Source of the DNA: Convolutriloba macropyga
Taxonomy: Eukaryota
DNA length: 64,000 nt
Assembly: GCF_964194025.1 (NCBI RefSeq)
Contig: NC_134470.1
Location: forward strand, 38,502,001-38,566,000
Reading direction: 5' to 3'
A program made the translations under genes and the position numbers. The notes under the pieces were generated by a model. The model was given only the letters and a program-made list of their open reading frames with translations. It was not told where the DNA came from and ran no database searches. Within the stretch, counting starts at the first letter, position 1. The number at the start of each line of letters is the position of its first letter. Positions 1 through 64,000 of this stretch are shown piece after piece.

Positions 1-10
1 CCTATCAGAC

Positions 11-80
11 AGTGTAAGGCCACTTGACTGTTTGTAATATATATATATATATATATATAATAGTCAAGTGACCATACACT
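11..80. repeat. Inverted repeat (20-bp arms) enclosing an (AT)n microsatellite
   Basis: 11-30 agtgtaaggccacttgactg matches the reverse complement of 61-80 at 17/20; (AT)n at ~38-58 lies between the arms. Confidence 0.8.
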
Positions 81-96
81 TTGACTGATCAGTCTG

Positions 97-203
97 CAGC
101 TTCCTACAGAATGCCGTTAGATATCTTTTACACAGCTTCCTACACAATGACGTTAGATATCCTTTAAACAGCTCCCTACATCTTCCCACTCAATGCCGTT
201 AGA
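97..203. repeat. Short degenerate tandem repeat, ~38-bp unit, ~3 copies
   Basis: cagcttcctaca...aatgccgttaga recurs three times, in the probable 3' UTR of the adjacent LINE. Confidence 0.7.
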
Positions 204-299
204 AAGAAAGACTAAATATATAAAGACTCAAAGAAAACTGCCGATGAATTGAATGAAAGAGTTAATGCAAGAAGAAACAGTTTCTTTTTGTAAAACGAA

Positions 300-1950
300 T
301 CATTTGAAAATTGTTATTTTTATAAAGGATTGAATGATCTAAAAATACTGAGGAACTCTGTCCCGTTTGAGTTCACTTTACGTCAGGCATTCAAATCTCT
401 ACGTTTTGTGAAATTGAAGTCGCAGGCCATGTACATGGTTTGGTTCACTGTAGCACTGTTCAAACCATCTCCACATCCATTGGAGAATTTTACTTTTCGT
501 GTCTCTGTTGGTTATCTTGATGAACTTGGGTAATTGGTGTGCTGGTTGTTGAGAGCGCAACCAGAAGTTATGTCCAGCAACAAGGAGCACTGGTCTGTGG
601 CACTCGTACGTACGTTTTGTAGCCGATCGAGTAATAGAGCCGGTATCAAGATACTTCAGATTAACAAAAGAGTAATCGTAGTGACCAAATTGTACTTTTG
701 CGAGAAATAAAATGTCTAGTAACTGTAAATATAATGGTACAGGGAGGATATTTAACTTTAGTAAACGAGAGAAGTCACCTTGTCCAAGGACCAATTTGCA
801 TGATTTTCTCTATATGAACTCGACAATTCTCATCCCTCATCATTATGGAAGTTATCAACCGACGAGTACGTAATAATGGGCAGTATCATGCTCTAGTACA
901 AGTTTAGCTTGGTTCTATAGTGTAAATATAATGGTGTATTGCGCCTGATAATTTAAAGAACCTTTAAGGCTTTTGAGGCTCTTTGCTTCAAATGAGGAAT
1001 CAAACTATTATTGTTGCTAAGGATTACCCCTAGGTCTTTCTCCTGGTTCAAATTTTTTAGACTTCGACCACTAAAGGTAAAACTTTCATTGCTCGTGCTA
1101 CTGATTGATAACTGTGCACATTTGTCTAGATTGAAGCTCATTCTCTTATCAACGCTCCACTGGTAGATGTCTTTCAATTCATCCTGGAAGTTCAATCCGC
1201 TATTTCTAGGAGAAATGAATTTTCCGTCATCGGCAAAGAGAAGAGGTTCAGATAGGCGGAAAATATCAATAATAAATACATTGAATTGTAACGGAGATAT
1301 AGTAGCCCCTTCAGGAACAACACTGCTAGCAATAGAGGAAGATGAAAGACAGTTTTTTTTCCTTGGACACTTTGGGATCGATTTGATAGGTAACATTCGA
1401 GTAGTTTTAAAAGGTTTACTCGAATACCTGTTTGATGCAGTTTTGTTAGAAGTCTTTTCGAAATCGTTGTAAACTATTTGAATTTGTTCTCTGTTGCAAA
1501 TAGCATTGTAGATTTTGTCGAGATATACTACAAAATTCACTGCGGAAGAGCGACATCTTCGAAAACCGAATTGTCTGTTGTTTAGATATTCCTTGCAGTG
1601 GGGATATAAATGGTAAAACAAGAAAATTTAGGACGTTTTCGTCAATGTATAATAATGAAACTGGTCTGTATTTTTCAACGTTAGCTTTATTTCCCTTTGA
1701 AGTGACAGTTATAGTGACAATAGAGAACTTACAAGATGAAGGAAATTTACCCAGTTGCAAAAATTTGCGAATAATTGTATAGATTTACCTTAAGGATGGC
1801 GCACATTTTTGGAAAAGTAGTAGAGGTAACACGTCAGGTCTCATACTTTTACTAACATCTAAGACCTCGAGAGTTTGTGATTCGAGAATCTTATTGATAA
1901 GGCAGATTTGAAGACAAGAATGTTGTGGATTGGATAAGAACAGATAAAAA
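300..1950 (-). mobile_element. Degraded non-LTR retrotransposon ORF2 (reverse transcriptase), CR1/L2/Jockey group, antisense in an FBPase intron
   Basis: Frameshifted pieces: YRPVSLL (1446-1760); QFGFRRCRSS, VPEGATISPLQFNVFI, LFADDGK, FNLDKC, EKDLGV (953-1621); C-terminal LKLNILPVPLYLQLLDILFLAK (399-794). Confidence 0.9.
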
Positions 1951-3854
1951 CAGAAAAAAAAATTAGGCTCATCGTTTATGGTAATGCATATTGATTGAGA
2001 AAGCGGAAGTGTTTGTAGAGCATGCTGCTTGATCTGCTTGCTGCAAGGCTCTCTTCGTGAGTGGTTAGGTCATTTGAAATCTTTTGATTAGCCGTTTCTC
2101 TAAGTCGTTTGACTTTAACGCGAGTTATGGAAAGTTAGCGACAGACAGTATTTAGTTTGATTAGCAAATTGGAAGAGTTTATCCATGAAGCCATGAGGCT
2201 GTGTTTTGTTCGGATCGGTACCGGCTTTTTCATCTTTTCTTCTACCACTTCTACCAATTTTCAATCATAAGATCAATGTTGGTCCAACAGTATGGTAAGA
2301 ATGGATCGTGCCCGATAAAGTCAGAGAAGCAAATAATCATCGTCGCAAAAAAGTAAAATACGCTTATAATACGTAAAAATACGCGGAAGGTGTTTAGTTT
2401 GTTTGATCAGTACTTAAGCTAGAATGGGCTTATAATCAGACCTAAGGTTACCTACTTCAGAGGCATACTGTGAACGCCGACAAAGCTAAACAACTCCTTT
2501 GCAAAGCAGCTCAAAATTTTCTCAGTTTACGCGAATAATTAAATGCGAAAACTGAAGCAGTATTGTTTTTTGCCTTCAACACCTCCGTATCGATTTGAAC
2601 GCTACTTTCAAGTTAATTTGAGATAGTATCAATTCAAAATAGTCATAGTATCGGCCAACGCGATTTTGTTGATTTTGGTATTCGTCGTCACTAGTACCTT
2701 CATTCAACTTCACGCCCAAGTTTTTATCAGATTCGTAGTCGCGACGCGGTGTTTTCAAAGTCAATAGGAAACAGAAGAGAAGTTCTCTCTATTTGAAAAG
2801 AAAAAATTCGAGAGATCACGTGAAATCAGATATGCCTCCAGCAGATATAATCACTCAATTAAGTGTTTCCAAACTTGAAATTCTTTTTGTTAGTTTAAAG
2901 ACATGTGATGGAGAACTGTATACGATTTGGAACATTACAGTGCGAAGAAAATTATCGAACTGAAAATTTAGTTTTCCTGGAAAGATGTAGGGGTTCGTTC
3001 AAAAAAGAGGCATAAAGATGGAATAAACTTCTGAAAATATGCTAATTATTTTTTAACTGAGGCTAAGAGAATGTGTAACTAGCTTCTCATTCCACAGTTT
3101 TAAATAGTTTTGCAAAGACTTCAGGGAGATATTGATTTTTTTGAATTGATGCAAATATTGTTTGTCTTTTTTATATCAAATTTTTCTGCTGAATTTGAAC
3201 CATACGGTTATAGTTTTAAATGAGAAAAGGCCGAGGAAGAAGGTAATGGGAAGTTTTTCATTTAAAAAAGACAAAGACGACTACTGTAATTGCTTCCAAT
3301 TTGACTCGAGAGAGATTGGTAGGGATATCCCTATTAAATGCTCTCCAGTCAATTTTGAAGTAATTATTGTAGTTGGTTGTCTTTTGCGCATTTTTTTTTT
3401 CAATTGACAGCTTATATTCTGGAACATTTTTCCACTTGTTTGAGTGACTTGACTTTAAAGCAACTTTTTCATGCTTGACTTCTCCAGTTTTGCTTGATTA
3501 ACATTGCTCTCATTTGGACTTTAAAGCCGCTAGCTTAATTTGTAGTTTCTACTGAAATTCGAATAAAAGTGCACCGAAATTGGTTCCATTATCACTCAGC
3601 TAGAATACGCCCTAATAAACCATTTGAAGCCCGTGTGAATTATCCTAGTAATTTATTCAAAATACTACTAGGCCCCCGAATAAAATTAAGCCAACGCATG
3701 TCGCTCGAGAGCAATTCATTATTTGACCTCGTGTTTTTTTTTCAGTTTATATATCCATATTTTTGGGCAATTATTTTGGATAGCCACTAATTTAGTTAAT
3801 TATTTTTTTTAATGATTTGAGTTATTGCGTCGCTTTGAAGTTCTTATGTTTTAG

Positions 3855-5048
3855 CCTGATACTAACGAGCCCTTCAAAGAAGAGGATGTTCTTCAATCGG
3901 GAGACAATTTTGTTGCTGCTGGTTATACTTTATACGGAAGTGCCACTATGCTTGTCTTAGCCCTAAAAAATCACGGTGTGCATGGTTTCATGTATGACCC
4001 AGTGAGTAAATTTCCAGTGTTGACAAAATTATTTCTGTGATAAGTTTTTTTGTTTATATGTTGCAATTAGCAAAACGGTACTTAAGCACTTAGGAATTTA
4101 ATTGTTAACGAAACTGTGGCTTGATACTCTGAATTTTGTCCGAAAGCCGTGGGTTGCTGGTAGTTAGTATCTCGTTTTTTGGAAGGTCCTTGAATCACAA
4201 AGAGTAACCGCCAAGGTTTAACCTGTCATTTGTACCTTTTAAGACGATTGGTGAGTTCGTTCTGACGGATCCGGATATGCGTGTCAAAGAGAAAGGCAAG
4301 ATTTACAGCACAAATGAGGGATACTTCAAGTATCTCAGCCCTGGAATCCAGAAATACATCGACGCCAAGAAGTTCCCACAGGTAATTTATAGGAAACTCA
4401 TTATGCAGCATGATTACCTGCACGGCTAATTTTTGGTGTGCCTGAAAGTACTGAATGTATGTAATACATTGCATCAAAGTTGGACCAATGACATCCTCTT
4501 AAAGTTCAACTCAACAGAGAATTACCTCATGAGTGAATTTTTCAGATTTCAGCGTTTGTTTTTGATTACTCCTAAAAAGTTTGAGATTTCGTAAAAAAAA
4601 GTTTGAGCCATTTATAGTTTTGACGTAATTTGCATTTTCTCCAAAAAGCTCCCTTTGGTCAGTATTTCGGAGGGAAACGGTGTGAAAGGTATCTAAAAGT
4701 ATCTAAAAGTTCACTATGATAGCTTTTGCCCTACCCTAGAGTGGAGAACCATATGGTGCGAGGTACATTGGGTCCATGGTGGCAGACATGCACAGAACCA
4801 TCAAGTACGGCGGAATCTTCATGTACCCTGCCAACACCAAGTCCCCAAATGGCAAACTGAGACTACTTTACGAGTGCAACCCAATGGCATTCATTGTGGA
4901 ACAAGCAGGAGGAGCAGCTTCCAATGGAAGTCAAAGAATCTTGGAGATTGAGCCAAAATCCATCCACGAGAGAGCCCCCATCTTCATTGGGTCAAAGAAA
5001 GACGTGGAAGAGGTATTGGAATATATACAGAGACATGACCACAATTGA
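3855..5048 (+). CDS. FBP1: Fructose-1,6-bisphosphatase (class I), last three coding exons; 5' exons not found in the window
   Basis: Exons 3855-4001 ([35 protein letters not shown]...FMYDP), 4244-4381 (TIGEFVLTD...KIYSTNEGY...KKFPQ) and 4740-5048 ([20 protein letters not shown]...[14 protein letters not shown]...TGA). All junctions are phase-0 GT-AG and join in frame; the FBPase signature GKLRLLYE is present. Confidence 0.97.
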
Positions 5049-5368
5049 TTTAAAGTTTGATTATATTGTTGGTTGTATAAGTTGGGTTCCAAAATAGAGC
5101 AAGCTGTCTATTTAGAAGAAGGCACAAAGCCTAAAGGATAAATTGAGAGAAGTGTGTTTGAGAGAATTTTCCTTGAATGATTTATTTTATTGATCATTTG
5201 TCTGGATTTTGCTGTTCAATTTGACTACGTTTATCGGTACAACCTGACAATAAGCTCAACGGTTTGAAAGAAAAAAATTTTTAAAATGTTTCCCTTCTTA
5301 ATCTTAAAATAAGCTGAGAGAGATTGATGCATCTAGTAATCTAATCTAGCTTGCTAAATTTTGGTTTG

Positions 5369-5374
5369 AATAAA
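5369..5374 (+). promoter_or_regulatory. Candidate polyadenylation signal of the FBPase gene
   Basis: AATAAA about 320 nt after the stop, followed by GT/T-rich sequence. Confidence 0.5.
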
Positions 5375-5871
5375 AAGCTCTGATGTTGTTAAGGTGACGT
5401 TTCAAGTATAAGTATACATTAACGTCTTTTGTATTATAGTGTCTTATAGAGTGATATAGTCTTACATAATGAACTGGTTTTTATACTCAATCGGGAAAAG
5501 CCAAATTGGTGATCTGGTTGTCACTTTTATTCTTGCCTTGGTGCTCTGATTTGTAGATCAATATTAGGTGAGATTGTATGTGCCTTATAGATTGTGAACT
5601 AGTCTATTATAAATCTTGTTTTCTATTTCCTGAGAAAACCTTTTGGAGAATTGAACATTTCCGTCATGATAAGTAGCGTGTCGAGGAAGCTGTAGATGTA
5701 AGTTTATTTCCAGACCTACAGAACCCTTTGGCAGATGAGCACTGTTGTTATTCATAGATGTTTTTGCGAGCTGAGGAACTCTTCATAACATCTAAAACTC
5801 AATTTGGATCTCTAACGTAATTTAAGATTTTTTGAATACCTGTTTTTTCGCACAATCTAGCATGCATTAAA

Positions 5872-6137
5872 NNNNNNNNNNNNNNNNNNNNNNNNNNNNN
5901 NNNNNNNNNNNNNNNNNNNNNNNNNNNNNNNNNNNNNNNNNNNNNNNNNNNNNNNNNNNNNNNNNNNNNNNNNNNNNNNNNNNNNNNNNNNNNNNNNNNN
6001 NNNNNNNNNNNNNNNNNNNNNNNNNNNNNNNNNNNNNNNNNNNNNNNNNNNNNNNNNNNNNNNNNNNNNNNNNNNNNNNNNNNNNNNNNNNNNNNNNNNN
6101 NNNNNNNNNNNNNNNNNNNNNNNNNNNNNNNNNNNNN
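5872..6137. other. Assembly gap (266 N)
   Basis: Run of N. Confidence 1.
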
Positions 6138-7930
6138 GAATTATAACGATGCCCACAACCTCTCAAGTGCAGAAAAAACGCTGCAGCAGTTGATCGGGTT
6201 TTTATTTGTTTGCCAATTTGGTGCATCTTTTTTACAGTGATTTACAGTATTTTCACGAGGCATCAGTTCTCCCAAATCCAGTCGTTCTCCAAATTTACTG
6301 CAGCTGGGCCGTCAAAATCTATCCCGAGCATCCGCTGCATGCAGTAAATTGCGCCGCCCCTAATCAATCAAAGCGAGCAATCACTAGTTTAACGAAATTC
6401 ATTAACTTAGCCAGCAGGGGTCAGCTTCCCGAATTCGTTGCTCCTATTCTGTAGTGCAACACTAAGTTGGAAGTTACTAAAAAATTGGAAGTTGGGGTCC
6501 GTCCGATCTCTGTTGGTGAAGTCTTTCGACGTCTTTGCTAAATGCATTTGTCGTGAAGCAGATTCAGAAGCTGAAGAACTATTGGGAAAGACACAAAATA
6601 ATTGGGAGTAGCAATCAAGTTTGGTGCTGAGAGTATAGTACATGCAGCAAACATTTCCTTTGAAAAATTGCGGTAATCAGAAAATGTTGCAGATTGGCTT
6701 CAAAAATGCTTTCAATTCGTTGAAAAGAAGCAATGTCTTGGAAGCAGCTGCTAAATTCTTGGCTAGTGTTGCCCCGTGTTCGACTTTTTGCTACTCAGAA
6801 CACAGTCATTTGCACTTTGACAGCACATGTAAATAGCCCATCGGGAGTACAAAGGAATCCTTTGTGGCCGCTTTCGTTTCCACTGGCAATGTGGCCAATC
6901 ATTATAGAAATTGAAATAAACTTACCATATGTATTACAGCATAATTGGTTTCTGGATGACGGCATCCTTTGTGGTTCCGAGCAACAACTTTGCAGTGCAT
7001 TGAAGTCGTTGACTAATTTGGGTGAAGGCCGCTGTTTAGAGCTGGGAACAAAAAAATGTGACCTCTGGTCGCCCGTTGACTTGAATGTTTCAGATAACTT
7101 TAGATTATAGGGTAATGAGAAATCGCAAAGCATGCTTGAAGTCTGAGGAAAAGAGTCAACAAAATAGAAAAGTTGCTCGGAAACCTTGCTTATCTATCCG
7201 ATCCAGTGTGCACTTGGAATTCTTGGAAGCCGTCTTAGTGCCCAAAATATGGTATTTTCCCTGCGATATGAAGCTCAGTCCAAAGAATCCTCTGTCATTT
7301 TGCAGGATTTTGACAATCTCGAGGAAACAACTCTTGAGAAGTTGTAAGGCACTGTTTTAGCTGACAACGCTTGGAAGCAGGCTTGTCTACCTTTAAGCAA
7401 AACTGGCTTTGTAATTAGACATGCAGTTGACGAATTGAAAGCGGCGTATGTTTGCCCAGTTACGAAGTCAGAGGCTTTTTAGAACGTGTGAAAAAGAACC
7501 TGTGAGAAAATAACGGACAACTAAAACTTCAAAGAAACAGTGGAATAGCTGAACACTGGAAATACCCAGTATACACAACACAAGATTCGGAAGCACTTGA
7601 CGATGCTGCTTTTTCCAACGTTGCCTCAATCAGCTGCTTGGCTTTCTGCAGCTCCAATTCCTAGTCTCAGACTTCACCCTCAGCCGATTGAATTCAGAGT
7701 CGCATTGAAGTAGTGGCTTGGTGTTTCCTTATACATCGATGAACGAAAATGCCCATATTGTCAAAAGGGAACACTGGACAAGCTTTCATGGTCGGGGATA
7801 GAATTTCGTGCCCCGATAGAGTGAGGGATAGATTATTTGCTGCTTGTTGGACTGCGAAAAGAAAATTTTGATTCCGGAGAATAACGCAAGGCCAGAAGAC
7901 ATTCTTCCAACCAGATTGTGGTGTTAATAA
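6138..7930 (+). mobile_element. Degraded CRE-clade (restriction-like endonuclease) non-LTR retrotransposon
   Basis: Across frameshifts: GVRPISVGEVFRRL, LGVAIKFGAESIVHAA, QIGFKNAFNSLKR, SGVQRNPLWPLSFPLA, WFLDDG (RT); then AAWLSAAPIPSL, EFRVALK*WLGV, CPYC, GDRIS.xDRVRD, RPEDILP (zinc knuckle and RLE), typical of CRE-type elements. Confidence 0.8.
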
Positions 7931-8063
7931 TAGGAAGAAATAAAAGAAAAGACTCAATTGCGTGGGTGGCATGGTGATTGATGGGTTCAAACCTGATCAT
8001 AATAAAATTTTCTGAAAATCAACTAAACTTAGATCTGATTTTGACCATGTGTTCTACAACCAA

Positions 8064-8116
8064 GTATATCCCTCTCGAGTATATCCCTCTCGAGTAAGCC
8101 TACATCCCTCTCGAGT
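8064..8116. repeat. Three copies of ta(t/c)atccctctcgag at the junction before the second CRE fragment
   Basis: Read directly from the sequence. Confidence 0.85.
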
Positions 8117-8730
8117 ACAGAAAATGGCTTCAGCAGCTGATCGGTTTTTTTTTGAGTTTGCCAATTTGGTGATATCCTTTTTACAGTGATTTACAGTAAT
8201 TTGACGGAGTATCAGTTCTCCCAAATCCAGTCGTTCTCCAAATTTACTGCAGCCGGGGCGTCAAAATCTATCACGAGCATCTGCTGCATGCAATAAACTG
8301 CGCCGCTCCCAATCAATCAGAGCAAGCAATCACTATTTTTTAACGAAATTTTTTAATTTAGCCAGCAGGGGCCAGGTTCTCGAATTCGTTGCTCCTATTC
8401 TATGTAGTGCAACACTAACTGCACTGAAAAAATTGAAAGTTGGCGTCCGTCCCATCGCTGTTGAAGTCATTCGATGTCTTTGCTAAATGCATAACTCGTG
8501 TAGCAGATTCAGGAGCTGAAGACTATTGGGAGCGACACAAAATAACTGGGAGTAGCAGTCAAGTTTGGTGCTGAGAGTATAGTACATGCAGCAAACATTT
8601 CCTTTGAAAAATTGCAATAATCAGAAAATTCTGGAATATTGCAGATTGGTTTCAAAAATGCTTTCAATTCGTTGAAAAGAAGCAATGTCTTGGAAGCAGC
8701 TGCTAAATTCTTAGCTAGTGTTGCCCCTTG
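8117..8730 (+). mobile_element. Second, shorter copy of the CRE RT region (paralog of ~6170-6776)
   Basis: Near-identical blocks, e.g. cagttctcccaaatccagtcgttctccaaatttactgcagc and LQIGFKNAFNSLKRSNVLEAAAKFLASVAPC. Confidence 0.85.
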
Positions 8731-8884
8731 TATATTAACCAAGTATATTGTCAATTTAAAAACTAATTTCGTCAATTTTAAAAAAAATTATTCGACGGAA
8801 AATGCGCGGGCATTACTTTTATTGGACTGGTAATAAAGATCGATGTCTTTGTGTAGTGGTCTGCAGATCCTATTGGTGAATTGT

Positions 8885-9420
8885 TTGACAGCCGCAAGGC
8901 AATAGCTGAGGCTATTATTGGCATCCTTTTGTTTTTGTCAAGATTTTTGTTACGACCTTATGACGTCACAATTTCTTGACGTCATTTTTCGTGACGTCAT
9001 TTTTCACTCTTAGTGGAGCGAGGTTTTGTTCATTCGCATGATTAAGTTTTTGGTCACACGTGATTTCACTCTCCAAAATGACTTCCTAATCTGAAATTGA
9101 CTTTTGTTTACTTCAATTCAAAGTGATTAGGTTAAGTGAGTGTGTGTCTGACAGAATCAGAATATAGTATCTCAGCATTTAAAAAAAATTCTTTTTTGGT
9201 CAATTTGTGTTTCTCTTTTTGAGACTGCAAATGTACGAAGCTATTGCGGCTATAATCTGGCAATCTGCCGGCTATGTTTGGTGTTTTGCACATAAAAATG
9301 AAATTTTTAATGTGAAAATTGGCGTACAACCTTTGGGCACAGATTTGAAGATTTATATGGGAATGTTCCTGGTGCAATTTTCATTTTAAAGTTTTTGAGA
9401 CATGAAATTTTGTGATGCTC
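8885..9420 (+). mobile_element. Non-autonomous Helentron/DINE-1-like repeat; related copies at ~32560-33420 (-), ~56300-56650 and ~57420-57730
   Basis: Shared motifs ttatgacgtca, ttttggtcacacgtga...ctc(c/t)caaaatgac and gcggcta...ctggcaatctg; head agccgcaaggcaatagctgaggctatt carries short inverted repeats. Confidence 0.55.
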
Positions 9421-9759
9421 AAGGTGATTCCTCACTTATCGATTCTTGGATTTTGGGGGAATTTTAAAATGCATTAGTTTCTCTGGCCAGAAGTTTTACA
9501 TAACTATTTGAGGTTTTCTTTGTTTGATATGACCCGGAAGTTTAATGTTCTTCGGTATTACCCAATTATAAGAATTGGCCTTTTTCCGACTGGTAGTACG
9601 AATTGAGATGAGATTTTTATGACGTGATAACTTCAACTAGATTATTAGTACCTGTGGTCTGTACTCTTGTATTTGTCTGAACACATTTTTCTTCCTGTCA
9701 ACGTACTTTCTGAAAAAAAGCAAATTAAATTTTTTTTGGTTATTTTACATGTTATATTT

Positions 9760-11100
9760 ATAATAGCCGCCCCCATATAAGCTGGCTATTGTTGCGCTTT
9801 TTTTAAAAAAATCAAAGAATTTGAATAGTATTGAGGCGCTCTGTTTTTTGGCGAGGAAAGTAGGTGTGAAAAATTTATCGCTAATCGAGCAAATTTTTTC
9901 GAACACGTTAGGCTTTTCCATGCAGTTTTTGTTTTGAACTCCAATTTAATCAGTCAAAGGTGTTCCTCTCAATCATCTATGATAATAATATCGTGATTGG
10001 AATTATTTTTGATCATCTGAATGAAATATTACACTTTTGGATCCAATTTTCATCTATTTTTACCATTTTGTCTCGTTTTCAGCCTTTTTAAAGCAGTTTT
10101 GTATTCTTTTTCAGTTTTAATGGGAATTGGAGAGTATTATGGTTGAAATTAGGTACTCTAGCAGTCTTAATGGTCTTTCAATTTGATTGATTTGCTTTGA
10201 GTTATGTTTGTTGAAGAAAATATAGTAAATTTACTAATTTTTGACTATTTTTGTATTGAAGTTTTGTCTGTTTCTTCTGATTTTAGGCTTCTGGCTGCAG
10301 TTTTTTTTAGTCAGTTCTTAATTAAAAACTATTATATAGGTGTTTCTGCTAGGAAGTGACACTTGAATGCTAGACATGTCACTTTTCACAAATAAATTGT
10401 ACAAATTTCTAATTTATAAACTGAAAATGATGTACTTAACAACTTTTAGAGAGTAATGATTGGAATATAGAGTTTTGGCGTTTCGTAGGGAAGAGAATAT
10501 TATGATTCTCTTTCGTCCTTGGTTAATTCTTTCATTTTCCTCTTTCTTCATTTTATGAAACTTTTGTTAGATTGTCTCAAATAGTAATATTTTTTGGCAA
10601 ACTACTTGTATCACCATGATTTAATAGTTTTTACCAGAAGTTTGTTTTTGAGTCGCAACGAAAAAAAAAATTATTACGTGCCATTTCAGTTTGCTTTTTT
10701 CGTGTTCTCATGTTATTTTTCCTGCTATTGTTTAAAACGTTTGTATTTGTACTTAAGATGTGCAATAGTTCATTCAGGATGGTCATTATACTTCGAGTTG
10801 TTTCCGGAATTCTTCCGGCTGTGTTTTGAGACAAATTCACATATTTTCTTGATTTTTGAAGTCAAATTGAAGTGATGTTGGTCAAGCCGAAACAAGTGAA
10901 GCGAAAAAGCGAGATATATTTGTTCACTCTAACTTTAAAGTAGAGTGAGAAAACGGCGTTTCAACAAAAACTCACTTTCTTTCTTGTGATTTTTTTACAA
11001 TAAGAACATCAGATGCTTGAAAATCTCAAGAATTCATTGAAAATTTGCGCAAAAAAGTGGCGGAGCCATAAAAACTATGAGCTTTACTCATATACACAAT
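9760..11100 (+). mobile_element. Non-autonomous repeat of the taatagccgc...gctatt family; other copies at 52040-54420 and ~62420-64000
   Basis: Head with inverted repeat aatagc...gctatt in a T-rich site; shared body motifs gaattcttccggct, gccgaa.caag.gaagc, aaagtaga.tgagaaaacgg. Confidence 0.55.
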
Positions 11101-11439
11101 TTTGTTTCATCAAACTTTACTGGAATGTAATGGCACCTCTTAATAATTGCACCTTTAATTGATAAAAGACTTTCTAATGAGTGGGATGAAAAAATTGCAA
11201 ATTTTTTCAAAAAAGACAACCAGAATACAATCCGAATCCCTTTTCATCCTTATTCAAAACTCAACGATGAGACCAAAACTTTCCTTGCTATCGCTGCTCG
11301 GCTGTTAAGAAACCCAATTGTTCTAAAATATTTCCTAATTGGTTTTTGGCAAAGGAAAATCTTAATATAATAAAAATAATTTATGCATTTTTAAATATCC
11401 ATTTAATTTACCGAAAGATCGCAAAAATATTATTTCCAG

Positions 11440-11960
11440 AATTTTTTTAGGAACCGGAGGCACAATTAGCCCATATCTGAGTAACGGAAGATTGTGTCAG
11501 CAGTTTTTATGTCTGCACCATGGGTCAAACTGGGCAAAGTTGGCCAAATATGCATCTTTGACGCCATTTTTTATGAAAAGGCAAAATGCTGAATTTTCAA
11601 AAATTAAGATTAATTTTTTGCCAAAAAATTGAGTTCAGACTTCACCAACTCTCTTTGATCTTTAAAAGTAAAACCAATAATAAAATTGTTAACAATTTTA
11701 TCATATTTTATCAAAAATTGATAAAATGTCAGCAAAAATTACGAAAAATGTAAAAAATCTTAACCTCCGCAACTCCCCCCGAAAAAATGAAAGTTCGGAA
11801 AAATGTTTTTAATTTGAAACTCTGCGCTTGACAAGCTTTCTAATGATACCACTCACAATCCTCTACAATGAATATATCGATCGGCGAAAATTGACTGAAG
11901 AAAAGTAAAACCCAGTTGAGTATATAGTTCCTTCCCCGCTAAAGTGGGTCGGAGCAATTA
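11440..11960 (-). mobile_element. Non-autonomous MITE/HINE-like family; + strand copies at ~42350-42970, 47110-47600, 47625-47900 and 58222-58700
   Basis: Shared core caattttggccgatcgatatattcat.gtagag...gagtggtatcatt.aaaa and head tgtt(c)cgaccc.ctt...gggg. Confidence 0.7.
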
Positions 11961-12487
11961 TTTTAAACTTGTCTTTTCTTCTCTCTTGGCCGTTTTGTTC
12001 TAGAACTTTTTTCGATTTCAATTCTCGATTTGCGTGACCTCAATTGCTCTTATTCGGAGATTAAGTCTCAGTGTAGAGGTCGAGGGTTAGGACCCCTCCT
12101 TGGTAGGAAGTTATTGCGCACATAAGCCGCCTCTGAATTAAATTGTTTGTTTGAGAGCATTTTCTCAACATTAGTTGCTTGGTTTATTTTTTTTTGCTGT
12201 GAGATAGTTGATTAGCGGTTTTCTAAATTCAAACCTGTGAATCTACCATCTTGTTATATTGTTTTCTTTTCTTTATGGGCCTCGATACATTCTATTGCCT
12301 TGAGAAAGTATATTTATTTGTTGTATTTCATCGATCGTATATCTGAACCTTGCAATTTTCCACTGGCGATGAGTGTACTTTTGTCCTGGCTTTGTGGACT
12401 GGCTGAGTTAGTAAAAAGTAAGTAAATTTCACTAAGCTTTTCAGGTAACCTGTGACATCTCAATTGTATTTGATTAATTTGTTGAAA

Positions 12488-15400
12488 ATGAAAAGTGAAC
12501 ATTCAACCAGCTTCGGTGAGTCTGGAATTCAAAAAGTCGAGGTCTGTTCTCAGTCGGATAGTTTTGAGGTAAATGCGACTGCTGACTATTGGCTATCGCC
12601 TTGGGAAAAGTTACTGGTGTTGACCGAGTCGCACCTCGGGTACCCAGTTTCTTTTGACTATGACCCATTCAAAATGAAGTGGACCTCCTCTTTGACATTG
12701 GAAGGCCAATTGTTTGCAGCTCAAAGTTCGTACGTGACTTTATCTAGAGAGAAGATAGCAGTTCAAATAGTGAGGTTTAAGCATGGGCTGGATGTTACTG
12801 CTCAGTATGTCAGATTTGTGGACAGGTTTGTCATCTTTATAATAATTAGTCCGAGAAACAGTACAAAAGGACTAAAAAATTAGCCAATTGGCGTCCCATA
12901 TGGTCCGAAAGAAAAATATTGAAAGGTTGATGAAAGATATATGGAGGGTATCCAGTTTGAAGTTGTTGTATGATATTGGTTTAGTTTAAGGAGCACTTAA
13001 TTCGTATGCAAATATTTCGCTATTCAAGGTTTCAGTAGGGTTTTGCATAAACTATTTTTTAACAAGTTTAGAAATATTTTGAATAATATCTATGTTAGTA
13101 TATATTAGTAATATCTATGACTGTATATGGTTTCTCGCAATTTTTTTTGCAGTTATTGATTATGCCTCATTTGCAGGCATTCTGTAAGGACAAAAACGAA
13201 GTATGGAGGAGTTTTGTCACTTTTCGGTTGTGTTCATGCTGCAGGGTATCGAAAAGAAAACAAAAAGGTGATCGTGAAACTATCCCCCTACTTATCTTAG
13301 TTTTGCGATTTTCCACCACTGTTTTTCTTATATTTATACCAGAAGCCATCATTCGGGGTTTAAACATCCTGATTTAGCATAGTTTCCATGTTATATATCT
13401 TATTTTTTTCCTGTTCATGAAGTGGCAGAACTTGCTTTAGGTCATCTTAAACTAGTTTCTTGAAAAGTTTTAAGCAATGTAAGTGAAAATATTCGTGTTG
13501 GCCGTTGGGATCATGTATCTCAAACGCTGCCTCGGAGTCATTGAGATGTGTGTTGCATCTAAATAATAATCATCATCATGTTTTTACAGTTTGTTAAGAA
13601 ATTTTGTTAAGTTTGCACAATTTGAAGAAAATTTAATTTGGCAACTTTCAATGTTTTAGTACATTTTTTTCTGTTTTTTAAAGCAAATCAGAGCATGCTT
13701 TTCTTTCCCATATTTAAATAAGGGTTGCTGAAAATTGAACCAGTGCTTAAGAGAGTGATTAGAATAAAAACTAGAATTTCTACGATTGAATATTTAAATT
13801 TGTGTCATATAATAACTGTTAAGAAAATGAGGAAAAAAGGTTCTGTATGTTCAATTTTGTCAACGTTATACTTTTTGACGTTTTTATTCATCTGTATTGG
13901 AGTTTTTGTTCGTCCATTTATTTTGTTGACTAGTGTTTTTTTTACTGTTTTAAAAGTATTCCAATTTATGTTGTGTAAATTATGTGCTCAATAATCATCT
14001 CGATATCTTATTTCAGAATTATTGGCCTTGAGATTCTCTATCGTTGTTTTGTTACCATGGCTAATATTTTTTATATTTCTTTGTTAGTGCGCTGTATATT
14101 GTTGGTGCGCAATAAAGTTATGCTTTCGTACAAACATCACTACAAATAAATGGAAACGCTATTCGGCAACTGCGCTGTTCTGATTTTTATTCTATCTGAA
14201 GTTTAGAGTTGAGAAATATTCGGATGTCCAACATTTTGTGTTTGTTAGTAGCTGCGTTATGTGAATGGGAGTCCTTCTTGACCATCTTTTTATGATATCT
14301 TTTTGTTGCTCTCCATGTAAAGTACATTTTCAATTCATTTATGCAGTTTCTCAGTATCGTAAGTTCATGCGTGATGTCATTTTTTACCTTTACTGGATCG
14401 AGTCCCTTGCTCATTCGTATTCATAATTTTGTGAACTAACAGCATTTTTACTGGTTAATCATAATCACACCTGAATAATTTGTTTCTCATTTTTACTTGT
14501 TTTGTTTTTAAAATTAAAGAAATTTAGTGAGGACATCAGACTAGATTTGAGCGAGCCATTAGTTTTAGCGCATCAAAGAAATTCACACCTGCAAAAAATG
14601 CTGTGCGTAATCAAAGTGATCGAAGCGTTTTGACTGCAACCTTCAGTCCTGTGAAATTATCATAAATGCTGTATTGTCCTTTTGGATGCATTGTCGGCTT
14701 TTGGTATGAGTTAAATGTATTGTTTGATACTGACAAGAAAGCTTTATATTGATTACCAGATTTATCTCCGCTCTAGTAAAAAGGTTTAAGGTACCTTTTT
14801 TGTCTCTCAATCTCCGAAATTTTTGCTCAGATTTTCTAGCGTTTTGTCCCATTCTAGCCTTTTCTCGTTGGTGATTATAATTTAAATTATATATACAATA
14901 TCTAAAAGATAATGAAAAAGAAAATTTAGAAACAGTCCTAATTCCGTATGATCTAAACGTTCAAAGCAAAACAGTACCAACCCGCATAACAAGTCTTCTA
15001 ATAGTCACAGTATGATAGATTAAGTCATTGCTGACAACTGTGGCAAAGAAAACTTTTGTTTGTGATAGTACTATTATGAGTGACGATTCTAAATTTTAAG
15101 TATTTTAAATTTTTTTGTGCATCAGGAAAAAACCAGTGATCAAAACTTTCTACGACAAACGGAGTTATAACATTAAAGAATTTGTAAAAACCCTTGTGTC
15201 ATCAGACTGCAGCGACATATATCAAAATTACTATCCGGAAATTTTAATGGATGAATTTACGCACATATTTGTAAGAGCTCTTCAGCTTCATGCTCCTGTA
15301 AAAAAGTGTATCATTCGTAATGCAATAATGTCTTTTCACTATCAGAGAAATGGGTATCAAAGCAGACTAACTGATGAGAATTAAAAAAGACATTTCTAAA

Positions 15401-18400
15401 CGATAAAAATTACGAAAAGTTTTTGAACTCAAGAGTTTAACAAATCAGTTGCTGTAGATTTAATAAAAACTTGATTCAAGCTGTTGAAAACGACAGAAAG
15501 AAATGGTTGCTGATTATTGAAATACGTAATTCCAACAAAATAAAGCCAAATATATAATGCATTAAAAATGTTTTCAATGATTTTGTTTCAGAACCCAAGA
15601 AAATTGCAAATTTGCTTCATTAGATTACCCAATCATGTCAAATACAGTGGTCCAAAAAGACAAATCGCTCAAAGTTCAGTAATTACCCGTAAAAATTTGA
15701 ATTTTCGGTTCATTAATGCGGAGATGCAGTTACATTGTTTGGCGGAAACAAGCCACTGGGACCGTCACCAATTCCTTCATGGGCCATTAGGGACTCCTGT
15801 CCTGCTGTGGTGTCACGTATTCAACATTTGATAAACAACTGCATCAGGTTTTCTTGTTTCCCAAAACAACTTAAAACGCATGTAATACCACTTCTTAATA
15901 CATTTACCGTCCCATATCAATCACACCGTGCCTCTCTAAAATCATAGAAATTGTTTTGCGGGATCAAGTCATTGAGTACCTGAAAATAAACTCTTCAGCA
16001 AAAATCAAAATGGCTTTCGAAAGAAACGATCTACCAGACTCTATAATTTCATTGGGAAAGAAACAGATCAAAAGAATTTTATTTCTGCAGCGTTGATAGA
16101 TCTCTCAAAGGCTCTCGATTCAATTAACCATTAAATACTCGAATGAGACCTCTGCAATCCAGTCAATGAAAAGTTTTTTATTCGAGCAAAAGCAGGCGGT
16201 AGTTTTACAGAACATTACATCTGATGAATTGAGAATTTATTGAGGAGTGCCTCTGGGTGCCGCGCTTGGTACACTCATTTTCATTAATTATATCAATTAT
16301 ATGTATACCTACGCTGATAGCGGTCCACAATTCGTACAATATTCAGATGATAAGTTAATTCTGACATCTGATAAAAGCCTAAAAGAAAGCAAATCAAAAC
16401 TAGCAGCCAGCGACAGTAATCTTGTGAAATATTTTGAGAAAATGATTTAGGAATAAAACTAAAAAAATTTTGAGTTCGTTATATTTAGCATAAACGCCAG
16501 AAGAAATCAGATTGAAACGTTGATAGTTAACAACTCCCATTTTTTGAAAAAGCCGAGGTGAAATAGCGAGGTGTACAAATTGACAACCAATAGAATTCAA
16601 AGTGAGGATAAATCTTTACTTAGGAAGATGGCTCAAGGCATTAAAACGGTTTACGCAATAAGAAACTCAATACCCAAAAACATGCTCAAATTACTTCTCA
16701 ACGCCTTCGTTTTCAGTCACTTAGTCACTTACATTACTCTCGGTCGTGTTACATCAATAAGAAAACATTTGCTAAGATGTATAGAAAAACAAATCAACTG
16801 GGTCTTGAAAGGAACTTTCAATGGGAGGAAATTTGATTCCACTAAAGTACTAAAAAAGAGCACAGTGTTATCCCGATTGTTTTGTTTTTAGAACATAAAA
16901 AAATAGATTTATTTCTGGAAACAAGGGCTTCTACCGTTATTTGATATTACACTTGGTCAACTACTCCCGACGTGGACAATTGCGAATCAAATCTAACAAA
17001 AACTCTTCTTCAAAGATAGCCTTAAAAGCAATAATTTACGGTATGGATTTGTCCGTTCTGCTATAAAAAGTTGGAATGACCTCCCGTATTTCATAAAACG
17101 AAACGCCAATAGGAAAAATTTTAAATCCCACCTAAGCAATTTTCAATTGCAAAAGTTTGAACCAAATCCAGAATATTGTTCCTAGGTACCAAGTCATCCT
17201 GGTTTGATTTTAAGTTCTGGAGCGTTTGATTGGCTGGGCTTACTTACTCTTCATAATCAAAATTTATTTAAATGACTTGATGATTGTTTGACATGTTAAA
17301 AACAGTAAAATTATTTTTTGTAAAAAAACTGATATCAAGTAATATCTAGTAAATTACACTTCGGAGTCGCTATGTAGTGCTACTATATATGTACCCTCGG
17401 AATTCAAGTTTTTTTTGTTCATAAAACAATCATATTTGTTTTTTGGTAGGTTTCTGTCGAATATCGAATTTTATGAATCCAATTGTCTGAGGACTTTGAG
17501 GGGAGAAACCGAGGCAAGAAACCAGTCGAACACAGAAAGCAGCATTAGTTTCGGAGGGTTCGGTTGTCTGTTGGCCAAAGCAGAAATCAAAAGTTCTGTT
17601 TCGACAGAGGAAAGACTTGAGAATATTAGGCAGGCTGAAATTGGAGATATACCGCTAGCAAACACAACAACGGGTTCAAATGGTAACATTGGAAATCAGT
17701 GGACAACTGATGTCAAAGCTGAATCACAGTGGTGGGCAAATTTGCAACAAATTGAGCCTCTACAATCTCCGGCAAAACGAACCGTAAATGACCGAAGCAG
17801 AGGTCAGCCCCAAAGCAGCGTTTATTCGGATAGCAGTAGCTACAAGCAACAAATTGATCAGATTAAAAGTTCATCAGAAAATGTGGCGGCTAGTTTGAGT
17901 CACGTAGACAGTAATAGAAGTAAGTCTGGAGGTAGTGGGGAGTCAGTTAGTTATAGCAATAGTGTCTTCGAGAGCAGTGTTTACTCTGCTTTAGAGCCAG
18001 CTTTCATAGCAAGTGTATATGATAACGTGGATGAACAGATAGACCCTTCATTGGATCCTTTCTCAGTTACAGAAGTTGAGGACACACAGGAGGACTTGAA
18101 CTGTAGTACCGTCACTGGTCCGGCAGTAGACGAAATTGATGCCCAAAATTATGAAACTGTGAATGGAGATGACATTGGCGATGGAAAATGTCCTCAATGT
18201 TCCTGCGCCGCTACGACTACTGAGTACAACCAAACTAGTGCCCCAATGACAGATGAAAACGACCCGAGCAATACGAGCATAACTGGCTCTCAGAGTTTGA
18301 GCATTTACGAAACCGTTTCAAGTTCAATGGCCCCGGACAACTTCGAAAATGCAAATTCTCATGGTACTGGGTATGGAGATTGCAATTCAAATGCAGATGA

Positions 18401-19181
18401 AATGGACCTTGGACGAGCAGTGGCACATTTTTTGAATTCGTGGAATCAGAAACGTCGTCAAGTGCAACGACCCGAACTGCAAAAGCAGCTAGAAGTTGCT
18501 CAGAAAATGGGTACTAAGAAACAAAGTCAAGTTGTAAATTCAGAGTCGAGATCTTGCAGTGGTTCCTCATCTACCGAAAAGTTTGAAGTTGCAGTACCAG
18601 AATATTCGAAAGCTTCAGACCCTGAGTGTCATAGCGAGTCAGAGTATAACGATGTCAGGCTTGAATACGGCAGTGCCCGCAAAAATACTCCCAAGGACGT
18701 TTCTACTGCAGTGGCTAAAAGTGAATGCTCCACATCAAAGTCCACAAAAATTTCTGCAAAATTAACTTCATTAACAAAGGACGTCACACAACCAGCTCAA
18801 AAGCCGTCGAGTGTGAGAACAAAAGGCTGCAAAAGTTCAGGCAGTGCCTCAAAAACTAAGGAATCTTCAGAAGTAAGAGGAATTGTTAAGGATAGAAAGT
18901 CGGTCTGCTCATCACAGTGGTTGTACAAAAAGGAAGAAACTAAGAGAAAATTTGACGGCTTTGAAGAGAGCAACAATTCGAAGAAAAAAAGAATGGAAGA
19001 AAAATTTGTTGAAAGATCTTCGTCTCCAGTCAAGGTCGAGTCAAAGAAAGAAGTATCACGAGACTCGCCAGATATCAAGTGTGAAAAGGACAGCAATGCT
19101 GAGCGGCAAAGGTCAACTGACGAAACTAAGTTCAAGTCGTTTAAAATTGAGAGTCGAGATCCACGTTTGAGAAAAAAGTGA
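12488..19181 (+). CDS. Uncharacterised ~689-aa protein: N-terminal dsRBD-like domain, Ser/acidic disordered middle, Lys-rich C-terminus ending RDPRLRKK
   Basis: Exon 1 is 12488 (ATG) to 12825, ending GAC AG|gtttgt (phase 2). The intron 12826-17449 ends ttttggtag|G. Exon 2 (17450-19181) is an open frame of over 570 codons. Phases match and give ...VRFVDR-FLSNIEFYE.... Confidence 0.75.
14880..17200 (+). mobile_element. Degraded LINE ORF2 (L2/CR1 group) inside the intron of the 12488-19181 gene
   Basis: Fragments LQLHAPVKK, NKPLGPSPIPSWAIRD, QNGFRK, IDLSKALDSINH, GVPLGAALGTLIFINYIN, QYSDDKLI, LLLNAFVFSHL. Confidence 0.85.
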
Positions 19182-20499
19182 TGTTTGTTTTGTTGTTTTG
19201 TTTTGAGGTCTCTTGCTAGAATTGTGATTTTTTTGCTACCATTGAGACTTGATACTTTGGTCATTTCGTATTGATCTTGGATTCTGTTTTGAAATTGGAA
19301 ATTATTCGGCGTTTATTTTCAACGATGAGCAAGAACGAGTTTATCTTGATAATAGCCGCAAATGGAGTAATATTTATGCATCGCGTCGTATGATGAACAA
19401 ACCAATAGTAGGTCTTGGTTTGACGTAGTTTTATACTTCGTTCTGTGTTGATCTAAAAGGAGGCCGATCGATCTGGTTTCACTGGGAAGACAAATGAATG
19501 AAATGTCTTTATTGTTTAGCAATTATTGAGTGTTTAGCCTTAATGCTGACCACTCAGCAATTGTTTAGCATTAATGCTCTTTTACAAAGCTTAGCTATTG
19601 TTTCGGTCCGGTTTGTTTTTATACAAATTTTTGCTTGCTCACTTTTGCATCTGACCGATGTTACTTTTCTTCCTCTAATACGAGATAAACTAGTAAAGCC
19701 TCTGTGAAACTCTCTGAGAGCACTACTAGACTCTTCGTGGGCGGTTCACTCAAGCTATTGAAAAGGCAGGTAGGTATTGTTGGTGTGGCAGGAAGTCTTA
19801 AGCCATATGACCCCTAGTTTTATCCCCCTACTTTTTGTTGCCCCTTCTCTGAGTGAATCTTCCTGTGCTTAAGCTGGCTGCTATCGAAGCACACTCTTCG
19901 TCAGTCGTCTGAGTGATATTCGTCTGTTGTTTGTCGGTTATTTTTGTAAATTCTCTATTTGCAATACCACTTTCTAGGTACTCAAAGAATTTCACTGGCA
20001 TCCATATTCTCTAAATTCTAGATATAAGGAACGCAAATATATGAGAACAGCGGACCGTGGTCTATGGCAATGCTTCTCACATGTAATCCAAGACCAAGCG
20101 GCTGGTCATTACAGTGATGCCCGGTCACTTTGACTAATTTTTAAAACCTTTTCAGTGCTTTTTCGGCTAGTTTTTTTCCAGGTCATGTTACTTTACTTTG
20201 ATATTTGGTCATTTAATTTTTTACGGCTGACTGGATCATTTTTTGAGATTCGCAATAATTGATATATTCGATAAAGCCCAAAATGGTTTTATGTTGAAAT
20301 GCTGTATTTTAACTTTGTTGGTGGTCTCTGAAGTGCATGGTGCTGCAATATTTCCGAGTAGGCAAAAATTCACCATCTGGAGGTGGTTTTTTTAAATTCA
20401 AGTCAGTCTCTGGACGACAGGAGTTTTTTTCCATTTAATCTCACACAAATTTTGAAGCAAATGTTGTAGTCGTGTGTGTCTTTTTACGGCTTGAAAAGG

Positions 20500-21380
20500 A
20501 GTATCGAGTTTCTACAGGTTTGTTTAATTTTTTCATGATTTGAGCTTTTGACTTTTGTTTTCGAACATTTATTTCTGTTTTCGAACGTTGACATTTTTTT
20601 CGAAAACTGGACTTCAACATGAGCTTGGGCATTAATACATAGCAATCTGATAATACTCAAGATGAAAAAGGTCAATATGAGAATCTTTCTTCCCAAAGCA
20701 GTCTGTTCTCCCTATTCAAACTATAGATACCACTACCTAACCCCGCACCCCCGGCGCACCTATCTACCTCCCCCTCCCCAGTTTACCCCCACCCACCCAA
20801 CTAGCCCTTAATTCTTTTCCTGTTTCTTATGTTAGGCAAGGTTAGCTAAGTAATTATATTGCACGACTCTTCGAGTCGTTTCTGGTATTTTACCGGCTCT
20901 GTTTTTTTAGCTGACGCAAGTTTGTTCCTGACTCGAACTTTTGATATTTGTTTTCTAATCATTGACTTCTGTTTTAGAACGTTGACTTCTTTTTTGGAAC
21001 ATTGGCCTTCAACAGTAGCTTAGGTACTAATAGACAGAAATTACGAACTGCTTGTAATATCCCCCCACATATCATACATCCGCCTACCTCCTCCCTCCCA
21101 CTAACCGCCCTCCCACCTAATCCCCACTACTTATCCCCTCCTCCCGGTCCCCCACAAACTACCTACTCCCCCCCAACCTACCGCCGCCAACAAAAACTAC
21201 CCCCTACACCTACCCCCTCCTGCCTATACAGACCCATAAATTAAAAGCTGTCCTCAATGCCAATAGTTTCATTAGGCTATTAATTTCTTCGTTATTTATT
21301 TTCGTTAATTCTTATTTAAGGCAAGGTTAGGTTAATAATTATATTGCACGACTCTTCGAGTCGTTTTCGGTTTTCTACCC
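20500..21380 (+). repeat. Head-to-tail pair of ~480-bp Helentron-like units, each with a C-rich tract and a terminal hairpin
   Basis: ggcaaggttag.taa.taattatattgcACGACTCttcGAGTCGTtt occurs at ~20835-20882 and ~21320-21366; upstream parts also align. Confidence 0.65.
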
Positions 21381-21649
21381 ACTATTCAAATTTGTTACTG
21401 GACCGTTGTGATAATTTGTTCTAGAATATTCGTTTTGCTCGCTTGAGCGATTGGACTTATCGGCCTGAGAAACCGGGTACTCTGTCAAATTAATGGATCA
21501 CGGAAGCTGCTGAAGAAGGAAGCAGTACTTTACGCTTTGAGGTCCCATTTGGGTTTTGTTAACAAAACGAAACCTAGCAGATTATTCAAAACTATCAACG
21601 AGTTAACATTTTTGTTAACAAAAGCAAAAATTGACAGATTATTTAAAAC

Positions 21650-22205
21650 TATCAAAACTATACAGCACTTCAAAATTATCAACATGCGAGAAGTTACATA
21701 TAATGCGTGAGCGCAGAAGTTGTTTCCAACCAGCAGCTGACTTTCAAGATTGACACAAAAGATTCCCTGTATTGGGATGTCAAAAGCTACAGATCAGCTA
21801 TGTATACTGAGGATGAATGTGCGCAACTCTCTTCCAATAATATTCCAACACATCTCCCAATGTATTTGATTCAAAAGAATCATTTCTCGTTAAATCTGTT
21901 GGAGATGAGCTAGTGTTGTCGGGAAGCAGATTTTTTTAGCAATTCCAGCAAATTGAGATCTGCTCTTACTATCATGGAAAATTGATATGGTAGCCCTCTC
22001 CATACCATTGCTATCTCGAAAAACAGTTTTTTTGACATACAGTACCAGAGTTGTACCAAGGCCTCAAGACCAAACTTGGATGGTTATCAAATGGGTTATT
22101 GTAAACCCATATTTAGAGATTTCTGAGGACCGGATTGATTCGATCACAATTTCTCAGACTCAATGCGAAAGCTGCATTGGCTCCCGCAAATACTGAATTT
22201 GCAAC
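21650..22205 (+). mobile_element. Degraded envelope-like (Gypsy env / F-protein-like) gene fragment
   Basis: Frameshifted pieces DVKSYRSAMY, FLAIP, SYYHGKL, LSIPLLSRKTVFLTYSTRVVPRPQ...IKWVIVNPYLEISED...QCESCIGSRKY*IC resemble the ectodomain of invertebrate Gypsy env proteins (recognised by eye). Confidence 0.55.
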
Positions 22206-22835
22206 GCCCACAAATAGTGCAGCCTAAGCAATGTTATTAAAAGTTTGACGTAAAATTGGTGGTAGGTCTGCTATAGCAATAAACAGAGGCCACGCTGATG
22301 TGGCTGGAGACTTGGACACAGATGCGCCATCACAATTTATAATAAATCTTATCTCAATAAAATTATTGTCTATCTTCAGCTGCGGGAGTCTAATATCTGT
22401 ACCTAAAATCTTGTTTTCAACGTAACTCAGTATTTTCGAAAGATTCTGCTCAACAGTTTTACATAACGTGGCTCGAGAGTTCAAAAAAACAATTTTCCTC
22501 TCGTCATTGATCTTTTTTGAATGCGCAAGCGCTTCAGATTCGTTTTTCAGTTGTTTGATAAACGTGCTGGGTGCAACACACTTCGAACCACATTAGGCTT
22601 GATCTCTTTTCAGGAGATCGATTAAAAGTAGATCCGGTCCATTATATTGTGCCACAATCGAAAGAAGGGAGGCAGCTGGGTTGCTGGATGAAACAGTTTG
22701 CATTTCAGAGATTTCTTCTTTTTGCTGTTGCAGCATTGTTACTGCCTGTTTTGATGTTTCTTCATTAAAACCGGCTACGTCTTCATCTGATCTACTTATC
22801 TTTTCATGACTAGATGCATCTTCGCGAGAGGGCAA
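22203..22835 (-). pseudogene. EnSpm/CACTA-type transposase, N-terminal part through the first catalytic Asp
   Basis: ORFs 22593-22835 and 22224-22484 share one frame, separated by a single TAA: ...LLSIVAQYNGPDLLLIDLLK...IINCDGASVSKSPATSAWPLFIAIADLPPILRQTFNNIA*AALFVG. This matches the animal EnSpm motif DG-x4-KS-x3-S-x-WP...LPP-x2-R...NI. Confidence 0.85.
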
Positions 22836-23089
22836 AATTATGTCTGATCCAACTCTTCCACTTCCTTGTATTGCGGCAAAAACTTAAAATTATCGTCTGA
22901 TAGCACTTTCGGCCTTATAATTTGGTTATTTTCGACGTCTTCAAATGACTGGATGCTTAGGTTTGAACCCTCATAAAGAACTTAATGAAACTTTGCAACT
23001 CATTCGTGGAAGATTTCTCTCCAACAACTTGAATTCTCTGCAGAGCTCGTCTGAACTTTTTTGTTTGCGTCAGATTGTTGTCACTGTCT

Positions 23090-23536
23090 TTGGCATGCAG
23101 ATCAGAATTCCCACAGACAATTGCAATTTCCTACCCCAAAGACTTCTTCGTTATAAAAAGTACAGAGCTCTTCATTATGTAGAATTGACGAAGAGCACGG
23201 AGCCCGACACAAGGTGTACCACGAAAACCTCCTTTCATATTATAATCACAATTAGCGCGACAAGAGTGATCTGCCCAATGTGCTACTCCAACGAGAAGTA
23301 TCCCATCCAGCTTGTAGTTTTGCTATCAAACCGACAGCATTAATGATTCCTCCAATTTTATGGTTTGCCTTGTTTTATTACACAAGCAAAAACCTCCGAA
23401 ACTGTCCGGCTATATATTTAATCCGAAGTCTAGCGGCAATGTAGGCATCTTCAAGGTCGGTAAATATTTGTTTTAAAACTCGATTTTCTTTCAATTCCTT
23501 ATCAAACCTATCTTTAGGCGACAAGTCTGTCAACAT
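23090..23536 (-). pseudogene. SET domain (SUV4-20/KMT5B-like) with post-SET cysteines, upstream of and apparently continuous with the transposase
   Basis: Reverse complement reads GILLVGVAHWADHSCRANCDYNMKGGFRGTPCVGLRALRQ (starts 23304), then after a 1-nt shift LHNEELCTFYNEEVFGVGNCNCL (ends ~23114). Compare SUV4-20 LWLGPAAFINHDCRPNC...[33 protein letters not shown]. Absent from the ORF track because of stops and shifts. Confidence 0.8.
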
Positions 23537-24539
23537 CTTAGGCTGCTGTTAAATTCTGAGAGAAGCTTCAGCTACAAATACCCTTCAGCTTGAGCAAGCA
23601 ACTCAAACAAACTCATTCACAATCGAAGATATCGAAACTAAAAAAATTAAAATAACTCATTTAGGGCCGATAGAATGTTCTCAATTGACAAACGAACGCT
23701 CGAATGTTCCAGCCGACTTTAGAGTTGAAAATTATTATCTAAAAGGCACTAGCAACTAAAAGGCACTAGCAACTCAAGTTGAGCATGAAAAAGTCAAAAC
23801 TAAGTTAAAAGTCTACCATAAAACTTCCGCTGTCAAATTTTAGAAATTTTTATACGAAATGACGCACATTCATTTGAATAATCAGAGCTTCAATTTCCAG
23901 AAACAACTATACGCATACTTTCGGATTAAACGATCATCGGTGTAAACTCAAAATCTAGACGCTCAAAACAATCGAAGACAAATTTGTAGAATGGAGTAAA
24001 TTAGAAAATTCGTAAACTGATTTCAGATAAACTCTGGAACTGTAAATTTGCGATTTCTTGGGTCTCAATATCACAGCACTTTAACTAATGACTAAACAAC
24101 ACTTAGAAGCTATAAAAAAAAGTTGGAGCACCTTTGAGCAAAACATACTTGTAGATTGGTTGAATTCCCGAGACGTTCCTCTTCATGACATACCAGAAAT
24201 TAAACATCAAATAATATAAAAATCATTTAGACATAAAATGGAGCAGGGTATTGAATACGCCTGAATCTGACTTCAGATAAACTCATTAATTATAAAGTTA
24301 TACGGGTACAACGTCGTATTAAACGCACAAAACATCTTTGTCCTTACAATGATAAAACTTATTTCTTCAAGCCCAAGAAACTGATTTACATGCGAGCAAA
24401 ATACTAGCACAGTTCTGAAAGATAGCCACGGAAATACCAATTTAACAACTCGACTATAAGTAAAAGAAAGTTTCAGCTAAATCATAGTATTACAATTGAG
24501 AGAATTTCGCTCAAAACTGTCCGAGAACGCTCTTCACTG

Positions 24540-26300
24540 ATTTCCTTGTTTCTTATTTCTCAAAACTTTTTTCTTGTCTTTACACTGTTGGCTGTATTGA
24601 CCAGTTTGACCAATTCGTGCTCTTGTCCCTCTTCAACCCTGCTTTATTAGCTGCGTTGACAGCTTCTTTTCTGGCATTTGGGTAACGGGACCGAGGAAAT
24701 ATTCTCTGTACAGGCCCTGTGAACATAGCGGAATGAATTGGCATTTGTTCTTAAAGCAGGTTAGATTTAACAAGTCACACGAGCAAATTACCCGTAAAGA
24801 CTAATAACAAGTGCTCCGAATAAGAACTTTAAAATTGCAATTCTGAAATTGCAATTACTTAAAAATGTTAGAACGTTGTCTCCTGGAGCGCTGACTCTAG
24901 TGCTTTGTCGCTGCGGTATTATCTTTTCTCTTGATAGGCCATCATTGCCAAAGGCTCATCTTCTCATTACGAGACCATACTTGAGGGAGGTGGTTACTCA
25001 ATAGGTGGTTCCGCCTCAAACTCACAGAGAAGCTCCACAGCTTCAATTTCGATGTCAATATTCAACTCTTAATTTTCCTAAACTTGCTCTTCCGTTGGGT
25101 CAAACAACTTCAGGGCTCTTGAGAACTGTAGTAAATGCTCTATTTTTTTTAGATAACTAATAAAAAAACATACCTGAACAACTAAATTTCGCTGAGCTTT
25201 CGCACGTTCCTATCTCTACTCTCGCGTAAGCAGTGTTTTGTGTTCACTGTTAAAATGGGCTTCACTGTTTTCGAATCCATCATTAAAAAAATCTTATAAC
25301 CTTTGCCACTTAAAAAATAAAAGCTCAATAAGTCCTGCTTAAAAACTTACGGGCCAGATTAATTTGATTTCAAAAAGTACTCACGATATCAATTTATTGA
25401 AGTTGTTTGATTTTCATCGTTTTGTTACTTTCTGTCACTGAAGCTTCCAGAACTTCGGTCATTTCGTGAACTTGATTTTCATTGTTGAGGCATCTCTTGG
25501 CGATGTGTTTATGCACCTGGCAATACTACAGGAAAACAAACATGCTAGCAAAAAAGCCAAGCAAACTCGACGTTTGAAACGCGATCTTAAGCATTAACAC
25601 AACCAGACAGCGAAAAAGTTGCAAATGAAAAGCTTGAACTGTCTCTGAAGTATTGAAATGGTTTTTTACATTCAACTATTGAAAGAGTCTAAGTTACGTA
25701 AACCTTTGCTACAATCACTATTACCAACAAAAGCAAAGAGCTTGGGTATTACAAGGAAAGTTTCTTTAATCTTATACCGAAAGGTAGTCAAGAGATACGA
25801 GCAAACTACTCGTAAAGAAAACAATCTAACATTTGAACAAAAAACTCTCGAAACAGCAACTAAAAAAATGCTAAGAATTGTTCAAAACATTACCTCAACG
25901 TTGACATTGTCATCAATGGCAATTGACGCTTCAGTGTTCGCTGCTATTGGATGGTCCTGCTTCACGATTATGAGATGGTCCTTCTTCACAATTATCTAAT
26001 GGTCCTGCTTCAGTGATTTTACCTCGCATGTTTTGAAGTAGATTGAACACTTATTCCAAAAACCCTTGTTCTTGTCTCCTCGTATTCTTTTCCCAGAGAA
26101 CCAAAACCTTGTTTTATGACACCATAACTTTGTGGTAGGCTCAATTCAATGACATCATTTTCAGCCGTACACAAACGATCAATAATAGAGACACTGCCCC
26201 CAGATGCTGTCATCAACTCGTATAACTCTCAGTTTGTCTTTCGCAAGTGATAGTACCAACCAACTACTCCTTTAGTCCTTTTTTGTACAAAGTTTAAACA
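24540..26300 (-). pseudogene. Spliced accessory gene remnant ending in a BEN-like domain (BEN-A)
   Basis: SLKYGLVMRR*AFGNDGLSREKIIPQRQSTRVSAPGDNVLTF (~24990-24865), then PVQRIFPRSRYPNARKEAVNAANKAG (24714-24637). Minus-strand GT donors at ~26022, 25893, 25384 and 25174. Confidence 0.55.
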
Positions 26301-26457
26301 ACAGCAAATTCTAAAAACCTCGCGATAACTTAAGAAACCGCTGGTAAACTTAAATCGAACAGGAAGCTTTAATGATCGTTAACGAGACTGGTTTTCTATT
26401 TTTGCAATTAACTGTCAAATTAGAAAACTAAATAACTGAAATTTATCAAATGTATCA

Positions 26458-26761
26458 GGTGACTTAAATCTGGGAAAGCGTAAATTGCACAAACAAAACA
26501 AATTAGCACATATCTCCGACAGCAGCAATCGCAATTTGGGTCTGAGTTATGTCAAACCTGCCGACAAAGTACCAGCAGAAAGACTAGCGCTTGAAAACTG
26601 GTTCCAGATGTGTTTGGGGGACTTAAATCTGGGAAGGCAAATAAATTAACGCTAACAAACCTAATTAGCAACTATCTCAGAGAGTAAGAATTGCGGTTTA
26701 AATCGTCCGAGCTTTGTCAAACACGCCGGCACAGTACCAGCAGAAAGACTAGAGCTTGAAA
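26458..26761. repeat. Two diverged ~160-bp direct repeats
   Basis: gacttaaatctgggaa ... gtaccagcagaaagactag.gcttgaaa occurs twice. Confidence 0.8.
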
Positions 26762-26819
26762 GAAAGTATTCAGGTTTTTGCAGATTTAAAACATTTCGTT
26801 TTTGCTGACCGGTACCAGT

Positions 26820-29800
26820 TTTTTATGGAAATCTCAAATGTCGCCCGCTGTTGTAACTGCTTTCTTCAGATAGGCTTTCCTCTCCCGTTCAGCTTGATTG
26901 GCACTGTCTTGCGCTTTGCGATCAGCCAATCGGGGATTTATTGGGTGCTTCTGATGGGCAACATCTAAAACAAGACTTGTGTGCGAAGTGCTAACGAATG
27001 AGAGGCGGAGTCCTTAAGGTTTGATGTTTACATGCTTCAAGAAAGAGGGCTGATAGACAACGGTACAAATTTTTTTGAATGCCGGAAACAGTTGGACGCC
27101 TGTTTTAAGGTTTCTAGTAGCAATAAAACAAAAAAGGGTCAGAAACTTCTCCTCCTAAACACGTACGACAACGAGAATAGTTTCAAAATTTGTTGGAAAG
27201 CATTCCAAAGACAGTACTTGTGCGTTTAGATGATTACAATCAAATTTTAAGCTACTTCGAATGTTACTCCATTGATTCACAATTGAATAATTTGAGAACA
27301 AGGCGTGTTGCTACATATAAAACAAACCAGAAAATTTTTGGACGAGCATTGGATCAGCATCAACTTTTCTTGTCGAGTGCTCAGTATTGATCATGTCGTT
27401 CACTAAGCCATCGTCGCCAAACAGGTGACGGCGCAACTCCCAGCCAAGTTTAGGTGTATGCATTTGCCTTTAGTTTGTTTATAAGATCTTCACCGAAATG
27501 CATGACACTTTTCAATGGATGCTGCTCCATTAGGTTTGCGTGCATGTCCACACTTTGAAAGCCACGAGCATGAAGCACAAGTATTTCTTCCAGCTCCCCG
27601 GCCTAATTAAAATTCAACATTTTTGCGAAAAATAATTTTCTGAGAACACATAGACAATACCGTTTCGGGAAACTTGTGAAAAATTGTACTTAAAATGCAA
27701 ACGCTTGTTTTGAATTTTGCTTATGTCACCATCTATGACTTACACTTACATGCTCATCGTATTCCCGACAGATTTTCTTTCTCTTCTTACCGCCTTTCTT
27801 CTTTAGCAACACAAAAGTACTCTTCGCCTTGCTAATGCGCTCTTCATTGCCTTCGAGAAATCTAGCAAACTCTACTTCGTCACAATTCCCATACATGCAA
27901 TTTATCTGCTCAGGCATATCAACTGTTTCTTTTAACAAAACAGGCGTGTTAGGGCTGTGCTCGTCTTTACAATTAATATTTGAAATTTGAGACTATGCCG
28001 TTTATTGTACCAATCTTGCATTTCTTTTTGGATTCTTCTTTGGTTTCGGCTTTACAAACGAAAGGTTTATCGTCTTTGTAAGAAAACAAGATTGAAGTGT
28101 CCATGTTATACATTCTTAACTGCCTTCGGGCATCATCATCGGAACCAAAGGAAAACTGAGGCGCCTTGATGGTTTGCTGAATTTGTGGCATTTTCATTTA
28201 ACAAATCTCCTGAAGTTTACTTCGAAAAAAGTTTGTTGAGTTTAAAAAACGTAGCACAGTGCATTTCGAGTGTTCATTTACATAAAAACAAAGTAACCGA
28301 TGAAAGAGAAAAGAACTAATTAGAAAGCCGACAAAGTACCGACAAAAAATCATTTCGGTCAGAGGCAATAACTATTTCGAATATTCCTAGAAGCATACTT
28401 TTGTGAGCGGTCAGTGCGACGGACAAAAAACGCTTTTTTATCTACGAAGTCTGCAAGAAGTCATGCTCCTTAATTGCTTGGAAGGAAAAACAATTGGAGA
28501 TTCAATAATTCCAAAATTGAGAAACGGTCCTTCAAACTCATAACACATATCTAGAAGTCTCAGGCAAACTTTTCTTAACTTTAAAGGCACCAAATTAATA
28601 CAGATGAATACAGAATGGTTGCTCGTACAACAATGAGTACTAAGAATAAATCATAGACAACAAAAAACTATTCCTAATCAATTTTTTAATGGAATTCTCA
28701 AATCTCTCCCGCTTTTGTAACTGCTCTCTTCAGATGGGTCTTCCTCTCCCGTCCAGCTTGATTGGCAGTGTCTCGCGCTTTGCAATAAGCCAACAGGGGG
28801 TTTATCGGGTACTTCTGATGGACATTATCTAAAACAAAAGACTTTTGTGCGAAGTGCTATCGAACTAGAGGCAGGGTCCTTAAGGTTTGATGTTAACATG
28901 CTTCAAGAAAGAGGGCTGATAAACAACGGCACAACTTTTATTGAATGCGGGAAAAAGGTGGACGCCTGTTTTAAAGCGCTTAGTAGCAATAAAACAAAAA
29001 AAATTTCAGAAATTTCTCATCCAAAACACGCGCGACAACGAGAATATATTCAAAATTTTTTCGAGAGCATTTCAAAGACGGTAATTTTGCGTTTAGATGA
29101 CTACAACCAAATATTAAGCTACTTAAAATGTTACTCTATTGATTTGCAGTTGAATAATTTGAACAAGGCGTGGATACTACATATAAAACGAAACAGAAAG
29201 TTTTTGGACGAGCATTGGATCAGCGTGAAATATTGTTGTTGAGTGCTCAGCATCGATCATGTCATTCACTAAGCCATCATCGCCAAACAGGTGACGGCGC
29301 AACTACCAGCCAAGTTTAAGTGCATGCATTTGCCTTTAGTTTGTTTATAAGATCTTCCCCCAAATGCATGACACTTTTAACTGGATGCTGCTGCAGTAAG
29401 TTTGCGTGCATGTCCACATTTTGAAAGCCACGAGCATGAAGCACAAGTATTTCTTCCAGCTCCCCGGCCTAATTAAAATTCAACATTTTTGCGAAAATTA
29501 ATTTTCTGAGAACACAAAAACAATACCGTTTCGGGAAACTTGTGAAAAATTGTACTTTAAATGCAAACGCTTGTTTTGAATTTTGCTTATGTCACCATCT
29601 ATGACTTACACTTACATGCTCATCGTATTCCCGACAGATTTTCTTTCTCTTCTTACCGCCTTTCTTCTTTAGCAACACAAATGCTAATGCGCCTTGCTAA
29701 TGCGCTCTTCATTGCCTTCGAGAAATCTAGCAAACTCTACTTCGTCACAATTCCCATACATGCAATTTATCTGCTCAGGCATATCAACTGTTCCTTTAAA

Positions 29801-31710
29801 CAAAACAGGCGTGTTAGGGCTGTGCTCGTCTTTGCAATTAATATTTGAAATTTGAGACTATGCCGTTTATTGTACCAATCTTGCATTTCTTTTTGGATTC
29901 TTCTTTGGTTTCGGCTTTACAAACGAAATGTTTATCGTCTTTGTAAGAAAACAAGATTGAATTGTCCATGTTATACATTCTTAACTGCCTTCGGGCATCA
30001 TCATCGAAACCAAAGGAAAACTGAGGCGCCTTGATGGTTTGCTGAATTTGTGGCATTTTCATTTAACAAATCTCCTGAAGTTTACTTCGAAAAAAGTTTG
30101 TTGAGTTTAAAAAACGTAGCACAGTGCATTTCCGAGTGTTCATTTACATAAAAACAAAGTAACCGATGAAAGAGAAAAGAACTAATTAGAAAGCCGACAA
30201 AGTACCGACAAAAAATCGTTTCGGTCAGAGGCAATAACTATTTCGAATATTCCTAGAAGCATACTTTTGTGAGCGGTCAGTGCGACGGACAAAAAACGCT
30301 TTTTTATCTACAACGTCTGCAAGAAGTCATGCTCCTTAATTGCTTGGAAGGAAAAACAATTGGAGATTCAGTAATTCCAAAATTGAGAAACGGTCCTTCA
30401 AACTCATAACGCATATCTAGAAGTCTCAGGCAAACTTTTCTTAACTTTAAAGGCACCAAATTAATACAGATGAATACAGAATGGTTGCTCGTACAACAAT
30501 AAGTACTAAGAATAAATCATAGACAACAAAAAACTATTCCTAATCAATTTTTTAATGGAATTCTCAAATCTCTCCCGCTTTTGTAACTGCTCTCTTCAGA
30601 TGGGTCTTCCTCTCCCGTCCAGCTTGATTGGCACTGTCTCGCGCTTTGCAATAAACCAACAGGGGGTTTATCGGGTACTTCTGATGGACAACATCTAAAA
30701 CAAAAGACTTTTGTGCGAAGTGCTATCGAACTAGAGGCAGAGTCCTTAAGGTTTGATGTTAACATGCTTCAAGAAAGAGGGCTGATAAACAACGGCACAA
30801 CTTTTATTGAATGCGGGAAAAAGGTGGACGCCTGTTTTAAAGCGCTTAGTAGCAATAAAACGAAAAAATTTCAGAAATTTCTCATCCAAAACACGCGCGA
30901 CAACGAGAATAGATTCAAAATTTGTTCGAGAGCATTTCACAGACGGCAATTTTGCGTTTAGATGACTACAACCAAAGAGTAAGCTACTTCAAATGTTACT
31001 CTATTGATTTGCAGTTGAATAATTTGAACAAGGCGTGGATGCTACATATAAAACAAAACAGAAATTTATTGGACGAGCATTGGATCAGCGTGAAATTTTG
31101 TTGTTGAGTGCTCAGCATCGATCATGTCATTCACTAAGCCATCATCGCCAAACAGTTGACGGCGCAACTCCCGGCCAAGTTGAGAAGGGTGTGTATTTGC
31201 CTGTAGTTTTTTTTAAGATCTTCCCCCAAATGCATGACACTTTTCACTGGATGCTGCTGCAGTAAGTTTGCGTGCATGTTCACATTTTGAAAGCCACGAG
31301 CATGAAGCACAAGTATTTCTTCCAGCTCCCGGGCCTAATTAAAATTCAACATTTTTGCGAAAATTAATTTTCTGAGAACACAAAAACAATACCGTTTCGG
31401 GAAACTTGTGAAAAATTGTACTTAAAATGCAAACGAGTTTTTTGAATTTTGCTTGTGTCCCTATCTATGACTTACACTTACATGCTCGTCGTATTCCCGA
31501 CAGATTTTCTTTCTCTTCTTACCGCCTTTCTTCTTTAGCAACACAAAAGTACTCTTCGCCTTGCTAATGCGCTCTTCATTGCCTTCGAGAAATCTAGCAA
31601 TCTCTACTCCGTCAAAATTCCCAGACATGCAATTGATCTGCTCAGGCATAAATACTGGTTCTTTTGACACAACAGGCGTGTTAGGGCTGTGCTCGTCCTT
31701 ATGATTAAAA
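26820..31710. repeat. Tandem array, 1865-1866-bp period, ~2.6 units; further partial unit at ~33960-34620
   Basis: Near-identical ORFs recur at 27973/29838 and 28847/30713. Confidence 0.95.
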
Positions 31711-34114
31711 TTTGAAAATTGTGACTGTTGCGGATCAATTTCCGCCGAACTGACGTTGGATTGTGGATTTTGTGAGCCGTCGTCTTCGATTGGGATACGA
31801 ATGTCTTCATCAAGCTCCTCGTCAATTGTCTATGTCTTACTGTACCAATCCTGCTTTTCCTTTTTCAGCTGGGCAATTAGCTTTGAAAGCCTTTTCCGAA
31901 TGAAGACCGCATTAATAAACTCCAATAAAGATAAACAATCAACAAAATAGGTTGACACGTTTGCTGAACTCTAATTGATTATAATCAGTTTAATGGCGAA
32001 AAGCTACGTCTTCAGAAACAAGAACTTCAAAATCCATATGGCAAAGGTAAATCTTGATTGATCTGAAGAGTGAACAGATATGGTACTTGAAAAACTGGTG
32101 CCCTGTGCCAAATCTACTGTTTCCGTTAGTTTCCTCTAAAGCTCTCTAACTCCAGCTTTCAGTGCTGCTTTTTTATCTCCAGTTGAAAAAATGGAACTCT
32201 CAGTCGAGAAGTCTCTGTCGGCTAAAATTGGGGAAGAGGTGTTACGTTTTCAGAGAGACTATTCTAAACTATTGTTTCGGAAAACGATGGTGGACTGTCT
32301 CTTAATTATGTCAGTTTTGTCCTAAGAGGGTTATATAGAAAAAGCTTCTTCCAAATCCAAAAAACCTAAAACGGTTATCACTTTTAGGCGATTTACTGTT
32401 CATCGACTTTCATAATTTCATTTCATTAAATTCATGCTTACTCAGCATTAGGCAGGCAATGACAACATAAAATGAGTACAACTAAGTAGAGCAAATATTG
32501 TCAAAACTGGGGACCCTGAGAGCTCACTCGTCAAAAAAATTGTTTATTCATTAGGCTATCTATTGCAAAAAATGTTGAGGTTATAGATGTTAATTCTTGT
32601 GACAAAACAGACAATTGACTGACATTGGGCTAACTGCTCTAAAGCGACCAACGGTAGTGGTCTGGATTTTGAAAAAATAGTTCATAGGAATGCTTGCAAG
32701 ATGGCATTCGCTAAAAATAGAGGCTGCTGGAAAACCGCCATTTCTCGCTTTTCAACTTTTCCTCGCATTTGATCAGACGAAAAATCGAATGAATATCGAA
32801 CACCAACAGCACTGTTTTAATTGCTACAAACTTAATGTAAGAGCAATTAACTATCCCCAATTACGTTAGGCAATAAATGTACAATTTCACTTCAAAGAAA
32901 TATAGGCGGCAGATTGCCGGAATAGCTGCGAAAGAATAGACTTGCATGCCGTATAATAGAGATATAATCAGATACAGATCTAGATTGAAAAAAAATTGAG
33001 GCCGCTCAAAAAAAGTAAGTAAAAAACCTTCAGCGATAAATTTAAAAAGCATGTTGAAATTCTTTCCAAAGAAACCTTTTTTTAATTACCGCCAGTGCGC
33101 TTATGACTTCCTTTGACCTTAATTATTTCAAATTAAACTTAAGTTTTAATGTGCAAAAGTCATTTTATTGAGGTAAGTCACGTTTGATCAAAATCTATTC
33201 ACGCAGATGAAATTTTGACCTTTGCTAGAGAGAGAATGAAAAATGACGTCACGCGCGCAAACACTTTTTTTGAGTTCAAGAGGTCATTCAGAAAATTTGA
33301 CTTTTTCAGCTTTGCTTTGTGAACAAATTTAAAAAGAAAAAAAACGTCAGACGACAAAATAAAAAAACCATGAGCACCGCCATATAGCTCCGCAGAGCTT
33401 ACAGCTTCGCAGCTTTAAAAAGAATTCAGCAAACGGAGTTAAAAAAATGTTTGTTCATACAACAATAAGTACTAAGAGTAAATCAAAGACAACAAAATTA
33501 TCGCTAATCGAATTTTTTAATGTTTGCTCGCTATGTAAAAGATTCATAATGAAAGTCCGCAAAGTACGGGCCCAAATGAGAGAACTTCTGAAGAAAAGCA
33601 AACAAGCCCTGATGATCTAATTGGGATGCCGACAAAGTAACTGCTAAAATTAATTGCTTTAGAAGCATTGAATCTCTGAGTTAGGAAAGTGCAAGATTAC
33701 ATATCAAAATGTACTTTTCAAATGCAGTGACTACAAATCACAGCAAATTTTATTGCAAAGTTATTGCACCACAAGTCAGATTTTGTTGGATGGCAGTGTG
33801 TTTGAAACAAAAACTTTTAATTCCAAAACTCCAATAAAGATAAACAATCAACAAAATAAAGTGACACGTTTGCTGAACTCTGATTGATTATAATCAGTTT
33901 AATGGCGAAAAGCTACATCTTCAGCAACAACAACCTCAAAACCCATCGGCCAAGACTTGGATTCGGTATTACAAACGAAAGGTTCATCGTCTTCGTAAGA
34001 AAACAAGAACGAAGTGTCCGTGTTATATCTTCTTAACTGCCTTGGGTTATCATCATTGGAACCAGAGGAAAACTGAGGCGCCTTGATGGTCCGCTGAATT
34101 CGTGGCATTTTCAG
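30545..34114 (-). pseudogene. Accessory gene with a Cys-rich segment and a BEN-like domain (BEN-B); internally deleted copies in each array unit
   Basis: N-terminus MPRIQRTIKAPQF... (34108-33899); ...KKKGGKKRKK...YCFLCSQK...CASCSWLSKCEH...; KKLQANTHPSQLGRELRRQLFGDDGLVNDMIDAEHSTTKFHADPMLVQ (~31210-31070). Unit 1 continues KF...HALFSNYSIVNQWSNIRSSLKFDCN, matching the BEN DP...W..I pattern. Confidence 0.55.
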
Positions 34115-34857
34115 TTAACAAATCTCCCGAAGTTTACTTCGGAACAAGTTTGTTGTGTCTGAAAACGTAGTGCAGAGCAATTCCGAGTTTTCTTTTACAA
34201 AAACAAAGTAATCGATAAAAGAGAAAAGAACTAATTAGGAAGCCCACAAAGTACCGGCAAAGAATCATTTCAGTCAGAGGCTATAACTATTTCGAATATT
34301 CCTAGAACCATACTTTTGTGAGCGGTCAGTGCGAGGGAGGAAAAACGCTTTTTTTAATCTACAACGTCTGCAAGAAGTTATGCTCTTTAAATGCTGGGAA
34401 GGAAAAACAATTGGAGATTCAGTAGTTCTAAAATTGAGAAACGATCGTTCAAAACATTTCAAGTACATAAACTCATAACACACATCTAGAAGCCTCAGGC
34501 AAACTTTTCTGAACTTTAAAGACACCAAATTTATACAAATAAATACAGTTAAAACGGTGGTTGCTCATACAACAATAAGTGCTAAGAATAAATCATAGAC
34601 AACAAAAAAAAATTTTCTAATCATTTTTTTTGTTTGCTCGCTACATAACAGTATTTAAAATGAAGGCCTGCAAAGTACAGGCCCAAATGAGTGAACTTCT
34701 GGAGAAAAGCAAACAAGCTCTGATGATCAAATTGGGATGCTGACAAAGTAACGGCTAAAATTAATTGGTTTAGAAGCATTGAATCTTTAAGTTAGGAAAT
34801 TGCAAGTTTACATATCACAAATCTACTTTGCAAATAACAAGCAACAAACTGTATGGA

Positions 34858-35546
34858 TTATATCAGATTTTTCTCTCGAATAAGCTTCTTTAGCGCTGTA
34901 GCCATAGTTGTTTTGCTTTTGCGGCTTAGATGTATTCCATCATCATTGAAGCACTTGGGCCTGCATACCTCTTGGTGCAATTTGAAAAACCGATTGTTTC
35001 TTTGGCCTGCCATTAATGAATTGTAGTTTTGGATGCTTTCGTGTGTAACGTGTATCCTTTTCAAGACTGTGCACACTATTACATTCGCATTTCTCGGCAG
35101 TGCTCGTAGGGCAGTAACAAAGTTGATCAGTTGGGCTAGAACAGCACAAGGAGTGTCACCAGGATTTCCAAAGTGTGACAGGTTGTTGCCTCCTGCACAA
35201 AAAATAATATTCCTATACGACTGTAACGTTGGCAGTAGTTCATGGAAATCAGCAATTAAGCCGCCTTGCAACGAATAGACGACACACTGATTTATGCATA
35301 TGCCGTCCATCATTGAGCGCCGACTACCGTCGTCTGGATCTTTAGCTCGTTGGCAAAATTACTTTGTAAGAATTCAATTGTTCCCCGATCAGTTTCACGC
35401 TTTATTCTACCCGTTTGCTGCACCGGTAAAAACTTAAGTTTTAGCGGTCTCCTATCTCGTGCTCTGCAGTTATTTACAAATGTCGATCCGATGCGAAAAT
35501 CCACTTGCAATCTTGAATAAGCGGTAATTATATACATAGACATCAC
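34858..35546 (-). pseudogene. SGNH/GDSL-type hydrolase (transposon-esterase-like), frameshifted in the catalytic GDS motif
   Basis: ORF 34858-35313 has block II G (LQGG), block III GGNN and block V DGIHL. The upstream ORF ends TTVVG; the DNA reads GGC GC TCA ATG, and restoring one A gives VVGDSMM, joining both ORFs. Confidence 0.85.
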
Positions 35547-35724
35547 TGCATGATATATAGTTTACCCGTTACATTTACCCTCTGAATCAGGAACCAACCA
35601 ATAGTATAATAGTATAGATATTATAGTACGCCATTATTGGGTAGTGTCATGTAGATTATCAAATTCGCCTTGACGAGAGCTTTTCAACGATAAAAGTATT
35701 GTGTTGCTACGGGCCAAAGTCTGG

Positions 35725-35815
35725 TCGCTACGTGTCGGGCAGCATGGTTGTGTCAGGGATCATCGCTGTGTCGGGGCGCATCGCTGTGTCGGGGCGCGTC
35801 GCTGTGGCGGGCCGC
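35725..35815. repeat. GC-rich 18-bp minisatellite (catcgctgtgtcggggcg)
   Basis: Two to three near-perfect units plus degenerate ones. Confidence 0.85.
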
Positions 35816-36859
35816 AATTTAAGATTCTCTAACTTCTCGTTGTAACTATCACTCTAGCGAACTATTCGACAATTCCTACTTCATTCGGAACTTTGGATTC
35901 GATGCCACGTTTATCTTGATGCGTACCTACCTCGGGGAGGTAGGGACGCATGAGGTGACAGCTTCTCTGCTGTCACTTGACCTGGCCGCACACGGATAAG
36001 CATGTCACGTGACCCCGGAGGGAGGTTGTGAACGAAAATTTCACTCTGTCATCCGAGTAAGCCGCTATAAAGATGAAGTAAATTAACTAAGTGATAAAAG
36101 TAACGTATTCGAGAAGCTCCTTAGCTGGGCAATACAGCAAGCATAGAGATACGTTAAAAAAGATTGCATGCAGTTGGGGTGGGGGGGGGGCGGGGTGGTG
36201 AGTTGTGGGACCTGGACTGGCATGCATGCGAAAAAGGCTTATCTCGAAAACTACTGAACCGAATTTAAAAACTGAATATGCCTTCGAATCAGCATGAACT
36301 GGGGTTTCGGTCTAGTGTAAAAAAGTTAAAAATTGAGTAAGTCAAAACTCGATTTTTGCCATTCTGGCTGAAATTGGCTCATTTTCAGAAACATTTTTGG
36401 AATGCGAAAAATTGAGCCATGAAACTGGATCGAAAGTTTTGGTCCCTTATATATTTGTAAAGAATATTAAATGAGCAAGAAAATGATATAACATACTTGT
36501 AAAATCAATTTGTGACAAAAAAAAGTTATTAAGCTAAACAACTCTGAAAGTATGAAAATTTCGCCGAAATCAACCCTGATTTTGGCCTCTACATTGCTCT
36601 CGCCTTCTTTTGTCTGGCTATACTTTAAAAAACAAATTTTATGGTCATTCGGAGCGTAAATTGTAGTTTCTTTTGATACCAAAAACTTGTATATTTTGTG
36701 TTTTTATTTGTGAGAATTAAGTCGAAGTTCGACAAAAATAGCTAATTTTTGCCCCTAACTCGACAGTTTTTTTGTATGTAGTAAATAGAAACAAAACAAA
36801 TCGAAAAAAGTTGTGTATTTTTTTAAAGTGTACAATATCACATCAAGCATGGACTAATA

Positions 36860-37500
36860 TAGATTTTGTAACTCGTCATTGTCAAAAAGTTATTATGAAA
36901 CGTTTTTCAAGAAGTTTGACATTTTCTTCATTTACTCCGAGAGTTCTTTGAAATTTTGTATACAAATCAAAATATTACACAAATTTTAAAACTACGTCAT
37001 CAGGGCAAAAAAATGGGCTATTGTAGAGTTTTTAGCTCGTCGTCTTCAAAAAGTTATTAACAAACGTTTTTCAAAAAGTTTGACATTTTCTTGACCTAAT
37101 TCGACAGTTCTTTGAAATATTGTTAACAAATCAAAATTTTGGCATTTATTTCTACAAAAATTCAGAAAATAGCTTTTTACGGCAGCAAAAGGGGCTTACA
37201 TAAACTTTCCAACTCGTCTTTTTCAAAAAAATATTATCGACGGTTTTTCATGAAGTTCGACATTTTCTTCACCTAATTTGACAGTTCTTTGAAAATTTTT
37301 TATACAAATCAACATATTGCCATTTGTTTCTACACTCATTGTAAGAAAGTAGAGTCAAGGCAAAAAAATGGACTGACACACTTTTTTTTACTCTATCTAT
37401 TCGAAAAGTTATCAAAAAAAGTTTTATCAAGTAGATTTAAACAAATTTTTTTAAACAAAGCCTATTTATTCAAACTTCTATAAATTTTAATAAACAAACT
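36860..37500. repeat. Satellite-like array, ~170-bp unit, ~4 diverged copies
   Basis: ctcgtc..tcaaaaagttatta..aaacgtttttcaa.aagtttgacattttctt...gacagttctttgaaa at ~36870, 37035, 37210 and 37390. Confidence 0.75.
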
Positions 37501-39394
37501 TTACAGTTCTGTGCATTTGGTACGTTTTGTTTTCATATGGTAATACCAATATTTAGATTTAAAGGATTTTCCACTATAAACAGTAAGTTTGTAACAATCG
37601 AAATCAATTTCGCGAAAAAAAAATCAATTTTGTAAATAATTTGCTGTAATAACAAAAAACATTAGTCGTTGTGCTCGCATAAATCCACTGCGTTGCGGTG
37701 CGCTACAATTCACTGAGTGGCACCAGCCCTCGAGGATTTGTATAGGGTACTTCATTATATTCGACAAGTCGGTAGCTAAATTTGCTATCACGGGACATGT
37801 CTGACAAATTCTGTAACTTTTGTTTGCGTTGCGGTCAGCTTTAAAACGGCTTACCCCTATGCATTGCATACAGAAAGAATCCGTGAGTATGAGTTTGATT
37901 TGATAAAATAATTTTTTTACCTGACCAAAAACCACTGCTTTTTAAAGTTTTTTCGCTATTTTTTGACCAAAAGACGAAAACCTAACTTTCTAGAGGAGCT
38001 AGACGAATAAATTTCAGAATTTTGTACTTCCTATAAATAGTTAACTACCTAAGCCGACAAAACTAGTTTTTAACAAAAAATATTTTTCGACTGTTCGCTT
38101 ATTTGGAACTAAAAAGAGATGCATTCTTGATTTTTCTCTAGTGAAGCTAGACCAGCAGTTTTTGGTGCTTCAAGCTCCGCACACATGAATATATTATGGC
38201 AATGAGCTTCTTATCTTCCCATGGATTGATCAAAATAGACTACGTTTTGGAAATTTTCTGGCTAAGACGATTCAAAGAAATTCTGATTTTATAGAGAAGC
38301 TGGACAAAAAATGTTTTTGTAAAATTCTTTGACCCGAAGAAATCAAATGCTTTTTAAAGAAACAATATACGATTTTTTGATTATTTGAAACTAAAAAGAG
38401 ACGAAGACCTAGCTTTTCTTTTATAAAAGCTGGAAATATTTTTTCATTTAAGCTCCTCATACTCTGATTATGAGTTTATTTGGAGGCCAACTCTTGACCC
38501 AAATAGAAAACTGTTCTAATAAAATTTTGTTCTTCTTCACTTTGGATTAAAAATAGACGAAAATCTAACATTTTAGAGAAGCTGGACCAAACTGTTGAAG
38601 TATTCATACTATAAATATGAATGGAATAATACACAAATATAATGAGAAATATTCGCCCAGAACATCAAAAAAGACAACGAGTACCCATTAACTTACAAGA
38701 TAAAGTCAACACGGAATTTTAGAAATTACCTTCAGAAGGACACATAGAAATAGTAAACATTTTTCAGATCAATATTATATACTACTTCTAAGTGAAAAAG
38801 TACGAAAACAAATGTCCTCAGATATGGCTAAAACTAAAACATCTTTGTTTTTTATGCTTATCTTCTATCCATAAGCTGATTATCTATCCATTAAGGTGGT
38901 CCTCTATTGACAGCATGTTCGACATACTGCAATCTCGTAATATTGGAAAATATAATACTATAATTAGTTTTTATCTTTTTTTAATATTGCTGATTCTTCA
39001 GCGCTGATCTTATATGCTTTTGATATTACTTTTCCAATTATTAAACTTTCTTAGATTAGCGGTGAATTTTTAGAAGAACTGCAATTTTTAGCGGTAAAAA
39101 CAATTTTTTCCTTCCACCGCATACGGGGTGAAAAAATTTATTCACCGCTTAAAAGTTTTTTTCACCTCATTCATCGCCTTTAGCGCAAATCTTACACTTT
39201 TTATTCAAATTCGCTGCTAAATTTACATCTTCTAGCGATTTTTAGCGGTGAAACCTTGACCCAGGTGGACCAAAACTTTTGATTGACCAAATGACTTTTG
39301 TTGTAGCATGTCCTCACTTTGTTAAGTTCAATACTCCATCGGCAATTCCGTTTGTCATCGACAATTTAATTTGTCCATGTTTCCAAAAAATGAG

Positions 39395-39560
39395 CTAGCA
39401 AATTCCAGGACAACAGGTTTTGATCTAGCCGAATTCCACAACACGGTTTTTGTCCAGCCAAATTCCAGGACGTATGTTTTAGTTCCACCCAAATTCTAGG
39501 ACGGTTGTTTTAGTTCCAGCCAAAGTCCAGGACATCACATTGGGTCCAGACAAATTCTTT
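39395..39560. repeat. Degenerate ~30-bp tandem repeat
   Basis: (c/t)agccaaattccaggac-type unit about six times. Confidence 0.7.
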
Positions 39561-40104
39561 TCATACCCAATATCTGTCGAGGACAGTCTTTTCCTACCTA
39601 AAATCTGTCGAGTACGGTCTTTTAATAATTCCAGGTCTCGACTAGGGTGGTAATGTGAGGTGGACCTTTCTCGTGTCAAGTCGAGTTCGTAACTCTTTGG
39701 AAATATTGCGGTAGTTTGATATTAAAGCTGTTGAACATTTGAATCCACTTTCCAGGCTGCAGTATTGGTCATTTGGGAAGACTTTTTCGTGCACTTTTGT
39801 CTACCGGGGTTAAACAAAAGTTATAAACTTATAACTTTCCTTTATGGATCAATAAAATAGAACAAAAAGTTCTACGAAATTGGCAGGGTTAGACTTCATG
39901 AAACAAAAATATAGATTTTAAAGCTGTTTCGTGGATCCTTTTGAAATTTTGAGACCACCAATGGACTCTTCCGCGGGTAATGTGAGTCTACATTAGCAGT
40001 CTAAGAAAAGTTAGGTCCTAATATAGCTTTTCTGACGTCAAAATGGTTTCGGATAAGCCAGAACTCTAAAACATGAAGAAACACATATAGCACCAAGATC
40101 ATAG

Positions 40105-41105
40105 CGAGGAAGAAACAGATAGCGCATGAAGAGAAGGCCCATAAGGGGCACAAGGATGGGAAAACAACGCCGTTTTAAAACTCCGCTTTTAAAAAAAGTT
40201 TTTCAACTTCGTTTTTTTTTTGCAATAGTACAAAGCGGAACAGAAGCGTTACGGACGCAACGTCGAGCGAGCAGCGGGCGGTGAAAAGGAAGCGGGGGCA
40301 GGGTTCGCTGAGCGAGCAACTTGCGACCGAACCGACGCCCGACAGATGGCACGTCAGGCGACAGAACGAAAATGGCGCGGATTGAAAGCGGGCAGCGCGC
40401 GTTGAAACGGAAACATCGCAATCAAAAAAATATTTACTTAAACTAGTACCACTAAATCCGTGAATACGAGATAATGTAAGAGATATTTAAAGTGCATCAA
40501 CACGTATTTTAATTGAAAACAATTTTGGGACAACTTTTCAAATCTCCCTAAATCCTGCTCACAGTCACACTTGATAGCGTTGATTGTAAGACACTAGTAC
40601 ATAAGATACTAATTTTCGTTGAAACGAGATGCTTTAAGAGATTTGAAATAGGACTCGAAATGCGCTTTTTTCAATCAGAAAAGCAAAATGTTAACAACTT
40701 TTTCAACTGACTAAATATTGCTCATTATCACACTTGCAACTGTTGGTTACAACATACTAGTACATTAAATCCCGAGTAACCGTTAATAGGAGATGATTTG
40801 AGGTATTTGAAGTAGGAATCGAAATGCATCAACATGAAAAATGAAACAGATAGCGCATGAAGAGAGAGAAGGCCCATAAGGGGCACAAGGATGGAGAAAA
40901 GAACGCCGTTTTTAAAAATCAGTTTGTATTCAAGTTTTTCAACTTCGTTTTTTTTTCGCAGTTGTACAAAGCAGAATAGAAGCGTGACGGATAATTTAAG
41001 AGGTATTTGGAGTAGGACTCAAATGCGAAGAAAAAACAGATAGCGCATGAAGAGAAGGTCGATAAGGGCACAATGATGGGGAAAATAACGCCGTTTTTAA
41101 AAATG
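40105..41105. repeat. Three direct copies of aaacagatagcgcatgaagagaagg...gggcacaa.gatgg...aacgccgtttt
   Basis: Copies at ~40113, 40844 and 41034. Confidence 0.85.
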
Positions 41106-41496
41106 AATTCAGTTGTTACATAATGTTTTTAATTAGTGTGTTAATACTTTTTTAAAAAAAGCAACGTTTTTTAAAACTTTGCCCTTTTCTTGTCGACTTG
41201 GTACCAACTCGCATTGAGCGAAAAGTCCTATTTTTTTAAGTACAGGTTCATTTTTCAGCATAGGTTTTATCTGAAGCTATTTTGATTATTAATTGTTTAA
41301 AAGAAATGAACAACGAGTGTTGGTCGTAATTAATGTTTGTAATTATTAGATTTTTTGTCGCCGTCTTTTCTGGTAGTCACTTAAATGACAGGCCTCATGT
41401 GCCCTTTAAAGTAGATTGTTAATTCATTTAGTGGTTTGTTGAACGTTGTGTTATTTTTAAACCTCTTCCTCATTTGGTGGAAAATTAAGCGAAAAA

Positions 41497-41556
41497 TGTA
41501 GATGAACAGGTTCGGAACATTATGTGCGAACGCATATTTCCGAGCCTCCTTGTTTT
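41497..41556 (+). mobile_element. Helitron/Helentron-like 3' terminus (hairpin then cttgttt); same motif at 45494-45553 and 50412-50472
   Basis: gttcggaac.ttaTGTGCGaaCGCA(C/T)A...gagcctcCTTGTTT in three places, each closing a tract of diverged internal repeats. Confidence 0.6.
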
Positions 41557-44500
41557 ATAATTATTGCAAAGAATATCTTGGAAAAATTTTTGTGCTTGTG
41601 TTAATTAAGTGTCAGTAAAATTATGAAAATGTAAGATACATGAAATAAAAATACTCAAATCAAGATTTTTGGCTGAATTGACAACAAATCTGACAGAACC
41701 TTCAACATTAGTTTTTTATTACTTTCCTTTAATCTATTTTGTAAAATATTTTAAAAAAATTTTCAACTAGATCTGGATTCAGGCTGTTTTTAGGGATTTC
41801 ACCAGTATTGCATGCTTGAAATAATTGCAAATGTAAGAAAAGTGTAAGAAATTTTAGGGATGTAAGAAATTTTATCTCACAGTTTCTCTGTATTCTTAAG
41901 CTACTTATGAAGATCATCTGGATTGGTTTCTTGTAAAAAAAATATCTGGACTAAAGGTCTTTCAGGAAAATTTTCCACGAAGTGAGCTTCACAACATGAT
42001 AATGAAAGGAGCTTAAGCTCTCAGAGCAAAGAAACTTTTTGAACCTAAGACGTATCTTTGAACATTCTGTACTACGCTCAGTCTCGCACGAGCCGTATTG
42101 CTTGCCATTTAAGATACTGTTACTTTCGCCATTACCGAAATGTGAGTTCATCATTTCTTACTTTTGCTAAAAATGTTTACAATTTTTTTTGCGCTGTGTC
42201 GTCGTCATCTTTTGACTTTTTAACCCTGTATTTAGAGCGAGTTGACAATTTTTTTTAAATTCTTTCTCTGTGATCCGATTTTGACTTGAAATACGATTGT
42301 AGTGTCTGCGGAAGTTTGCTGTCTCTGGGTCGGAAGATTTTAGTAGTATTTGTTCCGACCCCTCAAATGGGTTTTTTTTTGTTCTGAAAATTTTGACCGA
42401 TCGATATAATCGTCGTAGAGAGTTGTGAGCGGTATCATTAAAAAGCCCGTCCAACGTAGAATATGGAATTAAAAAGATTTTTTTGAATTTCGTTTTTTAC
42501 AGAGTTATCGAGATTTCAAGTTTTGTGAATAGTAGACGGAATAGTAGACGGATTTTTTTACCAAATATTGGTCAAATTTGCTAAATGACAATGTTTATAA
42601 CGACAATGTTGTCGGGTTTACTTTTCGGTATAACGGATGCTTGCCGATTGGTTGTATCCAAGTCTTTTGGTTATCGTAGTTCAAATTTTAGCGAATATTA
42701 GACCGATTTGCGTTATTTTTATTCAAATTTTCCGGAATTTTTGCCTAAAGTTTCGTCAATTTTGCCAAAATATGTTGTTATCAATAACACTGGATTTTAT
42801 TTTTTGTGACAAAAAGTCTTGTTGACAATTTTGATTTAATTTTTTGGCTAAAATTTTGGCTAAATATTTCAAAATTCAGCCTTTTTCATCAAATATTGCC
42901 CGAAATAAGCTTTTTAGTCCACTTTGATTAAATATGCCGGAAGTACACACCCATAAACAACTAACACAATCTTTTTAAACTACAAAAAAGAACAAGTCCT
43001 TCTTTCACTTCCGTTAAGAGTAGCCGGGAATTAAAATTTTGCCGTTTTTGCTAACTTTACTCTATGATTATCAAAAAAACAGCATTTATTTTTAACTAAC
43101 AAATTATCTAGATCTAAAACATTTGAAACAATTGAGTGTTTTTAATGCACGAACAGCAATAATATGGCTTGTTTTAGTCCAATCTTGGACTGTTACAGTC
43201 CAATTGTTATTCAGATTGTAATCAGTCGGTCTTTTTTTTTTAAAAAAAAAACTATCTTTTTATGTTAATTAAAGAACAGAACAATTCAGATCAATGCTTA
43301 CCGTTGATAGGTCCAATTGGCCTCCTGAGCAGGTCCTAATTAAGGTATCAAGTTTTTTAATCGAAAGGTTATGGTGGTTTTCATATTAAAAATATTTGAT
43401 TTTTAAATAAACAGTGGCTTATTGAACCTTGCCACTATTTTTCTTTTCATTTGTAGCTTAGTGTCGTCAGAGAAAGAATGCTTTTTCTTCCTCTTCTTTC
43501 TACTGAGTTAAAAGGTAATCTCTTGTGGTTTTGCGCGTTAAGTTATGGTTTTCTGGCGTTGAAACTACTAGATTTCACAATTTGTTTTCGATTTTTAGGC
43601 ATTGGCCCCTTTTTCACGTTTTTTTCTTCTCGTTTTGTAACGTTATCACATTATAGACAGTTCACAAATTACAATATTGGCGTTCAATATTTGACATAAT
43701 TCAACATATAGAAGCCTTTAAAGGCATAGATTATAGTTTTAATGGCTTCGACACCCCTTTTCTCGAAGAATTTTATTTTTTTTTCAGATTTGTCTTTAAC
43801 TGTAGATTTTTGTCTTTTTAGTCGTATGAAATTTCCTGGATAATGACAAGTCTCATTGGTTTTTTATGGAGAAATAAATGAGACAATATTCTGATTTGAG
43901 TAGATAGCTGATGGTTTTCATGACTTTGAAAACAATTGTTCCCAACAAAAAATAACTTAACTTCTCATTTTTGTTCTTTTTTGTCAGTTTGTCCCCTAGT
44001 CTCGTTAATTACAGGGACATTTTACATTATTGTGCTTAAGGGAATGTGCAAGCATACAAAATTTTAATGTTTTTTTCAATATAAATCGTTATGAATTTTC
44101 TCAATTTGATACGGTTTTTCGCAAAACTTTTTTGATTTTTGTCTATATTTGACGTTCTTTTTTTAGAAGTAAGACATATTCTGAATAATTACAGGTCTGA
44201 AGGGCTTCCTATGGACAAACAAATGGACCTATTTAGTTATTTCTTTTCGTAGTTAATGGATTTCATGACTTCAAATTAATCGTTTTTGAAAAATACAAAA
44301 GTATTACTTAATTTTGCTGCTGTTTTCCTTTTTTTTATTGACTACTTGTTTCCGATTCCTATTAATGAAAGGTTGCATACCACTTTTTTGGCGGTCGAGG
44401 AAGGCTCAAGTAAACATATATTGTTGGGAAAAATCTGAATTTGCGGCTTCGACAGTATTTTCTCGCAAGTTTTAATTGAATTTTTGTTTGTTGTCTCTAT

Positions 44501-45834
44501 TTGTTGTTCTCTTTGAAACCGCATAAAAAATTTTATTCAGAACAGATCTTAATGCCCTCCTATAGAAGCGCATGTGATCGTAAACATGTATGTTTTCAAT
44601 TGCTATCTAATGCTTTTCATTACTTAGAAATTAATTGTAAAAAATATAAGCGAATTTTTTTTGCTTCTTTCGGACAAATAAACGAACCTACTTAATTATT
44701 TCATTTTGTAGCTAATGGCTTTCATGACTTTGCAATTAATTGTTTTCGGAAAACGCAAAACTATTTCTTAATTTTACCCCTATTTCGCCTGTTGGTCAAC
44801 TTTTTACCTAGTGTCATTAATGAGAAGTGACACACCACATTTTTGTCATTCAAAGAAGGCGCATCAGAACAAATTTTGAGGGGCAGAAAATGGCTCTACA
44901 GCTTCGACAGCGTTTTCTCGCAAGTTTCATATGAATTTTTGTTGGTTGTCTCTATTTGTTGTTCTGTTGGTACCCGCTATAAGAATTGAATGAAGACAAG
45001 TCCTAATGCCGTCCTCTATATGCATTGGTGAAATTAAAACGCTTGGACATTTTCAGTTGATATCTAATGGTTTTCCTTACTTTGAAATTAGTTGTTTTTA
45101 AAAATATAAGTGAATTTTTTAACTTGCTATTTTTCTTTTTATCTTATTGTTACCGAGCCTTATCATGGGGTGATCTCATATGTTTTCTATTGAAGTACAA
45201 GTTATTTTGTTTAGTTTCAGTTTTATCTGACGCTATTTTGACTTGTAGAAAAATTTTTTGTGCAAAAAAATGGACACAAATTTCGGATTTAATTAATGTT
45301 TGTTGGTATTGTTTTTTTGATTTTGTTGTTCGTCTTGACTTGTTTTCTTAATATTGGCTGATCTCATCAATCTAATGCGGCATTTTTTACTCCACAGATT
45401 TATTTGCTTTCCAGGCTATCTTTTCAGAATCTGTTCATACACATTTCTTTTTGAAAAATACTGTTCCTCATTTGGTGAACATTTATGCCAAAGATGTGGA
45501 TGAGCGGGTTCGGAACTTTATGTGCGAACGCACATTACCGAGCCTCCTTGTTTAATTGGCACTTCAGTAATGCGTATTTCAGTTCAGCGGTGCTCTTTAT
45601 CATTTATTTACCTATTGATCAAAACTGTTTGAGTTATTTAACCGCACTTATTGCTGTTTGGTTGTTACATAGCTCAGCTGTAATATTGCAATATGATTGC
45701 TACGGGCAAGCTAATTCCGTTTCGACCCGTTGTCTTTTTAAAAGTTTTTCTGGTATTAGGATAACATTGAGTTTATGTGTCTCAACTGTTGATGCGATTG
45801 ATGATGCTGATAAAGATTAGGCTTTAATCTAGCA

Positions 45835-48800
45835 ATGTCAAGATTCAGACTTTTATACAATTGGCTCCATATTAAACTCGATCTATGCACAACAGTTTCG
45901 TTTATTGGTTAGTTACTGGGATGCAAATTCGGGTTAATGTAGAATCCAATTTCCATCTGCTTTTTCGGTGAATATTTTCAAGAATTGGTACTTTTGGTTT
46001 TCAGCTGGGTCGAAGCTATTTTTTTAAACTGCGTTCTTAGCTTGTTTTACGCTATACGTTTTATCCCTTACTGTTGCCAATGCAAAGTTTGTGGACCAGA
46101 CTTTCCTTGAAAAAGTTGTTTTGAATCTCAGCGATTCAAGTGTATATTTGAGATCGAACAATGAGCCAATATTCAACAACTTCACATGCGAGTACATTGC
46201 ACCTTCGACAGAGAAACCCACTAGTGTTCACAAATTACGACCCGGGGATATCAACGTAGTTGCGGCTCTTGGTGATTCCTTGACCGCTGGTAACGGAGCT
46301 GGGGCCTCAAACGTCGTTGAAGTTCTCCTAAACTATCGCGGTCTTGCATTCAGTATCGGAGGATTCTATGAGGAACGGGACAACTCTGCGGACCACAATG
46401 ACAATGTCTTTGAGCATTTCACGGTCCCGAACGCTTTGAAGTTTTATAACCCGGACTTGAAAGGGTTTGCAACTGGAATTGGCGAGCCAGGAAGTGAAAA
46501 CGCACACCTGGATATGGCGGTGTTAGGGTCTACGGCTATCAATTTGACAACTCAAGCCCATCTGCTGATTCAAAAACTGAAAAACGATCCGAGTTACGAC
46601 TTCGACCACGATTGGAAGTTGCTGACAATTCTGATTGGTGGAAATGATATCTGCTTTTATTGTTCAGATGAAGAGGGCTTGCCTGAGAATTTTATGGGGC
46701 TCGTGCGTGAAGCATTGGATTATTTGCATGATACAGTTCCTAGGATAATGGTTAACATGATGACACTTTTCAACATTGACGTTATGGTGACATTAGGTAA
46801 GTCAATTTACTTATTCTCTACTCGCTGAAATAAAAACAGCAACAATATCTGATGCCTGAAAATTCAAGTATAATACAATTGCTATGATATGTTGCTAGAG
46901 ACTGCGATACAGAAGAGGAAGGGGGCTTATTTTTAACTATTTTACCAAACTGGGTAAAAATATGGAAAGCATTATTTATCGTGATAGATTATTTTAGACT
47001 TATAGTGCTTCAAAGTTCATCAGATAAACTGCATTGCTTTCTTTTTTCTTAGAGATTCGGCGTACTTTTGTTCCTTCAACATTTTCCGATCATTTTAATC
47101 AAAGATTTGTTTCGACCGAACTTAGTGGGGGGGGGGGGGGGGTGGTATCTACTTAACTGGGTTTTTTATCTGTCAATTTTGGCCGATCGATATCTTTGAC
47201 GTAGAAAAATATGAGTGGTACCATTTGAAAATCCACCGAAAACAAAGGGTTTTTGATTTTCGTCTTTGAGGAGTTATCGAGACTTAATTTTGTGATTGTC
47301 TTATTTTTACTGCTTTTCTTCTCTTTTTCGCGAGTTTTTTTGTCACATTTGTTTCTATTTTGCTAAAATAAGTCGATTAATCAATATGATGTCATTGATT
47401 TTATTTTTGCAAATCATCTACACCTTTTTCTGCACATTTTGGTGTGCTTCTTTCTGTTAATATTTGGCTGGATTTTTTATAACTGAAATTTTAGCTTTTG
47501 TTTATTAAAAATGGTTTCAAATCAGCAATTTTGACCCATATGTCCAAATGAACTGAAAAACTACTGAGATAACCTTAGTAAGCTAGTACAAGGTTTATTA
47601 GGGTTTTAATTTGTTTTTCCTGGTTGTTCGGACCTCACTTGTGGTGGGAGGAATTATATACTCAAATGCGTTTTTTTTGTTGAGACAATTTTGGCCGATC
47701 GATATATTCATCGTAGAGATCCGGGAGTGGTATCATTAAAAATCTCGTCCAGCGTGGAATTCAAAATTAAAAAGATTTTTTTAAATTTCGTTTTCGAGGA
47801 GTTATCGAGGTTCAAAGTTTCATGTGATCACGGGATATTTGGTTCACTTTTGTCCTTATTTTACCGTAATTTTTGTTCGAATTAACATTTTTTCTATAAA
47901 AATTTTCACAATTATCAAAATTAAATTTCACGCTACCAAAAGCATCAATTTGGTGTTCCTAATAGACAAAAGGCGATTAAAACGACTAGTTTTGGTCTCA
48001 TAGGGAAGTTTGAAGTTTACTATAAAAAGAGAACTTTTTACATTTTTTTGCTTTTAAGTAAGAGAATAGTTACCTTTCATGTTGACGATCTATTAATGAC
48101 AAACCTCTTTTACAGTCCAATGATGCCCAATGAACAGAAAATTAACTTTCAAAGAACCGCGCATATTTTGGCTTCAATTCATGAGTGTTCGTAATTTTTA
48201 ATGTTGTTTTGTTTTTTTGAGATTGTACTGAATTTTTGAAGTCCTATGGCATAGACACCTTGACTAAAAGTGCATTAGTCTTCCTAATGAGCATTAATTG
48301 AACCTTGCTAGTGCTTTGAGTTGACAGCTAATAGCTGTTAAGACTTCAGAAATAATTTTTCAAATTTTTGAACGTCAACCGATCTTAAACCTATTTTTTT
48401 GAACTGTAAGTCAGTGTCAGTAATCACAGGATTCTTGTTCTTTCTACTTCAACCAAGCATAATCTGTTTAGCGGTTTTATCTTCTAAATATATCTTCTGA
48501 ATATTGGTCTTACGACTTCGATGCCCCGAAGATTCATAATTTTGATTTTTGGATATTTTTACATAATTTTGGTTCCTTTTGGAATTTTGTCAGTTATCCT
48601 TATATTCATGGTTTCCATTTGCTTAGAGAAGACGTTCAAGGTGCCATGAATGAAATTTTCAGGGAAAAGTTCTTGGATTAAATGGCTTCGAAACTTTCCT
48701 CTTGCAGTTTTCTACTCAATTTTTGGTTTTTGTCAATTTTTGATGTTGTTTTCATAGTCATAATGGTCATAGTCATAGACTTATTGTGATATCTTATTGA

Positions 48801-51800
48801 TAACTTATGGATGGAAAAGATCTTTGTTTTCCAATCGAGGCATAACTTAGAGTTTTTTTTTATTACCGTTTAAGGTTAGTTTATTTAGTGGCTGTTAAGG
48901 CTTTAATAATAATTTTTTGATTTTTTTACCAGTAACCGATTTTTAACTTATTTTCGTGAACTGTGAGTCAGCCTCAGTAATGACAGGCTCCCTCATTTCT
49001 ACTGCATTCGGACTTAGTGTGGTTACCGGTTTCATCTTCTAACTATTGGTTTGATGACTTGTCATAAAGACATGTCGATGTCATGAGTTTTCATAATTTT
49101 TACAAAATTTTTTTTTGGATATTTTTTTTGTAATTTTGGTTCCTTTTGAAATCTTATTACATTTTTATAATTTTGAGTGTTCCCACTGGCTCAGTGAAGA
49201 CATTAATAGAATCATAGATACAGTTTTCAGAGAATAGCTTATTGATTAAATGGCTTCGACACTTTCTTCTGGCTTTTTTCTACTGATGTTTGGTTTTTGC
49301 CTGTATTTGTTATTAATTTCATAGCCAAAGGACTTATTCTGATGTCCTATTGATGGCTGTTGAACAAAAAACAGCATTCTCTTTCCATCGAGGCATAACG
49401 TAGCGCATTTATTGACTTCCGTTGATTGCTATTGTTAATGGCGTAGATACCACGGGTTTTCTCAAAATTTTCGTTTTTTTTTAAATGATTGTTCATATTT
49501 GTTGTTTTTTTGAAGTCTTTTAGTTAAAAAAAGAATACTGTTGCTGTTAAAAATTATTTGAAAAAAGAAATGTTTGTACTGAAATTTTTTTTATGGCTTT
49601 GACACTTTTCTCTCATTTTTTTTATTTTGCTGTCTTTGCTGTTTTTTCATTCTTTGTGTAATCGTAAATTGCTGCGAGTTCTCATAAGCTTCTATGTGAG
49701 GATCGAATGAATGATATTACTCTATGCAGTCAGTTCAAAGCGAAAGGTCTTAAAGTTTGTGATATAAATCGTTTTCAATTTTGTTTTGTTTCATTTTTTG
49801 TTCTTTTCGTCAACTTTTGTCAATTATTTTCATCATTGAGAGGTCGTCAACCAATTCCTTGTAATTCGAAAGTTAAACGTTTTATTTATTTTATGTTGTA
49901 ACTGTTGTTTTATTTGAGGGACAATTTCTTAATTTTTTCTGCATCTTTAGTCCGTTTCCATGGCTCTGTCTAACTAAAGACAGGTGCTATCAGTTTCCTA
50001 ATGACTTTTTTTGTAAATTTATCGAGAATTATTTTGTTAAAAGCTAATGATTCTTAAAACGTTTGAAATTATTTGGTTTAAAAAATGTTGATAGATTTTG
50101 AATTTCGACTCATTATTTTTTCTTTGGACTTATTTTTTCTTTGGACCTAGTTTTCTCTTTGGACCTTATTTTTTCTTTGGACCTAGTCTCAATAAGGAAA
50201 GGCCCCAACTGCTGTATAGTTGGGATAAAAGGAATTTTGTGCAGTTAAGGTTTTATCTGATTGTATTTGGACGTTGTTTTACGTTTGGAGGTGCTTTTAC
50301 ATTTAATTTTTGTATTTTTTGCCGTTAATTCGTTTAGTTTTGCTTATTTTGTTTAAAACTCAAATAACTATTTTTGTTTATCTCTTTATTTGGTTGACAA
50401 TTAAGTCAAAAATGTAGATCAGCTCGGGTCGGAACATCATCTGCGAACGCACATCAACGATCCTCCTTGTTTTTCTGCTAATTAAAATCGATTCTTATTC
50501 ATTTGTTACAGTTATTCATTTGTGACTTTTTCAGCCTTTGCAATGTCCTAGCTGTTGTAGTCAATTGATACCTAGAGATACTTGCGCTACCATTTTGTTT
50601 ATAGATTTGGTCCGTTTTCTCTCATTGACAAAAAAGTACTTAATAAAAAATCTGTTTTTTTGTGACCAAAAGATGTTCTTATTACTGTCTATTTATGCTA
50701 ATTTATAGTCGCGCTGCGCTCATTCTCAGCCGCCTAATATTGAGCTCCTAATTTTCTCTCTTTTTCGCATGCATTCTCTCATTAAGAAACAGGAGTATGC
50801 AAAACTACGAAATGAAATGAAGATTTTATGGGAATCAATTGTGGCTATTTTGGGCAATCTGCCAGGTAAGTATTTAATTGCAGTCGCAGAACCAAAAATA
50901 CAGGAACAATTCAATCAATTATTGTTGACTATTGTTTCCAAACAAGCGCTTTTTTGCTCGCATTTTTTGTTACATTTGCAACAGTCGAGCTGTAAAAAAA
51001 TGATCGAATCACCCATATAATGATTCTGCTCTTTATTGGTTCTATTCGGAGAAGTACATAAAATTTTGAAAGAAAATCGAAAAGCAATTTTTGCGAAAGT
51101 CATAAATTCCGCAATTAATAAGTCAATTTAACTTAATAGACAGTGAGTTGATCTTTTTTGACGCCAAGTTAGTATAGAAGTCCAATAGTGATTTTATGAA
51201 GACAGGGGGGAGGGGTTGTTTGGTTGGTTAACGTCTTACTTTAAAGCCGTATAAAAGTAAGGCTTTTTTGATGAAACCAATCTGTGTTTGTGGTTCTCTA
51301 CTACTAAGCGTGCACAACCATTTTCAGTTGATGAGATATAAGCTTCATGAGATGTGACATATGACATTTGCCAATATGACAAAAGTATGAAGTGAAATTT
51401 TCTGAATTACATAATGCAAATGTAACTAACAACACTTGGGGTATTGATGTTGTTGTTTCATCATATTGTTGGGATTTACTGAATTGAACTGTTTAGGTAA
51501 ACACAATCCCGTCTGCAAATTGCTACATGATTACTACTGTGCTTGTGCATTACGAGAAGACGCCTACAGTGAGTTGAAGCTGCAACAATTCAACGGTCTC
51601 TACAGAGGCAAAATTTGGAACCTAATCGATTCGGGAAGGTATGATACTAGGGAGGATTTCACGGTGGTTGTTCAACCTGTGCTTCAGTACACAACAGTTC
51701 CCTTTATCAACAACAATACACAACCTGATCTTTCCTACTTTGCTCCAGATTGCTTCCACTTGAGTGAAAAGGGACATAACTACGTCGGAGAGGGTTTGTG

Positions 51801-51918
51801 GAATAACATGTTCCAAAAATATGGCCATAAACAAATGCAATGGAGCTTGGGCAAATTGATCGAATGTCCTTCAGAAGAGGAGCCCTACATTTGGACAAGG
51901 CTTAACAGCTTTGAATAA
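45835..51918 (+). CDS. PLB1: Phospholipase B1-like secreted GDSL/SGNH lipase, single domain, ~416 aa
   Basis: Exons 45835-45907 (proposed; G|gttagt), 46041-46796 (G|gtaagt) and 51497-51918, all phase 1. Motifs [60 protein letters not shown], LWNNM; hydrophobic N-terminus ...FTLYVLSLTVANA. Confidence 0.92.
48330..49405. repeat. Diverged ~560-bp tandem duplication inside an intronic Helentron-like element
   Basis: gctgttaag...gaactgt.agtcag..tcagtaat.acagg ... atcgaggcataac at ~48333-48847 and ~48891-49399. Confidence 0.7.
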
Positions 51919-52039
51919 CTGGAATCGGTTTCCAAGGTGTATATCTCATTCCTTCTAATCGGATGTTGTCTTCAGTAGAAAATATCTTAGGTTTTTGTTA
52001 GTGCTTGGAACCCTTCTCGGTGCATATTCAACTCATTTT

Positions 52040-53330
52040 TTAATAGCCGCAAAGCGATAGCTGGCGCTATTATTGGCCTTCTCTTGGTCTTGAATATTGA
52101 AAGAGTTTGAACTGTATTGGAGCGTTGTCTTTTTATGGAGCGCTGTCTTTTTATTTTTTATTACGATTCGATTTTTATTACGTTGCTTATTTGAGAGAGC
52201 CAGAATTTAAGTTGTGAAAAAATTTTCATAGTGAGCGAAATTTTGATCACGTGCGGTTTTTTCAAAGCGGTTTTTTGTTGGTTTTAACCTCAACTTTTTA
52301 AGTGAAAGGTGTTTCTCCCAGTTATCTAAAGTGATAATAGTTCGTTGGACTCGTTTTCGATTGAAGCGAATATTACATTTTTATTGTCAATTTTCAGCTA
52401 TTTTTAGACCATTTTGATTGTTTTAAGCTTCTGCAATTTGTGTATTTTTCTTAAATTTTTGATAGTGCTCGGGGAGTTATCGGGTTTAAATGAGTTGTTC
52501 TACGACGTTTGGTTGTCCCTCAATTTGATCAATTTTTATTTCAATTTTTTTCAAGACAATTGGGTAAGTTTGATTGTTTTTGCCAATTTCCGTCTGTTTT
52601 TTATAGTGTTTTGCCTATTTCTTCTATTTTGATGTTTCTCGCCGTTAATTTTATTGATCAATTTTTAATTGTGCATTTTCAACTCATTCTTTAATAGCCG
52701 CAAAGCGATAGCTGGAGCTATTAGTGGCCTTCTCTTGGTCTTGACTATTGAAAGAATTTGAATTGTATTTGGGTGTTGTCTTTTTATTTTAACTACGACT
52801 CGTATTGGGGCCCTGTCTTTTTATTTTTTTACGATTCGATTTTTATTACGTCGCTTATTTGAGAGAAGCAGAAATTAAGATGTGAAGAAATTTTTCACTA
52901 AGTGAGCGAAATTTTAATGGCGTGCGGTTTTTCAAAGCGGCTTTTTTGGTTTTAACTCTAACTTTTTAAGTGAAAGGTGTTTCTCTCAGTTATCTAAAGG
53001 GTAATAGTTTGTTTGGAGGCGCTTTTGATTATAGCGAATATTACACTTGTAATGTCAATTTTCAGCTATTTTAAATTATTTTTGCTTGTATTAAGCTTCT
53101 GCAATTTTATGTATTTTTCTTCAATTTTTGATAGCACTCGGGGAGTTATCGGGTTTAAGTGAGTTGTTCTACGAGTTTTTGTTGTCCCTCACTTTGATCG
53201 ATTATATTTTCAATTATTTTTTGCAAGAAAATTGGGTTGCAAGTTTTTGTTGTTTTTTTTACCTTTTGCCTATTTCTTCTTCTTTGATGGCTCTCGCTGT
53301 TAATTTTATCGGAACAAACCTTAATTAAGA
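52040..53330 (+). repeat. Tandem duplication of a ~650-bp non-autonomous element head
   Basis: ttaatagccgcaaagcgatagctgg.gctatta.tggccttctcttggtcttga at 52040 and 52691; bodies are colinear. Confidence 0.9.
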
Positions 53331-53972
53331 GCAATTCTATGGGCGTTGCTTCTTTGAAGTGACACTTGTAACATTGACATATTCCTTTGTTTTGAAATAA
53401 ATTATACAAATACCATTTTTTCAGGTTTTTTCTTTTTGGTTTCTTAAATTGTTAAGTTCTTCCTGCAAATTATTGGGTGGTGGACTAATCTAGCGAAAGA
53501 TGTAATTACACTTTTTCTCCGAATAATTGCAGGGAAGTTTTTTTTATCGTTTTGTGGGGAATTTTGTTTAAATTTTTGAGAGAATTTTTTTTAATGATTT
53601 TGTCCTTCGTCATCCAATTTTCCATTTCTCAGTTTGTTTCTCAATGAACTATTTAAATTGGTAATTTAATTGCGAACTACCTGTGTTACAAGGTCATAAT
53701 CCAACTTTTTTGAGAGTGGTATCTTCAATTGAATTTTATCAGATCCCTTATTAATTGCTCTCGAACGAAGTTCTTAGCAATTATTGTAAACGTGTTGGTC
53801 GTTTTTAAGCAAATTTTTTGCTTGACCGTTTTTGTGTTTTTCTTCTAGAACAATCTTTGACTTCTCAAGTGACTTTTCACGCTTTTTTTCTTTATTTCTG
53901 AGTGGTCTCTAATGCTCCCACTCCGATGTAAAGCTTGTTGCTAAAATAAAAACGATTGCAGCTTAACAAGTA

Positions 53973-54135
53973 GGGCCTGATAGCCAAGTGGGCAGTGCTT
54001 CTGGTGATGGATCGGGAGGGCCATGGTTCAAATCCCGGCGTGGTCAACTGTTTTTGCACCCATAAAGAAAAAATTTATCTAGGCTACAGCCCGTGGATTA
54101 AATTGTATCGCCTGTCGTTGGAGAGCAATTCTTCC
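53973..54135 (+). mobile_element. tRNA-derived SINE; degenerate relatives at ~3670-3720, ~12070-12165 and ~20050-20110
   Basis: A box TAGCCAAGTGG and B box GGTTCAAATCC, but no clean cloverleaf. The tail attaaatt...cgc.tgtcg.t.gagagcaattc is shared with other loci. Confidence 0.75.
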
Positions 54136-57100
54136 GACATTATTCGGTTTCAGTTCAGTTGTTGTCATTTAATTTTCGCATCAGAATATTTCTGTTATTT
54201 TTTCAAAATGTTCAGTATAATCAAGGCGATAGAAGATGCGTGAGGTCAGTGCGGTTGTTCAGGTTTTCACTTCGTTTCCAGAATTCTTCCGGCTTTTTAA
54301 GATTGTTCACACATTTTCATGATTTTTAAGTGTAATTGAATTGATGATTTTGTTCACGCCGAACCAGGAAGTGAAGCAAGTGGTTCAATGTGAACACTTT
54401 ATTTTGAAAGTACAGTGAAAATACTGTATTTGAATAAAAATTTTCTCTCTGTTTGTTTTTTGTTCACATCGCATTCTGACCTTGATTTGTACTGTTGCAT
54501 GGTCCATTCTACTCCTGGTTTTTTGTTTGGTCAATCAAAATGCTATGAATTGCATGTCAAGACTTTTCCGGCTATGTTTTTACATTCGAAAGTAATTGGA
54601 CTGCATTGGTGCACTCTTTCAAGATTTGTTCACACTTTTCACTTTTTCGGCCATTGCACGCCAGTGAGAAGTCCAATATATTTTTTCAACTTCAGAAAAT
54701 GTTATTTGAACGAATTTTCGGTTTTGAAGATGAATTTTCCTTTATATGCCGCAGTTCAACTTCTACCTTCAGTCTTTCTTTTTGTTCAGTGATAGAAATA
54801 TGGTACATTATGTATATGTATCCTAATTGTGCCCGTTCACATTTGATTGAACTCATTAACGGGTAGCTGATGCTTTTGAGACTGTTTGTTGTCATAAAAT
54901 ATTAGTGATTTTTTTATTACTTTCAGTTGTCTTATCACTTAGTATTGCTAATGACAGGTTTCATTGGTTGCTAAGGAAGCATAAATGAATCGGATTAATG
55001 ATTTGATCGCATGACTTGTGGTTTTCTTGACTTTGATACTTTTGTTCTCTAGAATTTTGAGTTTCGCGAGTTTTTGTTTTATTTTTTGTCTCGGCATTTA
55101 ATATGATAAGGGACTGGTCGAATAGATTGCTCAATGTGATTATTCCAATCAGTTGTTTTCTTTCAGTTAAAAGCTAATGGTTTCTTTTTCTTCGGAACTT
55201 ATTGTTTTAAGAATATTTATCTAATTTTTGTTTTACGCTAGCTTTTGTTCAATTTGTCTTCTTTTTTACCGGTCTCCTCTGTTGCTGACGATGCTTTAAT
55301 TTTATTAACCAAAATAATCCTTTCAGTTCGTAGCTGTTGATTTCTATGACTTATACGCTTGTTTTGAAAAAAATATTGATTTTTTGAGTTTCGCTAGTAT
55401 TTTTTGTACTTATTGCGGTCTTTTAATCTTTTTGATGCCAGGTCGCATTGGTTGCTAAGATTTTAGTTAATTGAAATAGCTGTTTCAGTCAGTAGCTATA
55501 GCGTTTTGTGACGTGTACACAACTTGTTTTCAAAGGTTTAAATCGGTTTTTTTGTTTTGCAAAATTTGGTTGTATTGTGTTATCTTGTAATTTCATTAAT
55601 TGCAGATTTCTTCGTTGCTAATGAGTAATAGGAGAATCTAATTATTCGCCCGAGTTCATAGCTCTCATATTTATGATTTGATACTTTCTGTTCAAAAACA
55701 AAACATCTTAATATAATAGTTTTTTTGGCCTTTAGTGCAGCGTAGTTATGGTTGTTCCCTTGTTTTAAGCTATTTTTTGTTGTCTGAGATACTGTTTGTT
55801 TTCCATGTTTTTTAACTGAGTTTGTGGACCGTTTTTAACTGAGTTTGCGGATCTTGACTTTGATTGCTACTCTCTTGTTCCTTCTCAGCCATAAGGACTG
55901 CTAAAAAGTATGCGTTTTGTGATATACAATGGTTAATGATTTTTGATTTTCGCATGTATTTATGAGGATCATTTACTGTAAGTCATTGACTTCCAAAAAT
56001 ATTCCGATTTTAGCCAGTTTCTCTATTTTTTGTATTTTGCTTTATTTTTCATTGATTCCCACAAGATGTATTGTGTACACCTTCTGAGGGTGCGTAGTGT
56101 CGATTTTTATATTCTTGTTATTATCGGTTATTCTTAAAATATTAGCTATTGGAAATAAAAAGTTTTCCATTTTTTGTACATTTATGCGCATATAAGTTCA
56201 TTCTTTGTCGACTATCTTAGTTTGATGCTGCTCCGAAAGAGGTAGCTTTCAGCTCATCAGTTAATTTTTTTCTTTTGATTGTTTTTCAGTTGTTGCCCTG
56301 CTATGTTTTGTGGCGAGCTTATGACGTCAACAGCACTTAGAATCTTTTGTTCAATCATTCATGCTGTTCTATCCGAATTGCATAAGTGAAAATTTTTTTC
56401 TTGCTTAATGGAGCGAGTTTTTTTTGCGTGATTTAATTTTTTGGTCTGGCGTGGCTCACCTCACTCTCAAACGTTACTTCCTCACTTTCGAAATCACTTA
56501 CCTCACTATAATTCAATGAAATAAGTTTAACTAATTAGGTGTCGCTCTGAAGGTTTTTTTGAGAGCAGCCAATAGGAGCATCAATAAGCTATACAGTTTC
56601 TTAATCAAAAATTATCGCGGCTAATTTCTAGCAATTTAACTTGACGCTATTTGTTTTCATGAAGCTTGAGTGATTTTTGTATCCCCAGTTTTTGCAGTTT
56701 TTTTCAATGTTCCTCTACTGGGTATAATTATAGGTCTCGTTGGCTCTCTTTTGAGGCAAATTGAAAATGATTTTTCTTATTCGAATTGAAATGAACGGTT
56801 TCATTGGCTTTGACGCTACTTGATTTCGAAAAAAATGTTAACATTTTTGGGATTTTTCCATCTTGTATGGCCTATTTGATTGTTCTGTGACTTAGTTTTT
56901 GCCGCTCTAATTGGCAATTCTATTAGTCAATTTTTGATAATTTTATTTTTTTGTTGTCCTGTCGCTATCTCAATAAAAACATCTCTCATTTGATTTAAAA
57001 TGAGGCAAAATTAGTTTCATTTTTGCCTGTATTTGTTGCTGCGTTTATTAAGTGTTCCAGGAATAGTTTTCATTAAATTTCAGACATGCATTCTTTTGAT

Positions 57101-59065
57101 GGATAGTTTTTTTTTGTGTGGTGCAATTATTTTGATGTCACATAATTTTAATGAAAAAATTGTTCATAAAAATCAGTATTTGCCATGTGTAGTTGGTGTT
57201 GTTTTTTTACTTTTGCTCAGTGGTATTCTTCAAAGTTGGTGTTTGCTGTGTTAACTCCCCTTTTGTAAAAGATATTGAGGTTGGTGTCGTTTTACATAGT
57301 AACATCGGAAACCCCTTTTTTCTAAATAAAATTGTTTTAGCCTTCTGAAGTGTTGTTTATTTTCATGCACGCCCTGGTTAATTATTTGCTTACTATTATT
57401 TGGTGATATTTTAGGGAGGCTCATAATGTTGAGTTTTTGGTCACACGTGACTTACCCCACTCTCAAAAATGACCTTCCTGGCTTTCAAATTGATCTTTCT
57501 TTACTAATATCAGGGAGATAAGGTCAAATATATGCGTGTCACTCAATTTGAAGGTTATTTGAGAGCAGCTAATAGCAGCAATAAGTTATGCAGATTCTTA
57601 ATCAAAATATAATATCCCTGAATTTGACAAAAAGAAATTTTTCTTTTTCGGTCTGTTTTTTTAATCTTTATGAGGTGAAGATCAACAAAGCTGTCGCGGC
57701 TATTTTCTGGCAATCTGTCAGTTATGTTATTCAATACATTCGGAAGCGAAAGCGAAAGCTCTGTGTTTTTAAATTATTTTAGTAGATCTGAAATGAAACC
57801 TTTGATCGGGGCTTTCATTCGCCCAATGAGTATTTGTGTTGCTAACAATCGATTTTGTTAAAGCCACAGCCCAGTATCAGTTGAGCCTGGAGATGTCGAT
57901 TACACGATTCCCTCCTTCGTTGCATGCAGAATTGTGCGGTTCCGTCAATTTTTGTTTCTGATTGTTTCGATCACAACTGAAATGGCATGAGATTCTTTAT
58001 AGTTCATGACGCTTTCTCTCAGACCACTAAATATAGAGCTTTTGTTCTGTGTTTGAAGGAACTGATCCATGCTTCAAATGAATGACGTTTTTTATGTGTT
58101 GTGGCCTATTTGCGATGGAATTTTGCAATGATCACTCTTTTCAATTTTTGTGTTTTTTCCGCCAATAGCTAAATGAAGAGTATCGGTGTTTCCACTCTCC
58201 AATTACAATCTTTATTGATACTTGTTGCGGCCCCACTTAAGAGAGGGGGGAAACTATTAGCCCAGCTGTGTTTTTTGCTCAGTCAATTTTGGACGATCGA
58301 TATATTTATCAAAGAGTGTTGTGAGAGGTTTCACCAAAAATCCCGTTAAGCGTAGAATATTTTTGTTTTTCGTCTTGTCGGGTGAGTTTTAAAATTTTCG
58401 TGAAGATCGATGATTTTCATTATTTTTGCTCACTTGTTTGAAATTTTTTTTTCAAATATTGTTTTATTTTGCTAAAAGAAGTTAAAATATGCTGAATGAT
58501 GTCATTCCATTTATGTTTTGCTTTTGACAAAGGGTTGCTGATCATTTTGGTTTCAATATGTTTGGAAAATTTAAGGTGATGTTTTGATAATTAACCTTTT
58601 TTTCTTCGTAAAAACTGGCGACAAATCAGATATTTGAGATAAGCTGCGGATACCTCTCTAGAGAACTGCTCTATAACCTTCATAAAGTACACCTACTAGT
58701 TGAAAATTCGACTATCTAGCAAAGGGGTTTGGAACTTCCCTTTGTGCCGGTTTTTTGCTAATTTAAAACTGTGTTCTTTGTGAAATAATTTTTGGTGTAA
58801 TTTGAAATATTTTTTCTCCCATTATGGAAATGTTTTGAAGAATTTTGCGTTTAACCACCAGAAAATGACAACGAAGCAATTCCTGGTCTCATTTTAATTT
58901 TTGTCTGCTACTATCTGAAAGATAGTATTGTGCACTTTTTTTAAAGATGTGTCACACTTTTTTTTTCAACATGGGAGACAAGTTTCAAGCATGACCTTTT
59001 GTCAGCAATTGATGTTTGCGAAAATTTTTTATTTAAACTGAGAAATTTTTCACAGGCTGCTTTTT

Positions 59066-59067
<2 letters not shown>

Positions 59068-59119
<52 letters not shown>

Positions 59120-59136
59120 CTCGCTCTCGCTCTCTC
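59068..59136. repeat. (CT)n/(CTCTCG)n microsatellite at the truncated left end of the Polinton remnant
   Basis: Read directly from the sequence. Confidence 0.95.
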
Positions 59137-60519
59137 AACAAAGAAAAAGATGAATTTCTATCACGATCGAAAAATTGATATGTTAAAGCTTGGGTGTACA
59201 CTACCAAGTTTAGTAAATATCTTTCTTCATAAATCGACTGATAGAAAATTTTTCCCTTTCATCGAAGCTGACAAAGACTTGCATGAAAAAATACAAAGTG
59301 AAATGACTGGTGGTCCATCAATAGTGTTTAAGAGGAAAGCTGTTGTAGACAAAACGGTCATCCGGAGGTATGCAATATCTGTCAAGCAATAGTTGGAATA
59401 GATGCTAGCCATTTGTATCCTTTCTTTCTCCATGTGCCAAGCGATGCCAACTGGACTCTATACTAGTTGGGAGTTTGATACCAATCTTCAAAAGTTCAAA
59501 GCTCGTCAAGACAAAATCAGAAAGTTTGAGAACATGGTTATTTATTTCTATCAAGCAACCAGACCCGAATGTACTATTGAGAGTAGTTTCTGTACAACTG
59601 GAAAAAAGAAAAAAGTGATTTTTATAGTGCATGGCTTTTGTGGTCATTGCCAAACAATTTTTGAAGCCCTTGGATGCTACTACTATCTCTGTGCCTCTAG
59701 GAAAACTCAACCAAATCTTAGTGTGGATGAATTTGAGTTTGGTATCCGGAAACGTGAATCTGATAAGTTACGAAAGCTTTACCTGGAAAAAAATTGATTT
59801 AAATTTATAGAGATGAGAGAGTGTGAATGGTGGGATCATGCTCCGGAGAACTCCATGCTGAAGAACCGCGTTAGAGAAATTTCACCTACAAGTAGCATTT
59901 GAGCAGTGAGACGCTGTTGACGCGGATACACGAAGATAATTTTTTTGGTAATGTACAACGCGATTTAGTTCCTGAAGAGCTTCGTGAACGATTTGTAAAC
60001 TTTCCTCCAATTTTCAAAAACTGATGTTGGACGACAGCATATGGTGAAATTCATGCTGGAATATGCTGAGAAAAACGCGGTATTGTTAAAACAACAACGA
60101 ATGTTGATTTCGAGCTGCAAATTAAACAATGGAATAGTCATAACACCTTTATTAAAGTTTTATGTGACGCTGGGTCTACGTTGTACCAAAATCCACAGAT
60201 TCATTGAGTATACCCCACAAAAATGTTTCAACGAGTTTGTGCAATCTGTCGTTGATGCATGACGGGAAGGTGGTGAGAATCCGGACTCTAGCGTTGTTGC
60301 TGAAACTAGAAATTACTTGGGAACAGTTTGTATGGATATCAGATTATGGATCGCTGTCGGCACGCAGAAACTCTTTATCTTAACTATGAAAAGACGCATG
60401 AAGCTATTAATAACCGTCTTTTTAGAAGATTGAACGTTTCGACAGATATATATCTTTTATCTGGCACTGGCACTGGCTCATGAAAATCTCTACGAGTGCA
60501 TTAAACCAGAAATGAGGAG

Positions 60520-60577
<58 letters not shown>

Positions 60578-61226
60578 GAGGTTGAGCTTGTGAAAAGCAT
60601 TGTTGAGCATTGTGAACCAATAATTGTTGGTTTCTTTATCTTGACAGTATGCAAAACTGAATGCTGGAGCTCTACTGCAACTTCTTTGACAAGTTCTGTG
60701 ATGTTCAGAAATTCGATGAGCTTGAAATGGACCCTGATTCTTTTTATCTGGCACTGGCTCATGAAAATCTCTACGAGTGCATTAAACCAGAAATGAGGAG
60801 TATTTGGAATGAGATGAGAAGTAATGACTGTACAGTTTTTTTTCATGCTAATAGTGCAGGTAAATTTTTTCCAAGATTTTGCTGCGATAAACATAGAACA
60901 TGACAAGTGTGAGCCTGGATTATTCAAGGAGTTCCGATGTACTGAAATGCTATGTTTATGTAGCAAAATGTATTGTTGCTATAATTTAGTAACGAACAAA
61001 ACTAAGTTCAGCAGCAAAGGACTCAACAAGAGTTCTGGAAGAAATCAGTGATGGACCTTTACAGAAACACAGACGAGTCCTGGTTGATACAGTGAGTAAA
61101 GCCTCAACTAACAGAGGATTCAAAACCAAAATCTTACCTATGAGCAAACTAAAAAAGGACTCGTTTTTCTATCCAAAACGAATTGTGAATGCAGACGGAA
61201 TTCACACGACATCTTTGATGATCTAA
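59137..61226 (+). pseudogene. Protein-primed family B DNA polymerase (Polinton type), frameshifted
   Basis: KLGCTLPSL, MTGGPSIVF, IVGIDAS/SMCQAMPTG, FPPIFKN, KLLGNSLYGYQIMDR, EPIIVGFFIL, ELEMDPDSFY (DTDS motif), PGLFKE, LCSKMYC, KFSSKGLNK, YPKRIVNADGIHT; AATAAA at 61300. Confidence 0.92.
60520..60577. repeat. (AT)n microsatellite inside pPolB
   Basis: Read directly from the sequence. Confidence 0.95.
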
Positions 61227-64000
61227 ACAGTGTTGTTCTTTCTTATACATTTTATCAATTTAAATCCATTGTACGCTTGTGAACATGTGATGTGATTGTA
61301 ATAAAGTTTTGTCAAGTTGATGAGTCCACTGAAGTAATCAGTCTTGAAAGGAAGCCTGACCCGGTTATTAAAGTTCCAGCTGAGCATTTAAAAGTTTTCT
61401 GATATATTTCGCAAGGTGTTGACCAGATCGGCTGACAACCCTTGATGAAAAAACTAAGCAAGGTTTACTCTCCTGATATATAGAAACACCTGGAATTGCT
61501 TGAAATTGCTTTTGTTCTAGCACTTCTGATTAAATGACTTTCATGTCATTGCTATCAATAGTATTTTTTTAGTGTATCAGTGTAAACATCCATTTAAGGA
61601 GACCAATACAACGTTATAAACCTAATGCCTCATCAGAATCAGAGGTCTAATTTGATCCATTTTTATTCCAGTTAACCCTTAGCTAAGTTGAATATTTCGT
61701 TTTCTTTTTTATCAGTTGTTTGAGATATTCCTTATTAACTGCACAGCCTCTGAAAAGCAAAATTAGTAATAGTCATACATGGTAAATATGTGATTTATAA
61801 ATTATAAATTACAACAATAATATGTTTGTTCGAAAAACGTTTTATAGAAAACTCATTATGTAGAATTAGGTTATTCTCAACACAATGTTATTCAGCATAA
61901 TTAAAAGTGTATTAGAAGTGTAGAATTTTGTGTCTTGTATTTAGTCTTATTGAGCAATGTTTGCTATCAAGTACCTTGAAACGTCAACATCAAATTGATG
62001 ACTTATCGTAAAAGAAAAAAAGACACAGCTTCATTTTCCAATTTGCTATCTGTTAGGTTTTTTCTTATATTGTGATGAAAAACTTAATGAGAAATGTTCT
62101 ACACGAGACCAATTATCTATCTTAATGCGCTGCTGTTTTACTTCAAATCTTAAAACGTGTAAAATGTATTACCTATCTTTATACATTACTGTCAAAATCA
62201 AATCTTAATAAAAGTAAAATCTATTACCTATCTGTATACATTGCTCCCATAACTCTAATGTTAATACATGTAAAATCTATTACCTATCTCTATAGATTGC
62301 TGCGATAACTCAATGATGATGAAAATGATTTGAAATCGCTATAGCCTATTTTAAAACATGTGGGTCATCACCCCCCCCCCCCCGCCCCCTCGGGCAGCTC
62401 CGTCCCTCTATATACTACTGACGGTAGTTGGTTAAAATTCAATTCTGAAATAAATTAAATTTATAATAAAAGATTTTTTTGTGTCAGTGTATTCATTGAC
62501 GATTGAGTGGACGCCTCTTGATCGAAGGAATTTTTGGGTATCAGTTTTTTTAGAGGTTTTTATTTTATCAAGCCTTTTTGAGAAATATGACAAAATCGAG
62601 ACATCTTTTTTGGACTCGAAGAGTAATAATAGCGAAGTGTCTTTTTTCAAATGCGTGCATTACTCTGGAGAGTGGCTTGTTTGTTGAACAAAATTGGAGA
62701 GTGGATCGAAAAGAGAGTGGATTGTTTCTTCATACTTATTTGTCTGAAAAATTTTCTGTAAGCGATCGAAATTTTGTTTTCACATGCGGCTTTTTTTTAC
62801 TATTTTTTCCCTGTTTGAATGAGCTATATTTAAAATTTAAAACCTGTTTTGATACCTTTTTCAAGTTTTTTTTGTGTTTGATATGACTTTTATGCTAATT
62901 TGGATGTCTTTCAGCCATATTGCAGTTTTATGCAACTTAAACCTTTGCCAATTGTTTTGTTTCGTTGCATTCATTGATGATTCAATAAATGCTTTTTATT
63001 CGAAGGAATTCTTGGTGCTATTATTTTGAACTTTTGATTTTATCAAACATTATTTTGTTGAAGAATGTGACAGCATAAGTGAGAAATTTGATACTTTTTC
63101 GTTCAATTTTTTGTTCTTCGATTAATGTTCAAAATTAGACTGGTTTATGGGCCTGATATTGCTTTCCTCTTGTTTTCTGAGTATTTTCATGATAACGATT
63201 TAATTGAAGAAAGTTCTTTGTTTATATGTGCGCTTCTATTTACTGAGAAAATAATTGAATTGTCCTGTTTTTTGTTCCGTTGGGTTTTTGGGTCAACTTT
63301 TTCCTTAAATTGCCTACTTTTAAAAAACTTCTCATGAGTACTGTCCGCCTATATTAATATTTTGACAAGATTTGGTTTTGTAAGAGACGACGTTTCGATT
63401 CGTTTCAGGAAGGAATGCCTCACGCTATGTTTTATACAATTCAAAAAGTTCGATTTGCATTTGAGCGCTGTCTTTTTGATATGTGCACAAATTTTCATGA
63501 TTTTGGAGTCGTGAATTTGTCCTCGCCGAAGTATGAAGTAGAGCAAAAAACTGAGTATTGTTGTGGCGTGGAACTTTTTCACCCGAATATTAAAGTAGAT
63601 TGAGAAAACGGTGTTTCGCGTTCTCTGTGGTTTTTTTTCGCATGCGGCAATTGGACTTTGATTTTTACTTTTTCAATTTTTTGATCGGATTGCTTTTTAA
63701 ATAGTTTGTCCTATCCCTTGTCCACTTTGGGTCTCGTTTGGTCAGTTAAACTTCTATGAATTGTAATTTGGGACTTGTCCTGCTATGTTTTTTTTACAAT
63801 CCAAACTGTTTGGATTGCATTGGTTCGCTGTTTTCTAAGATCTGCTGACACATTTTCTTGATTTTTGGAGTCGTGATTTTGGCCTTGCCGAAGCAGAGAA
63901 AAAGAATTGAGTGGTTTTGTGGCGTGAAATTTTTACTCAGATTTTGAGTTGAAGTGAGAAAACGGAATTTGAACAAAAATCTTTAATTCATTTTGTTGAA

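Follow-up and report, generated by a model that had tools for sequence, protein, structure and literature searches.

The window analysed here, a stretch of 64,000 nucleotides from Convolutriloba macropyga, carries on its minus strand, between 22200 and 35650, the remnants of four co-oriented genes: an SGNH hydrolase, two genes that we call B and A, and a SET-transposase. A first-pass annotation had described such remnants in this place and order, and we find them there, from the SGNH gene at 35503-34858 to the SET-transposase at 23616-22202. The copy in the window is dead, that is, it is cut at 22202, it is frameshifted, and its gene B is triplicated. Its features, from the surviving end inwards, are as follows.

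39616-39647, minus strand: terminal inverted repeat whose first bases are CCCTAG (present in inverted orientation at the opposite end of two-ended copies)
39056-39615, unstranded: subterminal region with short direct repeats (78% identity to young copies)
36850-37434, unstranded: remnant of a tandem array of ~177-bp units (self-matches; TRF)
35588-36800, unstranded: internal non-coding module common to other loci, containing CACTAC (locus alignments)
34858-35503, minus strand: SGNH/GDSL esterase-like gene, single exon, one frameshift (weak Pfam match; profile matches; motifs)
33938-34108, minus strand: second, displaced copy of the beginning of exon 1 of gene B (comparison of copies)
about 32050-32305, minus strand: fifth gene, overlooked in the first-pass annotation and broken here (present in 17 of 21 elements from other families)
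26819-31912, minus strand: gene B, of 3 exons (weakly Tudor-like domain, then linker or coiled coil, then BEN), tandemly triplicated (~1866 bp), with no unbroken copy (self-matches; spliced models)
24538-26278, minus strand: gene A, 4 exons, broken (paralogue of B; spliced models)
23095-23616, minus strand: predicted SUV4-20-type SET domain and its N-terminal helices, interrupted by 5 frameshifts and 2 stops (profile, model)
22202-23094, minus strand: acidic linker and first part of an EnSpm transposase, with the first catalytic Asp, cut at 22202 (Pfam; alignments)

With the displaced duplicate included, the pieces of gene B extend over 34108-26837. A short piece of another repeat, with three matches elsewhere, adjoins the transposase break (22150-22201). 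On the plus strand outside the element, positions 17343-19181 hold a 612-aa low-complexity open frame without a Pfam match, probably a host exon, and an exon at about 46160-46800 resembles, by eye, a phospholipase B/GDSL host gene.

Boundaries and copies of the element

DNA searches of the 1.18-Gb genome with the four parts of the window copy recovered 10 other young copies that carry all four modules in the same order and orientation. The young copies are 97-98% identical to one another and 84-86% identical to the window copy; an eleventh copy, C5b, holds the SGNH gene and gene B only. Their joint, ordered presence in these 10 copies shows that the four modules belong to one element, as had been surmised from the window. 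The expectation that copies would keep this gene order was borne out among the young copies, but not in other families: the order is B-A in the window's family and A-B elsewhere.

The CACTAC at 35641-35646 had been taken for the element's terminus and for a boundary shared among copies. We rule this candidate out, because homology continues through it: the alignment crosses 35646 in all 29 of the other loci that match window positions 35440-35660, and in 28 of the 29 it extends to at least 36490. CACTAC is absent at the aligned position in each of the 23 loci (of the 29) that were displayed; in one locus, L004, it is read in a second tandem copy and is internal there too. Fifteen loci (L016-L030) match the window from 35588 rightwards and run leftwards into other repeated DNA, with no cargo match in 1.5 kb; these are probably non-autonomous elements or members of other families.

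Comparison of 30-kb stretches among copies places the true end of the window copy at 39647. The terminal inverted repeat (TIR) found there, about 32 bp long, starts 5'-CCCTAG, has a 23-bp core, and is inverted at both ends of six two-ended copies, which are 18.4-25.8 kb long. A 2-bp target-site duplication (TSD) flanks five of these six, and in two other families the count is two of four. Thus, the inverted terminal pairs with short duplications that had been predicted do occur, with 2 bp, but they belong to the CCCTAG repeat and not to CACTAC. A 21-mer from the TIR has 229 exact matches genome-wide, against none for its reversed control, and the spacing of some pairs, only 0.5-1.8 kb, suggests non-autonomous derivatives. 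The window copy itself spans at least 22202-39647; its second end was lost at the break at 22202, and a search within the window for the remainder of the element did not find it.

The ends of the two-ended copies and of the other families read CCCTAG or CCCAGG, not 5'-CACTA, and they presumably fit the wider CMCWR terminal consensus. For the CMC group as a whole, an excerpt of PMC12730594 gives as criteria a DDE triad with C(2)C and H(3-4)H motifs, and it states that most CMCT elements end in 5'-CA. With the DDE, C(2)C and H(3)H residues described below, the short TIR and a 2-bp duplication that lies within the 2-5 bp usual for the superfamily, we assign the window element, as a dead copy, to the EnSpm/CACTA DNA transposons, with a full length of 18-26 kb; the superfamily first proposed is thus retained, with CCCTA ends. 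In the anatomy of the element, taken alone, we have very high confidence.

The SET-transposase fusion

In the young copies the SET domain continues in frame into the transposase, in frames of 648 and 680 aa, as the proposed fusion had implied. These frames match Pfam SET with E 3e-9, and Transposase_21 and DUF1258 weakly. The longest of the eight frames listed for the window's family reaches at most 752 aa; elsewhere in the genome, SET and EnSpm/CACTA transposase stand together in one frame of about 980 aa. A genome search with the SET part gave at least 150 matches from 2125 candidates, at 50-100% identity, and about 34 of the 150 scored matches lie in stop-free frames of at least 980 aa. The families that carry the fusion are 30-65% alike. 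Although Transposase_21 and DUF1258 remain below the cut-off in the window's family (E ~1e-3), they exceed it in related fusions, for example, P0176, P0181 and P0190. The transposase residues are invariant wherever counted: the catalytic Asp residues in 80/80 and 73/73 sequences, the Cys residues of C(2)C in 72/72 and 73/73, both His residues of H(3)H in 52/52, and the Glu of the FES motif in all 10 displayed rows that reach that position.

A HMMER protein search returned 38 matches of at least 650 aa, 17 of them with the same SET domain; most are about 27-37% like any sequence compared. P0213 is encoded in the present genome. The best match of P0166 there, among the best candidates, which alone were scored, is 38-39% identical, so that another genome is the likely source of this fusion. 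When the SET label is mapped onto a transposase tree of 40 such proteins, the SET-bearing transposases cluster, with 3 changes compared with 13.4 under shuffled labels, a pattern in line with one old capture of SET followed by some losses. In the literature searched we found no published SUV4-20-EnSpm fusion; Repbase lay outside that search, and a prior description there is possible. A SUV4-20 SET domain fused to an animal CACTA transposase is, within that literature, an apparently unreported variant.

The SET domain itself can be assigned to SUV4-20 by profile and by predicted fold, which agrees with the earlier guess that the enzyme acts on H4K20. Its profile matches SUV420H1/H2 with E 2e-14 to 7e-12, whereas the next family has 2e-7. 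An AlphaFold model (pLDDT 77), in which the N-terminal helices are kept, aligns with both SUV420H1 and SUV420H2 at Z 16.8, against Z 10.0 for the next best structure; the rmsd is 2.9 over 180 residues and 2.4 over 159, and Foldseek gives E 1.5e-10. The host's own SUV4-20 has one match in the genome (exon L149:1182-1883:-), with a canonical active site. Since the element's SET is only 26-34% identical to it, the capture is old, and, given this low identity, the substrate may have changed as well. The loop before the SET core is shortened.

We counted active-site residues over 98 SET sequences, many of them near-copies, using the numbering of human SUV420H1 and taking as denominators the sequences with a residue at each position. 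Catalytic and cofactor residues are nearly invariant. The lysine-binding Ser251 is kept in 86/86, Asn272 in 85/86, His273 in 84/86, Cys275 in 83/86, the channel residue Tyr307 in 80/82, Cys319 in 79/80 and Cys321 in 77/80; several distant fusions have N-S, N-N or D-L in place of N-H. The fourth zinc Cys is replaced, and a His lies six residues past Cys321 in 75/81, so that the fourth ligand is now probably His. The pocket of Phe, Trp and Ile through which SUV4-20 enzymes require H4K20me1 as substrate has changed in a concerted way: Tyr stands at Phe281 in 83/85, Leu, Met or Val at Trp264 in 85/85, and Ala or Val at Ile271 in 85/86. According to an excerpt of PMC3874154, Ser161 and Tyr217 are key active-site residues of Suv4-20h2, and the change of Phe281 to Tyr alone gave ‘a dramatic loss of activity’ in Suv4-20h1. 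Found here alongside smaller neighbours, the same change suggests a re-tuned pocket, while it still allows for a dead reader.

Accompanying genes and tandem arrays

Genes A and B are paralogues, with GT-AG introns in models that we spliced by script, and the BEN domain of each is split by the same phase-1 intron. The BEN calls made earlier for these genes depend on this splicing. None of 24 single exons matches Pfam BEN, and a genome-wide search with PF10523 matched other repeats and not genes A and B. Against a profile built from Pfam-positive BEN frames of the present genome, however, 46 of 49 spliced domains outscore every one of 9800 shuffles (best E 1e-9), and hhalign matches the spliced domains to this profile at 97.4%, E 1e-11; the profile itself matches BEND3 in the PDB with E 0.002. 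Both calls thus hold after splicing, and DNA binding is predicted for both proteins. Contigs of four runs had no joints at the predicted A and B introns and are uninformative for expression.

The model of the N-terminal domain of gene B (pLDDT 79) is a beta barrel whose top match is the Tudor domain of KDM4C (Z 6.1, rmsd 2.3 over 56 residues; Foldseek E ~1), with ARID4B at Z 4.4, both being of the hybrid Tudor kind. The corresponding profile of gene A found nothing in the PDB under E 0.38, and word-index searches with gene B found no intronless or named homologue. That the BEN domain of A and of B is each preceded by a weakly Tudor-like domain is a lead only. Other multi-copy, intronless BEN genes occur in the genome (L141-L148, e.g. 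L144:1408-2517:- and L143:1429-1950:-), with 82 matches, 42 of them over the cut-off; some of their N-termini weakly resemble that of gene B, and other transposons likely carry them as cargo.

Among 21 elements from other families, all have gene A and 20 have gene B. The fifth gene, found in 17 of the 21, encodes a coiled coil of about 90 aa with a VDLTxD motif, VDLTxDDS for the gene of the window, which we take to be SUMO-interaction-like (SIM-like). The esterase is a different matter: 16 of the 21 elements lack it and five have it. Genes A and B are thus nearly universal in this sample, and the SGNH gene is not obligatory.

The SGNH call, for its part, was upheld by the motifs. Pfam scores stay under the cut-off, with Lipase_GDSL_2 at E 0.0028 in the window copy, and all four blocks of the SGNH/GDSL hydrolases (GDS, G, GxN and DxxH) are present, among them GDS (where the frameshift lies), GGNN and DG(I/V)H. 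A profile matches GDSL lipases with E 0.002 and, with E 0.012, PDB 4c1b, an ‘ORF1-encoded protein’ that we take to be a LINE ORF1 esterase; a single-sequence search of the PDB gave no match, and word-index searches found no intronless or named homologue. A genome search with SGNH gave at least 150 matches. Of these we sampled 10 loci, chosen for having no listed SET match alongside: seven have a same-strand SET-transposase within 20 kb, one has BEN only, and two have neither. The SET-transposases near these seven loci are of four family types, with only 29-34% SET identity. We thus regard SGNH as ancient in the lineage yet dispensable.

Five of the 21 elements of other families have a gene of about 200 aa. 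Such a gene, basic and without a convincing Pfam match, occupies the SGNH slot at L098:745-1563:- and L118:2006-2650:-, and within one family one copy has this gene in the slot, one has SGNH, and one has neither. Another SGNH type, only distantly related (about 25% identity), lies at L131:9128-9697:-, downstream of the non-coding module that accompanies the window's SGNH.

Intact copies also contain kilobase-long tandem arrays, of 173-180-bp units or their dimers and trimers, on both sides of the genes. In a TRF survey of 36 stretches, most sampled elements have arrays of ~173-180-bp units on one or both gene flanks. One 174-bp unit is 85-95% alike between families whose proteins are only ~50% alike, which indicates exchange or conservation of the arrays. 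In the copy on C7 (L041), the 173-bp array hosts a nested LTR retroelement, whose direct repeats measure 448 bp. In Arabidopsis, the targets of VANC form tandem repeats that serve as sites for the transposon's own regulator (excerpt of PMC5735166), and by analogy with VANC the arrays are candidate binding sites for proteins of the element.

Selection, proposed mechanism and known systems

The first-pass annotation had suggested a search for purifying selection on the cargo genes. Comparing the young family with a relative, C9, in one between-family contrast by a simple counting method, we obtain dN/dS of 0.18 for SET, 0.16 for the transposase and 0.16-0.23 for BEN-A; for the SGNH and gene B domains, pS is 0.78-0.86 and pN 0.13-0.21. 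By this contrast, the four named modules are under purifying selection between families. Private changes in the young copies, conversely, are near neutral (for example, 1.03 for SET and 0.94 for SGNH), and the values for the window copy are mixed, 0.38-1.42, as expected for a dead copy. This is how genes behave that are maintained as long as the element transposes and decay once a copy has inserted.

We lean, if only slightly, towards an active, re-tuned methyltransferase that the transposase brings in cis, with the BEN proteins as TnpA-like helpers. The SET domain would likely still act on lysines, with histone H4K20 as its most probable substrate in nucleosomes to which the transposase is bound, and the transposase would deliver the enzyme to the element's ends, the excision site and the new target. 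For the two BEN proteins we envisage binding to the subterminal repeats or the 173-180-bp arrays, the part that TnpA plays in plant CACTA elements, and perhaps the reading of chromatin through a Tudor-like lobe. Phe281Tyr, together with Trp264Leu and Ile271Ala, would shift the product to a lower methyl state, and SGNH and the SIM-like peptide would be auxiliary. In this way the element would condition its own chromatin, with a view to transposing, repairing breaks and restraining itself, and would not erase the silencing imposed by the host.

It is important to weigh this mechanism against others that the same genes might serve. One is anti-silencing, as put forward in the first-pass annotation: the SET, BEN and SIM proteins could instead keep the element open, through H4K20me1 or by titrating SUMO-dependent host silencers. 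A cargo without demethylase or remodeller, a SIM label that is putative, a parent enzyme whose marks are mostly repressive or repair-linked, a pocket change that disables the mammalian enzyme and an esterase missing from 16 of 21 sampled elements make this unlikely in our judgment, even though sequence-specific binders next to tandem arrays recall VANC (PMC5735166), a Tyr in the switch position as a rule promotes monomethylation (excerpt of PMC3874154), the SIM-like peptide occurs in 17 of 21 elements, and the lineage is very successful, with its at least 150 SET matches among 2125 candidates. Phe281Tyr, the altered N-H motif of several distant lineages and the retained N-terminal helices would also suit a catalytically weak or dead module that binds nucleosomes, tethering the transposase to H4 tails so as to choose targets, or shielding H4K20 against the enzyme of the host; this seems improbable to us, given that Ser, Asn-His, Tyr and the zinc Cys residues are near-invariant across families ~50-60% identical, and that Trp and Ile both shrink in a coordinated change of the pocket.

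We give a slim chance to methylation of a non-histone target, be it the transposase, a BEN protein or a protein of the host's repair machinery, that would tune transposition. The low identity to the host SUV4-20 and the shortened loop might be read in this way, but SUV4-20 contacts H4 largely via its main chain (excerpt of PMC3874154), and low identity need not alter the substrate. Finally, an optional SGNH gene, whose slot can hold another gene and which in two of 10 sampled loci has no partner within 20 kb, could belong to passively captured fragments or nested unrelated repeats, as in Pack-CACTA elements. This explanation, scarcely credible to us, is already largely refuted by content conserved across families 30-65% alike, by conserved introns and by purifying selection. 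Beyond the re-tuned methyltransferase that we prefer, one may imagine a complete private chromatin kit that sets the chromatin state of the copies independently of the host, comprising a re-tuned H4K20 writer fused to the transposase, two BEN proteins that recognise specific sequences and have Tudor-like reader domains, a SUMO-binding peptide and the element's own nucleosome-length arrays as landing pads; we offer this only tentatively, and consider it rather doubtful.

Transposons with chromatin enzymes are already known from plants, fungi and oomycetes. Here, in an animal CACTA lineage, a predicted SUV4-20 writer fused to the transposase has been kept under selection through dozens of families, and many frames are still intact, which makes it testable whether animal transposons write their own chromatin. 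The fusions also provide a set of naturally occurring variants of the SUV4-20 active site, among them a substitution that disables the mammalian enzyme, and such elements might be one way in which satellites and heterochromatin are seeded.

Among known systems, the closest is the animal branch of EnSpm/CACTA (PF02992 Transposase_21, PF06869 DUF1258), which is alike in DDE, C(2)C, H(3)H, 2-bp TSD, a short TIR starting CCCTA, subterminal repeats and separate DNA-binding helper genes; the present element differs in its CCC rather than CA ends, its N-terminal SET, its four or five extra genes and its kilobase-long, nucleosome-sized arrays. With SUV4-20H1/H2 (KMT5B/C) it shares the N-terminal-helix fold, Ser251, NHxC, Tyr307 and the post-SET zinc cysteines, and it departs from them in Phe281Tyr, Trp264Leu/Met/Val, Ile271Ala/Val and the last zinc ligand. 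SETMAR/Metnase likewise has a SET domain fused N-terminally to a transposase and is linked to break repair, but there the host has domesticated one gene, whose transposase is of mariner origin and whose SET domain is of another type (Z 7.0 against our model), whereas the present fusion is part of mobile, multi-copy elements. VANDAL VANC and Spm TnpA are transposon-encoded regulators, likened to the present ones by role and not by homology; VANC removes DNA methylation, while the present element encodes a predicted writer. HarbingerS and oomycete MuDR families carry SET genes (Repbase Reports 2014, via an excerpt of PMC12730594), and are thus DNA transposons with a SET gene as here, although of other superfamilies and compared by description only. 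Fungal EnSpm, ESTA and Plavaka elements, which carry TET/JBP (PMC12730594, excerpt), are CMC-type elements with a chromatin-modifying enzyme too, but they are fungal, and their enzyme is an eraser of DNA methylation.
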